NCBI GenBank assembly: GCA_964645755.1
Contig: CAZYBT010000008.1
Span: 1 to 51,501 of the forward strand
Direction of reading: 5' to 3'
Source: an uncultured Rhizobium sp.
GTDB taxonomy: Bacteria > Bacteroidota > Bacteroidia > NS11-12g > UBA955
Length of the DNA: 51,501 nt
Shown: piece by piece, positions 1 to 51,501 of the stretch
Layout of the letters: each line of letters starts with the position of its first letter
How positions within the stretch are numbered: position 1 is the first letter of the stretch
Translations under genes and position numbers: made by a program
The notes under the pieces: model-generated
The model's database searches: none
Told to the model about the DNA's origin: nothing
What the model saw: only the letters and a program-made list of their open reading frames with translations

Positions 1-1184
1 CTTCCCATTCCGCGGTAAGACTTTACTTTACGACCATCGAAAAATGTAGTTTCTCCAGGACTTTCCTCTGTACCCGCGAACAATCCACCGGCCATAATTG
101 TATTGGCACCAGCAACAATTGCTTTAACCATATCGCCACTGTAGCGAATACCACCATCGGCAATTACTGGAACTCCAGTGCCTTTTAAGGCTTCAGCAGC
201 TTCCATCACAGCAGTTAACTGAGGCATTCCAATGCCCGCAATGATTCTTGTAGTACAAATACTACCTGGTCCAACTCCAACTTTTACAGCATCTGCTCCA
301 GCTTCAGCGAGTGCCTTAGCTGCCGCACCTGTAGCAATATTTCCAGCTATAATTTGCAAATCAGGATATGCTTTTTTCACTGCACTCACTTGGTCTAAAA
401 CTCCTTTAGAATGTCCATGAGCCGTATCAATGGCAATAACATCTACCCCTACTTTTACCAAAGCCGCAACCCTTTCCATTGTATCCGGGGTAACCCCTAC
501 GGCCGCACCAACCAACAATCGTCCATGTGCATCTTTCACAGCTTTAGGGTAATTTTTTACTTTTTGTATGTCTTTGAATGTAATCAATCCCTGCAACACA
601 TTATGATCGTCTACAATCGGTAATTTCTCTATTTTATGTTTTTCTAAAATTTCTTGAGCTCCTTTCAAATCGGTTCCATGCGACGCTGTAATTAAATTCT
701 GAGTGGTCATCACTTCGCTCACTTTTTTCGATAAATCCTTCTCAAAGCGTAAGTCGCGGTTCGTGATAATACCTAACAATTTATTGCTTGAATCCACAAC
801 TGGAATTCCTCCAATTCTGTTTTCACGCATGAGTTCAACCGCTTGACCTAATGTTGAATCGGCACTCAAAGTAATCGGATCTAAAATCATTCCACTCTCA
901 GACCTTTTCACTTTTTTTACTTCCTCCGCCTGGCGCTGAATGGTCATATTCTTGTGAATAATTCCAATTCCTCCCTCTCTCGCCATGGCAATCGCCATTT
1001 TACTCTCCGTCACAGTGTCCATAGCAGCAGCAACTATTGGAACATTCAATCTCAATCCTTTTGTAAATTGGGTGCTCGTATCAGCCTCGCGAGGCAATAC
1101 TTGTGAATGGCGTGGCACAACGAGAACATCGTCGAACGTTAAACCTTCTAAAATAATTTTTGGGGAATTGTTTGTTTGAGACAT
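1..1184 (-). CDS. guaB: IMP dehydrogenase (N-terminal ~394 codons; C-terminus lies beyond window position 1)
   Basis: Absent from the ORF track because it runs off the window edge. My minus-strand translation from ATG 1184..1182 reads [38 protein letters not shown]...[27 protein letters not shown]-pair insert follows, then [23 protein letters not shown] (catalytic Cys loop) and [16 protein letters not shown]. The frame is open to position 1. Confidence 0.93.
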
Positions 1185-1253
1185 AGCAAATAACGATTTA
1201 AAGTGAGGTGGTTATTTGCGGTGCAAAGATAGTAAAAAAATTGGGAAAAAGCA

Positions 1254-1261
1254 TAGATTTG
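1254..1261 (+). promoter_or_regulatory. Candidate Bacteroidota sigma-A -7 box (TAGATTTG) for the OsmC-like gene
   Basis: Exact match to TAnnTTTG, 27 nt upstream of ATG 1289. The -33 TTG partner is not convincingly spaced. Confidence 0.3.
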
Positions 1262-1288
1262 TACCCGAAAAGTTTCAAAACCCACATC

Positions 1289-1699
1289 ATGGCACAATTT
1301 ACAACCCATTACCTTGGCACATTAAGATGCGAAAACATTCATAATCAGAGCAATACAATCATTCACACCGATGCACCAACCGACAATCAAGGACAAGGAC
1401 TTGCATTTTCTCCAACAGATTTGTGTGCGCTCAGTTTAACCACTTGCATCATTACAACCATGGGTATTTATGCGAATATGAAAAATATTGAAATCATTTC
1501 AATTTCAGCAGAAACCAACAAAATCATGGCGAGTGACCCCAGAAGAATTGCTAAAATAGAAGCATCCATCCATATAAAAGTCAGTCAAAATGCGTCTGAA
1601 AGAGACAAAGAAGGACTACAACGAATTGTCAAATCATGTCCTGTTTCGAAGAGCCTACACCCCGACATTGAACAAAATATTGAACTTTTTTGGGATTAA
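1289..1699 (+). CDS. OsmC/Ohr family peroxiredoxin-like protein
   Basis: ORF track 1208..1699, which starts at GTG. I prefer the internal ATG at 1289 (MAQFTTHYLG...). ~136 aa, with FSPTDLCALSLTTCI and KSCPVSKSL, the two conserved Cys regions typical of OsmC-like proteins. Confidence 0.7.
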   Translation: MAQFTTHYLGTLRCENIHNQSNTIIHTDAPTDNQGQGLAFSPTDLCALSLTTCIITTMGIYANMKNIEIISISAETNKIMASDPRRIAKIEASIHIKVSQNASERDKEGLQRIVKSCPVSKSLHPDIEQNIELFWD

Positions 1700-1757
1700 T
1701 CTCACACAAAAAAACCTTGTTTCGTTTCAGTTGTTTTCTTATTCATTTTGATTTACC

Positions 1758-2546
1758 ATGCAAACAAATCCTCAAATCAACCGTCTTCAGCAAGAAATTC
1801 AAGATCTCAGAAATCAAATCATTCACCATCCTCTTTACCAACATATATCAACCGTTGAACACTTAAAAATCTTCATGAAACACCATGTGTTTGCTGTTTG
1901 GGATTTTATGTCGCTCCTCAAGTCCCTCCAAAAAAATCTCACGTGTGTTCAAACTCCTTGGTTTCCCGTTGGCGATTCCAACACCCGATTTCTAATCAAT
2001 GAAATTGTAGTTGGCGAGGAGTCAGATGTTGATGAAAATGGTGTAAGAATGAGTCATTTTGAACTTTATTTGCAGGCCATGAATCAAATTGGTGCTGATA
2101 CTACACAAATTCATGCATTCATTGAATCGCTCAAACAAGGAACTGAAGTGAAGCAAGCATTGTCGGAACAGAATATTCGTAGTTCAATATCGTCTTTTGT
2201 GAATTTCACATTTGATGTTGTGCACACAGAGAAAGCTCATATCCAAGCAGCAGTATTTACTTTTGGAAGAGAAGATTTAATACCCGGGATGTTCTTAAAC
2301 ATGGTGAAAGACATTTATCAGCGAATTCCCAACAGTATCTCAGGTTTCAAATATTACTTAGAACGACATATTGAAGTCGATGGTGACCATCACAGCCACT
2401 TAGCATTAGAGATGACAAATCAACTTTGTGGTTCTGATGAACAAAAGTGGGATGACGCCCTCATCTACACCAAACAATCACTCCAACAACGAATTCAACT
2501 TTGGAATGGTGTTTTGGCCGAAATCAATGAGACTGCAACCGCCTAA
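1758..2546 (+). CDS. DUF3050 family protein (heme-oxygenase-like fold)
   Basis: 262 aa. N-terminal HPLYQHI...LKIFMKHHVFAVWDFMSLLKSLQ and C-terminal YLERHIEVDGDHH match my recollection of DUF3050. Confidence 0.6.
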   Translation: MQTNPQINRLQQEIQDLRNQIIHHPLYQHISTVEHLKIFMKHHVFAVWDFMSLLKSLQKNLTCVQTPWFPVGDSNTRFLINEIVVGEESDVDENGVRMSHFELYLQAMNQIGADTTQIHAFIESLKQGTEVKQALSEQNIRSSISSFVNFTFDVVHTEKAHIQAAVFTFGREDLIPGMFLNMVKDIYQRIPNSISGFKYYLERHIEVDGDHHSHLALEMTNQLCGSDEQKWDDALIYTKQSLQQRIQLWNGVLAEINETATA

Positions 2547-4009
2547 CGCAATACTAAAGTTTGAATACCATGAGATGGTATCTCAATCATTGCACGCTGA
2601 CCTCCTACAAATAGATTGTATTTCACTGATTTGTTATTCGCGTTCAAAACAACCACTACCAATGTCTTATCGACATTGATAAAAGACGTTGTGAGAATAT
2701 TCTTACGACTCACAGAACATTCGATTCTTTGAGCGTTTTCCCTGATGTATCGCGAAAAATGACCGATATAATCATAGGCGTTTGTTACATATATTTCTGC
2801 TTTCCCTTTGCCAATTTCATTGGGCGTTTTCACGTGTATGGGGGCAAAACAAAAATTTCCTACGTGATTGGGTCCCCCCTCATCATTTAAAAAAAGATTC
2901 CAATCGGTCCATCCTACAACTCCTTGATTGAAATCTTCGATCATATTGGTGGCATATTTTTCGCCGAGCAGCCAATTCTTGAGCTCACTTTTGTTAAATT
3001 TCTCTTTGCATCCCTCGGTGAACAATAATTTTTTCGAAGGATCTAAAGCCCAAGCTTTCGACAAATTTTCATGCAAAGCCGGAGCTCCTGTCCACGTTTC
3101 GTACCAATGATATCCTACACCCCAGACATATTGAGACGCCTTTGGATCGGATAAAATTGTGTTTACTCTGTGGTATATTAAATCTCGGTTATGATCCCAA
3201 ATGATAATTTTCTTAGATCCCAAACCCGACTTTTTCAACGTTGGACCTAAGTGATTCTTTAAAAAATCGCGTTCTTGTTCGGCTGTATAAATACATGATT
3301 CCCAAATCTGGGTTGCCATTGGTTCATTTTGTATGGTCAATCCCCAAACTGGAATCTCATTTTTCTCCAATTCTTTGATATATTTTACAAAATAATTTGC
3401 CCAAGGTTGATAGTAATTATATTTCAAACTGCCCCCGTGAAGCATGGATGCGTTGGTTTTCATAAAAGCCGGTGGACTCCAAGGAGAGATGTAAAGTTTT
3501 GTCTGTTTTCCACTCAATTTTAGCGCGTCTTTTATCATTGGAAGCTTGTATTTTTGATCGTGCGCTATGGAAAAAAAGGTCAAATTCGAATCATTTTCAG
3601 GCACATAGGTATAGCTCTCGCTGGAAAAATCGCAGCTGTTCATATTGGTTCGTATCAATTGATATCCCAATCCATCTTTTTTATCAAAGAACAATTTTAA
3701 TAAAATTTCTTTATCTGAGGGACAAAGTTTTGCATAGGTTTCAGCCACTGCATCAGTAATAGCAGCACCAATTCCAATGAAGGTTTGATGCTTTTTTTGA
3801 GGATTCAAAAAAATCGAAATTTCTGATTCCAAAGGTTGGGAAGCCATTTGAAAACCAATGGTATCTAATTGCTTTCCAATCCATTTATTCGAATCAATTA
3901 TTGCAAATGTTGAATGTATCTCGACCCTAGAATACGTTTGTGCAAGAGCATGTTGTTGTAAGAAAATTCCAAGGGATGCCAAAAGAAATTTAATTGGATT
4001 TTGAATCAT
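2543..4009 (-). CDS. Glycoside hydrolase family 30 (glucosylceramidase-like), secreted
   Basis: 488 aa with a signal peptide (LLASLGIFLQQHALAQ). GH30-like blocks GIGAAITDA, ISPWSPPAFMK, WGLTIQNEP (acid/base Glu region) and LLFTEGC (nucleophile Glu region). Confidence 0.8.
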   Translation of the reverse strand: MIQNPIKFLLASLGIFLQQHALAQTYSRVEIHSTFAIIDSNKWIGKQLDTIGFQMASQPLESEISIFLNPQKKHQTFIGIGAAITDAVAETYAKLCPSDKEILLKLFFDKKDGLGYQLIRTNMNSCDFSSESYTYVPENDSNLTFFSIAHDQKYKLPMIKDALKLSGKQTKLYISPWSPPAFMKTNASMLHGGSLKYNYYQPWANYFVKYIKELEKNEIPVWGLTIQNEPMATQIWESCIYTAEQERDFLKNHLGPTLKKSGLGSKKIIIWDHNRDLIYHRVNTILSDPKASQYVWGVGYHWYETWTGAPALHENLSKAWALDPSKKLLFTEGCKEKFNKSELKNWLLGEKYATNMIEDFNQGVVGWTDWNLFLNDEGGPNHVGNFCFAPIHVKTPNEIGKGKAEIYVTNAYDYIGHFSRYIRENAQRIECSVSRKNILTTSFINVDKTLVVVVLNANNKSVKYNLFVGGQRAMIEIPSHGIQTLVLR

Positions 4010-4103
4010 GTTGTTGTAAAGATAACAAAAAGGTTTTATTCCTTAAAATGAAACCTTTTAAACAGTCGAATGTTCTATTGTTTCGGAGTCTAAATCGAAC
4101 AAG

Positions 4104-5585
4104 ATGGCACATCAACCACCGATCAATATTGTATGGATAAAACGAGATATTCGTACATGGGATCACGCTGCATTTGATGCTGCAGAAAAAGAAAATTTAC
4201 CTTATATCCCGATATTTATTTTCGAGCCATCTGTAATGAACCACGCTGATTGCTCTCTGAGGCATTTGCAGTTTCAATATTTGTCTATCTTAGAATCGAA
4301 TAAAAAACTCAAGTTGTATAACAAAGAAATCCAAATATTTGAAGCTGAAGTTGATGATGTTTTCCAATATCTCAGTCAAGAATTTCAAATCAACCAAGTG
4401 TTTGGATATCAAGAAAGCGGTATCCAAATTACGTATAACCGCGACATTCGAATGTGGAAATGGTTCAAAGAAAAAAACATTCAATGGAATCAATTTCAAC
4501 GAGATGGAATTCAAAGAGGCATACACAATCGAAAAGATTGGGATAAGCAATGGTTCAAAACCATGCATGAACCCATTATTCAAAATCAATTTCAAAAACA
4601 AGGGGCAATAATATTGAATCATCCGTTCGCTTTAACGCCAGAAAAATGTGTTCGCTGGCGAGAGTATAGCTCTGAAATGCAGCCTCCAGGTGAATTTTTT
4701 GCAAATAAATATTTAAATAGTTTTCTCGAAAATCGCGGTTTTTCATATAGCAAACATATATCAAAGCCTCATTTCAGTAGAATGAGTTGCAGTCGATTAT
4801 CACCATACATTGCCTGGGGAAATTTAAGCATTAAAATGGTCTACCAAGCAACTATGCAGAAAATGAAGCTGGTTCAGCCCAAAGGTCCCTTCAAGAATTT
4901 CATATCGCGTTTACATTGGCATTGTCACTTTATACAAAAATTCGAACAAGAATGTAGATATGAAACCACTTGTATCAACCGAGGATATGAAAATACGGAC
5001 TGGAACAAAAACGAAGACTATTTGCAAGCATGGAAAGATGGAAAAACTGGGGTGCCATTGGTAGATGCGCTCATGAGGTGTTTGCAACAAACGGGATGGA
5101 TAAACTTTAGGATGCGCGCGTTGGTTGTTTCATTTTTGACACATAATTTATTCTTAGATTGGAGATCTGGGGTGTATCATTTGGCTCAATTGTTTTTAGA
5201 TTATGAACCTGGTATACACTACCCTCAGTTTCAAATGCAAGCTGGTACTACAGGAATCAATACCATACGGGTTTACAATGCGGTGAAAAATTCTTTGGAA
5301 CATGATCCTGATGCAACCTTCATTAAAAAATGGATTCCAGAACTATCGCACCTTCCTGTTGCTTTTATCCATGAACCTTGGAAAATGACTGATATGGATT
5401 GCATCATGTACCAATTTCAAAGGGGTATCGATTATCCAAACCCAATTGTCAATCCAACAGAAATTAATCCCCGTCACAAAGAAGCGCTATGGGGGGCACG
5501 CAAAAATGAGGCGGTGAGAGAAGAAAGCAAACGTATCATTGCAACACACACACGAAATTCAAAAAAACCGCAGGCCAAAAAATAA
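4104..5585 (+). CDS. Cryptochrome/DNA photolyase family protein
   Basis: 493 aa. N-terminal [19 protein letters not shown] (photolyase alpha/beta domain). C-terminal FAD-binding blocks [26 protein letters not shown] and [20 protein letters not shown]...RVYN...[14 protein letters not shown]. Confidence 0.8.
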
Positions 5586-5623
5586 TTTTAGTACTATGCA
5601 ATACAAAGTACTGTTTTTAGCCA

Positions 5624-5631
5624 TATATTTG
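5624..5631 (+). promoter_or_regulatory. Candidate -7 box (TATATTTG) for the PadR-PspC operon
   Basis: TAnnTTTG match ending 5 nt before ATG 5636. Preceded by two AGTACT palindromes (5590-5595, 5607-5612), which could be an operator or a weak terminator stem for the photolyase gene. Confidence 0.3.
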
Positions 5632-5635
5632 CATC

Positions 5636-5971
5636 ATGGATTTAGAAAATACTCAATCACAGATGCGAAAAGGGATATTGGAGTTTTGTATTTTACAAAT
5701 CATCTCTACTGAATCAAGATACTCTTCTGACATTCTTTCAGAGCTAAAAGCTGCCAAATTGATTGTGGTGGAAGGGACATTGTATCCGCTACTCACGCGA
5801 TTAAAAAATGCAGAGCTGCTTCAATATAAATGGGAGGAATCTAAATCTGGACCACCAAGAAAATACTTTGAACTTACAGAAAAAGGGAAATCCTTTTTAA
5901 ATGAACTCAACAAAACCTGGACAGATCTAGATTTTGCCGTTAGAACAATACTCACAAATCACCCCAAATAA
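5636..5971 (+). CDS. PadR family transcriptional regulator
   Basis: 111 aa. Winged-helix PadR signature: GILEFCIL...YSSDIL...VEGTLYPLLTRLKNAELLQYKWEES..GPPRKYFELTEKG. Confidence 0.85.
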   Translation: MDLENTQSQMRKGILEFCILQIISTESRYSSDILSELKAAKLIVVEGTLYPLLTRLKNAELLQYKWEESKSGPPRKYFELTEKGKSFLNELNKTWTDLDFAVRTILTNHPK

Positions 5972-5982
5972 ATCATTCAACC

Positions 5983-7455
5983 ATGAACAAAATAATCACC
6001 GCCAACATCAATGGTTTTATTTTCCCAATCGATGAACTTGCATACGAAAAACTCAAATCGTATTTGCTCGAATTACATAAAAAAATCAAAGATCCAGAAA
6101 CCATTACCGATATTGAAAATCGCATCGCAGAATTATTTAGCATCCAGATTCAGGAAGGAAAAGTTGCTATTTTAGACGATGATTTGAATGCTGTAATTGC
6201 ACAAATAGGAGAAATTAGCGACATTGAAGAACCTGAAAACGACCATCATACAGAATCCAAATCCAAATCCAATTTCACCTCCATCCCCTCAAAATCCTTT
6301 TTTAGAGATAGAGAAAACAAACAACTATTTGGTGTTTGTAGCGGACTTTCAGCTTATTTCAATTTAGATGTGCGACTGATTCGTATCATTTTCATACTAC
6401 TTATCTGGTTTGGAGTTGGGATTCTCCTGTATTTTGTCATCACGTTGTTCACTCCATATGCAAACTCTGAAACTGAAAAAGCGCAAATGCATGGAGAACC
6501 AATCGATTATCAATCAATCAACAATACAATAAAGAACAATGCAAAAGACACTTTTAACACCTTTAAAAATGAAGTAAAAAACCAACATAACTCAAAGACA
6601 GTCAAACTTTTGGCGACTTTTTTCTTGGTGGCATTGTTGTCTGTAATCATTCCAAGTATTTTTGGTTTGATATTTTCTGCAGGTGTCATTTCTTTGGTAT
6701 TAGAATCTTTCCAAAGGTTTATTCTTGTTGACATTCAAAGCATTGTGCTGCCATTGATGGCAACAAGTTTCATCGTGGTTATTCCAGTTATTCTCATCGT
6801 TTATCGTTTGATTCGTATTGTTTTTGAGGGACAAAAAATGCCAAAAGCCATCAAAATTGTGATCAATTCGATATGGATCCTATCCATTCTTTATATGTTC
6901 TATTTTGCCGTAACCCTTGGTCGAAATTTCAACTCAAGTTATTCTATTACTCGAACTGAAAACATCAAGTCACCTGCAAAAGATTCCATATTAAACATCA
7001 AATCCTCTGAATTTTCAATCGTTAAGAACAACCAAGAATTTGTGGTTGAAGATCCAGATTTGATGGACTTTATGAACAACAAGTTCAGCGAAAATGTGTC
7101 CCTCAAAATTTTTAGAACTTCGGAAAAGCTGCCGTATTTAAAAATCAATCAATTCAGCCGTGGATCCAGAAAAAATGCAATTAACAATGCAACAGGAATT
7201 CACTATCCAGTTACTTTTGAAGGAAATCAATTGATTTTGAGCAATTATTTCACGCTTGGTGAGAACATCCCTTGGCGAATTCAAGAAGTTACAGTTTCCT
7301 TATTTGTGCCTGAGGGTTATACCTTAATTATCGACAAAAGTTGCAGCCCCATTATTCATGAGGTAGAAAACCAAGACTTAAGATTAGATAGCGACGAATC
7401 GGAGTCAGTAAAATTGAAATCGACCAGTAACGGTATCATTTATTTGCATCCATAA
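5983..7455 (+). CDS. PspC domain-containing membrane protein
   Basis: 490 aa. PspC motif LFGVCSGLSAYFNLDVRLIRIIFILLIWFGVGILLYFVI plus further TM segments. Starts 12 nt after the PadR gene, a common PadR-PspC pairing. Confidence 0.8.
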   Translation: MNKIITANINGFIFPIDELAYEKLKSYLLELHKKIKDPETITDIENRIAELFSIQIQEGKVAILDDDLNAVIAQIGEISDIEEPENDHHTESKSKSNFTSIPSKSFFRDRENKQLFGVCSGLSAYFNLDVRLIRIIFILLIWFGVGILLYFVITLFTPYANSETEKAQMHGEPIDYQSINNTIKNNAKDTFNTFKNEVKNQHNSKTVKLLATFFLVALLSVIIPSIFGLIFSAGVISLVLESFQRFILVDIQSIVLPLMATSFIVVIPVILIVYRLIRIVFEGQKMPKAIKIVINSIWILSILYMFYFAVTLGRNFNSSYSITRTENIKSPAKDSILNIKSSEFSIVKNNQEFVVEDPDLMDFMNNKFSENVSLKIFRTSEKLPYLKINQFSRGSRKNAINNATGIHYPVTFEGNQLILSNYFTLGENIPWRIQEVTVSLFVPEGYTLIIDKSCSPIIHEVENQDLRLDSDESESVKLKSTSNGIIYLHP

Positions 7456-7533
7456 AAGAATTTCCCCCAAAAAATTCAAAGCATTTTCTATTGGGTTTGT
7501 CGAATATCTTACGTTAAAATTAAAAATACACTG

Positions 7534-7541
7534 TAAATTTG
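7534..7541 (+). promoter_or_regulatory. Candidate -7 box (TAAATTTG) for pirin paralogue 1
   Basis: TAnnTTTG match 15 nt upstream of ATG 7556. Confidence 0.3.
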
Positions 7542-7555
7542 TTTAAACAAATAAA

Positions 7556-8278
7556 ATGAGCAATTTCGTAATACACAATGCAGAAACCCGTGGGCACGCC
7601 AATCACGGTTGGTTAAATAGCTATCATACTTTTAGTTTTGCCAGTTATTACAATCCAGAACGCATCCATTTTGGTGCACTCAGGGTGTTAAACGACGATA
7701 CGGTTGCTGCAGGTATGGGGTTCGGCAAACATCCTCACGATAATATGGAGATTATTTCAATTCCGTTGGAAGGAGATTTGCAGCACCAAGACAGCATGGG
7801 AAACACAGCTATCATTAAAAATGGCGACATCCAAGTGATGAGCGCCGGAACTGGTATCCAACATAGCGAATTCAATGCAAGCCAAACCAATTTGGTCAAG
7901 TTTTTACAAATTTGGGTCTTCCCGAAAAACAGAAACGTAACCCCTCGTTACGACCAAATGACGCTAGATAAAAAAGATCGACACAATAAATTACAACAAA
8001 TCCTCTCTCCCAACCCAGACGATGCCGGAGTTTGGATACATCAAGATGCTTGGTTTCATTTGGGTAAATTTGATCAAGATTTTCAAACGGACTACCTGAT
8101 TAAAAAACCTGGAAATGGTCTGTATGCGTTTGTTTTAAAAGGAAGTTTTTCTATTGATGGAAAAACACTTAACACCCGAGACGGAATGGGAATCTGGGAT
8201 ATATCTCAGGTTACAATAAAATCAGATTCAGAGGCATCAGAAATTCTACTAATGGAAGTTCCAATGCAACTCAATTAA
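7556..8278 (+). CDS. Pirin family protein (YhhW/quercetinase-like, short form)
   Basis: 240 aa. Cupin metal motif GFGKHPHDNMEIISIPLEGDLQHQDSMGN and MSAGTGIQHSEFN. Confidence 0.85.
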   Translation: MSNFVIHNAETRGHANHGWLNSYHTFSFASYYNPERIHFGALRVLNDDTVAAGMGFGKHPHDNMEIISIPLEGDLQHQDSMGNTAIIKNGDIQVMSAGTGIQHSEFNASQTNLVKFLQIWVFPKNRNVTPRYDQMTLDKKDRHNKLQQILSPNPDDAGVWIHQDAWFHLGKFDQDFQTDYLIKKPGNGLYAFVLKGSFSIDGKTLNTRDGMGIWDISQVTIKSDSEASEILLMEVPMQLN

Positions 8279-8280
8279 AA

Positions 8281-8589
8281 TCAAGGATTTTCAGAGAGCG
8301 TGTCTAAATATCCTAAGCTACCACCTTCCAACCATTTTACATTTTTACCAATTTCTTGTAAGTAGGCTTGGGCTCTTCGAGCTCTGCCTCCTCCTCTACC
8401 GCATGTGGTTACAATCAACATTGCTTCAGGAATTTCAGACAATCTTTTTTCTAAATCGTCTACAGGTATGTTCAAGGCATTTGGAATATGTCCTTCCGAA
8501 TATTCATTCGGTTTTCTTACATCCAAAACCATAACATTGTTTATAGCTTGAATTTCTTTCAATTCATTGATTGTTATTTTATTTTCCAT
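8281..8589 (-). CDS. Rhodanese-like domain protein
   Basis: 102 aa. LDVRKPNEYSEGHIPNALNIP and active-site loop TTCGRGGGRARRA. Overlaps the upstream MFS gene by 11 nt, so likely the same operon. Confidence 0.8.
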   Translation of the reverse strand: MENKITINELKEIQAINNVMVLDVRKPNEYSEGHIPNALNIPVDDLEKRLSEIPEAMLIVTTCGRGGGRARRAQAYLQEIGKNVKWLEGGSLGYLDTLSENP

Positions 8590-9838
8590 CTTCTTTAAAT
8601 CTCGTTTGAATCACAAATGCCGACAGCAAAGTTATTGCAGCAATAGCATAAATTGACGCGGCAACTCCAAATTTATCGGCAATTAAACCTGTAATCACGG
8701 CACCAATTGCATATCCTAAATCTCTCCAAAATCGAAAAACGCCCAAAGAATTGGCCCTATCGGCTGGATGGGTATATTGAGCGATTGTAGCCAAAAATGT
8801 AGGGTAAACCAGGGCTGTACCAATTCCTAACAGTGCACTTAAAACCACCCACACGATATAAATCGGATTTAACGACATACAAAACAGCGTTAAACCTTGT
8901 AAAAACATCCCCCAAAATAACAGTAACTTTTTGGAATATAAATCGGCCAATTTTCCTGTAATGAGTTGGCCTATACCCCAAAACGCCGGATAAACTGCTG
9001 CAATGATGCCAATTTCTTTAATTTGAAATCCCTGATTTGCCAATACCACAGGTAAAAGTCCCCACACCATACCATCGTTCAAATTATTGACCAACCCGGC
9101 TTGAGAAACAGATCCTAAAATTGGATGCTTCCAAGAAGTGTGGTAAAATACATTCTTAAGTCGAGGAATCATCGATTTTTCGGACTCTTTCTGACTGTGT
9201 AAGGTGGTGTCCTTTACAAATAAAATAGTGGTTAAAAGTCCAACAATTGACAAAGCAATACCGATATAAAAAGGGTAAGGTCTAACCCCATAACGTTGTG
9301 CAATGAATGCCGTAAGCATGGCAACAAAAGCCACTGACAAATAACCAGCAAACTCATTCAAGCCCATTGCAAATCCCCGTTGTTTCTCGCCTACCAGATC
9401 AATTTTCATGACCACCGTGCTTGACCAAGCAAGTCCTTGGTGGATTCCAAGAAGCACATTGGTAAACACAACCCATGTCCAAGAAGTTGCATGAATCATT
9501 AAAAATGGAATTGGCAGGGCCAATATCCATCCCAAAATAAGCACATTTTTTCGACCAATTTTTCCGGCAAGTTTTCCAGAAAAATAGTTCGATACAGCTT
9601 TGGCGACACCAAAAACGGTAATAAAGGATAAAATTGCAGCATTTGCCTGAATATGAAATACATCTGAAGCAAAAAGTGGCATGATGCTGCGCTCCATTCC
9701 CACCATTCCACCAACAAAAGCATTCACAAGAACAAGTAGCATGAATTGGGGTAAATTTTCCTTTAGGCCGAGTTTAATCTGATTTTCTTGCATGGACAAA
9801 TCAATTCCACACAAAGTTCCCACTACGCTCTGGCGCAT
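8579..9838 (-). CDS. MFS transporter
   Basis: 419 aa and hydrophobic throughout (~12 TM). MFS loop 2-3 signature SGKLAGKIGRKNV. Confidence 0.8.
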   Translation of the reverse strand: MRQSVVGTLCGIDLSMQENQIKLGLKENLPQFMLLVLVNAFVGGMVGMERSIMPLFASDVFHIQANAAILSFITVFGVAKAVSNYFSGKLAGKIGRKNVLILGWILALPIPFLMIHATSWTWVVFTNVLLGIHQGLAWSSTVVMKIDLVGEKQRGFAMGLNEFAGYLSVAFVAMLTAFIAQRYGVRPYPFYIGIALSIVGLLTTILFVKDTTLHSQKESEKSMIPRLKNVFYHTSWKHPILGSVSQAGLVNNLNDGMVWGLLPVVLANQGFQIKEIGIIAAVYPAFWGIGQLITGKLADLYSKKLLLFWGMFLQGLTLFCMSLNPIYIVWVVLSALLGIGTALVYPTFLATIAQYTHPADRANSLGVFRFWRDLGYAIGAVITGLIADKFGVAASIYAIAAITLLSAFVIQTRFKEDGK

Positions 9839-9864
9839 TCTTTAACAAATGTTAAATAATGTGT

Positions 9865-10452
9865 TTACTTCTTAGCCCGAATTCTGCTCAAACTCACCTG
9901 TGTAATTCCCAAATAAGATGCGATGTATTTCAGTGGAATTCTCTGAATTGCTTGAGGTTGCTCTAACAACAGCTGCCCATAGCGTTCATCGGCAGTTAAA
10001 AACTGCAAGCTCTCTAAACGATTAATCTGCTGGATATATGCATGCTCTATGAATTTATAAAACACCTTCTCTATATCAGGAAATGTTGCAAAAAGTGCAA
10101 ATAATTTTGGGGTATTGATTTGAAATAACTGAGAATCTTCAATGGCCTCAATGCCTTTGCTCGATGGTTTCATGGTTATCAAACTTTCACCCCTTGCCAC
10201 AAATGAGTTTTCAAACTCAAAGCTCTCTGTTATATCTCGGCCATCCTTGAAATAGAAAATCCTCAAACATCCTGAATCAATAAAATATAAATTCTTACAC
10301 GATTGACCAATATCTTGTACCAATTCACCTTTTTTAAAAGAAACCCTTTGGGTAATTTCTAAAATTGCATCAGTTGAATCATCTTTGAGCGCATATAAAT
10401 GCTTCAATGCCGTAACCAAAGGCTGATATTCAAATTGACTCAACATATTCAT
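9865..10452 (-). CDS. Crp/Fnr family transcriptional regulator (cNMP-binding domain + C-terminal HTH)
   Basis: ORF track 9865..10602. I prefer ATG 10452 (MNMLSQFEY...) because the longer form overlaps the divergent CLC gene. cNMP-binding beta-barrel: GELVQDIGQSCKNLYFIDSGCLRIFYF. HTH: IASYLGITQVSLSRIRAK. Confidence 0.75.
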   Translation of the reverse strand: MNMLSQFEYQPLVTALKHLYALKDDSTDAILEITQRVSFKKGELVQDIGQSCKNLYFIDSGCLRIFYFKDGRDITESFEFENSFVARGESLITMKPSSKGIEAIEDSQLFQINTPKLFALFATFPDIEKVFYKFIEHAYIQQINRLESLQFLTADERYGQLLLEQPQAIQRIPLKYIASYLGITQVSLSRIRAKK

Positions 10453-10485
10453 GTTCCTTGAAACACGAATATAAGTCGAAAGTCG

Positions 10486-10493
10486 TAGATTTG
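10486..10493 (+). promoter_or_regulatory. Candidate -7 box (TAGATTTG) for the CLC gene
   Basis: TAnnTTTG match ending 8 nt before ATG 10502. This implies a very short leader. Confidence 0.35.
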
Positions 10494-10501
10494 TTGAAGG
10501 A

Positions 10502-11734
10502 ATGCTTAAGAACCTCGCACTTTGGAGTCTCGTATGTATCGCAATTGGCATACTTTCAGGAAGTTCGTCTGCAATTTTTCTTCTGTGTTTAGACTGGGTC
10601 ACACAGGTTCGCGAATCGCATAAGTGGTTGATTTACTTATTACCTATCGGTGGTTTAATGATTGGATTGGCTTACAGCAAATCTCCTGAGGCATCAAAAA
10701 AGGGGAACAATGCCATCATTACAGAATACCAACAATTCAATACCTTACTGCCATTCATTACGGCGCCATTGGTATTTTTGGCCACGATTCTCACCCACTT
10801 ATTGGGAGGATCGGCTGGTAGAGAAGGCACCGCGGTACAAATGTCGGCGGCCATTGCAGATCAATTCTCTAGGTTTCAATTCTCAAGGTTTGCAAACAGA
10901 AAATTGCTCATCAAATTAGGTGTGGCAGGAGGATTTGCGGGTGTTTTTGGAACCCCGTTTGCGGGTGCGGTATTTGCTATTGAACTTTTATTTAAAGACA
11001 AATTTCACTGGAAATTCATCCTTCCAACCGCATTGACTGCGTGGATTGCCCACCTTTCTTGTATCACCTTTTTTCCGGTACATCACACAGAATATCATAT
11101 TTTTTCAACGCCCCCAATATCCCTCATTAATTTACTTAAAATCTTCATTGCAAGTATTTTATTTGGATTAACTGCCCGTTTATTTGTGATTTCTGCAAAT
11201 CTTTTTTCGAAAATCGGTTCTTCTATTACAAAAACAGCATGGTTAAAGCCCGTAATTGCTGGAATTTTACTGATTTTCATTTACTCGATTTTCAATTGCG
11301 AGCCATTTTATGGATTGGGAATAAAAGGCATTGAAGATTCCTTTTTTAGAATTTCGAGGGACAGTGACTTTTTGGTAAAATTGTTGTTGACCACTTTTAC
11401 CTTGTCGTTTGGATTCAAAGGAGGCGAAGTGACCCCTTTATTTTTCATCGGTGCCACTTTGGGAAGTGCGTTATCGGGATACTTAGGATTACCCACAGAT
11501 TTAATGGCGGGAATGGGATTATTGGCGGTGTTTGCATCTGCTACTCACTCTCCTGTTGCAAGTTCTATCATGGGAATAGAGCTTTTTGGAATCGAATATT
11601 TTGGTTATTTTATTTTCGTTTCAATTATTGCCAACTTCTTTTCTGGAAAAGAAGGAATTTACAGTGAACAGAAAAGCTTCATGAAACAGTTAAAATTAGA
11701 AAATTTGGCTTTTTGGGGGACGTTGACCAAGTAA
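10502..11734 (+). CDS. CLC family channel/antiporter, probably fluoride-subclass (CLC-F type F-/H+ antiporter)
   Basis: 410 aa polytopic membrane protein. Motifs KGNNAII, GGSAGREGTAVQ and GFKGGEVTPLFFIGATLG stand in place of canonical GSGIP, G(K/R)EGP and GxFxP. As I recall, Asn plus Thr at these positions typify the fluoride-specific CLC clade. Confidence 0.6.
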   Translation: MLKNLALWSLVCIAIGILSGSSSAIFLLCLDWVTQVRESHKWLIYLLPIGGLMIGLAYSKSPEASKKGNNAIITEYQQFNTLLPFITAPLVFLATILTHLLGGSAGREGTAVQMSAAIADQFSRFQFSRFANRKLLIKLGVAGGFAGVFGTPFAGAVFAIELLFKDKFHWKFILPTALTAWIAHLSCITFFPVHHTEYHIFSTPPISLINLLKIFIASILFGLTARLFVISANLFSKIGSSITKTAWLKPVIAGILLIFIYSIFNCEPFYGLGIKGIEDSFFRISRDSDFLVKLLLTTFTLSFGFKGGEVTPLFFIGATLGSALSGYLGLPTDLMAGMGLLAVFASATHSPVASSIMGIELFGIEYFGYFIFVSIIANFFSGKEGIYSEQKSFMKQLKLENLAFWGTLTK

Positions 11735-11742
11735 CCAACAAT

Positions 11743-12237
11743 TTACAACTGTTTTTGGTGCAAATCTGATAAACATGCTTCTGAAAAACCTGCAACATCA
11801 TCATTTTCAAAAGAATCGAGCAAGTCTCGAACGGGTTTATATTGAACATCGCACGGCACGTCAATGGCCGCATAATTGTCATTCAGTCCCTCGAAGTTAC
11901 ACCCTAAGTCAACCAATTGATTGAGCAACCCATTCAAATCTACTTGATCGTTTAAACGCACGATGTGAATGGTTGAATTTCCAGATTCCTTTACAGTTTG
12001 CTTATATGCAAGCATGCCTCCTTCTTTTTCATCTTTTTCCGCAAGGATAACGTCATCGGCGGCTATCAGGGGTGCATAAAATGGGATATTATCGATTTGA
12101 TAAATGCCCAGTTCGGCATCCAAAGGCTTGCACCACATTGTTTCAATCATGTCTTTTTCAAATAGTTCCGAATAAAAACGGAAGACAATTTTCACAAAAT
12201 CGTCTGGAGACTCATGCAATTCTTCTGATGATGACAT
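11743..12237 (-). CDS. Hypothetical protein, DUF4265-like
   Basis: 164 aa. ETMWCKPLDAELGIYQIDNIPFYAPLIAADDVILAE...SGNSTIHIV resembles the DUF4265 pattern (E.lWa.pl...Y.ldN.PF.a.g...D.V). Confidence 0.5.
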   Translation of the reverse strand: MSSSEELHESPDDFVKIVFRFYSELFEKDMIETMWCKPLDAELGIYQIDNIPFYAPLIAADDVILAEKDEKEGGMLAYKQTVKESGNSTIHIVRLNDQVDLNGLLNQLVDLGCNFEGLNDNYAAIDVPCDVQYKPVRDLLDSFENDDVAGFSEACLSDLHQKQL

Positions 12238-12323
12238 GGCACAAAGTTAATTGAAAAAGGGCGAATCATGACTTTGAAAATACGAGAGTAGCAACAATGA
12301 AATAAAGCCGTACCTTTGTAGTC

Positions 12324-13688
12324 TTGGAAGATTTTATTAAACTCGGCATTGCGCAACCAATTATTGACGCTCTTGCCACCCAGGGATATTCAACCCCCAC
12401 ACCAATACAACAACAAGCCATACCTCCGGCGTTAAACCATAGAGATTTATTGGGAACTGCACAAACTGGAACTGGTAAAACAGCGGCCTTTTCAATTCCC
12501 ATCATCCAACATTTGATGGAGATTCAGCATCAAAAAAGATCTGAGATAAAGGCATTAATTTTAACTCCTACGAGGGAATTGGCGTTACAAATCGATGAGA
12601 GCATCCGCGATTATTCTGTCAACACCAAACTACGTCATGTGGTTATATTTGGCGGAGTGAAACAAACTTCACAAGTTGAAGCGATTAGAAGGGGCATGGA
12701 CATCATGACGGCAACTCCGGGCAGGCTGTTAGATCTGATGCAACAAGGTTATATTGATCTTAGGGGAATAACGCATTTCGTATTGGATGAGGCAGACAGA
12801 ATGTTGGACATGGGATTTATCAACGATGTAAAAAAGGTCATTGCTAAATTACCTTCCAAACGTCAAACGCTATTTTTTTCGGCAACGATGCCCAACGAGG
12901 TCGTGAAATTAAGTGAATCAATTTTAAAAGACCCAGTTCGTGTAGCGGTAGCTCCGGTGAGTACAACCGCAGAAAAAGTAATACAAAAACTATATTTTGT
13001 AGATCAAAAGAATAAGAAATTCTTATTGCAAGACATGTTACAGAATTCACTCAAAGAAGTTGATTCTGTACTTGTTTTTACCCGCACAAAACACGGAGCA
13101 AATAAGGTTGTGAAAGATCTCGAAAAAATTAAAGTCACAGCGCAAGCCATTCACGGTAACAAAAGTCAAGCGGCTCGCCAAAGTGCATTAAATAACTTCA
13201 AAAATAGAACCACTAGGGTACTGGTGGCAACTGATATCGCGGCGAGGGGAATTGATATCGATGAGCTGACTCACGTAATCAATTATGAAATTCCCAACAT
13301 TCCAGAAACCTATGTCCACAGAATTGGTAGAACTGGAAGGGCTGGAAACAGCGGCGTGGCGATTTCTTTTGTAGACAGAGAAGAGGTACCTTTTATTCGC
13401 GATATTCAAAAATTGATCAAAATGGAAATTGAAAGAGACGATGATCATGATTTTGGACCTGGCACACAGGTAAAAGACGACACAGAAAGCAAGTCACAAA
13501 ACCGTCCCCCACAAAGAATAGAGCGAAAAATTGCTGAGAAGGAAAAGAACAACAGTCAGTTTAGAGGTTCGGGAAATCAGCCAAAATCTGGTGATCAAAA
13601 TAGAACCCAATCTCACCAAAGACCTCAGAATCAGGAACAACCAAACCGACCAAAAAAGGTGTGGAGACCTGTAGATAAAAATAAATAA
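12324..13688 (+). CDS. DEAD-box ATP-dependent RNA helicase (RhlE-like) with basic/Q-rich C-terminal tail
   Basis: 454 aa with a TTG start. Q motif GYSTPTPIQ, motif I AQTGTGKT, Ia PTRELA, II DEAD, III SAT, VI HRIGRTGRAG. Confidence 0.92.
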   Translation: MEDFIKLGIAQPIIDALATQGYSTPTPIQQQAIPPALNHRDLLGTAQTGTGKTAAFSIPIIQHLMEIQHQKRSEIKALILTPTRELALQIDESIRDYSVNTKLRHVVIFGGVKQTSQVEAIRRGMDIMTATPGRLLDLMQQGYIDLRGITHFVLDEADRMLDMGFINDVKKVIAKLPSKRQTLFFSATMPNEVVKLSESILKDPVRVAVAPVSTTAEKVIQKLYFVDQKNKKFLLQDMLQNSLKEVDSVLVFTRTKHGANKVVKDLEKIKVTAQAIHGNKSQAARQSALNNFKNRTTRVLVATDIAARGIDIDELTHVINYEIPNIPETYVHRIGRTGRAGNSGVAISFVDREEVPFIRDIQKLIKMEIERDDDHDFGPGTQVKDDTESKSQNRPPQRIERKIAEKEKNNSQFRGSGNQPKSGDQNRTQSHQRPQNQEQPNRPKKVWRPVDKNK

Positions 13689-13759
13689 AGGGTATCACAG
13701 GCATCAAAATTTGGATTTGTAAACAAAAACCTTTTGATTTACAATTCGTTCAAATTTAT

Positions 13760-13993
13760 ATGCTTATGAATCACAATACTACTCCAACAATTTCATCTGA
13801 AAAAACAGCTCAGTTAAAACGCAGAGGTAAAACAGGTCTTAATTGCTTGTTCATTGGTGCATTTCTGGGCTTTTTGAGCTGTATTTTGAGCATCACTAAC
13901 CCGATTCCCGACCTATACTACCATATTTTGTACGGACTAACCAGCATTGCAATTACCATAATTTTTGTTGGCCTTTATTGCATTTTTGAGTAA
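13760..13993 (+). CDS. Small hypothetical membrane protein (2 predicted TM)
   Basis: 77-aa ORF with two hydrophobic stretches (LNCLFIGAFLGFLSCILSI; LTSIAITIIFVGLYCIF). No recognised family. Confidence 0.4.
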   Translation: MLMNHNTTPTISSEKTAQLKRRGKTGLNCLFIGAFLGFLSCILSITNPIPDLYYHILYGLTSIAITIIFVGLYCIFE

Positions 13994-14005
13994 CAATTTG
14001 GTGGT

Positions 14006-17000
14006 TTACTGAACCATTACCTTTTTTACAGCTTTTAAATGACCTTTGTTGATTTCTACGAAATACACACCAGATGGCCAATTTTGCGTAACAATTTCCA
14101 ATTTATTTTCTGATATCTGCGAATAATTTTCCATGATTTGACCGGTTACGCTTAAAATCTTAACCGAAGCATTCAAAAGTTCATTGCCTTCTAATGCAAA
14201 TTTCCCTACAGATGGATTTGGATATAAGTTAACCGACTGATTTAACGTCAATTTATCTGCATTCAACGCATAATTGGTGGTGAATTGATATTCAAAAAAG
14301 CTCCCAAAATCGGCATTAAAAGATTTAATGATATTCCCTGCTGCATTTCTAATTCTTACCAAACCTGAACCTTGAGCGGTATTGGCCCACCACGACAATC
14401 CATCGATACCAGCATCGGTTACCACCAATCTGTAACAACCATTTAACTCCAATGGATAACTGTGAATTTTATTGGCAACCGTATACAATTCACTCACAAC
14501 AATTTTACCATCTACATCGTATAATGTCATAGAATTTTCAGACGGATTGTTGTTGGTGCGAAGCTCAATTTTGAATGAGCCCGGAATGACATCCGGAATG
14601 GTTACTTTCGACGACATGATATTGTTCTGAACATAATCATCCGTTTGATTGTTCACCGACTTTATACTGCAATAAAAACGATTGTCACTTGGCAACATGC
14701 CATTGTCCCACAACCCCCATGAAGGCAATATTACACTTACAGTATCCATGTACTCTAAAGTACCTGTCCATGTCCAATTCTGTTTAACGGAGGACTGATT
14801 TGCCCAATATTCAAATGTGATTTTATTGATGGTATTTTTTCCTGAATTTTGAATTAAAACGATTGGTTGATTGCAAATTGGGTTTGATTTTGCATATTCA
14901 TAATCGGATGAAGGTTGTTTGATATCCAAGATTCTGGCATCCAAATCAAAATTGGGCTTATCATAGGTAATCAGTTGATTTGCAACTATATATCGATAAT
15001 CACCACCTGTTTTGTTTGGTTCAGAAATGTGATAATCTATGTAAGTTTGATGTTCTGGGACTAAATGCGGTGTTAAATCAAATTCAAACAATTTGGTTCT
15101 TAGGCCTGGGCACCAACCTTGACGCGGTATAAGCCAAGTTCCACCTTGAGCAATCATTGGGTTTGTTGAACAATCAATATTTGCACTCCAAGTGAATTCG
15201 GCACTGCCCCCTCCAACATTGAGAAAATGGTAAATTGGACCTCCGTTTTGCTCAAATTCACCATCAGAACCATGTCCTGTAGTAGAACTACGCATTTTAA
15301 ATCGACTACCATTGAGAGGCTTAACAAGAACAGGCGCAAAAACAGAATTATTCAAAATACTACCTATTCCAGGCCCCCCTAACCTTGCACCACCCTGCCA
15401 CAATTGGTTAAAATCTAAAACCTTCGCAATAGGTTTACCTACGATAAATAAAAATTCAATGTCCATTTGCTCTTGATTTTGTCCGCCCATGGTCATCATC
15501 ATTCTCTTTCTTCCCTTCAATAAAGGTGCAAAATCAGACATATCGTAGTACCAACTTTTACCTGCTATTCCAAGATCCAGTCCCAAACCATAAGGAGTTA
15601 CAAACGACATAATTTCGTTGTACCAAGGGAAACGTTTTTCAAAATTTAAATTCTTTATGTCAATAGTTCCGTCGGTTTGATTGGCAATGGAGTCTTTTAA
15701 TATACCTTTATCTCCGTTGAATACCTTAGATTTTGTGGCATGATAAGCATACCAGATGGTATCGGTATTGATGACATCATGTTCAACGATTGAACCATTT
15801 TTCTTTGAAATAATTGAATATTGACTAATGGCGTTCGGATTTCTCACAATTGAATCACGAACGATTCTCTTGGCATTAGTGAAGGTATAATCACCTCTTA
15901 TGAAATCTATTGCCGGCTTGATATTCGATGCAGTAAATGATCGATGGATATCGATCCCTCTTTCATATGTCCAAGATATTCCTGAGCCGGTTGAAGATTT
16001 TCCAAACTTCGAATCGCCAACTTGAAGCCCTTGTCCCTCATAAAAAGGATAATATGCAACCAGATTCGAATAATTTGCAAATGAAGTGTCAATTGACGCA
16101 TACATTAAGGCATTCACATCATTGGCAGACAATGATTTATCCCAAATACTTAATTCAGATAATTTTCCTTTGTAATTGTTGTTAAACACTTGATCCTTAC
16201 CTAAGATTACATTCATGAGGGACATAGACTTAGTTTTGGAAGTACCCGATAGCCAAAGAGTTCCATTGAGATAAATGGACATATTGCCTGTAGTTGCATT
16301 TTTGGTGAATGTCCAATGATTCCATTTACCTTCATACTCTGAAGTTGTGGCAGCTTTGTTAATTCTATCGTAAGCACCAGCAGAAAATCCACAATCAAAA
16401 TAAATACTACCATCAGACCATGGAAAGTGAATATTGAGCTGACGTTGATTTTTATCCGTGGCGTAACCATAGATCACGGAAGTTGTAGTGGGTAAACTTT
16501 TAGGATCACCAAAGGCCCAAAAAGAGATTGAAATCTCCTTAGAAATGGAACTTAATTTATTGGCATCCAATTCAATATGTCCATTATTAGAGAAATCGAT
16601 TGAGAAATTATTTGTTGCAGAAATCGCGGAAGTGCTTGTGTCTGTGATACCATCTAAAACAAGAGCATTGGAAATTTTTGAATTTGTAAAAGAAAATTCA
16701 ATCAAAATACTGCTTTTACCATCCCAGAGAAAAGGGTTGGCAAAGACTATTTTATTTTGACCCGAAACAAAAGAGGTAGAGGCGTGATAAACCTCTGTAA
16801 AACCATTTAAATGAACGGTTTGTGGGGTCAAATTTACAGTGGAAATATGTTTTAGTCGGATCTTTAAAAAATTGGCTGAAGCTGTATTCTGGGCGTACAA
16901 TGACAATGCATGGATAAAACCAGAATCCAAACCAGCTGATTTTAATTCAGCGGCGGAATACATAAATTGTGATTTTCCAGAAAAATTATTCGTTGGTAGA

Positions 17001-17485
17001 GAAGCGTTTGCCCCACCTGGGGTGTACACTAAAGAATAATTGGTTTCGTTTTGAACACCAGATACCACGATGTTGTCTTGTGAATAATCATAATAATCAT
17101 AGATGGGTGCCTTCGCATATTTAAAAGAAGATCCTGTAAAATTTGTTACGGTGTAATTTGGGGTTGTTTGGGCGATAGTTTCAATTTTTGTTGAATCAAC
17201 TACAAAGGTATTGCAAGAGTAATCCCATTCACCACAACCTTTATTTCTGTTATTTTGATCTGAAACCAGTCCGTTCTTACAGCGCATGCTATAACGCATG
17301 ATGATTTTTTCAAATTCGAGATTGCCGTCTGGAAATTGAATCACCGTGTCTCTGTTATTGGTTCCATAATGCCAGGTTTTCACAGACAAGGTATCTCCGG
17401 CTTTTTGGGCAAAAATTTGAACGGTATAAAGGGTAAAAATCGCACATAATGCAGCGATACGAATCATTGGGTTTTTGAGTAACAT
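14006..17485 (-). CDS. Secreted PNGase-F-related protein with inserted LamG (Laminin_G_3) domain and T9SS C-terminal sorting domain
   Basis: 1159 aa with a signal peptide.
- KGCGEWDYSCNTFV resembles the N-terminal Cys pair of PNGase F (CDEWDRY).
- DCSTNPMIAQGGTWLIPRQGWCPGLRTKLFEFDL parallels GCSANP...NWAPDRAGWCPGMAVPTRIDV of PNGase F.
- LamG block: ISISFWAF...WNHWTFTKN...MSIYLNGTLW...KGKLSELSIWDKSLSANDV.
- C-terminal NLYPNPSVGKF...GVYFVEI is a T9SS CTD. Confidence 0.65.
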   Translation of the reverse strand: MLLKNPMIRIAALCAIFTLYTVQIFAQKAGDTLSVKTWHYGTNNRDTVIQFPDGNLEFEKIIMRYSMRCKNGLVSDQNNRNKGCGEWDYSCNTFVVDSTKIETIAQTTPNYTVTNFTGSSFKYAKAPIYDYYDYSQDNIVVSGVQNETNYSLVYTPGGANASLPTNNFSGKSQFMYSAAELKSAGLDSGFIHALSLYAQNTASANFLKIRLKHISTVNLTPQTVHLNGFTEVYHASTSFVSGQNKIVFANPFLWDGKSSILIEFSFTNSKISNALVLDGITDTSTSAISATNNFSIDFSNNGHIELDANKLSSISKEISISFWAFGDPKSLPTTTSVIYGYATDKNQRQLNIHFPWSDGSIYFDCGFSAGAYDRINKAATTSEYEGKWNHWTFTKNATTGNMSIYLNGTLWLSGTSKTKSMSLMNVILGKDQVFNNNYKGKLSELSIWDKSLSANDVNALMYASIDTSFANYSNLVAYYPFYEGQGLQVGDSKFGKSSTGSGISWTYERGIDIHRSFTASNIKPAIDFIRGDYTFTNAKRIVRDSIVRNPNAISQYSIISKKNGSIVEHDVINTDTIWYAYHATKSKVFNGDKGILKDSIANQTDGTIDIKNLNFEKRFPWYNEIMSFVTPYGLGLDLGIAGKSWYYDMSDFAPLLKGRKRMMMTMGGQNQEQMDIEFLFIVGKPIAKVLDFNQLWQGGARLGGPGIGSILNNSVFAPVLVKPLNGSRFKMRSSTTGHGSDGEFEQNGGPIYHFLNVGGGSAEFTWSANIDCSTNPMIAQGGTWLIPRQGWCPGLRTKLFEFDLTPHLVPEHQTYIDYHISEPNKTGGDYRYIVANQLITYDKPNFDLDARILDIKQPSSDYEYAKSNPICNQPIVLIQNSGKNTINKITFEYWANQSSVKQNWTWTGTLEYMDTVSVILPSWGLWDNGMLPSDNRFYCSIKSVNNQTDDYVQNNIMSSKVTIPDVIPGSFKIELRTNNNPSENSMTLYDVDGKIVVSELYTVANKIHSYPLELNGCYRLVVTDAGIDGLSWWANTAQGSGLVRIRNAAGNIIKSFNADFGSFFEYQFTTNYALNADKLTLNQSVNLYPNPSVGKFALEGNELLNASVKILSVTGQIMENYSQISENKLEIVTQNWPSGVYFVEINKGHLKAVKKVMVQ

Positions 17486-17634
17486 TATTTACAAATGATA
17501 GAATTGTTATATTTTTCAAAAATATTGAGATAAGGTGAATAATCAAAACATTATTATCGCATGTCAATCATTGAAAAAATGCGTCATTCATGCAATTGTG
17601 ACATAATTGTTCCTTGTAAAAAAAAGAACATTCA

Positions 17635-19542
17635 ATGTCACTTACTAATTTTGAATCAATGACTATCTGGATTTCAAAAAAATCAACTTTAACAGCACTG
17701 ATGTTGCTATTGTTCTTTGTAGGCTGTTCTGAGAAAAAAGCCAACAACAATGATACAGTAGAAATGAAATATTGTTTATCGGCAGACTCCTTAATTGAAT
17801 ATTTTACAACCCATGAAGCCGATATTAATCCTATTTATTTGAGTTACCACATACAAAAGTTAGTGGTTAAAAATCAGTTACCAGAGGCAAAAAAACTAGA
17901 TTCTTTTTCAAAGGAATATGTCAAAAAGAGTCCAAAAAAACAAATTGCATTCTATTTTTATATCGACAAAGGATATCGGTGTTTATCGAATCCTGACCAA
18001 GATGGTTGTCAAGATATTTATAAAAAAATCAATGATTTAAGTGCAGAAATCAACGACTCGGCATACACGGTGGTATGTTTGACTTACAATGGCTCTTTTC
18101 ATTTCTTTCAAAACAAGATTGACAGCGCAAATAAAATTTTCTTACAGGCATATAATTTGGCTTTGGCCACTCAAAACAAGCCATACATAGAGCGCTTATG
18201 CAATAATTTGGGAAGTATAGCCATGAAAATGAAACAATTTAGAAATGCCCGCTATTATTTATCGAAAGCGCTTGTAATCATGAAGGAAAATAAGGTAAGT
18301 AATCCTGTGCTCATTTCAAATTTGGCCACGGCCTATATGTCTGAAGGCAACTATTTACAAGCAAAGCGTACCTTGTTAGACGAAATAAAAAATAACTCCA
18401 GCAATAACGATTACAATAATCAGTTATTGGATTTTAATCTGGCCATGGCGTATCAAAATCTGCAGGAGTTTGATCAAAGTCAAAAAATACTTGATTCTTA
18501 CAAAAATAAGACTATCAATGGAGCCTTGAATTCTTCATTTTTTGTTTTGGAATTGAACCAAGCTAAATTAAGAGGGAAATCACAATTAAAGTCGTTCATT
18601 CAGTTAAAATCACCGATTAATCGAGAAATGAGAATTGCGCTCATGGACTATTTTAAAAATTCACTGAAAGGAATTATGAAGGATCAACCCAACATATTGA
18701 AAGATCTTGGGTTTTCAGAAGTTGAATTAACAGGAGCTGAGTACAACCGATTTGATTACGAAAAAAATGAAATCTTAGCGCAATTGGCCATCAACAATCA
18801 ACAATACTCAATGGCATATGTATACAAAGATCTTTCAAATAAAGCGCTTGATGAATTGAACTCAAAGCAAAAATTAAACGCGGAAAGTGAGATCGACTTG
18901 GCCGTTAAAAATGTTGAACTCGACCATTCTGTTCAGTCCTTAAAATCAGAAAACAAGTACAAGAGTAATCACATTATTCTTACGAACATTATTTTAATCT
19001 TAACAATTTTGTTGCTTGTGATTATTGTATATTCATGGAGGAAGAACAGTCGTATTCATAAAAGTCAACTTGAAACTGCCCAAGAAATGTTGGCAATTAA
19101 AACGGAGTCGGAACGACTACAAATGAACGAAAACCGACTCAATGAAAAGTTATTTTCATTATCGAAACTCATTGTTGAAAAGTCAATTCAATTTGCGAAC
19201 GAATTAAAACAATCAGATGTTGCAAAGAATCCTAAAATCATAGAAATAAGAAGGGGTTTAGAAAAGTTGGCAGAAATTGACAACACATTCGAAAAAACCA
19301 AAACGGAGTTAAGCACAGACGCTATTTATAAGCCTATATTTGATCGATATCCAGATCTAAACCAACTCAGTGTCAACGGTAAAAAAGTACTCATTTTGAG
19401 CATTCAGGGCTATAAACCGAAAGAAGTTGCAGCGATGTTGGATTTGAGTTATGATTATGTGAGAAATTTAAAAACCAAACTCAATCAAATTTTCGCAAAT
19501 AATCAGATTTCAAGTTACCAAGATTTAAAAGATATATTATAG
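17635..19542 (+). CDS. TPR-repeat membrane-anchored regulator with C-terminal LuxR/GerE-type HTH
   Basis: 635 aa. Lipoprotein-like N-terminus (LLLFFVGCS). TPR-like helical repeats (e.g. NNLGSIAMKMKQFRNARYYLSKAL). One TM segment (IILTNIILILTILLLVIIVY). C-terminal KKVLILSIQGYKPKEVAAMLDLSYDYVRNLKTKL. Confidence 0.55.
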   Translation: MSLTNFESMTIWISKKSTLTALMLLLFFVGCSEKKANNNDTVEMKYCLSADSLIEYFTTHEADINPIYLSYHIQKLVVKNQLPEAKKLDSFSKEYVKKSPKKQIAFYFYIDKGYRCLSNPDQDGCQDIYKKINDLSAEINDSAYTVVCLTYNGSFHFFQNKIDSANKIFLQAYNLALATQNKPYIERLCNNLGSIAMKMKQFRNARYYLSKALVIMKENKVSNPVLISNLATAYMSEGNYLQAKRTLLDEIKNNSSNNDYNNQLLDFNLAMAYQNLQEFDQSQKILDSYKNKTINGALNSSFFVLELNQAKLRGKSQLKSFIQLKSPINREMRIALMDYFKNSLKGIMKDQPNILKDLGFSEVELTGAEYNRFDYEKNEILAQLAINNQQYSMAYVYKDLSNKALDELNSKQKLNAESEIDLAVKNVELDHSVQSLKSENKYKSNHIILTNIILILTILLLVIIVYSWRKNSRIHKSQLETAQEMLAIKTESERLQMNENRLNEKLFSLSKLIVEKSIQFANELKQSDVAKNPKIIEIRRGLEKLAEIDNTFEKTKTELSTDAIYKPIFDRYPDLNQLSVNGKKVLILSIQGYKPKEVAAMLDLSYDYVRNLKTKLNQIFANNQISSYQDLKDIL

Positions 19543-19543
19543 C

Positions 19544-19575
19544 AAAAGGTGAGGGGAAATCCCCTCGCCTTTTAA
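19544..19575 (+). terminator. Rho-independent terminator after the TPR/LuxR gene
   Basis: aaaaggtgagggg-aaat-cccctcgcctttt. GC-rich stem (one G-U pair) with a 4-nt loop, followed by TTTT. Begins 2 nt after stop codon 19540-19542. Confidence 0.7.
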
Positions 19576-19849
19576 CTAAACCACACAACTAAAAAGAAAA
19601 TATCTGCTTTAATATCCTAGTTATTCGTTGAACGAAGTTAATGAGTAAAGAAACAAATAGATTTTGCAAAAATCCTTAATCGCTTGAATAGTTTTAAGGT
19701 TTTTCCGTAATTTGAAACATGGAGAATTTTGAATTTCACCAAAAACCAACATTTTGGTTCGAAGGTCGGAATCCCTCAAAAGAAATAAAGTAATCGACTG
19801 CTTTCCACGAATAATTGCTACATTTGCACCCAATAAGACTACCCCTAAT

Positions 19850-20191
19850 ATGTCACAAGATCCAATTTGCCCAGCATGTAAATGCGAATATCCTTACCCT
19901 TCTGGTTTGTTATGGATTTGTCCGGAGTGCGGACATGAGTTTAACCCGGAAGATGAATCAAGCGGTGAATCTACAGGTTTAATTGTAAGAGATTCTAACG
20001 GAAATCTGTTGCAAGACGGTGATACTGTAACCATTATCAAAGATCTCCCTGTAAAAGGATTTTCAAAATCAATCAAAGTTGGCACCAAAGTAACCAACAT
20101 CAAATTGGTTGAAGGAGATCACAACATTGATTGCAAAATCAAAGATTTTGGTGCAATGGCGTTAAAAAGCGAGTTTGTGAAAAAAGCCTAA
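19850..20191 (+). CDS. phnA: PhnA/YjdM family zinc-ribbon protein
   Basis: Internal ATG 19850 of ORF 19754..20191 ([14 protein letters not shown]...CPECGHEF). C-terminal PhnA domain: [23 protein letters not shown]...[27 protein letters not shown]. Confidence 0.88.
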
Positions 20192-22687
20192 TTATTGCTT
20201 TAAAATGAGGGATTGTTTGAAGTCTTGAGTGGCAGAAAATTCGTATTGCTCCGCTTGAAATGATATTTTACAATTCCTAAGCTTGTATTCATCGCAATTT
20301 CCATTCACACAAACCTTGCATTCTTTACCTAACGCTTTTGTGATGGGCTGAACTTTGATGCGCATATAAATTGATTGATCTTTATCCGTCAATTTCAGTA
20401 TTTTGTATGCATCTGTTTCTTTGACATGGATGGTAAAATCACTTTCCGAACCTTTGTTAAATACCATTGTTGGAGTGTGCTCAACCGACAATGAAGTGAT
20501 AGGACACATGGATTTCATCGACTTCATTTGGTCAATTAATTGATGTTCTAAGTTCAATTGATTTGCAAATGAAAATTCTGGTTCCATGTTTTTATCGCCA
20601 CGAACCGTAAAACTTTGGTTGTTGGAATTGTATTCCTCCAATTTCACCTTAAAGGTAAAGTATAAGGGCATTTTTAAAATATCGTCGAGCAAGGGTTCAA
20701 CAGACATTCTATATTGCACAAAATTCACGGCCCAATTTCTAAAGACGGGTTTTGTAATTTCTTGATCTAGTCCTAAATAATTTTTATTTAACAGATTACA
20801 AAAACTTTCATCCACCATACTCATGGGGTACTGAAGCTGAAACAATGCCAATGCATAAGCAGTGGAAAACAGCTGATTGGATTTAAAAGTAGGTGGAAAT
20901 GCACTCAATTCATTGCTTTCAATGGCCTGTGAAATTTTGATATAAACAAAATCCTTTTCTCTTCCTAGCTGCTTGTATTTATCAAGGTTGTTGTATGCAT
21001 TTCCTTTTAATGGATTCGCAACACAAATGATATAATCATGCTGATCCATTTTTATTGTGCAAATTGGGAACATCACCCCGTCCGCTTTGTCTTTAACCGC
21101 ATGTAATTGATTAGAATCGTTGTATTTATAAAGGGAAGTAAAACCAGCATGTATAAAAAATGGCATTTTTAATTTTATCCAATTTTCGATAAAACTCACC
21201 GTAATCGGTTTTTGATAATCTCCTATTTCAGGAAAAAATTCGGCTTTTGTCCATTGACTATCGATATATTTAAATTCTTGTGTTCCAATGGGCACAGTGA
21301 GTGAACTTTTGGCAATATAATCTGAAATTTTACTCAAAATTTTCCCATCTTCGATATTGATTTTATCGAGCAATTGAGAATTATCGGAAGAATCAAAAAT
21401 TTGGGTAAATACAGGTTTGATAAACTTATTGTGGGAAGTTAGAATTTGAAAGCCAACAGCAACATTCTTTTGTTGATTTTCGGTCACCAATTGAACGGTT
21501 GAGTCAATTCTCATGCAGAACAGCGGTTTACCTAACAAATCAAAGGTTTTACCAGAATTTTCATTCACAAAAACATATTCATCGCTCTGGTAATCGGAGG
21601 CTTTAAGAATATGTCCTTCAAAAAAAGGCATATATTGCAAATAACTGTAGACCAATTTTCGACCGTCTTTGCGTTTTGAATCAAACTGAAACCTTTTTTT
21701 ACGTTGAATGGAAATTGATTCAAGATCAATTTTAACATGAGCTGGTACTTTGGGTTCTCTTCCTGTCAATTGCAAATTCACAACATGAATCGCACTGTCT
21801 ATTTTCTCGAGACCAATTAACCTGTTGGCGACCAAATTATTGAGTCTACTATTTTTAAATTTGGCATTAAATTGTTGTAAATCTGCGATTTTGTATTTGT
21901 TCGGTATTCGATTAAAGTAAATTTCAGCGATTGCACTATCGGCAGAAATGGCGAAATTGGTATTGGGATACTTTTGCTTGAAGAATGCGTATTCATCTTC
22001 CGAATGAATTTTGGTAGCTGCCAAAAAAGCGAACTTTGCTTCCAGAAAATAGGCATAATCGTCGCAATAGGATTTCGGAAATTTATCGCGAAACATCAAA
22101 ATGGAATTGAGTTCGTGTTGAATTAGTGCATCAAGCCATGCTTGTTTAATTTCTAAGATTTGAATGGTTCTATTCGGTTCAACTGAAATGTATTTTTGAA
22201 GGTAATGAGAAATGAATTTTTGAACTTCTGGAATTGATCTTTCATCGTTAAAAGCAATAATAAACTTGTGAATTTTTAGGGTATCATTTAATTGAAGTAG
22301 TTGATTTAAATACAAACCAAGCGCTGAATCAACTGTTTTAGACCGATTGTAGGTTAATTTCAATTTTTGGTCGAAGCCTTGAATTGTTTTTGCCGGAATA
22401 ACGGAACGACAAGAATCATATTTAAAAGCGTAGATATAGTTTTTTTCGGCATTAAAGTTGGGGGAACTTGGGGAAAATTTGAGATATTTTAAATATGAAA
22501 CATCAAAAGATGTGCTGTCTTTTTCAGCGTTTTTTGCAAAAAGGCGATCAAATTTAGACCATTTTTTTTGTTGAAATGCTTTATGGGCTTTTACAAGAAT
22601 CTTCGATTGTGAGAATCCCAAATGGAAATTCACGAACAAAAAGAAGAGGAGGCAAAAGGATTTTAAAGTGGTTAAAAATTTGTGCAT
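20192..22687 (-). CDS. Large hypothetical secreted protein
   Basis: 831-aa uninterrupted ORF with an N-terminal signal peptide (FCLLFFLFVNFHLGFSQ). No family recognised by eye. Confidence 0.6.
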   Translation of the reverse strand: MHKFLTTLKSFCLLFFLFVNFHLGFSQSKILVKAHKAFQQKKWSKFDRLFAKNAEKDSTSFDVSYLKYLKFSPSSPNFNAEKNYIYAFKYDSCRSVIPAKTIQGFDQKLKLTYNRSKTVDSALGLYLNQLLQLNDTLKIHKFIIAFNDERSIPEVQKFISHYLQKYISVEPNRTIQILEIKQAWLDALIQHELNSILMFRDKFPKSYCDDYAYFLEAKFAFLAATKIHSEDEYAFFKQKYPNTNFAISADSAIAEIYFNRIPNKYKIADLQQFNAKFKNSRLNNLVANRLIGLEKIDSAIHVVNLQLTGREPKVPAHVKIDLESISIQRKKRFQFDSKRKDGRKLVYSYLQYMPFFEGHILKASDYQSDEYVFVNENSGKTFDLLGKPLFCMRIDSTVQLVTENQQKNVAVGFQILTSHNKFIKPVFTQIFDSSDNSQLLDKINIEDGKILSKISDYIAKSSLTVPIGTQEFKYIDSQWTKAEFFPEIGDYQKPITVSFIENWIKLKMPFFIHAGFTSLYKYNDSNQLHAVKDKADGVMFPICTIKMDQHDYIICVANPLKGNAYNNLDKYKQLGREKDFVYIKISQAIESNELSAFPPTFKSNQLFSTAYALALFQLQYPMSMVDESFCNLLNKNYLGLDQEITKPVFRNWAVNFVQYRMSVEPLLDDILKMPLYFTFKVKLEEYNSNNQSFTVRGDKNMEPEFSFANQLNLEHQLIDQMKSMKSMCPITSLSVEHTPTMVFNKGSESDFTIHVKETDAYKILKLTDKDQSIYMRIKVQPITKALGKECKVCVNGNCDEYKLRNCKISFQAEQYEFSATQDFKQSLILKQ

Positions 22688-22758
22688 CGATACCGTAAGT
22701 TGGTTACAAATAATGCCAACAAAGATAATGCAAAGATAGTTGAACTCAGAATTTGGGT

Positions 22759-23427
22759 TTATTTCTTTTTACTGCTACAATATTTATTTAAGTAATCAGA
22801 AATATAATATTGATAATCGTTCACTCTTTTCACACCACTCATGACGGAACTAAGTTTGCTACAGACTTTATCCAGATTGGCATTAGCCTTATTCACTTCA
22901 GCAATTAACCCATTTCTTTTGGTGTTTAAGGTTTTGATGTCTACCACTGTTTTATAAAGGTTATACACATTACTTACAACGGGAATTGCTCCAATGACTT
23001 CATTTTCAATTGCTGTAACCAATGCCGCTTTTTCATTATCGGCCAGTAATACATCAAGTTTACCTTTACCTTGGTTGATTTTTTCTGCTACAGTAGCCAC
23101 GGATACTGCCACTTTCATTGCCCCTTTAGCTGCTTTAAATGCAGATAAGATACTTGTTGCTTGCTCATAAGCTCCTTTCAAAGCTATCATCGCCATTTGT
23201 ACCTCGCTGTTCGATTTTGCTTTTTGAAGTGCTTTGATTTGATTTTCAGCATTTTTTTTGGCGGTCATCAATGCATCATATTGTTGCTTTGCTTTCGCTG
23301 TTTCTTTGTCTAAAATACTGAGTAAAGTAACATCTCTATACAATTTCAATTCTTCGCAAGTCATCTTTTGTGCCGACAACAAGCCAATTGCAGAGAATAC
23401 AAGGGTGAAAAGTAATCCTTTTTTCAT
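22759..23427 (-). CDS. Hypothetical secreted alpha-helical protein
   Basis: ORF 22759..23436, which starts at TTG. I prefer ATG 23427 (MKKGLLFTLVFSAIGLLSAQ, a signal peptide). Ala/Lys-rich coiled-coil-like sequence. Confidence 0.55.
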   Translation of the reverse strand: MKKGLLFTLVFSAIGLLSAQKMTCEELKLYRDVTLLSILDKETAKAKQQYDALMTAKKNAENQIKALQKAKSNSEVQMAMIALKGAYEQATSILSAFKAAKGAMKVAVSVATVAEKINQGKGKLDVLLADNEKAALVTAIENEVIGAIPVVSNVYNLYKTVVDIKTLNTKRNGLIAEVNKANANLDKVCSKLSSVMSGVKRVNDYQYYISDYLNKYCSSKKK

Positions 23428-23605
23428 ATGCTGCAAACATATCTATCTCAAAAAGAACTTCTATACCAAATTATTGGTAATTATTACTTTACACTTGATT
23501 GCTCACCAATGGAATCGTGAAATTCACTAAAAAAATTAAAATTCATGAAGGATTCACTAATTTTGTGCAAAGCGATCTACAGTTGTTGCTTTCAATCAAA
23601 TAAAT

Positions 23606-23824
23606 ATGTCGAACGATCCTCTGCACGGTATAACCTTAGAAAAAATTGTCACCGAACTTTATGAAAAATTTGGATGGGAAGAATTGAGTTATCATATCCG
23701 AATCAATTGTTTCATCGACAATCCAAGTATAAAATCGAGTCTGAAATTCCTGCGCCGTACACCTTGGGCCAGAAAAAAAGTAGAGGACCTTTATCTATAC
23801 AAAATTGTTAGAAAAAGGAATTAG
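23606..23824 (+). CDS. VF530/DUF2132 family putative DNA-binding protein
   Basis: 72 aa. [24 protein letters not shown]...[27 protein letters not shown] matches my recollection of the DUF2132 family. Confidence 0.7.
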
Positions 23825-23955
23825 GGAGATTTGAGGGATTAGAAAGATTAGGGAGATTAGAGGGATTAGAGGGATTAGATGGATTAGAAAGATTAGGGAG
23901 ATTAGAAAGATTAGGGAGATTAGAGGGATTAGAGGGATTAGGGAGATTAGAGGAC
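23821..23955. repeat. Tandem array of 15 units of a 9-bp repeat, TTAGRRRGA
   Basis: Read directly from the sequence. The units in order are ttagggaga, tttgaggga, ttagaaaga, ttagggaga, ttagaggga x2, ttagatgga, ttagaaaga, ttagggaga, ttagaaaga, ttagggaga, ttagaggga x2, ttagggaga, ttagaggac. The array fills the whole gap between two convergent genes. Confidence 0.95.
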
Positions 23956-26900
23956 AATTTGTTTCAAATAATATTTTCGTCCGTTCTCTAACATTACCTC
24001 AAACAAATAAACGCCTTTTTGCAAATCTTCAACGCGAATAGAATTGCAATTTTGCAAATCTTTTTCCCAAACCAATTGTCCCTCAAGAGAATAGACCTTT
24101 ATTTTTTTCATACTCAATATCGACAACAAATTAACGTTGTTATGGCTTGGATTCGGGAAAGAGGATACCAAGTTTTGATCGACGTTGTGAACATCAGATT
24201 TAGACTTTACGGTGATAATTTTGAATCTATTGGGATTTTTACTTGCTTCAATTTGAGGATCAATGGTAAATGAATATTCATTCTTTTCATTGTTCGCCAA
24301 AGGGATTGAACGGCCAATGAATTCATCTCTTAGCATGAGTTGATGTCCCTCAATATTTTGAGTAAAACTCACAATGGTATAGTGTATATGCCTCGTTTGC
24401 TCCAACAACAATTGAACAGTATCGAATTGATCGGATGGATATGCTTTTGATTCAATGCTTAATTTTTGTTTATGCGAAATTATTGAGAAGTTTTCATCTT
24501 GGTTCCACGGTTTAGAGGCATCAAAATCATCGATTTCGGAATTAAATTGATTGTCGAAACGAACTTGCAAACCATCTAAAGGCATTGATTTTGACTTAAA
24601 GGAATCTGTTTGATACAGATTCATGTCCAATCTTGCGATATCAAACGACTCTCTCCAAGTTGCTGAGGTCGTGGTGGTTTTGGCATTTTCAGAAAATTTA
24701 AGGCTTGCAGCACCAGCATTTTTTGTTTTCACAAAGCATGCTTGCCATGGCTGTAAAAATTTATTTGCCATGGAGCCAGATACATTGTTGGTATTGTTTA
24801 CAACATCAACGGTCACATATGCTCCTCTGGTACCAACGGTTGGATCCCAAATATAATAATAAACGGTATTCAGATTTGTATTGAAGGAAGTTGACGACAG
24901 CAGTGTTCCCATATTCACCGCAGCTTGAAATGGGTTCGCCACCAAACTAAAGGCATCAGCTGATGTGTTCAATCCGGAAAATGTTTTAGTGCCCATAAAC
25001 AATTCACCGCTAGCCCGCAGAGTTGTATTTGTAGCTGTTGGAGCATTGCTCGATAAACTAATTGTTCGATCGCCACGGATAAACAGTCTGTATGGATTTC
25101 CTGCGGTTAATTTATCATTTGTGGAGTTGTTGGTGCTACTCACAGCCGACCAAGAACTTGTGCTGTTATCGAATGTAAACAACGAAGGGTTACCCGTTGT
25201 AGTTTGATCAAATCCGTTGCTCCCGGAACTGGAACCCGTAATGTGTGTTCCATAACCACCATTTGAACTACCACCCTCTTGCCAATTCTGATAAATTGTG
25301 GTTGATGTGGTAACAGGAGAGGCAAGCAATCTAAATGCTCTTCTTCCCGGTATATAACGCTCAACCGTAATATTTCCTGTAATTGTAGGCAAATCTGACA
25401 TATTTCCAACCATTGCAGTACCCGTAGAAGAACTTCTTAAGGTCAAATATCCACCGGTATTTAAATTACCCCAAGGAATATCTAAATAAGAATTGATATA
25501 CAAAGCATTGCCTAAGGTTAAGACACCAGAAACACCCGGCATAATGGTTAAGGTTGACAATGAATTTGTTGTTAAATTTGTTGTAGCATCAAAATAAACT
25601 GTAGACGTTGTATAACTTGAATTGTAAGTTAACGAGGATGTTGAACCTCCCACCAACGTTCCTGTACCACTAATTTTCCCTCCAACGGTAAGTGTGTATC
25701 CGTTCAAAGTAAATTTGGTACCAGAAGGCAACAAAATGTCGCCTAAAGTTCTATTTTGATCTAAACTTGGGTAATATAACGGAGTGGAAAATATTTCTAC
25801 ATGAGAGCCTGCTGGGGGAACTGTTTCTTCAGCCCAGTTGGTTGAGATATTGTAAGCCGTGCTGGTATTTCCATTCCACACAAAATTTGTTTTAACTGAC
25901 GTTGGTTGTGAAACAAAGTTAGATGAAGTGCTCGTTAAAGAAACGCTATTTAAAAACAAGTTTCCATTGTTCATTTCATTGTAAACTTGAGTAATGTCTG
26001 TGTTGGAATTGGAAGGGTTCCCATGATCAAAAGAATAGTACGACAATAACCCTGTGGTGGTAACGGGGATGAATTTGTCTTTGTATTCAGCAATTTCAGA
26101 TGCCGTTCGTGCTGTTGACCAAATTCGAAGTTCGTCAATGGTGATATCCGAATTAAAGGCGAAATTTGCGCCAGTACGGTCTGTACCTACAGCTAAAACA
26201 TCAGAGCCATCCAACGAATAGGTTGCGGCAGAGGTATTCGAAGCTTGCAAAGAACCATTGATGTAAACATATGATTTTGAATTGTCATACACAAACGCCA
26301 TGTGGTACCAAGTACCAGCAGATACAGCGAAAGAAGTGGTGGTATTGGTGGCTGTTCCGGATGTGTTTGAAATGTAAAAATCGATATAATTGCTTGAATT
26401 TTTGTAGGGTATCGCCCTGCAGTAAGATGTGGCACCAAGGCTTTGATACATTCCTAAAAAGTTCTGTTGTCCTGTAAGTGAGTTGAATTTAATCCAACAT
26501 TCCATGGTGAGTTTATTACTACCAGCACTGCTGATGTCTGCCTGTAAATAATCTGAAACACCGCCAAGGCTCATTGAATTGGGCGAGAATGTTAATGAAC
26601 TACTCGTGCTCCATGTTGGACCTTTGGTGAGGGTACCGTTGATACTGGATGTATTGGTACAAGTATTGATAGCAGTGGTCCCTGAACCAGAATTCAATTT
26701 ATAATACGCTACCAAACCTGTGGCGTTATAGGCTGGAGAACGAAACATTGTGGAAATAACCTGCTGCTGTGTTCTGGCAATAGACCAAAATCTTACTTCA
26801 TCAATTTGACCTGAGAAATAATTATCAATAGCGCCAATTAAATAATTCCCGATAACTTTAACGGTACTCGACACGGTAGCACTCGCTTCTAATTTTCCAT

Positions 26901-27303
26901 TGATGTATATTGATAGAGAAGTTCCAGATTTCACCATTGCTAAATGATTCCATTTATCCTGAGTAATCACAGCATTGGTATTGCCTGTGTATCTCGTATT
27001 CGTTGTGGGTTGATACATATCATAATGCAAATACCCATTATTAATCCACATACCTGGATTTCGATCGGAACTCGTAGATCCTAGTTGATATCCTATAATT
27101 CCATGATATGCACTATTAAATGAACCAGAATTGGGCTTTATCCAGCATTCTATGGTAAAATTGGTTACCGCTGAAGAATAAATATTTGATGGAATAGCAA
27201 TGTAGTCGTCTACCCCGTCGAAATTCACTGCATAATTTTGAGCGGACAATGAAAAAGTGAAAAATGTAAAAAACGCGAGAAAAAAAGTTCTCAAAGATTT
27301 CAT
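23947..27303 (-). CDS. Secreted protein with two LamG (Laminin_G_3) domains and a T9SS C-terminal sorting domain
   Basis: 1118 aa with a signal peptide. Two LamG blocks: FTIECWIKPNSG...WNHLAMVKSGTSLSIYINGKL...GQIDEVRFWSIARTQQQV, and LTMECWIKFNS...WYHMAFVYDNSKSYVYINGSL...ITIDELRIWSTARTASEI. C-terminal FPNPSHNNVNL...GVYLFEV is a T9SS CTD. Confidence 0.75.
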   Translation of the reverse strand: MKSLRTFFLAFFTFFTFSLSAQNYAVNFDGVDDYIAIPSNIYSSAVTNFTIECWIKPNSGSFNSAYHGIIGYQLGSTSSDRNPGMWINNGYLHYDMYQPTTNTRYTGNTNAVITQDKWNHLAMVKSGTSLSIYINGKLEASATVSSTVKVIGNYLIGAIDNYFSGQIDEVRFWSIARTQQQVISTMFRSPAYNATGLVAYYKLNSGSGTTAINTCTNTSSINGTLTKGPTWSTSSSLTFSPNSMSLGGVSDYLQADISSAGSNKLTMECWIKFNSLTGQQNFLGMYQSLGATSYCRAIPYKNSSNYIDFYISNTSGTATNTTTSFAVSAGTWYHMAFVYDNSKSYVYINGSLQASNTSAATYSLDGSDVLAVGTDRTGANFAFNSDITIDELRIWSTARTASEIAEYKDKFIPVTTTGLLSYYSFDHGNPSNSNTDITQVYNEMNNGNLFLNSVSLTSTSSNFVSQPTSVKTNFVWNGNTSTAYNISTNWAEETVPPAGSHVEIFSTPLYYPSLDQNRTLGDILLPSGTKFTLNGYTLTVGGKISGTGTLVGGSTSSLTYNSSYTTSTVYFDATTNLTTNSLSTLTIMPGVSGVLTLGNALYINSYLDIPWGNLNTGGYLTLRSSSTGTAMVGNMSDLPTITGNITVERYIPGRRAFRLLASPVTTSTTIYQNWQEGGSSNGGYGTHITGSSSGSNGFDQTTTGNPSLFTFDNSTSSWSAVSSTNNSTNDKLTAGNPYRLFIRGDRTISLSSNAPTATNTTLRASGELFMGTKTFSGLNTSADAFSLVANPFQAAVNMGTLLSSTSFNTNLNTVYYYIWDPTVGTRGAYVTVDVVNNTNNVSGSMANKFLQPWQACFVKTKNAGAASLKFSENAKTTTTSATWRESFDIARLDMNLYQTDSFKSKSMPLDGLQVRFDNQFNSEIDDFDASKPWNQDENFSIISHKQKLSIESKAYPSDQFDTVQLLLEQTRHIHYTIVSFTQNIEGHQLMLRDEFIGRSIPLANNEKNEYSFTIDPQIEASKNPNRFKIITVKSKSDVHNVDQNLVSSFPNPSHNNVNLLSILSMKKIKVYSLEGQLVWEKDLQNCNSIRVEDLQKGVYLFEVMLENGRKYYLKQIVL

Positions 27304-27346
27304 GATTTCAAAGATACAAAATCTGTGTGATTATTGCAATCCTCAG

Positions 27347-27380
27347 GAAGGGATTAGGAAGATTAGAGGGATTAGGTAAA
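27347..27380. repeat. Short array (about 3 units) of the same TTAGRRRGA 9-mer family
   Basis: gaaggga-ttaggaaga-ttagaggga-ttaggtaaa. Lies 15 nt beyond the stop (27395) of the upstream minus-strand gene and 44 nt upstream of the start of the LamG gene (27303). Confidence 0.8.
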
Positions 27381-27394
27381 ACTTTCAACAGCCT

Positions 27395-29548
27395 TTATTG
27401 ATAGATGATCACTTTCACTGCTAGCCTTTTGTGATTAACATCAAATAAATGAAGTGTATAATTCCCTTTACTACCCCATTTATCTAATTGAAACTCTGTT
27501 TTTTCAGACATGATGTACTTTTCTTGAATCAAGTCGTTTACAACATTATAAATCCGGACATAAAAACCCTTAAACTTTTGATAATCACCAACTTTTAAAA
27601 ATAAAGTTCGATTAGATGGAACTGGATATATGCTGAATTCGTCAGTTAATATTCCAGAATTTATGGTGTCATTGATGGTGAACTTTAAAGTATCTTGTAC
27701 AAGAATATTCTTATAGATACTCACGGTGTCTGTAACAATAAGCCTGACCAACGTAGTATCATTGATTTTCGTTCTAATTGTATCATAAACATTGAATCTC
27801 AATGTATCTTTATAAACAATCTTAACAGAATCAATATATTGGGTAACAATTCTAAAGGTGTCAAATACTTCGTAAAATGTAGTGTCGCGGACATGGTGTC
27901 TGATTGTATCAATATGGACTAAAGAATCTACATGCACAAAAAAGCAGGTATCAGCGATTTTCACTGTGTAAATAGAACCAGAATCGCGGCAAATGTCGGT
28001 ATTCCCAGTCAACCTCAATTGAGTTCCATGGTGGTTAAAATCGACTTTACGGATTTTTAATTTATTGGTCAATGTCCCCCGAAATGAGCTACTTTCAAAA
28101 ATATTCGCCCAATCGAAACCCGGAGATTTTCCGATCCATTTAAGCAAAACTTGTTTGTATCCTTTGATTGTATCTGAAGCGATGGTAATTGAATCCCCAA
28201 CTTTTGACGTGAAATTTTTTGAGGGATTTACTCTTGGAAATTTAAAGGTGTCGCAGCATTTTGAATCTACCAAAATATGGAAAGTTCTGTAGGTAATGGC
28301 CGGTTGTGAACAATCGTTATCATTCATTTCAACTCGCAGTTTGTATGTAACCCTATTGGTATCTTTGAGTTGGGTATTCCAATAGAAATTATATTTTTTT
28401 TCATTGGTAGAAGATCCGGGTAACAGGGTAATTTGAGCCCCATTGGGAATTCCATAAAACTTTGTAGTAAGAGTATCAGGAGCTGTTTGATAACCAGACC
28501 AAGTGCTATCTTTTATTGTAAAATCGAAGTTTAATGTTCGACCCGCGCAAACCCTATATCCTCGTTTGTCGGTCATTAACGGTGGTAAATTGTTTTGAGC
28601 CGTATAAGTCCAATAATCAAATTCCCGTCTGGTTTTCCCTAGATAAACCCACTTCCCAATAGAATCTCTTCGATATTGCAGCGCCTCTACTACAAATGTT
28701 ACGGCGTCTCCATTTACGGTTGGAGTAAATACAACATCTCCTGTTACTGTATCTAAGTACATTCCTTTTGGAGGATAAACGGTTGGATTTGGTATACATT
28801 TGAATGTTGTAACCGGAGTACATAAGGAGAAGGATGGATATTGAAAGGTATAGGAAGAATTTGATCGTTTTTCATAAGAATTTGATCCGTTGGGATAAGT
28901 ACCTACTGAATTAGTCCACTGATATTTAATTGAATCTAAATCTGGATCATTCACGCCAAACGACAAATACTGTCCTGTATTAATTGCAAGTTTTAATTTA
29001 TTTATGGAATGATGATATCCGCTGTTATTAAAAGCAATTTTAGGGCTTGAAAGATTGCACAATGAAATTTCGCTGTAAAAAAATCGAGAATACATACTCG
29101 AAGTGTTGTCTCGTATACACGGAATAAACAAACATCGATTTAAGGCAATCATTGATTTCGTGATACTATCACTCACATCAATTGTATCTGCGTATACATG
29201 GCGTTCTATCCCATAACCTGTATTGTATGTATTCGTTTGTGAACATGGAATGGCAGTATACTGGCATCGTTCTGATATGTTTTCAATTTTTACAAATTTG
29301 AGAGCTCTTAAGTAATAGGTAAAAGAACCCCTCGTTTTGGTTGCAAACGCACGGTAATAAGAAAAGTCTCCAACTTTGAAAGCCACTCCCCTGCAATCTC
29401 GGTACAGATTCACTTGAATAGCATATTTCTTATTCCCTATATAATTGTAAGTAATATCACAACCTAAAACATGCGAACTTTTGGCCATTTGAAAAGTCAA
29501 AAGTGCTAGAATTAAGAAAATGATTTTTTTGAGGGCGGCCAAGGACAT
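27395..29548 (-). CDS. Hypothetical secreted protein with T9SS C-terminal sorting domain
   Basis: 717 aa with a signal peptide. The N-terminal SHVLGCDITYNYIGNKKYAIQVNLYRDCRG motif is seen in Bacteroidota gliding/T9SS-associated adhesin-like proteins. C-terminal FSIYPVPSNRTLFL...GNYTLHLF is a T9SS CTD. Confidence 0.65.
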   Translation of the reverse strand: MSLAALKKIIFLILALLTFQMAKSSHVLGCDITYNYIGNKKYAIQVNLYRDCRGVAFKVGDFSYYRAFATKTRGSFTYYLRALKFVKIENISERCQYTAIPCSQTNTYNTGYGIERHVYADTIDVSDSITKSMIALNRCLFIPCIRDNTSSMYSRFFYSEISLCNLSSPKIAFNNSGYHHSINKLKLAINTGQYLSFGVNDPDLDSIKYQWTNSVGTYPNGSNSYEKRSNSSYTFQYPSFSLCTPVTTFKCIPNPTVYPPKGMYLDTVTGDVVFTPTVNGDAVTFVVEALQYRRDSIGKWVYLGKTRREFDYWTYTAQNNLPPLMTDKRGYRVCAGRTLNFDFTIKDSTWSGYQTAPDTLTTKFYGIPNGAQITLLPGSSTNEKKYNFYWNTQLKDTNRVTYKLRVEMNDNDCSQPAITYRTFHILVDSKCCDTFKFPRVNPSKNFTSKVGDSITIASDTIKGYKQVLLKWIGKSPGFDWANIFESSSFRGTLTNKLKIRKVDFNHHGTQLRLTGNTDICRDSGSIYTVKIADTCFFVHVDSLVHIDTIRHHVRDTTFYEVFDTFRIVTQYIDSVKIVYKDTLRFNVYDTIRTKINDTTLVRLIVTDTVSIYKNILVQDTLKFTINDTINSGILTDEFSIYPVPSNRTLFLKVGDYQKFKGFYVRIYNVVNDLIQEKYIMSEKTEFQLDKWGSKGNYTLHLFDVNHKRLAVKVIIYQ

Positions 29549-29735
29549 TCAATTACGTAGACAAGTGTTTGGGTCAATATGTTGCCTTAGTATGGATGAT
29601 GAAGGTTAATGGGATTAGCGAGTATTCTATGGGTTAGGTTTATATTTCCAAAATCATTCCGATTATACACAATATGATAGTTGAAATAGGAATTAATAAT
29701 ATCAAAAAAAATTATGGAAAATTGCAAATAATCAA

Positions 29736-29785
29736 AAGGATTAGGAAGATTAGCCGGTTTAGGGAGATTAGAGGGATTAAGAGAA
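29736..29785. repeat. Degenerate array (about 5 units) of the TTAGRRRGA 9-mer family
   Basis: ttaggaaga-ttagccggt-ttagggaga-ttagaggga-ttaagagaa. Lies 34 nt beyond the stop (29819) of the upstream minus-strand gene. Isolated GGGATTAGCGAG and GGGTTAGG copies occur at 29611-29650. Confidence 0.75.
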
Positions 29786-29818
29786 GAACTTTAAACGATA
29801 ATCGTTCAACTTTATATT

Positions 29819-30523
29819 TTATTTGAAATATGCATTGATGGTGTAATTATCATAGAAATCTCGCATCAATGATATTAGGGTATTTTTCACAGTCACAGGA
29901 GCGGCTTGAGCTGAGAGTTTCACCTCCTTTTCAAGGCTAAAAAACTCCCTGTAACTTTGATCATCGGTTCTGTCTAAATGAAAAACACTGATATTGGTAA
30001 CATATGATGTTTTGCCTTTTTTGATATTTTCAATTTTCGCTTCCTCATAAACAATCATTTTTGAAGTTTTGAGATTGAATAAACAGTACGCCTCTTTGAG
30101 CAAAAAGAATGGCAGAGCTGAATGCGTTTCACCATTCTTTAAATCCAAAGGTATTCTGTAGAAAATCAATTGTTTGTTGACATCTTCAAAAGGAATCAGT
30201 AAAAAATCAGATTTTTGAATCACGTGCGATACCTTATTGAGCACATTTCCTTGATATGCAATGATGCACTGTTTATTGGTAAATGCCAATTTCCCTTGTT
30301 CACTTGCTATTTGAACCTTGAATTTTTTGTTCTTCGAAACTATCTCAAAATTCACGAATATACCGTCGAGTTGAATTTTAATTTCAACCAAATTATTTCT
30401 CAATATTCTTGATGTAGCATTGCCAACAGAATCAATTTTTAAACGGCTCTCCTCTACCGCTTTTGCTCCATTAGTGAGCAATAAACCCAAACAAAAAAGT
30501 CCTACACTAAAAAATTGCTTCAT
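29819..30523 (-). CDS. Hypothetical secreted protein
   Basis: ORF 29819..30571. I prefer ATG 30523 (MKQFFSVGLFCLGLLLTNGAKA, a signal peptide). No family recognised. Confidence 0.55.
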   Translation of the reverse strand: MKQFFSVGLFCLGLLLTNGAKAVEESRLKIDSVGNATSRILRNNLVEIKIQLDGIFVNFEIVSKNKKFKVQIASEQGKLAFTNKQCIIAYQGNVLNKVSHVIQKSDFLLIPFEDVNKQLIFYRIPLDLKNGETHSALPFFLLKEAYCLFNLKTSKMIVYEEAKIENIKKGKTSYVTNISVFHLDRTDDQSYREFFSLEKEVKLSAQAAPVTVKNTLISLMRDFYDNYTINAYFK

Positions 30524-30651
30524 CGGCTCAAAGTTAATATGTGAATCACACTTTTCCATATTCATAAACATTCATTATAATCAACATGAAAACAATAAAT
30601 AATAATTTATAAAACATTCGTGTGAAATTTGCAGAACATTCGTTATCAGCT

Positions 30652-30846
30652 ATGAAACAAAAATTTGCATTCGATTTCTTTTTTACACTTGCCATTTTCG
30701 CAATTTATCGCTATTTCGCCACTTCAAACGACCCAATTTTATCGCAATTGCTCAGTGCCATTGCTGTCATTAGTATACTCTTAGCCGCAAAATCACAAAG
30801 TTTTCACCAACACTTTAACTCAAATTCTAATGATGCAAATAGCTAA
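30652..30846 (+). CDS. Possible small membrane protein upstream of the SbtA-like permease
   Basis: ORF 30622..30846, which starts at GTG; internal ATG at 30652. Two hydrophobic segments (FFFTLAIFAIYRYF; LLSAIAVISILLAA). Ends 2 nt before the next gene. No homology recognised. Confidence 0.3.
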   Translation: MKQKFAFDFFFTLAIFAIYRYFATSNDPILSQLLSAIAVISILLAAKSQSFHQHFNSNSNDANS

Positions 30847-30848
30847 TC

Positions 30849-31817
30849 ATGGAATTTGAAATCCTTATCAGCAACCTCACCAATCCTACCCTCTTATTTT
30901 TTATTCTTGGCATCATTGCCACCCGGGTAAAAAGCGATTTGTTTATCCCAGAATCTACGAGCAAATTCATCTCGCTCTATTTATTGTTATCGATAGGATT
31001 TAAGGGCGGACAAGAATTGTCGCACAGCGGCGTCAACAAAGAAATTATATATTCGTTAATATTTGGATTGGCATTGGCATCTCTGATTCCTTTTTACACA
31101 TTTTTTGTATTACGAAAACGATTAAGCACCAGTGATTCTGCCGCTGTAGCCGCCTCATACGGCTCGGTTAGCGCGGTTACCTTCGTTGCTGCAATTTCTT
31201 TTTTAGAGGCTCAAAAGCTTTCTTCTGGGGGACATATGGTGGCGGTCATGGCCTTAATGGAGTCGCCCGCAATTATTGTGGGGGTAATATTGCTCAAGCA
31301 ATTTGAAAAGGACAAGTCAATGTCCCCCATAATCAATTTAAAAAACATCATACAGCATTCATTCACAAATGGTAGTGTTTTGATGATCCTTGGCAGCTTG
31401 GTGATTGGCCTTATTGCTGATGCGAAGCAAGCAGAAGGGATAAAACCCTTTACGAACGATATTTTCAAGGGTTTTTTGGCCATATTCCTACTCGAAATGG
31501 GCATGGTTACCGCAAGAAGAATTGGAGCTTTTAGAAAATATGGTTGGTATGTTAGTGTTTTTGCTGTTGTCGTCCCTGCTTTTAATGGAAGTTTGGTGGC
31601 ATGGACAAGCCAAATTGTCACACACGATATTGCAAACCGGTTTGTTTTTGCAATTTTAGCAGCGAGTGCTTCTTATATTGCTGTGCCGGCAGCCATGAAA
31701 CTAGCTGCGCCAAAAGCCGATCCTGGTTTATATTTACCGATGGCCTTGGGGGTAACATTTCCGTTTAATATCACAATCGGAATGCCCCTTTATTGGATGA
31801 TTGTGCAACATTTTTAA
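30849..31817 (+). CDS. Sodium-dependent bicarbonate transport family permease (SbtA-like, DUF897/Sbt_1)
   Basis: 322 aa and polytopic. N-terminal LLFFILGIIATRVKSDLFIPESTSKFISLYLLLSIGFKGGQEL and the overall architecture resemble SbtA-family permeases. Confidence 0.65.
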   Translation: MEFEILISNLTNPTLLFFILGIIATRVKSDLFIPESTSKFISLYLLLSIGFKGGQELSHSGVNKEIIYSLIFGLALASLIPFYTFFVLRKRLSTSDSAAVAASYGSVSAVTFVAAISFLEAQKLSSGGHMVAVMALMESPAIIVGVILLKQFEKDKSMSPIINLKNIIQHSFTNGSVLMILGSLVIGLIADAKQAEGIKPFTNDIFKGFLAIFLLEMGMVTARRIGAFRKYGWYVSVFAVVVPAFNGSLVAWTSQIVTHDIANRFVFAILAASASYIAVPAAMKLAAPKADPGLYLPMALGVTFPFNITIGMPLYWMIVQHF

Positions 31818-31821
31818 ATCG

Positions 31822-32721
31822 TTATTTTTTCACTGCATTTTGAATTTTATTGGCTGAAGCCTGCACGTTATTTGAAATTGTATTGAGATTATCTTGACAT
31901 TTCACCAAAGACTTTTCTGTGTCTTGCATCATTTGCCATTCATTGCTGCAGGAAGCAATAAAGTTTCTGCCTTGTGTTTTTGTAATGAAATCATTATATG
32001 CCAATTGTAAATCGCCCTTGGTTTTATCTAATTGCATCGACAATGCATTCAACTGATTCATTTCTTGATCTATCAGCTTTGGCAATTCAACATTTTTATT
32101 GGGATTTTCACTCGCGAACTTTTGGGCGCCCAATTGAAATTCTGTCAATTGTTGATGGAAAACATCAATTTTATGATTTAAATCCACGATTGATTTTTCA
32201 AATTTAATTTTGTAATCGTTAACGTTTACCATTTGAATCTTTGGCACTACATTTTTAGAAATATAATCATTCGCTGCTGATGTTTTCGAAACCAACTGAT
32301 TGCAACTTGATTGCAATGTTTCCATTTTAGACTTGATGTTGTTGCGGGTAGCTTTGAGTTTTTCATATTCAGGGGTTCCAGAAATAATCTTGTCCTTACC
32401 TTGAGTGTAACTCTGAAATTGAGTATATTCCTGATTTAAATCTGCTTTTTGATTGTTAATATTAGATAAATCAGCATTTACATCTTGAAACATCCGGTCA
32501 GCATTTTGCATTTCTGGTGTTTTTTGATTGCATTGAATCTCTTTATATTTTGTTTGAAAATTCACAATTTGACTTTCCAATCCGCCGATGCTATTGAATG
32601 CTTGGTTGATTGAATTTTTAAGTGAGTGATCTACTTGGGAGGTTGTGTAATAAACTGAGCAGCTCGACAAACCAAGCGCAACCAAAATCGCTTTAAAAAT
32701 AAATCTATTGATATTCATCAT
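31822..32721 (-). CDS. Hypothetical coiled-coil lipoprotein
   Basis: ORF 31822..32742, which starts at GTG. I prefer ATG 32721 (MMNINRFIFKAILVALGLSSCS, a lipobox). Gln/Asn/Lys-rich helical sequence. Confidence 0.55.
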   Translation of the reverse strand: MMNINRFIFKAILVALGLSSCSVYYTTSQVDHSLKNSINQAFNSIGGLESQIVNFQTKYKEIQCNQKTPEMQNADRMFQDVNADLSNINNQKADLNQEYTQFQSYTQGKDKIISGTPEYEKLKATRNNIKSKMETLQSSCNQLVSKTSAANDYISKNVVPKIQMVNVNDYKIKFEKSIVDLNHKIDVFHQQLTEFQLGAQKFASENPNKNVELPKLIDQEMNQLNALSMQLDKTKGDLQLAYNDFITKTQGRNFIASCSNEWQMMQDTEKSLVKCQDNLNTISNNVQASANKIQNAVKK

Positions 32722-32838
32722 ATTCGTGAAGCAATGTAACACAAAAATTTGAATCTCATGAATGAAAGTATGAAATATTTTTGGTCAATGTTTTTAACGA
32801 TAACCATATATTTGAATTTACGCTATTGACATAAAGAC

Positions 32839-33636
32839 ATGAAAAAAATAGTTTTTAACGATCGAATCATTTACATCCTCATTCTTCTCAATGTTTTGGT
32901 GATTTACCTGCATTCTTTTGAAACATTTGGCCCATACTATTTTGCTTTGGATATCATTGATTCTTTGTTCACTTTGTTTTTTTGCATGGAGATTATCATT
33001 AAAATCAACAATTTTAAATCAAAAAAATTACATCATTATTTCAAAGATCATTGGAATAAAATTGATTTCTTTTCTATTTTATTGTCACTCCCTAGTTTAG
33101 GCGCTTTGTTCGTGCATAATTTAGAAATGTTTGCAGGATTTACTGTTTTGCGTTCGCTGAGAATTTTCAAACTATTGCGTATCATTGAATACATTCCAAA
33201 TGGCAAAAGAATCAGCGAACAAATGTTTAAAGCATTCAAAGGCGTTGGGTTTATTATGTTTTCGTTTTTTGTTTACACCACCATCATTTCATTGGTTTCA
33301 TTGAGTTTATTTAAACGCTATGCACCTGAATATTTTGCAAATGCCTTCGAAAGCTTTTATACCATTTTCAAAATTTTTTCGGGGGATGGTTTCTCTGATG
33401 TTGTCAATGCAGTCAAGGAAAATGCGAGTCCCCTTTTTACATCATTTGCAAAGTTTTACTTTGTTTTTATTGTCTTTACGGGCAGCATTTTAGGACTTTC
33501 ATTGATCAACAGTGTATTTATTGATCAAATGAATTCGCTCGCCAAAGAAGAAAAAGACTCTGAGGAAATTAAACTGCTTAAAGAACTCAAAAATGACATA
33601 GAAATGTTGAAAAAAAATCAAAACGATAAAAAATAA
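32839..33636 (+). CDS. Single-domain 6-TM voltage-gated ion channel family protein (BacNaV-like)
   Basis: 265 aa. S4-like FTVLRSLRIFKLLRIIEY with basic residues every third position. The pore region ESFYTIFKIFSGDGFSDV aligns by eye with NaChBac ESFYTLFQVMTLESWS. C-terminal coiled-coil tail. Confidence 0.7.
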   Translation: MKKIVFNDRIIYILILLNVLVIYLHSFETFGPYYFALDIIDSLFTLFFCMEIIIKINNFKSKKLHHYFKDHWNKIDFFSILLSLPSLGALFVHNLEMFAGFTVLRSLRIFKLLRIIEYIPNGKRISEQMFKAFKGVGFIMFSFFVYTTIISLVSLSLFKRYAPEYFANAFESFYTIFKIFSGDGFSDVVNAVKENASPLFTSFAKFYFVFIVFTGSILGLSLINSVFIDQMNSLAKEEKDSEEIKLLKELKNDIEMLKKNQNDKK

Positions 33637-33660
33637 GTGAGAAAAACCTATTTTCGCCAC

Positions 33661-34134
33661 ATGAAAAATCTTTTAACCAAGCTTTCAGCTGCTTTGATTT
33701 TAACCCTTGTTATCGTTGGTTGTGCAAAAGAATCACAAGTCATTGTGAAGCAAAATGTAGAGCCCGAATATGGCAAATTTTATGTTCGTGCAACAGTGAG
33801 TCCAGCTCTCCAATCGGGAAGTAGCGTTAATGGAAGCAACAATTTCGAACTAACTGTTGGAAATTACACGAAAGAATGGTTCAGTAACTCTGTGACTTCA
33901 GCCTTATCTGAAATGACCTCAGATTATTTTTTAGTTACAAAAAAACAAAACATTTTGGTCCAAGTAAAATTATTAAACTATTACGACAAAGTTTGCAGAA
34001 CTGTTAAGCTGGAATACTTTTTAGATGGCAATGTGATTCAGACCTCAGATTTGAGCATGGGATATAAAACAACTTCACCTGCAGTTTATTGCAAAGACAA
34101 TACGATTTTCCAAAAGAACATCATCATTGAATAA
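33661..34134 (+). CDS. Hypothetical lipoprotein
   Basis: ORF 33637..34134, which starts at GTG. I prefer ATG 33661 (MKNLLTKLSAALILTLVIVGCAK, a lipobox). Confidence 0.55.
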   Translation: MKNLLTKLSAALILTLVIVGCAKESQVIVKQNVEPEYGKFYVRATVSPALQSGSSVNGSNNFELTVGNYTKEWFSNSVTSALSEMTSDYFLVTKKQNILVQVKLLNYYDKVCRTVKLEYFLDGNVIQTSDLSMGYKTTSPAVYCKDNTIFQKNIIIE

Positions 34135-34152
34135 ACGATAAGACAATTCCTT

Positions 34153-34189
34153 AAAAAAGACTCCTGCCAAAACGGGAGTCTTTTTTTTT
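34153..34189 (+). terminator. Rho-independent terminator
   Basis: aaaaaagactcc-tgccaaaac-gggagtcttttttttt. GC-containing stem flanked by an A-run and a 9-T run, 19 nt after stop 34134. Confidence 0.8.
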
Positions 34190-34234
34190 ACAAACACTTC
34201 ATATTCAATACCTTAAAAAATATATCAAAAAATA

Positions 34235-34268
34235 TTTGGAGATTATCCAAAAATTCACATTAAATTTG
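34235..34268 (+). promoter_or_regulatory. Candidate metK promoter (-33 TTTG at 34235-34238; -7 TAAATTTG at 34261-34268)
   Basis: Both Bacteroidota sigma-A elements are present with a 22-nt spacer. The predicted transcription start falls at about 34272-34275, exactly where the putative riboswitch P1 helix begins. Confidence 0.5.
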
Positions 34269-34270
34269 CA

Positions 34271-34340
34271 GCAGTATCACGAGACCAAAAGGTCACCAAC
34301 CGAGCACTAACCCTGCTACGGTGGTAAAATGATGCGGACA
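34271..34340 (+). promoter_or_regulatory. Candidate SAM-I-clan riboswitch aptamer (SAM-I/IV- or SAM-IV-like three-way junction) in the metK leader
   Basis: Hand fold:
- P1: GUAUCA (34274-79) pairs with UGAUGC (34330-35).
- J1/2: CGAG (compare AGAG).
- P2: short, ACC-AAAA-GGU.
- P3 base: CCAACC (34296-301) pairs with GGUGG (34320-24) with a bulged A, mimicking the conserved SAM-I GCAACC/GGUGC. It is extended by AGCA/UGCU.
- No internal P4.
The element lies upstream of metK, the classic SAM-riboswitch target. Confidence 0.5.
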
Positions 34341-34509
34341 AAACGTCAAAAACAAAGGGAAATGAAAACAATCTTTCTACATTGCAGTGTTTTGAACATC
34401 GATTTCACCATCGAGTTTTTTACCGTGCTATTTTGTGTTTTGGCATTTTCGCAACAGGCCATTTTGAGTTTTTCGTGCTTCCTCAGCAAAAACTTAAACT
34501 CAAAATATC

Positions 34510-35667
34510 ATGAAAAAACACAATTATCTCTTTACTAGCGAATCTGTTTCTGCGGGACACCCCGACAAAGTTGCCGATCAAATTTCAGATGCAATTCTCG
34601 ATGCCTATCTCCTAGTTGACCCGCATGCAAAAGTGGCATGCGAAACCCTCATCTGCAACAACCAACTGGTCATTGCAGGCGAAATCACGTCCACCTTCAA
34701 GTTCGATGAAATTGCAATTGCCAAACATGTGCTTGAAAAAATTGGGTACAACGACATAAGCGTTGGTTTCGACTGGAAAACAGCCACTTACAACAACCAC
34801 ATCCATGCACAAAGTCCCGAAATTGCCCATTCTGTTTCCGATGGTGGCGTTGGTGATCAAGGCATAATGTTCGGATATGCCTGCAATGAAACACCCGAAT
34901 TGATGCCACTGCCCATTTCACTAGCCCATAAAATTGTAAAATCGCTTCATGTTTTGAGGGACAATGGCGGAATTGCTTGGTTGAGGCCCGATGCAAAATC
35001 TCAAGTCACTGCCAAATACGAAAATGGGAAACCTGTTTCCATCGAAAAAATAGTGGTTTCCACTCAACACTCCGAAGATGTTGACCAACATACCATTCGC
35101 AAAACAATCATTCAAAAAGTTGTAGAACCAATTTTAAAGGATTTAGACATCAATGCTTCCCCAATATATCTGATCAATCCATCTGGAAGTTTTACCATTG
35201 GTGGACCGTTTGGCGATACTGGACTCACTGGCAGAAAAATCATCGTAGATTCTTATGGGGGTAGCGCACCTCACGGTGGCGGTGCCTTTTCAGGGAAAGA
35301 CCCAAGTAAGGTAGACCGAAGTGCCAATTATGCAGCACGCTATATTGCCAAACACTTGGTGGCAGCAGGATTGGTAGATCGATGCACTGTGCAATTGTCT
35401 TATGCCATTGGAGTTGCTGAACCCACCTCTATTTTTATTGATACGGCTGGAACGGAAGTGGTAGACTTGGAGTTATTACACGAAATTGTCCCTCAAATTT
35501 TCCCTGTAAAACCCAATGACATCATCCGAGTATTGAAATTAAAACAGCCTATTTATGCACCAACAGCAAGCTACGGTCATTTTGGCAATGAAAACTACCC
35601 TTGGGAAGTGATTGATTCTGATAAAATTACCGCTTTGAGAAACTATTGTGGGATAGAAAATCCATGA
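34510..35667 (+). CDS. metK: S-adenosylmethionine synthetase
   Basis: 385 aa. Motifs GHPDKVADQISDAILDA, GVGDQGIMFGYA, DAKSQVT and GGGAFSGKDPSKVDRSANY. Confidence 0.97.
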   Translation: MKKHNYLFTSESVSAGHPDKVADQISDAILDAYLLVDPHAKVACETLICNNQLVIAGEITSTFKFDEIAIAKHVLEKIGYNDISVGFDWKTATYNNHIHAQSPEIAHSVSDGGVGDQGIMFGYACNETPELMPLPISLAHKIVKSLHVLRDNGGIAWLRPDAKSQVTAKYENGKPVSIEKIVVSTQHSEDVDQHTIRKTIIQKVVEPILKDLDINASPIYLINPSGSFTIGGPFGDTGLTGRKIIVDSYGGSAPHGGGAFSGKDPSKVDRSANYAARYIAKHLVAAGLVDRCTVQLSYAIGVAEPTSIFIDTAGTEVVDLELLHEIVPQIFPVKPNDIIRVLKLKQPIYAPTASYGHFGNENYPWEVIDSDKITALRNYCGIENP

Positions 35668-35930
35668 AAAATGAATGCAACCACGATGAAGAATTGAAAA
35701 ACCTTTTGAATTCCATTCAAGGGGTATCTCATGTAAATAACAACAATCAATATGTAAACTATGAGGAATTCCGAAACCAATATCTTGAAATTTTGGAAAA
35801 GTGTTCAGATTATCAGCTGCATTTACTGAGAGTCATATATAGTCAGACAAAGTACTTCAACGTTTTCATTCAAGCACAGAAATCAGCCTTGGAATATGAA
35901 ATCAATAAAAGAGAGAAACATTCATTATGA
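35664..35930 (+). CDS. Hypothetical 88-aa protein, translationally coupled to metK
   Basis: ATG 35664 overlaps the metK stop (ATGA, 35664-35667). ORF track 35646..35930 starts at GTG. No family recognised. Confidence 0.5.
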   Translation: MKNECNHDEELKNLLNSIQGVSHVNNNNQYVNYEEFRNQYLEILEKCSDYQLHLLRVIYSQTKYFNVFIQAQKSALEYEINKREKHSL

Positions 35931-36325
35931 GTAATAGAAGACCATTGCATTTAACATCGCTTGATCCAACCCAAAGAAGTTTTTTTGGGTATATTTTCGA
36001 CCCGGAATATGGCAATTTCAAAATGAAAATGCTCATTGATGACAATTCCAAAGAATTAGAAATCCCTTTCCACTACCCATTTTGGTTGGTGGACAGGGTT
36101 TCAATTCTCGATTTTATAGATAGGGAAAAAGATCGACTCCCCATTTTCTTCCATTATCCAGGTTTTGCTGTAGAAACGGATTACTCCTGCATTGAACCCA
36201 TTCCCGACGGGCACATGCATTTTCTGTTGCATCAAAGTGTTTTATCACAGCACATTTTGCGCATCAAACTCCTCCGGTGGAATGTCATTGAAATGAAATT
36301 TGAAATGATCAAATCATGGCCTTGA
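35927..36325 (+). CDS. Hypothetical 132-aa protein, translationally coupled to the preceding ORF
   Basis: ATG 35927 overlaps the previous stop (ATGA, 35927-35930). No family recognised. Confidence 0.55.
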   Translation: MSNRRPLHLTSLDPTQRSFFGYIFDPEYGNFKMKMLIDDNSKELEIPFHYPFWLVDRVSILDFIDREKDRLPIFFHYPGFAVETDYSCIEPIPDGHMHFLLHQSVLSQHILRIKLLRWNVIEMKFEMIKSWP

Positions 36326-36472
36326 GCAATTACTAAGTTTCACAATCAATAATCAGGCACAAAAACACCATAATTGGGTGTAATTTTTCTAAAAAATCCC
36401 AATGGATTAATTTTAAAGCATTTACCTCACCTCATGTTTCACAACGAGAAACAACACTGGTTTTGGGGGAAA

Positions 36473-37198
36473 TTACACTCCCCGAATCCAACCTATAATC
36501 CATAACGGAATTCCAATGATGGCGCCCATTCCTAGGGTTATGGGGGCTAATGCCGTTAACCAAAAACCGATCTTACCCCATGTTCCCAAATGATGATAAC
36601 TCAATTTATACATACCAAACATGAATAAAATCATTGAAGCAATGAGGATCAAACCCCCTAACATGGCAACCGCATAATAATTACCGCTATTGCCGCCAGC
36701 TACAAGAATAAAAAAACCGACCAACACACCCAAAAGCCCCAAAATCAATGAAATTATCGCACCGACACCCACATCTGAATCACTTTTAAATACTCTCTTT
36801 GCTTTCTGTTTGACATGCTTTAAATTTGGAAATTTCAATTTTGACTTAGAGCCAACAGATTTAAAAATTTCATTACCTGAGGTTTTTTCTACCAAAAGGG
36901 TTAAATCCTTTTTCTGAAATTCGCCATCTGCTTCAAAAGTTTTATTCGATGCAATCTTTTGTATCAAATAATGTTTTAGATTGCTGTCTTTTCTTTCCTC
37001 ACCAACTGGTTGATCATTCGTAACCGAATTATTTAAACATATTTCATTTTTATCCTTCAATATTTTCTCACCCGTTATTACCATTTTTCCGCAGTGACCT
37101 CCACCAAAGCCCTGTGTATCTGTATACTTACAAAGGCTTCCACATGATGTTAAGAACACTGCACCAATAAAATAGATAACGAATTGTATTTTTTTCAT
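36473..37198 (-). CDS. Hypothetical membrane lipoprotein
   Basis: 241 aa. Lipobox (GAVFLTSCGS) and a C-terminal cluster of 3-4 TM helices (GAIISLILGLLGVLVGFFILVAG...). Confidence 0.55.
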   Translation of the reverse strand: MKKIQFVIYFIGAVFLTSCGSLCKYTDTQGFGGGHCGKMVITGEKILKDKNEICLNNSVTNDQPVGEERKDSNLKHYLIQKIASNKTFEADGEFQKKDLTLLVEKTSGNEIFKSVGSKSKLKFPNLKHVKQKAKRVFKSDSDVGVGAIISLILGLLGVLVGFFILVAGGNSGNYYAVAMLGGLILIASMILFMFGMYKLSYHHLGTWGKIGFWLTALAPITLGMGAIIGIPLWIIGWIRGV

Positions 37199-37300
37199 GC
37201 CCGCAATTTAGTTGAAAATTGGAGTGATTATTGACAAATACAAGATGAATTTTACGGATTATCCTTAAACGGATAAATAATTTTTTGCATTTTTCGCCAA

Positions 37301-37330
37301 ACAATTCACCCTTGAATTGTTGTATCTTTG
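37301..37330 (+). promoter_or_regulatory. Perfect 8-bp inverted repeat (ACAATTCA-ccct-TGAATTGT) abutting a -7 box (TATCTTTG, 37323-37330) upstream of pirin paralogue 2
   Basis: Read directly from the sequence. The repeat arms are 37301-37308 and 37313-37320. The -7 box is 45 nt upstream of ATG 37375. Confidence 0.4.
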
Positions 37331-37374
37331 AAGAAAGGCAAAACATCGGACTTTTCCTTTAAAATCGAATTAAA

Positions 37375-38250
37375 ATGACACAAAGAACCGTTGAATTGGT
37401 GGTGAGTCCCGCAGAACCGCATTTTGTGGGGGACGGATTTAGGGTACACAATTTCATACCCAGTGTATATCAATTGAGCATGCAACGCATGAATCCTATT
37501 ATCATGATGGATTACAATTCGAAACACTATTTTTCTCCGTCGGCAACCCCACGTGGCGTTGGCGTTCATCCACATCGAGGTTTTGAAACCGTGACAATTG
37601 CATACAAAGGTAGGGTTGAACACCACGACAGCAGTGGCGGTGGCGGTGTTATTGGCGAAGGTGATGTTCAATGGATGACGGCTGCCAGTGGTGTTTTACA
37701 CAAAGAATTCCATGAAAAAGAATGGAGCAAAACAGGTGGTGAATTTCAAATGGTGCAGCTGTGGGTCAATCTCCCCGCAAAAGACAAAATGAGTCCACCA
37801 AAATATCAATCCATTGAGAACAAAAACATGGGTTGTTTTACACTCGAAAATCAGCTTGGTGAAATTGAAATTATTGCTGGAAATTATCAAGGAATTCAAG
37901 GCGCAGCAACCACCTTCACCCCAATGCACATGTACAACTTGAAGCTTAAAAAAGGCGGTTTGGCACCTATGAATTTCCCTAAAAACTTCAATACTTGTAT
38001 GGTTGTTATTGAGGGACAAATATCTGTGAATCAATCCAATAACATCCCCACAAACCATTTCATCTTGATGGCCAACGACGGAGAATCGTTTGAAGTTACA
38101 GCCAGTGAAGATTGTATTGTATTGGTATTGAGTGGAGAACCAATTTTAGAACCAATTGCAGCACATGGCCCATTTGTAATGAATACCAGAGAAGAATTGA
38201 TTCAAGCCTTCGAAGATTTTAACGATGGTAAATTTGGCGTGCTGAATTAA
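37375..38250 (+). CDS. Pirin family protein (long, bicupin form)
   Basis: 291 aa. GVGVHPHRGFETVTIAYKGRVEHHDSSGG and VQWMTAASGVLHKEFH, plus a C-terminal pirin domain (GPFVMNTREELIQAFEDFNDGKFG). Confidence 0.88.
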   Translation: MTQRTVELVVSPAEPHFVGDGFRVHNFIPSVYQLSMQRMNPIIMMDYNSKHYFSPSATPRGVGVHPHRGFETVTIAYKGRVEHHDSSGGGGVIGEGDVQWMTAASGVLHKEFHEKEWSKTGGEFQMVQLWVNLPAKDKMSPPKYQSIENKNMGCFTLENQLGEIEIIAGNYQGIQGAATTFTPMHMYNLKLKKGGLAPMNFPKNFNTCMVVIEGQISVNQSNNIPTNHFILMANDGESFEVTASEDCIVLVLSGEPILEPIAAHGPFVMNTREELIQAFEDFNDGKFGVLN

Positions 38251-38382
38251 AGTTGATAAATACACCAAAAAATTATAAACAGTGAGAAGAAAACCTTGAT
38301 TGGCAACCTATGTTTCAGGATTCCGATTAGAAAGAAGTGAGATTGTAAAAAAAGAAGTTTTCAATTGCTTGGTACAATAAAA

Positions 38383-38940
38383 ATGACAACACTAAAAGAT
38401 AACATAATTCAGATTGTCGGCGAGAATCCGGATTTCTTAGACGATGTTTTGGTTCAATTTAAAAAAGTGACCTACTCAAATGATGATTTCATTATGAAAG
38501 AAGGTGAAATTTGTAAATCAGTTTTTTTTGTAGAAACTGGAATGTTGCATGTGACTACTTCTGATAAATTACAAAATGAGATTACTATTGATATCGTGAT
38601 CGATAATCAATGGTTTACAGACATCAATAGCTTCAAAACGGAATCATCGTCAATGCTCAACATCCGTGTAAAAAAAGGTTCAACGATTCATATACTCAGT
38701 AAAGATTCTTTTGATCAATTCATAGTGAAAGTTCCCAAATTTGCTGAAGCATATATGAAAATTATCGAACAAAAATTCTCTGAGTCAATGATGAGAATCA
38801 CATCATTTACAACCATGAACTCCAAGGAGAAAATCGAATGGCTTAGAAAATACAAACCTGAATTCTTTTTAAAATTAACAGACAAGCTCATTGCTTCTTA
38901 TCTGGGTATTTCTCATGAAACTTTTTCCAGACAGAAATAA
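38383..38940 (+). CDS. Crp/Fnr family transcriptional regulator
   Basis: ORF 38365..38940, which starts at TTG. I prefer ATG 38383. cNMP-binding-type barrel (FIMKEGEICKSVFFVETGMLHV). C-terminal HTH IASYLGISHETFSRQK. Confidence 0.7.
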   Translation: MTTLKDNIIQIVGENPDFLDDVLVQFKKVTYSNDDFIMKEGEICKSVFFVETGMLHVTTSDKLQNEITIDIVIDNQWFTDINSFKTESSSMLNIRVKKGSTIHILSKDSFDQFIVKVPKFAEAYMKIIEQKFSESMMRITSFTTMNSKEKIEWLRKYKPEFFLKLTDKLIASYLGISHETFSRQK

Positions 38941-38945
38941 GCTCT

Positions 38946-38969
38946 AAAAATTGACATAAATCAATTTTT
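38946..38969. promoter_or_regulatory. FNR/CRP-type box TTGAC-ATAA-ATCAA inside a perfect 9-bp inverted repeat
   Basis: aaaaattga-cataaa-tcaattttt. The core at 38951-38964 matches 9 of 10 consensus positions of TTGAT-N4-ATCAA. A -7 box (TAGTTTTG) lies at 38987-38994. The box centre (38957.5) is about 41.5 nt upstream of the start that this -7 box implies. Confidence 0.45.
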
Positions 38970-38991
38970 AAAAACACTTCACGGTGTAGTT

Positions 38992-41376
38992 TTGCGAACC
39001 GTGAAATCGCCTATCTATATATTCATATTTGTTGCATTTTTTATTTTTGGTGATGCCAATGCACAACATGCAAATTTTGGGAAATTCTCAGGAAAAATCG
39101 TTGACAATAATAATCGATTACCCATTTCTCATGTAGTAATTTCAATCCTTGGAACTGAAATGAGTGTACAAACTGATTCACTCGGTGAGTTTGTTTTTGA
39201 TTCATTGGAAGTTCGTGTTTATTCAATTATTGCGCAGCATCCAGATTATGTTTCCGAAATATACACAGATGTCCGAATTATCCAAAATAAAACAACATCC
39301 CGAGAAATCTTGTTGAACAGCTCAATTGAGTCCAGCAAATCTGTTGATATTAAAACATTTAAATTCGAAAACAGTCGAAGCACACCCATTTCAACTTACA
39401 ATTTTTCAAGGGAGGAAATCAATTTAAATCCGGGCTCGCAAGGAGATATATTTCGCGCCATTGGAATGTTACCGGGTGTTTCAAGTAGCGGAGGAATATA
39501 TTCCGCAATTTCGGTTAGAGGACAAGGTGTTCGAGACAATGTATACATGGTAGATGATATTCCATTAACCGAAGTTGGACATTTAGAAGGAAATAGTTTT
39601 TTCAACGATCCCAATGGAGGAAGATTTAGCATTTTTGCTCCAAGGGTCATTGATCATGCTCAATTTCAAGGTGGTGGTTTTGGTGCAGATTTCGGCCGAA
39701 GAAGCGCTTCGTCTTTGGGTCTTTTCATCAAAGAAGGCAATGGCAAAAATGCCATCATTGATGGTCAAGTAGATTTATTGGGTATCACTCTGAATTACGA
39801 CGGCCCAATTAAATTTCATAAGAAAACAAATATTTTCTTATCCGCCAGATATCAAAATTTCTATGGGCTGGTGAATTTAATAGGTTTGAAAGATATCGGA
39901 TTGCCCATATACGGAGACCTCATTTTTAAATCTACAACACAGCTTTCACAAAAACACAAACTTTCGTTTTTAGCCATGATTTGTCCTGAAAGTTTTGTGA
40001 GGGACATTGACAATGTTTACGCTGATAAAAAGTTAAACCTTTTGTATTTGCCAAATTTCAAAAGAAATAAGGTTGTATTAGGATTGAATTTAATGTCCCT
40101 CATGAGCAAAAAAAGTTACATAAAACATGTTCTATATTACACTTCGTTTACCTCGGATATGATTGTTGGGAAAGCATATCCGGAAACCGACAGTGCAGGA
40201 AACTTAATGAATCGCGAGATATTTTACAGATCGAACATTCAAACTCAAAATTATAACGAAAACAAATGGGGAATTCGTTCCATATACACCAAAAACTTCA
40301 GCAATAGCAGCAAACTCATTTTGGGATTAGAAGCAGACTTATTGGAATTAAAAAATGACCGTATTTTTCATCAAAACGACACAAATTATGTTTACCGAAA
40401 GACGGATGTGATAAACCAAAATGAACAATATCAAGTCATTTATCCGTCGATGGTAAATGCAACATTCCGTGGTTGGAGCAAGAATGTATCTGGGTTTGCA
40501 AATTATTCCTTTATAATTGGACAAAAACTTTCATTAAATGCAAGTCTAAGATATGATTTCACTGGTTTTTCGGAGCAACATTCAATTTCACCGAGACTGA
40601 GCGGTAGTTATTTTTTTGGTGAAAAATCATCAATCAATTGGGGGTATGGCCTATATTTCCAAGATCCTGTTTATTCAGATTTTGCGGATCAACCCAAAGG
40701 AGAAACCTTAAAAATGGAAAAGGTTACACAGTATATTTTGGGATTTAGGCGAAATATTCGTGCAGACTTAAAATTCACCATTGAAATTTGGTACAAAGAT
40801 TTCCAAAATATGGTGACGACCCCCATTACGGGAACCGTCTTAAAAAACAACAATGGAACAGGAACGGGCAAAGGACTTGATATTAGCTTGACCAAACGCT
40901 TGTTGAAAAAGTTTCATGGGCAGTTGAGCTATTCATGGATGGAAACCATGCGTAACGATCACGATGAAAATGGAACATATCAATTTGCATTTAGTCAACC
41001 CCATCAATTTAATTTGATGCTCAGTTACAAAGCCAGCGAAAAATTCACATTTTCCATGAGATACCGCTATGCCACTGGCAAACCTAAAGACAATTTTTTG
41101 ATTCATGAAAATGTATTAGCTGGTAGTCAGTCCATGCGATATTCTAAAGAAATCATTGGTAAAAATGAATTGCGGTTACCAGATTTTAACAGTTTGGATT
41201 TAAGGGCAAATTATCATTTTAAATTTAAATCTTCGGCAATCACCATTTTTATGGATATTGTAAATGTATCAAACAAACAGATACCAAATAATGAAAGCTT
41301 TAATTATTTGACTGGTCAAAACTATTACGACGGTTTGGCAATTTTCCCTACTGGCGGAATGAAATTTGAATTTTAA
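38992..41376 (+). CDS. TonB-dependent receptor with N-terminal carboxypeptidase-regulatory-like domain
   Basis: 794 aa with a signal peptide. CarbopepD_reg-like GKIVDNNNRLPISHVVISILGTEMSVQTDSLGEFVF. Plug motif GSQGDIFRAIGMLPGVSS. C-terminal beta-barrel ending GGMKFEF. The start may be TTG 38992 or GTG 39001. Confidence 0.85.
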   Translation: MRTVKSPIYIFIFVAFFIFGDANAQHANFGKFSGKIVDNNNRLPISHVVISILGTEMSVQTDSLGEFVFDSLEVRVYSIIAQHPDYVSEIYTDVRIIQNKTTSREILLNSSIESSKSVDIKTFKFENSRSTPISTYNFSREEINLNPGSQGDIFRAIGMLPGVSSSGGIYSAISVRGQGVRDNVYMVDDIPLTEVGHLEGNSFFNDPNGGRFSIFAPRVIDHAQFQGGGFGADFGRRSASSLGLFIKEGNGKNAIIDGQVDLLGITLNYDGPIKFHKKTNIFLSARYQNFYGLVNLIGLKDIGLPIYGDLIFKSTTQLSQKHKLSFLAMICPESFVRDIDNVYADKKLNLLYLPNFKRNKVVLGLNLMSLMSKKSYIKHVLYYTSFTSDMIVGKAYPETDSAGNLMNREIFYRSNIQTQNYNENKWGIRSIYTKNFSNSSKLILGLEADLLELKNDRIFHQNDTNYVYRKTDVINQNEQYQVIYPSMVNATFRGWSKNVSGFANYSFIIGQKLSLNASLRYDFTGFSEQHSISPRLSGSYFFGEKSSINWGYGLYFQDPVYSDFADQPKGETLKMEKVTQYILGFRRNIRADLKFTIEIWYKDFQNMVTTPITGTVLKNNNGTGTGKGLDISLTKRLLKKFHGQLSYSWMETMRNDHDENGTYQFAFSQPHQFNLMLSYKASEKFTFSMRYRYATGKPKDNFLIHENVLAGSQSMRYSKEIIGKNELRLPDFNSLDLRANYHFKFKSSAITIFMDIVNVSNKQIPNNESFNYLTGQNYYDGLAIFPTGGMKFEF

Positions 41377-41436
41377 TTTTTTTTCTACGCCAATAACTAA
41401 ATAAATTGTTTAGATTCGTTCACAACAACATCAATC

Positions 41437-41859
41437 ATGGCCACAATCAATCCCCACATCAATTTTAATGGAAACGCCCTAGAGGCATTTGAATTTTACA
41501 GATCCGTTTTTGGCGGTGAATTTTCGAAAGTAGTCCGTTTTAAAGATATGGTTAATGCTGGTTATCCGATTCCGGAAGAGGAATTTGATAAAATCATGCA
41601 CATTTCATTGCCAATTGGAAATTGCTGTTCCATCATGGGAAACGATGTTCCTGCGATTATGGGAACAACCAACGAAAATGAAAATCGCAGTAAAATTGTG
41701 GTCAAAACCGACAGCCGAGAAGAGGCGGATCATATTTTTGGGGGACTTTCGATTGGTGGTCAAATTGAGATGCCAATACAAGATAGTCCTTGGAACACCT
41801 ATTTTGGCATGTTCCGCGACAAATATGGAATCGAATGGATGATTGAGTTTGAAGCTTAA
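41437..41859 (+). CDS. VOC (glyoxalase/PhnB-like) family protein
   Basis: 140 aa. INPHINFNGNALEAFEFYRSVFGGEF ... FGMFRDKYGIEWMI is typical of the PhnB-like/3-demethylubiquinone-type VOC fold. Confidence 0.8.
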   Translation: MATINPHINFNGNALEAFEFYRSVFGGEFSKVVRFKDMVNAGYPIPEEEFDKIMHISLPIGNCCSIMGNDVPAIMGTTNENENRSKIVVKTDSREEADHIFGGLSIGGQIEMPIQDSPWNTYFGMFRDKYGIEWMIEFEA

Positions 41860-41871
41860 CCCAAACTCCCC

Positions 41872-42234
41872 TTAATCGCTGAATTGTCCAAATTGATTGA
41901 CAACTCCTATAAATCCCGTTTTGTATGCAGGTTTACGCTTCTCGTAAGGATCACAATTTCTTTCTTGGTATGCAAGTTTTGAATTAAAGGCGGCCACATA
42001 AACCCAACCTTCGTTTTTCAAAATTTCTCTTAGAAGGGTCTCTCTATCCTTTGCACTCATACTCCGAGAGGCCGTAGGCATTAGCACATACCCCGCTTTT
42101 CCTTTTCCGCCGTACATTTCAATAAAATTCAACAAGGTATAATCCGGAATTACATTGCTTGCATTGTTTCCATTTTTAGATCCACATCCCCACAAAAAAA
42201 GAACGATAAAAAGTGTCCATTTGTAATTTTTCAT
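41872..42234 (-). CDS. Hypothetical lipoprotein
   Basis: 120 aa with a lipobox (LFLWGCGS). No family recognised. Confidence 0.5.
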   Translation of the reverse strand: MKNYKWTLFIVLFLWGCGSKNGNNASNVIPDYTLLNFIEMYGGKGKAGYVLMPTASRSMSAKDRETLLREILKNEGWVYVAAFNSKLAYQERNCDPYEKRKPAYKTGFIGVVNQFGQFSD

Positions 42235-42504
42235 TTGATATCACAATGATAAACAATAATCTTAATATTGCTGCATTTTTATATCGAATCCAGATGTTTT
42301 TATTGGAAAATATCTTAAAACTGTACATTCAATGCGGTTTGATAAATTCAAATAAAAGAGTTCTGCAATTGAAACCATTCAATTTTGTTCCGTTGGCGAA
42401 TTCTATTTTAAATGAGACTTTTTTGTTGAATTTTACAGTCATTTTTTGATGGAATTGGCATATTTATTTGCAATAAAAGCAAATTTCAACTTATATTGCC
42501 GTTT

Positions 42505-43017
42505 ATGAAATTAAAAATATTCATCATTTCAATGCTTGCGCTACCGTTATTTTTTGCATGCAATGGCTCCAACAAATCTACTGAAATCACTGTAATTGAT
42601 ACGTTTACATTCGAAGGACCGCTGTATGAAGGCTCTAACCCTGCTCAATTGGTTTATCCTGTAGACTTAAAGGCCTTATTGGGAGATAAATATCACGAAG
42701 GTGTAAAAATTACCGACGCTACACTCTCAGCAGCTACTGTTTCTTCTGTTGATACAAATTCCTTGGATGGAATTTCATCGATGGTATTAAGCGTGGCATC
42801 AGACAATCCCGAACTTAAAATGTTATCGTTGGGGGTTATCAATCCTGTGGATCCAAAATCCAAAACAGCTTCACTCAAGCCTTCAGCGGAGTCTAACGCA
42901 GGCAAGTATTTCCAAGAAAAACAATATTACATTGTTTTAGACATTGGACTCAACAAAGACATTGAGGAGTCGATTCAACTCAAAGGAGAAATTAAATTCA
43001 CATTAAAACACAATTAA
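42505..43017 (+). CDS. Hypothetical lipoprotein
   Basis: ORF 42496..43017, which starts at TTG. I prefer ATG 42505 (MKLKIFIISMLALPLFFACNG, a lipobox). First gene of a tightly spaced three-gene plus-strand cluster. Confidence 0.55.
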   Translation: MKLKIFIISMLALPLFFACNGSNKSTEITVIDTFTFEGPLYEGSNPAQLVYPVDLKALLGDKYHEGVKITDATLSAATVSSVDTNSLDGISSMVLSVASDNPELKMLSLGVINPVDPKSKTASLKPSAESNAGKYFQEKQYYIVLDIGLNKDIEESIQLKGEIKFTLKHN

Positions 43018-43022
43018 CAAAT

Positions 43023-43487
43023 ATGAAAAAATTATTACTGATTGCAATTGCTGCATTCTTCGGCACCATTTTGAGTTCATTTGTTTACCAAGACAACGCT
43101 GGAGATAGACTTATTGGCGTTTGGGAGCCATCTAATGGAAGAGCACGCGTAAAAGTTGAAAAAATTGGTGCAAAATACTATGGAAAAATCGTTTGGCTTA
43201 AAGAATCGAACGATCCTGTTACAAAGCAACCAAAAACAGATAAAAACAACCCAGACCCAAGTCTTCAAAATGTACCGTTAAAAGGATACAGAATGTTGAA
43301 GGATTTTGTTTACTCAGGTAAAGACGAATGGAATGAAGGCACCATTTACGACCCTTTGAATGGCAGCACTTACAGCTGCACCATCAAAATGACCGATAAA
43401 AACACCCTCGAAATTCGCGGATATATTGGTGTTTCGGCACTGGGTAGAACCGATATTTGGAAGCGATTAGAAGTTAAGAAAAAATAA
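43023..43487 (+). CDS. DUF2147 domain-containing protein
   Basis: 154 aa with a signal peptide. GVWEPSNGRARVKVEKIGAKYYGKIVWLKE and GTIYDPLNGSTYSCTIKMTDKNTLEIRGYIGVSALGRTDIWKR match my recollection of DUF2147. Confidence 0.75.
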   Translation: MKKLLLIAIAAFFGTILSSFVYQDNAGDRLIGVWEPSNGRARVKVEKIGAKYYGKIVWLKESNDPVTKQPKTDKNNPDPSLQNVPLKGYRMLKDFVYSGKDEWNEGTIYDPLNGSTYSCTIKMTDKNTLEIRGYIGVSALGRTDIWKRLEVKKK

Positions 43488-43490
43488 CCC

Positions 43491-44627
43491 ATGACGCATT
43501 CTACATTTTTAAAGCGAGCTACACTTGTAGCTTGCTTTTCTTTTGCTTTGTGCTCGCAGTTAACTGCACAAACCGATACCGCTATTGGGCCTAAATCAAC
43601 CGAGGAAGAAGATTTTTCCATGTATGATGAAGTTGGGTTCGCGGATCAAGGGGCTAAACGATATTGCTCTCCTAAAATTGAGGGACTTAGCCCGGCAAAA
43701 TTGGTGAGCCTCGGATTCGACATCCAAGGTCCGTATAAAATGACGCTGGATACGTTTAACAACAATATCAATCAAGGTTCCCCAGAGAACAGCGGATCGG
43801 CAACCACCAGTGGTATGCGTTTTGCCTGCAATATCCCTGTAGTTTCAAAAACCTCTTTGGTTTGGCAGCTAGGCGCAAACTATTGGGAAAGCGGTTACAG
43901 CTTTAACAACAACGACGTTATCACAAAACCTGTTGTGTACGTAGAAAACCCAATGCTTCAATCACTTAGAAACAACGGTTTGCGTACATTGGGCATTAAC
44001 ACTACCATATTTAAGCCATTGAACGACAAGAATTTTTTATTGTTCCAGGGGTCTTCAGACTTGAGTGGCGATTATGACTGGAATTTGATGCCAACCAAGT
44101 ATTTGAAATACTCGGCAGCTCTAATTTACGGAAAACGTCCCTCAGAAAGAAAACAATGGGGATTTGGATTGTCGCGTACCTATAGAGCTGGAGAGTTGAA
44201 TTATATTCCAATTTTCTTATTCAACTACACCGACGCTGCCAATAAATGGGGTTCTGAAATCTTGTTTCCTGCCAGAGCACACGTGAGAAGAACCATCAAT
44301 TCTAGGAATATGTTATTTGCTGGGTATGAATTGGAGGGACAATCGTACAGGCTCTATCGAATGGAGAGCATTAGAAACCAAGATTTAGAAATCAGACGGG
44401 CCGAGATTCGTTTAAGATTGGTGTATGAATTTTCGTTGAAGGACTTCCTGTGGATGTCGGTTCAAGCTGGCTACAGAATCAATTATCGTTACGATGTTGA
44501 TCGTTTGAGCAATGGAAATGAAATATTACGAGCTTTCGGATTGCTTTCAAAAGAGCCTTATGTAATGCAAAATAAGTTGACCAACCCATTGTATTTCAAT
44601 GTGAGCATCAATTTGGTAAGTCCGTAA
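43491..44627 (+). CDS. Hypothetical secreted protein (possible outer-membrane beta-barrel)
   Basis: 378 aa with a signal peptide (LVACFSFALCSQLTAQ). Alternating-hydrophobicity strands with many aromatic residues. Starts 4 nt after the DUF2147 gene. Confidence 0.5.
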   Translation: MTHSTFLKRATLVACFSFALCSQLTAQTDTAIGPKSTEEEDFSMYDEVGFADQGAKRYCSPKIEGLSPAKLVSLGFDIQGPYKMTLDTFNNNINQGSPENSGSATTSGMRFACNIPVVSKTSLVWQLGANYWESGYSFNNNDVITKPVVYVENPMLQSLRNNGLRTLGINTTIFKPLNDKNFLLFQGSSDLSGDYDWNLMPTKYLKYSAALIYGKRPSERKQWGFGLSRTYRAGELNYIPIFLFNYTDAANKWGSEILFPARAHVRRTINSRNMLFAGYELEGQSYRLYRMESIRNQDLEIRRAEIRLRLVYEFSLKDFLWMSVQAGYRINYRYDVDRLSNGNEILRAFGLLSKEPYVMQNKLTNPLYFNVSINLVSP

Positions 44628-44783
44628 AAGGGATACCTCATAGATTTTACGTCACAACCACTGCGTATTCTCTGGAAAGCCGAAGGAATTTTAGAAAATT
44701 TATTTTAAGACAAGGTAACGGTGCTATCCTCATATTCAAAGGGCTAAATGAATCAGAAGTGATTTCTTACATGCAGACGCTTC

Positions 44784-44846
44784 CATTGTACCAACTCCAA
44801 AAAAACATCGAGTACTATACCCTCACAAAACAATTTTAAGGAATTG
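44784..44846 (+). repeat. 63-bp direct repeat, copy A (left flank of the antitoxin/partner cassette)
   Basis: cattgtaccaactccaaaaaaacatcgagtactataccctcacaaaacaattttaaggaattg. Identical to 46024-46086 except for one position (44839 a versus 46079 g). Confidence 0.95.
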
Positions 44847-44878
44847 AGGGATATTGGTTTCCAAAAATCCCTCAATTC
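44841..44878. terminator. Perfect 12-bp stem hairpin between convergent genes (possible bidirectional terminator)
   Basis: gaattgagggat (44841-52) and atccctcaattc (44867-78) with a 14-nt loop. Lies 21 nt beyond the stop of the 151-aa gene. There is no clean U-tract on the minus strand. On the plus strand a T-run follows about 20 nt after the stem. Confidence 0.4.
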
Positions 44879-44898
44879 ACATCTTATTCAATATTTTT

Positions 44899-45354
44899 TT
44901 ACTTACTTAATATTTGTAATTGCTTTCGATATTTCCATTTTACAGATTTAGAATTTTGAAAGCACGTAATTAATTCATTAAAAATTTCGAGTTTCATTTT
45001 GCCCCAAATTTCGAAATCACTGCCTTCATTAGGATAAATTTCATTCATCATGTCTACAGAATAATCATCTATTTGATGACCGTATAGATGTGTTTTAAAA
45101 TCAAATTTTTTACCACATTCTGTTACCATTTCATTTTCGGAAATTACAAAACAGTTCAAATTAATATCAGGAATATCAATGCATCCAATTTTAGTTAAAC
45201 TATCTTGGGGTATTGTATCTTTTCGGGTTGGCAAGGAAGCCAAAATAGTTTTGTTATCTGATAGATTTAATACAAGAAAATATTTCGGTTTAGCAGTATT
45301 CCCATTTTTGAAATAAAATGGATCAAAACGGATTATGTTCCTGATATCCAACAT
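44899..45354 (-). CDS. Unrecognised 151-aa protein; candidate toxin partner of the Panacea-type antitoxin
   Basis: Starts 2 nt after the stop of the upstream antitoxin-like gene. The N-terminal RFDPFYF..KPKYFLVLN...ASLPTRKD pattern is faintly reminiscent of the MazF/PemK barrel (DFDP...RPAVVLS...VPCTT). That resemblance is by eye only. Confidence 0.45.
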   Translation of the reverse strand: MLDIRNIIRFDPFYFKNGNTAKPKYFLVLNLSDNKTILASLPTRKDTIPQDSLTKIGCIDIPDINLNCFVISENEMVTECGKKFDFKTHLYGHQIDDYSVDMMNEIYPNEGSDFEIWGKMKLEIFNELITCFQNSKSVKWKYRKQLQILSK

Positions 45355-45356
45355 AA

Positions 45357-45932
45357 TCAGTGAGATTCAATGTAATCAGAATAAATTTTTAATTTTCGTT
45401 CATCATGGGCAATAATCATACTCATATCTATCAGATATTCAGTATTGTTGATCGATTCATTTTCCAACAATTCCAAAACAGAATTTTCTTTGGCAGTATT
45501 GAACCATGGAGAATTTACACGATGAGTGTATCCAACCAATTCTTTTGCAGTTCTATTGCCATACTTCTCCACAACATAGTCCATTAACTCAATTTCGTTT
45601 TCGGAAAATTCATCTTCACAAAAAGTTATCTTAGAGACAATATAACTTTCTTTTTTATCTGAATCAACTGAAATAAATTTATCCAACAATGTAATCTCTG
45701 AAGATAATTCAACAAACAATTCCTCAGAAACTGGACCAAATTTCCAAACTTTATACTTTAAATTCAACAATGGAATACCACTTTTTTTGATAGATATCTC
45801 ATCCAAAATGTAAAGTAACTTTAATAATTTGGTTTTTGAAAGATATTCAATCTTCTCAGCCAAGTAAACAATAGTATAACCAATTTTCTCAATTTGGTCA
45901 TGATTATATTTTACATACGGTACTGAGCTCAT
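45357..45932 (-). CDS. Panacea (DUF4065/SocA-like) domain antitoxin candidate
   Basis: 191 aa. SKTKLLKLLYILDEISIKKSGIPLLNLKYKVWKFGPVSEELF matches the DUF4065 core pattern (KLqKLLYyad......G.pl....f.AW.yGPV....y). Confidence 0.65.
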   Translation of the reverse strand: MSSVPYVKYNHDQIEKIGYTIVYLAEKIEYLSKTKLLKLLYILDEISIKKSGIPLLNLKYKVWKFGPVSEELFVELSSEITLLDKFISVDSDKKESYIVSKITFCEDEFSENEIELMDYVVEKYGNRTAKELVGYTHRVNSPWFNTAKENSVLELLENESINNTEYLIDMSMIIAHDERKLKIYSDYIESH

Positions 45933-45945
45933 GGTGAATAATATA

Positions 45946-45953
45946 CAAATTTA
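45946..45953 (-). promoter_or_regulatory. Candidate -7 box (TAAATTTG on the minus strand) for the antitoxin/partner operon
   Basis: Minus-strand reading is ...ggtcaTTGgtattattcaattgaaagctgTAAATTTGtatattattcaccATG. A TTG lies 21 nt upstream of the box, and the box ends 13 nt before ATG 45932. Confidence 0.4.
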
Positions 45954-46023
45954 CAGCTTTCAATTGAATAATACCAATGACCATTTTCATTACATGACAT
46001 GACTATTTGTAAAATCCCTAAAA

Positions 46024-46086
46024 CATTGTACCAACTCCAAAAAAACATCGAGTACTATACCCTCACAAAACAATTTTAGGGAATTG
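46024..46086 (+). repeat. 63-bp direct repeat, copy B (right flank of the cassette)
   Basis: 62/63 identical to 44784-44846. The two copies are 1240 bp apart, start to start. Confidence 0.95.
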
Positions 46087-46284
46087 TTAATTTTTCCTAA
46101 AATTCCGACGCGTTTATCCACTGTCAAAACCCATCAACATGGGCTTTAATTTATTTACTGGTTTATTCTCTTCGAGTATCGAAATTGGGTATATTTTGAA
46201 GATCCGATATTAGAATTTTGACAAACTTAGATGAAGCTAATTTCTGAGTAATTTTAACAATCACTTTATGTGCTCATTAAACAT

Positions 46285-46353
46285 ACTTTACATATTTTAA
46301 GCGTTTCACTTTACATATTTTAAGCGTTTCACTTTACATATTTTAAGCGTTTT
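46285..46353. repeat. Three tandem copies of a 23-bp unit (ACTTTACATATTTTAAGCGTTTC)
   Basis: Copies at 46285-46307, 46308-46330 and 46331-46353 (the last base of copy 3 is T, not C). Copy 3 runs directly into the left terminal inverted repeat of the IS3-family element. Confidence 0.9.
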
Positions 46354-46414
46354 ATAATACTCCCCAGTTGTTGGACCAAAGTTTAGTATTGCTAAGTTAA
46401 TATTTAAAATTGAA

Positions 46415-47281
46415 TTAAGCAGCATTTTTGTTTAAAGATTTATGATAAGCGTCATTTGGTTTCATTCCAATACTTTGATGTTTTTTCTGATGATAATACT
46501 CGATATAGGTCTGAACTCCTTCAAATAGTTCAAGACCTGTATCGCAAGGGTTCAGATAAATATGGTTGTATTTGATGGTTTTCCAGAACCTTTCAATCCA
46601 AATATTATCTGTGGCTCTGCCTTTTCCATCCATCGATATTTTGAATTCTTGACCTTCCAAATAGTTCGTCCAAGTAGGACTGGTGTACTGTGATCCTTGG
46701 TCTGAATTGATGATTTCAGGAACACCATGTTTTGCAATTGCATTTTCCAATACATCCATACACCATTGCTTGCTCATCGAGTTACTGATGCCCCAGCCCA
46801 TGATTTTTCTGCTGTAAACATCAATGATGGCGGTCATGTACATAAATCCTTTAGACATGGGGATGTATGTGATATCGGTGCACCACACTTGGTTGGCTCG
46901 CTCAATTTTTAAGCCACGCAACAAATAGGGTTTGATGTATGCTTTGAGAGCACCTTTAGTAAGATTTTTTCTTCGATATATAGTTTCATGCCCCATCAGT
47001 TTAAACATCCGTCTAATACGCTTGGGACCTACTGGGTAACCATGTTCTTGAAGCCATTCATCCATTGATAAAACGCCCTATGTTGGATGAGATGTAAGAT
47101 GTTGATCCATCAGAGACATCATCTTGAGATTCTCAGGTTTTTCAGGAATAGGCGCATAGTAAAGTGAACTAGGAGGAACACATAACAATTCACATTGTCG
47201 GCGCAATGAAATGGCACTTCGCTTTAATTTTATGGCTTCCATTCGTTCTCGGGTATCCCCAATTTCTTGGCACTTTTTTTT
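46415..47281 (-). pseudogene. IS3-family transposase OrfB (DDE/rve integrase core), interrupted by an in-frame amber codon
   Basis: The -1 frame from UUA-AAA-AAA-A reads KKKCQEIGDTRERMEAIKLKRSAISLRRQCELLCVPPSSLYYAP...MDQHLTSHPT-TAG-GVLSMDEWLQEHGYPVGPKRIRRMFKLMG. The TAG is at 47080..47078, where relatives normally have HP.YG. The downstream 216-aa ORF carries DDE residues (WCTDITYI, INSDQGSQY, IERFWKTIK). Confidence 0.75.
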
Positions 47282-47547
47282 AAAAAGTCTAGCTCCACTT
47301 TGAGCTTGCCAATTTGGGCATAAAGCTTCTCTACTGGCACCTCTGGCTCACTGTTTTCAGTTTCCTTTACGTTGGAAAAAGCAGCAGCCATGTTGGTTAT
47401 TAACTCTGATTTCCATTTAGAAATTGTTACGGCGTTAACCTCGAATTTTTGTGACAACTGTGCTAATGTTAGTTGTTCTTTCGCCGCCTCATGGGCAACT
47501 TTTGCCTTGAATTCAGGTGTGAATTTGCGTCGGGTTTGTTTGGTCAT
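47230..47547 (-). CDS. IS3-family transposase OrfA (HTH)
   Basis: 105 aa. RRKFTPEFKAKVAHEAAKEQLTLAQLSQKFEVNAVTISKWK, a leucine-zipper-like tail, and an A8 slippery run (47274-47281) near the 3' end. Confidence 0.85.
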   Translation of the reverse strand: MTKQTRRKFTPEFKAKVAHEAAKEQLTLAQLSQKFEVNAVTISKWKSELITNMAAAFSNVKETENSEPEVPVEKLYAQIGKLKVELDFLKKSAKKLGIPENEWKP

Positions 47548-47618
47548 ATTGTTTAGTCAAATTAAGTGTTTTTTTAACTAAACTTCTGGTCCAATTTTTA
47601 GGGAGTATTATAATACAT

Positions 47619-48110
47619 TCACACCTCACATTTACCCACCCCATTTCCCAAAAACTCATATACCTTCATGATTTGGGGCTTTACAACGTCATAAATGTAG
47701 TACATGCATGAATTGAACTCAAACCTTTTGTTGTTAATCTCAATAAAATAGCCAGTATCTGTAAAAGAAATTGGCAAATGCCGATTGAACATAACATGAT
47801 TTCCTAAACTGCCATAAATGCCATAAAAATGGATGTGATTTTCAAGTTGAGGCACATTTTTGTTCATCGCAATGTAGTGATAGTAAGTGGTGTCGGTGTG
47901 TTTGTTGAATAATTCTACAAATTCAAAAAACAAGTCTTCATCGTGTTCATTTATATCAGTGTAGTATTGAACAAGTTCATCATTTTCAATAACATAGCAA
48001 TATACTTTTCCTTGGGCGCCCATGGCACCCAATTCCCCGTATTCGGCATACACGATTTTTTCTAAGGGAAGATTTTCCAGCAACTCTCGGGTGATTGGTT
48101 TCTTTTTCAT
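47619..48110 (-). CDS. Hypothetical 163-aa protein (second gene of the orphan two-gene operon)
   Basis: Uninterrupted ORF. Starts 7 nt after the stop of the 409-aa gene. Its stop codon (47621..47619) lies 1-5 nt from the IS3 right end. No family recognised. Confidence 0.5.
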   Translation of the reverse strand: MKKKPITRELLENLPLEKIVYAEYGELGAMGAQGKVYCYVIENDELVQYYTDINEHDEDLFFEFVELFNKHTDTTYYHYIAMNKNVPQLENHIHFYGIYGSLGNHVMFNRHLPISFTDTGYFIEINNKRFEFNSCMYYIYDVVKPQIMKVYEFLGNGVGKCEV

Positions 48111-48116
48111 CTGATT

Positions 48117-49346
48117 TTAAATCAATCCTTTCAGCATTTCTGCATTTTTCTTTACTTTGGCAATGTGCAACCAAGTTTTTGCCAAATCTTCGTGCCAATA
48201 TTTCTTCATTAATTTTGCCTTCGCAGCATCTGTTAATCGCGATTCAGCGATAGCCCAAAGCATGTATTTAGCTTTCACCAAATCAATGTTTGATTCTAGT
48301 AATTTTCGTGCGGCTTCAAAGTCTGGGAAAAACACACGACCCACTTTTTCTGTTTTTATTGGAACAGGATATAATCGACGCGAATGCGGTAAAAAGCAGT
48401 AATTCAAATGAAAACCGCAGAAATCCGACTTTTGTTGATTCCCATACTTTTCCGAAAAACTCCTGCATCTTTTCAAAGAATATTCCTCCTCCTCTTCCTC
48501 TGGACTCATTTTCCGGTAACCGCGATTTTTAAGAATTCCATCCTTAGAATATTCAAAATATGGAACCTTATTGAAATCATCTAATAAATCTGTCTGATCA
48601 TCAGACTCCCAAATACTATCCAATAATTTTTGCTGATTATAGGCATCAATAATATTGTCGATATGCGCTTGATCCATCATATTCAAACGGTCGCAGTCCA
48701 TCAAAATTTGCTCATTTGTCAATTCAAAATCTTGATTCCAATCTATCAAATGGGCGGTGTAACGGGCTCTTTGTGCCGTAACGAAATCCAATTGAGCGTG
48801 TTGTTCAACCCATTTCGCAATATTTTCATGAGGGACAGTTGTCGTTTCAACAAGTGGTCGAACGTATTCATTTTCTATAGCTTGCGCCAACACCCAATCC
48901 CACTGTTCATGATCTAATTTAACTTTGGTTAGAAAATTAACATAAAACCAGTACACACCTTTGCTATTCTTTTCATTTACAACAAGATGCACCTGATCCG
49001 TGGTAATCCGTTGAAATATTTGAAAAATCCCATTTTTCACTGCTTGTGAAGGCTTAGCCTTTAATTCAGTTTCGAAAATTCTACTAAACCGAAAATTCGG
49101 GACATTGTCAATTATACAATTGATGGTAATCTTGAGCATTCCATGTCTATCGATTCTTTTAGGAACATCAAAGCAGTCCAAATTCAATTGAATCAAATCG
49201 AGCATTACCCTTTCGTTGTATTGATAATCAAGGAGATCATCTCTATACGAATAGTAATCCTTCAGCGTTTTAATCCTAAATTTCGGCACGGGCCTAGCCA
49301 TCTTTAAATATTCTTTCCGAAAGGTTTTTTGCAACAAGGGATCCAT
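48117..49346 (-). CDS. Hypothetical 409-aa protein (first gene of the orphan two-gene operon)
   Basis: Long uninterrupted ORF in AT-rich DNA. Cytoplasmic-looking, with an acidic run (PEEEEEEY). No catalytic motif recognised by eye. Confidence 0.55.
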   Translation of the reverse strand: MDPLLQKTFRKEYLKMARPVPKFRIKTLKDYYSYRDDLLDYQYNERVMLDLIQLNLDCFDVPKRIDRHGMLKITINCIIDNVPNFRFSRIFETELKAKPSQAVKNGIFQIFQRITTDQVHLVVNEKNSKGVYWFYVNFLTKVKLDHEQWDWVLAQAIENEYVRPLVETTTVPHENIAKWVEQHAQLDFVTAQRARYTAHLIDWNQDFELTNEQILMDCDRLNMMDQAHIDNIIDAYNQQKLLDSIWESDDQTDLLDDFNKVPYFEYSKDGILKNRGYRKMSPEEEEEEYSLKRCRSFSEKYGNQQKSDFCGFHLNYCFLPHSRRLYPVPIKTEKVGRVFFPDFEAARKLLESNIDLVKAKYMLWAIAESRLTDAAKAKLMKKYWHEDLAKTWLHIAKVKKNAEMLKGLI

Positions 49347-49475
49347 ACAAAATGAGGTACAAGTTAGTGAATGCTGAAATGGAATGCTTTATAAGTTATC
49401 GACAAAATTTAAAATTCTTCATAAATTACGCCCTCAATGTTGTCAAATATTTTTTTTTGCTTAATTTGTTAGACC

Positions 49476-49976
49476 ATGATTCACTTTACGCTTAAAGAAA
49501 CCCCGGTTTTATTGGGAATTGTTGATACATTTGAATGTCCTTATTGTTTGAAAATTTCTGATTGGAATTTATTGAGGATTGATAGACACATTAATATCTT
49601 TTTTATTCCTGTAATACCTTTAATAATGGCTCCGTATAGACTGAAATGCGCACATTGTAATTATGAGTTAATTATTCGGAAAGATGAAATTAAAAATTAC
49701 ATAGCAAAATTAAAAATTAAAGAATTATTTACATGTGGTAAAATCGATGAATATGAGAGAAAATCTAGAATTAGTGAAATTGATTTTTTAATAGAAAAAG
49801 TAAAACAACAAAGAAAAAACGTTGCAATTTCAGAAAGCGATAAATGGACCGAATTAACCAGAAACAAAACAGATGAAGAATTGCTCAAAATTTATTTCAA
49901 TCAACGCTTTCAATATAATGCATCCATGATCATTGCCATTAAAGCCGAAATTGATAGAAGACGATTATTAAATTGA
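49476..49976 (+). CDS. Zinc-ribbon domain protein with a central hydrophobic segment
   Basis: 166 aa. CPYC...(INIFFIPVIPLIMAP)...CAHC, a split four-Cys ribbon around one hydrophobic stretch, followed by a helical tail. Divergent from the 409-aa gene. Confidence 0.5.
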   Translation: MIHFTLKETPVLLGIVDTFECPYCLKISDWNLLRIDRHINIFFIPVIPLIMAPYRLKCAHCNYELIIRKDEIKNYIAKLKIKELFTCGKIDEYERKSRISEIDFLIEKVKQQRKNVAISESDKWTELTRNKTDEELLKIYFNQRFQYNASMIIAIKAEIDRRRLLN

Positions 49977-49981
49977 AGGTT

Positions 49982-50560
49982 TCATTTTGCCAATCCCTCC
50001 CCCCTAACCTCAATAAACGCACCTAAAATGTTGGTACTTGGATTCCATTCGTCTTGCCAGTTTTCGTTTTCGAAAATGGGATTGGTGGTTTCGTTGTCGT
50101 CGAGGCCGTCCATGTTGTAGATGAGAGAACGGATGAGACGTTGACCTGCAATGGCAATGGTGTCGGTGGGTTGTTTGGGGGTCCAACATACCACGTCTAA
50201 GGCCCTCTTGCTTGTGCCGTTGGCCCATGCGTCGAGTTTTACGGCGGCTGTCATGACGTAATATCCCTCAAAACGCGTGTCGATGTAAATCTTCACTTCA
50301 CCGCCGATGTCGGGCATCCCCATCATTAAAAATGGATGATAAAAACTCGCCCACAACTTCGGAGGCGTGGTTCCCATAAATAACCGGTCAAAGTTTAAAT
50401 AGGCCGATGAAATGTGATAAACGGGTGCTCCCTGGATGATCCTGCAAACTTTATTTTCTTCTTGTTCGGTTTCCGCTGGCGCGTTTCCAATGACAATCAT
50501 TTTTCCTTGGATGGTTTGACGAAGCGCCAAATAATTCATTGCTGTTGCTCTGTTGTCCAT
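49982..50560 (-). CDS. Hypothetical 192-aa protein in a G+C-richer block, divergent from the WYL regulator
   Basis: ORF 49982..50596, which starts at TTG. I prefer ATG 50560 (MDNRATAMNY...). No family recognised. Its composition differs markedly from the neighbouring genes. Confidence 0.5.
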   Translation of the reverse strand: MDNRATAMNYLALRQTIQGKMIVIGNAPAETEQEENKVCRIIQGAPVYHISSAYLNFDRLFMGTTPPKLWASFYHPFLMMGMPDIGGEVKIYIDTRFEGYYVMTAAVKLDAWANGTSKRALDVVCWTPKQPTDTIAIAGQRLIRSLIYNMDGLDDNETTNPIFENENWQDEWNPSTNILGAFIEVRGEGLAK

Positions 50561-50622
50561 AGTTTTACTGTTTTTGTTGATGCAAAATTCAGTCAATGTC
50601 CATCAAAGAAATAATGCACAAA

Positions 50623-50648
50623 TGCAATAAAATATTGCACTATATTTG
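50623..50648 (+). promoter_or_regulatory. Palindrome TGCAATA-aaa-TATTGCA immediately upstream of a -7 box (TATATTTG) for the WYL-regulator gene; candidate operator/promoter
   Basis: Repeat arms at 50623-50629 and 50633-50639. The -7 box at 50641-50648 ends 4 nt before ATG 50653, implying a leaderless or near-leaderless transcript. Confidence 0.4.
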
Positions 50649-50652
50649 TGAT

Positions 50653-51501
50653 ATGCACTTATCGAGGATTGAGCGACTTCAGTTTATTCAAAATTTGCTT
50701 AGGGAGGGACAGCAACCCACCTTCGAGGAGTTGAAAACGGTGATTTCCGAAAAATTGTCCCCCATAAAAACAAGAATGCTGAGGGAAGATTTGCACTTTC
50801 TTCGCACGGAAGGACTTAATAACAATCGATTGTCAATCAAATTAATAGAAGGGAAATACACCCTTCAAAACGACAATGAATTTAGTATTCACAGTTTGAA
50901 AGACAACGAACGAGGCACCCTTCCCCTATTATTTTCAATTCTCCAACCTTATGAGCAGTTTCCGGCGGTAAGTGCCCTGCTGAACAACCTGATTCAAGTG
51001 CACAAACTCAACGAAGCCGAAATAAAACAACTCAGTTGGGGCATTGGAAATAATGCACAAAAATTGAAACCCATGCAAATTCAACGCATTGTTGATATTT
51101 TGGGATGCATTCACAAGCAAGTGGCCATCGAATTTAACTACTACAAAGTCACCCAAGGTGCTGTAGAACATAGCGATGAGGACATCGTTTACAGGAGGGT
51201 TTATCCATTTCAAGTTCGCACTTTTGACGACCGTTATTATTTGGTGGGGATACAAGTTGGTCGCGAAATCAAGGCTGAAAACATTCAACATTTTCCGATT
51301 GACCGCATCCACCGCAGGGTTGACATTGCCCTCGACGAAAGCACGGAAGAACCCATTCACTTCGACTGGTTGAAATTCCTTCAAAAAACGGACTTCACCA
51401 ACCATTACAAACATTGCATTGGTATGTATCGCGAATTTGGCAAGGCGGTAAAACCCATCATTGTATACCGTTGGTTCACCGGCTGGGCCGCCAGCCAGGT
51501 T
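50653..51501 (+). CDS. HTH + WYL domain transcriptional regulator (partial; continues beyond the window end)
   Basis: Not in the ORF track because there is no stop in the window. My translation from ATG 50653 is open for 283 codons: MHLSRIERLQFIQNLLREGQQPTFEELKTVISEKL (winged-HTH-like) ... VYRRVYPFQVRTFDDRYYLVGIQVGREIKAENIQHFPIDRI (WYL-domain signature). The 159-aa minus-strand ORF 50935..51414 is antisense to it. Confidence 0.75.
   Translation, partial: MHLSRIERLQFIQNLLREGQQPTFEELKTVISEKLSPIKTRMLREDLHFLRTEGLNNNRLSIKLIEGKYTLQNDNEFSIHSLKDNERGTLPLLFSILQPYEQFPAVSALLNNLIQVHKLNEAEIKQLSWGIGNNAQKLKPMQIQRIVDILGCIHKQVAIEFNYYKVTQGAVEHSDEDIVYRRVYPFQVRTFDDRYYLVGIQVGREIKAENIQHFPIDRIHRRVDIALDESTEEPIHFDWLKFLQKTDFTNHYKHCIGMYREFGKAVKPIIVYRWFTGWAASQV

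Follow-up and report, generated by a model that had tools for sequence, protein, structure and literature searches.

The locus described here raises the question of how two adjacent genes resembling a toxin-antitoxin (TA) module came to lie between two almost identical 63-bp direct repeats. The window, i.e. the whole stretch of 51,501 nucleotides that was analyzed, contains this module on the minus strand (Table 1). The two open reading frames, encoding proteins of 191 aa and 151 aa, are separated by a gap of 2 nt. The box TAAATTTG, which fits TAnnTTTG, lies on the minus strand 13 nt before the ATG of the first gene and presumably acts as a promoter. The perfect 12-bp hairpin after the second gene (arms 44841-44852 and 44867-44878) has a loop of 14 nt holding the inner 4-bp stem, and its fold gave z = -3.8 in a 131-nt context. 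This hairpin was not called by a strict/simple terminator scan; it is probably a terminator. Its first arm crosses the junction between repeat and insert and covers the final 6 nt of the left repeat. The 63-mers were identical at 62 of 63 positions (A at 44839 against G at 46079), and their starts are 1240 bp apart, with both minus-strand genes enclosed. A previous, sequence-only reading of the DNA was borne out on the gene pair, the box, the 12-bp hairpin and the repeats; the overlap of hairpin and left repeat had escaped it.

Table 1. Coordinates of the TA cassette, its flanking repeats and the interrupted target in the window
Feature	Position	Strand	Basis or remark
Relic of MIase-like target gene, 3' part	44673..44839	+	44673-44846 matches L065-L071 at 96% of nt
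Left 63-bp direct repeat, attL-like; copy with TAA stop	44784..44846	.	contiguous with the body of the MIase-like gene
Hairpin 3' of the 151-aa gene: 12-bp perfect stem and inner 4-bp stem	44841..44878	-	folding
Inserted DNA, 1,177 bp	44847..46023	-	absent from relatives; contains promoter box, two genes and hairpin
Gene for 151-aa putative toxin PanT	44899..45354	-	MazF/PemK-like predicted fold with extra C-terminal helices
Gene for 191-aa PanA antitoxin	45357..45932	-	PF13274; Panacea/SocA-like domain, residues 36-143
Bacteroidota-type -7 promoter box TAAATTTG	45946..45953	-	letters read directly
Right 63-bp direct repeat, attR-like; orphan gene 3' end	46024..46086	.	TAG stop, as at every empty site
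Original downstream flank, 3' remnant of a 220-aa gene	46087..46214	+	context, outside the cassette

The nature of the repeat was examined within the window. Only two copies of the 63-mer were present at up to 3 mismatches, none occurred in 100 dinucleotide-preserving shuffles, and no diverged third copy was detected in the window by blastn with a word size of 7. A search of the repeat against Rfam (E up to 1) for known RNA or regulatory elements returned only a sub-threshold, meaningless miRNA match. Read on the plus strand, the 63-mer is coding sequence, a point missed in the sequence-only reading: it covers the final 17 codons and the stop of a small MIase-like gene and a further 7 nt, and the single mismatch changes the stop codon (TAG versus TAA). 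The relic of this gene is truncated at its 5' end and carries a frameshift near 44700-44708; after the frame break its translation ends with ...ILRQGNGAILIFKGLNESEVISYMQTLPLYQLQKNIEYYTLTKQF before the TAA stop at 44837-44839. The intact gene of relatives encodes 87 aa with a weak Pfam MIase match, and relatives are named muconolactone isomerase in the sources.

The occupied site was compared with related contigs. Seven contig entries (L065-L071), which represent six distinct contigs because L065 and L071 share a single JGI record, carried an intact MIase-like gene and one 63-mer, with no cassette. In these contigs position 44846 was joined straight to 46087 and the target bases were intact. 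Their single 63-mer adjoins, on one side, the gene body that lies next to the left repeat and, on the other, the sequence TTAATTTT, which also follows the right repeat in the window. The shared segments flanking the repeat were 96-97% identical to the window. These data showed that the cassette was inserted in the 3' end of the MIase-like gene and that 63 bp of this gene were duplicated. The single-copy empty site at the orthologous place means that the repeats are duplicated target or att-like sequence, as had been suggested, and that the module moved as a discrete unit. No recurrent duplication of the MIase 3' end was seen in other lineages (L072-L080).

It had also been considered that the 63-mer might be a generic dispersed intergenic repeat, with the module lying between two copies or captured by them. 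REP-like or satellite-like repeats around the homologous module at some other loci (for example L044 and L015) would agree with this. However, the window has two copies only, the 63-mer belongs to a syntenic gene as its coding 3' end, and relatives have one, orthologous copy; a metagenome-wide gapped-pattern scan found the orthologous single-copy site only. This explanation was therefore rejected as extremely improbable.

The surrounding sequence has been rearranged repeatedly. In comparison with L067, the window showed two segment replacements, a microhomology-mediated deletion beside the right repeat and an IS3 insertion. Positions 3584-3708 of L067 were 97.6% identical to 46090-46214 of the window, and the remainder of the 220-aa gene to which this segment belongs has been lost from the window at an ATTTT microhomology. 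The IS3 copy is degraded, with an interrupted orfB, and lies 330 bp away, separate from the cassette. An outer 23-nt inverted repeat (44676-44698 and 46093-46115) belongs to a neighboring gene remnant and was judged to be a chance match.

The insert itself is DNA of foreign origin with a low GC content of 28.5%, versus 36.6% for the whole window. Its ends carry inverted copies of the target's TTTTAGGGAATTG, namely AAATCCCTAAAA at 46012-46023 and ATCCCTCAATTC at 44867-44878, and a short imperfect inverted repeat of 9 nt lies at its termini (AGGGATATT / AGGGATTTT). The distance from gene to repeat is 91 nt on the promoter side and 52 nt on the hairpin side. The only ORFs between the repeats were the two TA genes; neither pseudogene debris nor an integrase, excisionase or transposase of its own was found there. 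A DDE transposon or IS was rejected on the basis of the 63-bp duplication (versus 2-15 bp), the imperfect 9-nt terminal inverted repeat and the lack of a transposase.

A SNP of the window lineage (TACTAT) is shared by both repeat copies and missing from the empty sites. An attP of whatever kind would therefore have come from the same lineage, and duplication in situ or gene conversion would fit this observation equally well. A long target duplication in situ would require nicks staggered by 63 nt, or replicative template switching, with gap repair; Cas1-type integrases, which duplicate a whole repeat, offer an analogy. The clean insertion with zero target bases lost, the window-lineage allele in both copies, one transition apart, and the short inverted repeat at the insert ends are in agreement with such an event. 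However, no bacterial transposase or integrase is known to give a 63-bp duplication. The unit encodes no transposase, the nearby IS3 stands apart with its orfB interrupted, and IS3 elements generate target duplications of 3-5 bp. In addition, the repeats flanking this TA family at other loci are array repeats, not target duplications. Duplication in situ is thus a very unlikely origin of the repeats.

A further possibility is that the locus is the relic of a larger island, ICE or prophage with an integrase and a 63-bp identity between attP and attB, in which deletions left only attL, the TA module and attR, as in a CIME (cis-mobilizable element). Elements with tyrosine integrases typically show att identities of tens of bp at the 3' ends of genes, and TA modules resist loss; the locus, moreover, is a hotspot of deletion and replacement, as judged from the window and L067. 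However, the deletion ends would have to fall very near both att sites while sparing them, homologous modules elsewhere are units of the same size of about 1.2 kb, and pseudogene debris is absent between the repeats. We consider this origin fairly unlikely.

The first gene product was identified with the Pfam profile PF13274 (SocA_Panacea), which matched at E 4.8e-19 and 69.8 bits (cut-off 25.7) and thereby confirmed the DUF4065/Panacea assignment made from the letters. The match covered profile positions 1-112 of 113. In each of the 52 related Bacteroidota loci, and also in one viral contig, a panA gene immediately preceded the toxin homologue, and antitoxin and toxin identities co-varied across the Bacteroidota loci. 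From its sequence, the 191-aa protein is a Panacea/SocA-like antitoxin.

With at least 343 homologues, the 151-aa protein is one of a family conserved in Bacteroidota whose members measure about 146 aa; compared with them, it has a C-terminal extension of 5 aa. The sequence-only reading had noted a faint MazF/PemK-like pattern in it; this likeness held for the predicted fold and did not hold at the level of sequence or profile. No match to the 151-aa protein was obtained in Pfam, NCBIfam or PADLOC. The PemK_toxin profile (PF02452) matched neither the window protein nor any of 28 family members, and a profile of the PanT family found no MazF among PDB sequences. Alignment of the family by hhalign with B. 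subtilis and E. coli MazF gave a probability of 0.2%. The AF2 model (pLDDT 78, pTM 0.77) was then compared with the PDB by Foldseek, and the top 35 matches were all MazF-family toxins (MazF, YdcE, MoxT), with a probability of about 1.0, E values of 2e-3 to 4e-2, target-normalised TM-scores of 0.49-0.62 and an rmsd of 5-9 A. Kid was lower, at rank 37, and CcdB ranked lower as well. The model supports an SH3-like barrel fold of the CcdB/MazF superfamily; as the superposition on MazF was only moderate, this support extends to the fold and not to the function. The invariant residues K22, K24, T43 and R44 fall, as placed by sequence, within MazF-like motifs (KPKYFxVL, ASLPTRKD), and the family has four invariant cysteines.

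The suggestion that this protein is a new Panacea-associated toxin was not upheld. Among the clusters of Kurata et al. (2022; PNAS, PMC8832971), the putative toxin cluster T8 is antitoxin-first, with a MazF-like assignment derived by HHpred, and includes Psychroflexus tropicus DSM 15496, Aequorivita lipolytica and Winogradskyella sediminis DSM 28134, with gaps of 2 nt in P. tropicus and 1 nt in A. lipolytica. All three genomes also carry the PanT family of the window. The pair is most likely a member of the Kurata T8/MazF-like cluster, as judged by shared genomes and gene spacing rather than by the accession sequences, and as such already catalogued and not a new toxin class. The T8 member tested in that study, from F. 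xanthum and labelled MazF, was non-toxic in E. coli. MazF-like PanT toxins have been validated elsewhere.

The surroundings of the same TA family at other loci were also investigated. The closest homologues (68-78% aa identity; L005, L057 and L062) had unrelated flanks, and the same element could therefore not be traced at another site. Homologous modules were bracketed by direct repeats of unrelated sequence in L015, L025, L028, L044 and L045. The repeats around the module at L044 and L015 resemble repeats of a REP-like or satellite-like kind spread genome-wide. The Winogradskyella module is a single array unit about 1,236 bp long (1,240 bp for the unit in the window), and each R'' of this array (the 5' inverse-core site ending in AAC) exactly complements the R' (the 3' site starting with GTT) of the preceding repeat. 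In six loci (L013, L023, L024, L033, L035 and L045) R'' and R' were complementary over 10 nt, as TACTGCCAAC/GTTGGCAGTA or TACCGCTAAC/GTTAGCGGTA, and these sites lie 75-140 nt upstream of panA and 4-10 nt past the toxin stop. The homologous modules of Flavobacteriaceae are thus true integron-type cassettes.

The module takes first place among the cassettes of L033 and L085, immediately behind an Xer/IntI-like recombinase, and in L078 an MIase-like gene itself lies in such a cassette, adjoining the same recombinase family. The Xer-like recombinase of these arrays has the same orientation as the cassettes and scored under the TIGR02249 integron-integrase cut-off. Its TIGR02249 match was split at about profile position 180, and the protein may lack the IntI-specific insertion. 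The upstream recombinases in L034 and L021 were set aside as a housekeeping XerD and an IS91-associated enzyme, respectively. In L074 and L075, no attC-like repeats were found between the TA modules that follow the MIase-like gene. Carriage by plasmids or phages was not detected by tblastn in PLSDB or INPHARED; IMG/VR contained one contig with a pair of 48% identity, near which neither an integrase nor repeats were present.

Alternatively, the window locus could itself be an integron-type cassette. The 63-mers would then be attC-like sites cut between G and TT (G/TTGGTA in gene orientation), the unit would have been inserted by an integron-like tyrosine recombinase of the type that serves this TA family in Flavobacteriaceae, and the locus would count as a two-site CALIN (clustered attC sites without an integron integrase). 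The same TA family forms true cassettes in the six loci named above, and the MIase-like gene of L078 lies in a cassette beside the same recombinase family. The upstream 63-mer copy, in gene orientation, reads TTAAC...GTTGGTA, with GTTGGTA 102 nt upstream of panA. However, the cassette's own downstream copy has CTC instead of the R'' AAC and no TACCAAC; it showed no complementarity to the cassette start, and only AACCAAT was present, 12 nt away. The identity of the repeats also runs 11 nt beyond the putative G/TT cut. Folding of the attC type was not seen: the 63-mer (z = -0.4 and +0.7) and the empty site, i.e. attB (z = -1.5 and +0.1), folded no better than shuffles. The reconstructed attP junction folded well (z = -4.3), which is because both insert ends carry the inverted TTTTAGGGAATTG copies. 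A Winogradskyella attC covariance model, which is lineage-specific, gave no match in the window at E up to 1 and 31 + 52 matches in related loci. The 63-mer was accordingly rejected as an attC on R''/R', folding and covariance-model grounds. Formally, both copies of the repeat fall inside a 4-kb span, but the site of relatives is ordinary coding sequence that is present once and outside any array, and the window has no integrase. For these reasons we regard a two-site CALIN as fairly unlikely.

A recombinase was sought in and near the unit. No tyrosine recombinase was detected in the whole window by tblastn with IntI1 and the L033 and L078 recombinases as queries, and none was found by Pfam among the ORFs from 38 to 51.5 kb. 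No circular form of the cassette has been observed. Logan contigs of 1,245 bp were rejected as evidence of a circular form, as their ends lie exactly k-1 = 30 nt inside a shared 55-bp exact repeat; a k=31 de Bruijn unitig between the two repeat copies gives the same 1,245 bp, and these contigs are ambiguous products of the graph.

As the most likely reading, we consider it somewhat probable that the locus is a non-autonomous cassette of PanA and a MazF-fold PanT that recombined as a circle at the 63-mer through a recombinase acting in trans. The occurrence of the TA family as cassettes of nearly the same size at other loci and the good folding of the reconstructed attP junction speak for this reading; the window-lineage SNP in both repeat copies and the lack of a recombinase in or near the unit speak against it. 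As in integrative elements, the repeat is the 3' end of the target gene and relatives retain a single-copy empty site. The cassette would have entered as a circular molecule with one 63-mer copy, for which the expected junction is ...AAAATCCCTAAAA + 63-mer + AGGGATATTGG..., and a Campbell-type reaction between this circle and the chromosomal 63-mer would have given attL and attR. As neither the DNA between the repeats nor the rest of the window encodes a recombinase, the enzyme would be supplied in trans. Precise excision would be possible through the same two repeats. PanT is presumably a translation-inhibiting endoribonuclease that would be held in check by direct binding of PanA, and addiction, defence or both probably account for the persistence of the module in what appears to be a rearrangement hotspot. 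A further reading, in which the 63-mer is the working site of a Bacteroidota-specific integron-like system (with an Xer-like recombinase and with PanA-PanT as the cassette that characteristically comes first and has a platform-stabilising role) or of an undescribed integrase that duplicates 63 bp, appears unlikely. If the integron-like reading were true, the window would document how such a system placed a cassette within the 3' coding terminus of an ordinary gene, and such insertion would be a route by which genes gain attC-like ends and become cassettes.

The locus is thus a clear but fairly ordinary mobile TA cassette. The mobility of TA modules is widely assumed, and before-and-after evidence is uncommon for a solitary TA pair that moves without a recombinase gene. 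Here the site is available both occupied and empty, together with the exact boundaries and the 63-bp duplication, which makes the locus a substrate for finding the enzyme that moves mini-cassettes in Bacteroidota. TA biology gains little, the family being already catalogued and the toxin putative. Integron researchers may be more interested in the recurrence of the PanA/MazF-fold family as an integron-type cassette of Flavobacteriaceae, twice in first position, than in the window locus. Bacteroidota are counted in a review among the phyla with integrons (PMC8618304), and few complete integrons have been reported in them (PMC9024848).

Several known systems can be compared with the cassette. 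SocAB, a type VI TA system of Caulobacter, shares the SocA/Panacea domain, and NF047745 gave a partial match of 45.5 bits; however, the equivalog cut-off for SocA is far higher, at 190, SocB is not related to the partner, and no sign of ClpXP-adaptor behaviour was seen. The cassette agrees with PanA-PanT pairs that have MazF/PemK-like toxins in its Panacea antitoxin, its antitoxin-first order and the gap of 0-2 nt, and with T8 in a partner that is MazF-like by structure-based methods only; in contrast to the T8 pairs, the present member stems from an uncultured lineage of Bacteroidota, and its putative toxin is extended by 5 aa at the C-terminus. A taxon assignment by MetK gave no named relative above 80% identity. 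Classical MazF is without the four invariant cysteines and the extra C-terminal helices of the PanT family.

Like TA-bearing integron cassettes, for example those of the Vibrio superintegron, and like CALINs, the unit is a promoter-bearing two-gene TA module of about 1.24 kb between nearly identical direct repeats, and its homologues are true array cassettes in Flavobacteriaceae, including first cassettes beside the recombinase. In contrast to these systems, the window repeats represent the 3' coding terminus of a resident gene and have no attC-like fold, one copy is without the R'' AAC, and neither integrase nor array is present. Integrative elements at gene 3' ends and CIMEs differ in that the window insert is only 1.18 kb with no integrase or transfer genes, and in that its target is a small accessory gene and not a tRNA or housekeeping gene. 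The cassette shares with them repeats of the attL/attR type with an identity of tens of bp, one of which completes the target gene, and an empty site in relatives.

The 63-bp sequence at positions 44784-44846 recurs at 46024-46086, with 62 of 63 positions identical and starts 1240 bp apart, and the only ORFs between the two copies are two on the minus strand, of 191 aa (panA) and 151 aa. The sequence-only reading had described two genes 2 nt apart, with a promoter box and a hairpin, bracketed by these 63-mers, and all of these elements are present as claimed. The hairpin was not called by a strict terminator scan because its loop is 14 nt. No further copy of the 63-mer at up to 3 mismatches was found in the window, where shuffled sequences predict none, and a word-7 blastn search of the window found no diverged third copy.

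Coordinates of features in the window and of recombinase loci on other contigs
Feature	Position	Strand	Remarks
metK	34510-35667		one 96%-identical metagenome protein; other MetK homologues at most 80% identical
Segment replacement 1	38303-41423		vs L067; brought in cNMP-binding regulator and TonB-dependent receptor
Segment replacement 2	42260-44673		vs L067; brought in 173-aa protein, DUF2147 protein and 378-aa protein
MIase-like gene remnant	44673-44839	+	5'-truncated, frameshifted; runs leftward from left copy
Perfect 12-bp hairpin	44841-44852 / 44867-44878		3' of 151-aa gene
151-aa ORF	45354..44899	-	2 nt from 191-aa ORF
191-aa ORF	45932..45357	-	between repeats
TAAATTTG box			13 nt upstream of ATG of 191-aa ORF
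3' remnant of otherwise deleted 220-aa gene	46087-46214		vs L067; just right of right repeat; ATTTT microhomology
23-mer ACTTTACATATTTTAAGCGTTTC tandem repeat, x3	46285-46353		perfect or near-perfect; beside IS3 copy
IS3-family copy	46415-47547		orfA HTH_Tnp_1, orfB rve
Two adjacent genes, 163 aa and 409 aa	47619-49346	-	upstream of IS3 copy
Xer/IntI-like recombinase locus, L085	8131-10447		395 aa
Xer/IntI-like recombinase locus, L033	4182-6444		374 aa
Xer/IntI-like recombinase locus, L078	7500-10540		279 aa

A gapped-pattern scan of metagenome contigs yielded two close relatives, L065 and L066, with one copy of the 63-mer each, and exact-protein look-ups added L067-L071; L071 is the JGI record of L065, so the set comprises six distinct contigs. 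Nucleotide identity between the window and these relatives was 96-97% in the segments flanking the repeat and 90% in another. Judged by its MetK, the window belongs to an uncultured Bacteroidota lineage rather than to a described Flavobacterium. In the relatives an intact plus-strand gene of 87 aa closes with the 63-mer, which contains its last 17 codons (LYQLQKNIEY[H/Y]TLTKQF) together with the stop codon and 7 nt. The gene is MIase-like; its PF02426 match is weak, and muconolactone isomerase is the name given to its relatives. In the window, the right copy is an orphan followed by TTAATTTT, as in the relatives. The sole mismatch between the copies falls in the stop codon, at its third base: the left copy reads TAA, whereas the right copy and all empty sites read TAG.

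The close relatives L065-L071 represent the empty site. The window gained 1,240 bp without loss of any target base: 1,177 bp are new, and the other 63 bp are the duplicate. The GC content of the new DNA was 28.5% in comparison with 36.6% in the window. The insertion of this discrete, low-GC toxin-antitoxin (TA) unit, which has no recombinase, into the 3' end of a small gene was clean and is accompanied by a 63-bp duplication. The cassette or att-like interpretation first proposed for the repeats is strengthened by the empty site. The alternative that the 63-mer is a generic dispersed or intergenic repeat is excluded, since it is a coding 3' end present once in the relatives.

The best explanation, to which we give somewhat better than even chances, is that a circular cassette integrated at the chromosomal copy. 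The circle would carry one 63-mer, which would recombine with the chromosomal 63-mer by means of an enzyme supplied in trans, and the flanking repeats would permit precise excision. Both copies in the window share a window-specific SNP that is absent from the empty sites; therefore, under every att model, either the donor attP would derive from the same lineage or gene conversion would have homogenised the two copies. The 63-bp duplicate could also have arisen by target duplication in situ, which we consider quite improbable, and a recombinase-free unit could be what remains of a larger integrative element after the loss of all but its addictive TA pair, which is unlikely.

Two independent assemblies (Logan SRR29492079 and SRR10036018) each contain a 1,245-bp contig corresponding to window positions 44809-46053, the ends of which fall 30 nt into the stretch shared by the repeat copies, as a k=31 graph would produce. 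These contigs show that the repeat-cassette-repeat structure, or a circle, is present in other samples. Many other homologues were found on contigs of about 1.1-1.3 kb.

The homologous module is flanked by long direct repeats of unrelated sequence in five other loci (L015, L025, L028, L044 and L045). In L045 (Winogradskyella psychrotolerans, 1-8849) the repeats are about 138 nt long and form array units with a spacing of 580-1230 bp, and in 9/9 cases the 5' box of a repeat exactly complements the GTT-box of the preceding repeat (box pairs TGGTAAC/GTTACCA, TGCCAAC/GTTGGCA and GTACAAC/GTTGTAC). This complementarity is the signature of integron cassettes cut between G and TT. Of 13 pairs in the inner stem of the L045 repeats, 6 showed compensatory changes. 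With a covariance model derived from the L045 attC-type sites, a complete Winogradskyella genome (L082 1-20447; CP058981.1, 3,778,637-3,799,083) gave 22 sites in 20 kb, and further arrays were found in L013/L084, L027, L025 and L023. Large unidirectional cassette arrays with repeats of about 138 nt and box complementarity over 8-10 nt were present in L045, L013/L084, L082, L025 and L027, with cassettes that include ParE, AbiJ and PanA-PanT. At six loci the start of the TA cassette showed 10-nt complementarity to the box that immediately follows the toxin stop.

In L033 and L085 a tyrosine recombinase gene oriented like the cassettes is followed immediately by the TA pair as first cassette; the recombinase/cassette junction of L085 reads ATAACAAG/TTGGCAGTAAT. 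The recombinases of L085, L033 and L078 are all co-oriented, are encoded directly upstream of a G/TT junction and pass NF040815 (XerA/integron integrase). Their match to the integron-integrase model TIGR02249 is below cut-off and split near profile position 180, which suggests that the IntI-specific insertion may be absent, and recombinases of this type could be missed by IntegronFinder. The L078 recombinase is 44% identical to that of L033, and the cassette adjoining it carries HxlR, OYE oxidoreductase and MIase-like genes and is closed by an attC whose inner stem has 18 bp. The organisation of the Flavobacteriaceae arrays is integron-type, and these arrays may merit their own study; few complete integrons have been reported in Bacteroidota (PMC9024848). 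The TA family was not found in the plasmid and phage collections searched, and occurred once in IMG/VR.

Insertion of the window unit by an integron-type attC x attC reaction is doubtful. At 1,240 bp the unit is close in length to the L045 cassette (about 1,236 bp), it has GTTGGTA 102 nt ahead of panA, and its upstream 63-mer copy starts ...TTAAC, but in relatives the site occurs once, as plain coding sequence. In the downstream copy, which is the cassette's own, CTC stands in place of the AAC that is needed, the start of the cassette does not complement the cassette's 5' box, the 63-mer and the empty site fold no better than shuffles, the attC covariance model, which is lineage-specific, has no match in the window, and no recombinase was found there; on these features the unit is not filed as an integron cassette. 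However, the reconstructed circular junction folds well (z = -4.3), inverted copies of the target's TTTTAGGGAATTG occur at both insert ends (AAATCCCTAAAA at one, ATCCCTCAATTC at the other), and the target around the stop codon forms a perfect 7-6-7 inverted repeat, AACAATT-TTAGGG-AATTGTT. The folding junction and the 7-6-7 repeat would suit a tyrosine recombinase, which is a lead and not a result. The locus is a clean substrate for the question of how solitary TA cassettes move in Bacteroidota.

Synteny with L067, a relative 90-97% identical to the window, showed that the region is a rearrangement hotspot. Two segment replacements and the loss of a 220-aa gene place the TA cassette in a hypervariable islet. 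With replacement 2 the region lost an HxlR gene as well as the 5' portion of the MIase-like gene. The IS3-family copy is probably inactive, because a stop or frameshift near 47065-47078 interrupts orfB, and the products of the 163-aa and 409-aa genes had no match in Pfam, NCBIfam or PADLOC. In another lineage (L074-L076), strain-variable TA/defence genes, namely DUF2683 with YoeB/ParE, Gp49-HI1420 and Mrr, lie directly 3' of orthologous HxlR-OYE-MIase-like genes (L074 10264-13150), and no repeats were found around them. TA/defence modules seem to have settled repeatedly on the 3' side of this gene cluster.

The DUF4065/Panacea core recognised by the sequence-only reading in the 191-aa protein was confirmed by a match over the whole PF13274 (SocA_Panacea) domain (E 4.8e-19, 69.8 bits, cut-off 25.7); the SocA equivalog was matched below threshold only. 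The 151-aa protein had no match in Pfam, NCBIfam or PADLOC. Its homologues, at least 343 in number and about 146 aa long, are spread across Bacteroidota and share many invariant residues; the best 120 matches listed had 59-78% identity. In a scan with one genome per species, a PanA homologue was found directly upstream of the toxin homologue in 52/52 loci, and the antitoxin and toxin identities co-varied.

The 151-aa protein was modelled with AlphaFold from 28 homologues (pLDDT 78, pTM 0.77). The top 35 PDB matches of the model were all MazF-family toxins (MazF, YdcE, MoxT), with probability of about 1.0, E values of 2e-3 to 4e-2 and target-normalised TM-scores of 0.49-0.62, while Kid and CcdB ranked lower. 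Every sequence-level test for a MazF relation was negative, so the modelled protein is related to MazF at the fold level only; the MazF/PemK-like pattern suspected earlier held for the fold but not for the sequence. From the families involved, the putative function is probably growth arrest by a MazF-fold toxin neutralised by PanA, which would serve locus stabilisation, phage defence, or both.

Four cysteines (residues 58, 68, 80 and 131; window 44899-45354) are invariant in the toxin family, and the motif TxCGKxFxFxTxLYGHQ at residues 78-94 gave weak C2H2 zinc-finger matches. A metal site grafted on a MazF-like barrel is possible, and we know of nothing comparable in classical MazF proteins. 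In the closest TA relatives of the window (L057 8472-8603, L062 2273-2404, and L005), the TA pair is followed on the opposite strand by a conserved ORF of about 43 aa, highly basic, which the window lacks.

PanA pairs with many toxins (Kurata et al. 2022, PMC8832971), among them EndoA/PemK/MazF-like toxins that are detectable only by HHpred and inhibit translation. The putative toxin cluster T8 of that study, HHpred-derived and with the antitoxin first, includes Psychroflexus tropicus DSM 15496 (gap 2 nt), Aequorivita lipolytica (gap 1 nt) and Winogradskyella sediminis DSM 28134 (PMC8832971), which are L014, L015 and L027 of the present locus set. The tested T8 member, Flavobacterium xanthum WP_073354223.1, was labelled MazF and "not toxic" in E. 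coli (PMC8832971). Through these common genomes and the gene spacing, rather than through accession sequences, the family can be equated with T8. The earlier proposal of a candidate new Panacea-associated toxin was therefore not borne out: with three family genomes already in T8 and a MazF-labelled member not toxic in E. coli, the partner is not a new class and its toxicity is only putative. The locus is a catalogued PanA/MazF-like TA pair carried on a small repeat-flanked insertion.

Follow-up and report, generated by a model that had tools for sequence, protein, structure and literature searches.

A mobile cassette of a WYL-domain regulator and a divergent 192-residue protein in defence islands of freshwater Bacteroidota: a candidate WYL-gated effector module

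The G+C-rich block that closes the 51,501-nucleotide stretch of DNA analysed here (the window) is a horizontally mobile two-gene cassette of freshwater Bacteroidota defence islands. It comprises a WYL-domain transcription regulator and, divergent from it, a gene for a 192-residue protein of an uncharacterised family (cargo A). Across freshwater Bacteroidota, both genes, the palindrome between them and the promoter-like boxes are passed on as one unit. We interpret this unit, with a probability of about one half, as a WYL-gated effector cassette and candidate defence module, in which cargo A would be an effector induced by stress or by phage. Both the status of defence system and the effector role of the 192-residue protein are proposed from genomic context and analogy.

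Results

The block at 49982-51501 contains 43.8% G+C, against 36.3±2.4% in the remaining window (all other 1520-bp windows, z=3.1), where no 1520-bp window reaches 0.438 and the highest value is 0.415. Cargo A taken separately has a G+C content of 0.473 (z=3.2), unmatched by any other window of equal size. GC3 is 0.539 in this gene and 0.495 in the WYL gene, versus 0.348±0.047 in the other 43 ORFs; as it is raised in both genes, the G+C shift is not an amino-acid effect. The cumulative-GC minimum, taken as the change point, falls at 49988, 4 nt off the stop codon of cargo A (49982-49984). A previous sequence-only reading had placed an abrupt change of composition near 49980, citing hand counts of 32/60 G+C at 50101-50160 and 13/60 at 49701-49760. 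The counts are exact, and windowed G+C, GC3 and the cumulative minimum agree on the change. For comparison, we used about 25 related loci from uncultured Bacteroidota, in which the cassette is usually G+C-richer than its flanks. Loci are homologous to each other only between the stop codons of WYL and cargo A, and their flanks are unrelated; locus L016, for instance, matches the window at 97.8%, only across 49996-51501. The base-composition anomalies, together with homology confined between the two stop codons and unrelated flanks, thus bear out the earlier suggestion of a separately acquired module.

The WYL gene (50653..51501, forward strand) is cut by the window end after 283 of 327 codons; since full-length homologues have 327 residues, 44 codons are missing past 51501, and the window-end sequence has no exact match in GTDB genomes. 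A divergent WYL regulator 92 bp away, still open at 51501, had been described before, and both its ATG at 50653 and the motifs quoted for it are present. An alternative in-frame ATG at 50614, giving a 340-residue version, was rejected, as the extension would contain the conserved -7 box and the operator described below; the position of this box just before ATG 50653 argues for the latter as the start. The Pfam WYL family PF13280 matches the window protein with 23.1 bits at residues 149-221, above the curated cut-off of 21.8, and matches 8/8 homologues (best E-value 2.3e-7). The PADLOC WYL profile PDLC01652 agrees (4e-11 to 7e-14), so that the assignment stands in HMM searches. PADLOC WYL profiles span residues 5-239 and 145-323 of a full-length homologue, and length and layout fit a wHTH-WYL-WCX architecture; no Pfam HTH or WCX family matched the protein or its homologues. 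A profile of 8 WYL homologues searched against the PDB at E<=1 retrieved no CapW, BrxR, DriD or PafBC chain.

In the CapW/BrxR repressor group, the WYL domain has a conserved RWHVR motif and contacts its ligand through Arg and Ser residues (PMC11662680). Compared by eye with the published description, the motif position reads RYYLV (DRYYLVG) in the protein studied here, with the first Arg alone retained, and the ligand-contacting Arg appears as His (HFPIDRI). With these residues in place of the CapW/BrxR contacts, the ligand may not be ssDNA. Relatives of the regulator are absent from GenBank phages and PLSDB plasmids. Some members are labelled 'YafY' regulators by JGI.

Cargo A occupies 49982..50560 on the reverse strand, with its ATG at 50558-50560. 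The ORF lister had proposed a TTG at 50596 as start (204 residues), and all homologues begin at ATG 50560 (alignment A1), which gives 192 residues. Between homologues dN/dS is 0.15-0.26 for cargo A, as expected of a real coding gene, and 0.04-0.06 for WYL, with similar dS. Purifying selection acts on both genes, and cargo A evolves 3-5 times faster than the regulator. The protein is soluble and mildly acidic (pI 4.95, net charge about -6). The gene was not found in any RNA-seq run, and its relatives are absent from IMG/VR viral contigs, GenBank phages and PLSDB plasmids.

The absence of a recognised family, first noted from the ORF translation, persists in profile searches and in Foldseek. Cargo A has no match in Pfam, NCBIfam, PADLOC 2.0 or PHROG, none of the 51 family members matches Pfam, and two cargo A profiles, searched against PDB sequences, returned only noise. 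The AF2 model built from 51 sequences has a pLDDT of 93 and a pTM of 0.89 (an earlier model from 15 close sequences reached a pLDDT of 65, and its Foldseek output was discarded). With the pLDDT-93 model, no match at E<=0.001 was obtained in PDB or BFVD. Cargo A, as modelled, has a confidently predicted fold matching no known family. The hot-dog, SecB, ART and SUKH folds were considered and ruled out, with the best comparison in PDB and BFVD (hot-dog/SecB-like) giving a TM of only about 0.2. Four polar residues, Q15, Y48, D110 and T127, are kept throughout the family, and no recognisable catalytic or toxin motif was seen in the protein, these residues included.

Most of the cargo A family is acidic, with net charges of -17 to -23 in some distant members. 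Relatives of an acidic subfamily at 25-30% identity are not linked to WYL, and many occur in ordinary neighbourhoods. As an HMM of WYL found no copy near them, the link to the regulator is limited to the cargo A clade of at least 39% identity. One distant member of the family lies directly 3' of hsdR.

The divergent intergenic region between the two genes has 92 bp (50561..50652), is conserved across loci, including those with different cargo, and appears to carry both putative promoters and an operator-like block. On the reverse strand, the box GAATTTTG (50583..50590), 22 nt upstream of the cargo A ATG, resembles the Bacteroidetes -7 box, whose consensus is TAnnTTTG, and on this basis we take it to be the putative cargo A promoter. 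Every locus has it, as GAATTTTG, GAAATTTG or TAGTTTTG, and it likewise precedes cargo B in loci L031 and L032. On the forward strand, a perfect Bacteroidetes -7 box, TATATTTG (50641..50648), would be the promoter of WYL; it lies 4 nt upstream of the WYL ATG and adjoins the palindrome. No -33 element was seen by eye at the usual spacing, and a sigma-70 scan was set aside because promoter elements of Bacteroidota differ. The operator-like block (50615..50639) has three TGCA-centred half-sites and contains the perfect palindrome TGCAAT-N5-ATTGCA (50623-50639), present in a single copy in the window. Its centre is about 50 bp upstream of the predicted cargo A start site and -7-like box, a position that fits activation as well as repression, and it overlaps the WYL promoter.

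The palindrome is found once per WYL locus, upstream of WYL every time, and is absent upstream of the neighbouring defence systems, its sole copy per locus lying between the pair. Loci with genes inserted between the pair have two copies (L003, L015, L044 and L006, the last on the same contig as L025), and these copies flank an inserted Fic gene in L003, another in L015 and an XRE-HipA insertion in L044. More distant WYL proteins (48-50% identity) carry the operator variant ATGCAC-N2-GTGCAT, so that the operator co-varies with its regulator.

It had been suggested to look for co-occurrence of the 192-residue gene with WYL elsewhere, and the pair is indeed present in nearly every locus with enough flank. 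WYL and cargo A are immediate divergent neighbours in the window, L001, L014 and L016, which form one lineage, as well as in L002, L004, L005, L007, L011, L012, L019, L020, L021, L022, L026 and L043. Co-occurrence persists down to 39% identity for the 192-residue protein and 48-50% for WYL. The regulator is also found without cargo A and with cargo B, a family of 283-315 residues that showed no relationship to the cargo A family in hhalign. The operator and boxes precede this unrelated cargo B in L031 and L032, and a cargo B -> cargo A operon in L017. PADLOC gave no match for cargo B, cargo C or the other partner proteins. L017 has an intact cargo A with no WYL beside it, which indicates that the protein is not obligatorily lethal alone; L008 has no WYL gene and a frameshifted cargo A.

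The genes beyond WYL vary between loci. A convergent McrBC follows in L002 and L015, and a convergent PD-(D/E)XK gene in L016, which L014 matches over its 334 bp past the WYL stop, while two contigs have co-directional genes for a MazG-like protein and an SLFN-type helicase. From L014 and L016 we would predict that, past 51501, the 44 missing codons are followed by a convergent PD-(D/E)XK gene. As these genes differ by locus and are often convergent, the expectation that WYL heads a defence operon does not hold, and the conserved regulated target would be the 192-residue gene. Of the two possible sets of effector genes put forward by the sequence-only reading, the divergent gene is the co-inherited partner, and the genes past 51501, variable between loci, are not.

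Recurrent defence-gene neighbours in independent loci place the cassette, through guilt by association, in defence islands. They include McrBC, MmeI and KilA-N in L002 and, elsewhere, a MwoI-type restriction-modification system with a MazG-like gene and an SLFN helicase; GmrSD with Fic; AbiE, HipBA, a UvrD-PDDEXK protein and Cas9; and an integrase, SNF2, DUF1156 and DUF499-HEPN. A DISARM-like set is also among the flanking genes. One cassette adjoins an integrase and an excisionase, and the window itself contains a Panacea antitoxin and an IS3 element.

Discussion

WYL regulators gate toxic immune systems, and the Bacteroidota are, to our knowledge, a phylum whose defence systems are poorly explored. 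In the reading that we favour, a WYL dimer would bind the palindrome beside its own -7 box, and from there autoregulate and gate the cargo promoter about 50 bp off. A nucleic-acid-derived or other signal of stress or infection, perceived at the WYL domain, would turn the cargo on, either by derepression, by analogy with CapW/BrxR, or by activation, by analogy with DriD/PafBC. Cargo A would be the output of the switch and limit the propagation of phages or mobile elements. As neither a fold relative nor a recognisable catalytic motif was found for it, it is expected to bind a host or phage target rather than act as an enzyme. The same regulator and operator may also drive other cargoes, namely the 283-315-residue family and the inserted Fic and HipBA toxin genes. 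On this view the cassette would be a platform that keeps effectors with a potential for harm under regulation. It counts against a role in defence that cargo A matches none of the PADLOC-DB 2.0 system models.

In defence systems, WYL regulators recognise palindromic sites within their own promoters and are responsive to ssDNA (PMC11662680; PMC9122601). The protein described here resembles CapW and BrxR in having similar size (327 residues) and an N-terminal DNA-binding-like region, in the palindrome, a putative binding site, within its own promoter region, and in sitting in defence islands by varied systems, with portable, interchangeable cargo. However, CapW and BrxR head multi-gene defence operons, whereas this regulator is divergent from a single small gene of an uncharacterised family; it also has no significant sequence match to their solved chains, and differs from them in the RYYLV motif and, apparently, in the His at the ligand-contact position, both judged by eye.

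As an effector, cargo A would bring a new protein fold and family to phage defence or stress control, and the Fic and HipBA genes between duplicated operators would represent islands recruiting dangerous genes under an existing safety switch. Regulator, operator and one uncharacterised protein would be the smallest self-contained form of a WYL-gated unit. A bolder version, which we consider unlikely as a whole, is that cargo A founds a group of new-fold, non-enzymatic effectors in an undescribed WYL-gated anti-phage system of two genes, and that the divergent promoter serves as a reusable effector-capture platform; the two unrelated Fic genes, HipBA and cargo B would have been taken up along with a second copy of the operator. 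Should cargo A prove not to be an effector, the cassette would still offer a testable regulator-operator-target triplet, with a divergent WYL lineage lacking the canonical ssDNA-contact motif.

The layout of the control region also suits another reading, tentative and rather improbable, in which the cassette serves the response to damage or stress rather than immunity. In this case a WYL activator similar to DriD or PafBC would sense ssDNA and turn on cargo A, which would act on host physiology, for example as a brake on division or replication like DidA, to the benefit of the cell or of the island. An operator about 50 bp upstream of the cargo box and over the WYL promoter is the classical arrangement of an autorepressed activator, and the missing -33 element at the usual spacing (by eye), the departure of WYL from the RWHVR motif of the repressor group, and a small, soluble cargo A with no recognisable catalytic motif all point the same way. 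As in DriD-DidA and PafBC, a WYL regulator is coupled to a small effector gene, and the putative operator is placed compatibly with activation. Nevertheless, DriD and PafBC belong to the chromosomal core and govern regulons, whereas here the regulator and its single target travel as a mobile cassette, which is accessory and rare, is embedded in defence islands and not among core DNA-repair genes, and has a cargo that evolves fast relative to its regulator.

The joint inheritance of both proteins down to 39% and 50% identity could also mean that cargo A is a partner of the regulator, as co-sensor or anti-repressor, and that the pair controls defence genes in trans. The lack of enzyme-like conservation in cargo A and neighbours that are nearly always defence systems agree with this possibility, which we regard as doubtful, since the palindrome occurs once per locus, between the pair and not before the neighbouring systems, the neighbours differ in every locus, and WYL is also found with cargo B in the absence of cargo A.

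Like toxin-antitoxin and abortive-infection pairs such as AbiE, HipBA and Fic/Doc, the cassette is a small mobile two-gene unit of the same islands, and bona fide Fic and HipBA toxin genes occur in its control region. WYL might thus restrain cargo A as a toxin, by transcription or by binding, and stabilise the island as an addiction module. The repeated use of this control region by genuine toxin genes (Fic, HipA) and the frameshifted cargo A of L008, which has no WYL gene, are in line with such a role. Even so, we find it very improbable: a type II toxin-antitoxin system is a co-transcribed pair whose toxin is intolerable alone, but here the genes are divergent, cargo A is intact in L017 with no adjacent WYL, and, unlike in AbiE, HipBA and Fic/Doc, no known toxin fold or motif and no PADLOC model match was found.

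We give least credence to cargo A as a protein directed against restriction or other defences, in the manner of an acidic DNA mimic or inhibitor, induced by an ssDNA-sensing WYL on entry of an element, which the acidity of the family (-17 to -23 in some distant members), the one distant member directly after hsdR and the cassette beside an integrase and excisionase might suggest, because mimics of the ArdA/Ocr kind are very acidic and borne by phages, plasmids or ICE leading regions, but the net charge of the window protein is only about -6, it has no Pfam match, its relatives are missing from IMG/VR viral contigs, GenBank phages and PLSDB plasmids, and cargo A resides beside the host's own restriction systems.

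The cassette and its base composition

The cassette, consisting of the 192-aa protein gene (cargo A, 49982-50560, minus strand) and the divergent WYL-domain regulator gene (WYL, from 50653 on the plus strand), stands out from the rest of the window. Its 1520 bp (49982-51501) have 43.8% G+C, a value reached by no other 1520-bp window, against a mean of 36.3% (sd 2.4) for all the others of this size. GC3 is 0.54 in cargo A and 0.50 in WYL versus 0.35±0.05 in the other 43 ORFs; the shift thus lies in the nucleotide sequence as such and does not derive from the make-up of the proteins. The abrupt change claimed by the sequence-only reading is therefore borne out by windowed G+C, by GC3 and by the cumulative G+C curve, which has its turning point at 49988, at a distance of 4 nt from the stop codon of cargo A, and its hand counts (32/60 and 13/60) were both exact on recount.

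The 192-aa ORF, the 92-bp gap and a regulator still open at 51501 were each confirmed in the sequence. The cargo A ORF as listed has a TTG start at 50596 and 204 aa; in all homologues the start is ATG 50560, which makes the protein 192 aa long. WYL starts at ATG 50653, leaving 92 bp to cargo A, and has 283 codons before the window end; its full-length relatives have 327 residues. The regulator narrowly exceeds the Pfam WYL threshold (23.1 vs 21.8 bits), which is matched by 8/8 of its relatives (best E-value 2.3e-7), and PADLOC WYL profiles match at 4e-11 to 7e-14, in agreement with the WYL identity first proposed for it.

Distribution and unity of the cassette

Cargo A is rare, with 14 clusters in a 5.8-billion-protein index and 75 representatives in a 1.84-billion-protein library. 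We gathered about 25 loci with a close relative of it (identity of at least 39%) from GTDB genomes, JGI metagenomes and Logan/ENA contigs. All of them belong to uncultured Bacteroidota (Flavobacteriales, Crocinitomicaceae and others), mainly from lakes and ponds, and the sequencing runs containing the window sequence are freshwater metagenomes. The co-occurrence with WYL regulators that had been envisaged was found at these loci wherever the flank suffices, always as a divergent WYL gene of the same lineage adjacent to cargo A. The pair is present in L001, L014 and L016, which are of the window's lineage, and also in L002, L004, L005, L007, L011, L012, L019-L022, L026 and L043, persisting down to 39% identity in cargo A and 48-50% in WYL.

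In pairwise comparisons the DNA homology between loci runs from the WYL stop codon to the cargo A stop codon. L016 is 97.8% identical to the window over 49996-51501 only, with different genes on both sides, and in L022 nothing but the cassette separates an outer-membrane-like gene from an MFS transporter. These limits and this isolation, together with a cassette G+C above that of the flanks in 10/12 loci, support the proposal of a separately acquired module. Recombination between the two genes is visible from discordant dS values: L002 vs L005 gives 0.61 for cargo A and 0.17 for WYL, and L004 vs L006 shows the opposite pattern.

The genes beyond the window end were approached through L014, whose cargo side is syntenic with that of the window (92% over 3.9 kb) and which is 99.6% identical to L016 up to 334 bp beyond the WYL stop. 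The next gene in L016 encodes a convergent 288-aa PD-(D/E)XK_4 protein. L002 and L015 have a convergent McrBC at the same position, a JGI contig has GmrSD, and two contigs have a co-directional MazG-like gene with an SLFN-type helicase/S24 gene. As this neighbour varies by locus, WYL heads no conserved operon, and cargo A is its sole conserved partner. Thus, of the effector genes suggested by the sequence-only reading, the divergent 192-aa gene is retained as the regulated gene and an operon beyond the window is not; the interpretation as an acquired, WYL-regulated module was largely right.

The control region

The 92-bp spacer (50561-50652) shows the highest conservation among the non-coding sequence of the loci. 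It contains a perfect palindrome, TGCAAT-N5-ATTGCA (50623-50639), within a block of three TGCA half-sites (the operator, 50615-50639). This pattern has one match in the 51.5 kb versus 0.6 expected by chance, a count unsurprising in itself; across the loci it occurs once per locus and invariably upstream of WYL. L020, L022 and L031, whose WYL proteins are more distant, have the variant ATGCAC-N2-GTGCAT in this position, and thus regulator and site co-vary. The -7 promoter consensus of Bacteroidetes is TAnnTTTG. Beside the palindrome and 4 nt before the WYL ATG lies a putative -7 box, TATATTTG (50641-50648), which fits this consensus perfectly, and because of it the start at ATG 50653 is favoured over the in-frame ATG 50614. 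On the minus strand, GAATTTTG (50583-50590) is located 22 nt before the cargo A ATG and is conserved in every locus.

A WYL dimer would bind the palindrome block, where it would overlap WYL's own promoter, resulting in autoregulation, and it would also control the cargo A promoter. The predicted cargo A transcription start is about 50 bp from the operator centre, a spacing equally compatible with activation (DriD/PafBC-like) and repression (CapW/BrxR-like).

CapW and BrxR are wHTH-WYL-WCX regulators that repress defence operons from promoter palindromes and release the DNA upon binding ssDNA (PMC11662680; PMC9122601, PMC9122588, PMC9122589). They are the nearest known kind to this WYL, in a comparable genomic setting. 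However, we keep it apart from them because its profile found none of the CapW, BrxR, DriD and PafBC chains in the PDB by sequence search and because, in a comparison by eye, the RWHVR of the CapW/BrxR repressor group reads RYYLV and the ligand-contact Arg of R-x-F appears as His (HFPIDRI).

The cargo A protein

The sequence-only reading recognised no family for the 192-aa ORF, and the window protein indeed has no match in Pfam, NCBIfam, PADLOC or PHROGs, Pfam matches 0/51 family members, and PDB sequence searches gave no relative. Cargo A is in no described defence, toxin or anti-restriction family, and the cassette is a putatively WYL-gated unit with an uncharacterised cargo for which no fold relative was detected. 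The AlphaFold2 model from a 51-sequence alignment is confident (pLDDT 93, pTM 0.89). It opens at the N-terminus with a helix (residues 2-17), followed by a beta-hairpin (40-49), an antiparallel meander of four strands (68-128), a long helix (135-150) and, at the C-terminus, two short helices. Cargo A is a soluble protein of mildly acidic character (pI 4.95). Family-wide conservation falls mainly on Gly, Pro and hydrophobic residues, the conserved polar ones being Q15, Y48, D110 and T127; as there is no evident catalytic signature, a binding function is favoured. With dN/dS of 0.15-0.26 versus 0.04-0.06 for WYL at similar dS, cargo A is a real, constrained gene evolving 3-5 times faster than its regulator.

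Family members further away (25-30% identity) have no WYL linkage, and an acidic subfamily has varied neighbourhoods. One lies directly after a type I hsdR, overlapping its stop (L010, 4128-4658), and another ahead of a Macro-domain gene (L009, 1658-2416); among the distant forms, whose handles include P0062 and P0066, are a 387-aa tandem duplication and a 330-aa fusion to a Cys-rich zinc-ribbon-like tail. No relative was found in IMG/VR contigs, GenBank phages or PLSDB plasmids.

Alternative and inserted cargo

Three kinds of variation suggest that WYL and its operator form a portable switch: a second cargo, insertions and a clade with an added metallophosphoesterase. L032 and L031 combine the same WYL lineage, operator and boxes with a divergent coiled-coil protein of 283-298 aa (cargo B), unrelated to cargo A by hhalign, and in L017 the operator precedes a cargo B-cargo A operon with no adjacent WYL. 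The cargo B family spans 283-315 aa (L032, 2975-3871; L031, 4090-4941; L017, 1607-2554), and these three members gave no Pfam or PADLOC match.

The interval between WYL and cargo A hosts inserted genes several times, each time with an operator copy on both sides. These are a 517-aa Fic (L003, 276-1829), a different Fic of 493 aa (L015, 4299-5780, and a 17-kb JGI contig), only 32% identical to the first and only in the Fic core, and an XRE-HipA pair (L044, 8157-9808, and L006). The operator duplication is 40 bp in L015 and takes in the first 22 WYL codons in L044. The 5.5-kb contig L006 (= L025) has the order XRE, cargo A, AbiEi, then WYL and HipA, a circular permutation of the 55-kb contig L044, which may be an assembly mis-join caused by the duplicated operator copies.

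A metallophosphoesterase gene (PF00149) follows cargo A on the same strand in L011 (1636-2415), L012, L019 and L026, a clade about 50% identical to the window's cargo A, and is a possible enzymatic partner of it. The cassette would gain importance if effector capture at the operator region and an anti-phage phenotype prove true.

A family of 371-372 aa recurs near same-lineage WYL genes (L028, 3029-4147; L031, 2221-3336; L027, 2636-3880); the two members scanned, L028 and L031, gave no match. In L028 this gene is separated from WYL by about 850 bp of short, tandem-like repeats rich in G+C, and the palindrome is absent.

Genomic neighbourhoods

Besides the McrBC of L015, the PD-(D/E)XK of L016 and the GmrSD of the JGI contig, neighbours of the cassette in independent loci include McrBC, MmeI and KilA-N (L002), an MwoI-type R-M system (one contig), integrase and excisionase with SNF2/DUF1156/DUF499-HEPN (L043), and AbiE, HipBA, a UvrD-PD-(D/E)XK helicase-nuclease and Cas9 (L044). 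The window itself departs from its chromosomal TonB-receptor/DUF2147 context at about 44.9 kb, and the region from there on is a defence and mobile island holding a low-G+C Panacea/SocA antitoxin pair, an IS3 element and three unknown genes. This genomic context makes the cassette a candidate for a defence role.

Within the island, a 63-nt direct repeat, 98% identical (44784-44846 and 46024-46086), brackets a module of very low G+C (0.28-0.29) with a 151-aa unknown gene (44899-45354) and the Panacea/SocA-domain antitoxin gene (45357-45932), which resembles a TA-like cassette that was inserted separately and has its ends duplicated. The IS3-family element (46349-47616) is bounded by terminal inverted repeats of 30 nt (46349-46378 and 47587-47616). 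The division between its HTH_Tnp_1 and rve ORFs is of the kind seen with a programmed frameshift, and a 23-nt sequence repeated three times in tandem (46285-46353) abuts its left end. Two co-directional genes follow (47619-48110, 163 aa; 48117-49346, 409 aa), which have no match in Pfam, NCBIfam, PADLOC or PHROGs and are conserved beside the cassette only in L014 (77-86% aa). Next, a Zn_ribbon_15-like gene (49476-49976, 166 aa, G+C 0.275, GC3 0.22) on the strand opposite cargo A leaves 5 nt between its end and the stop codon of cargo A, and a relic of this junction, with the 3' part of each gene, is seen in L015 at 10069-10609.
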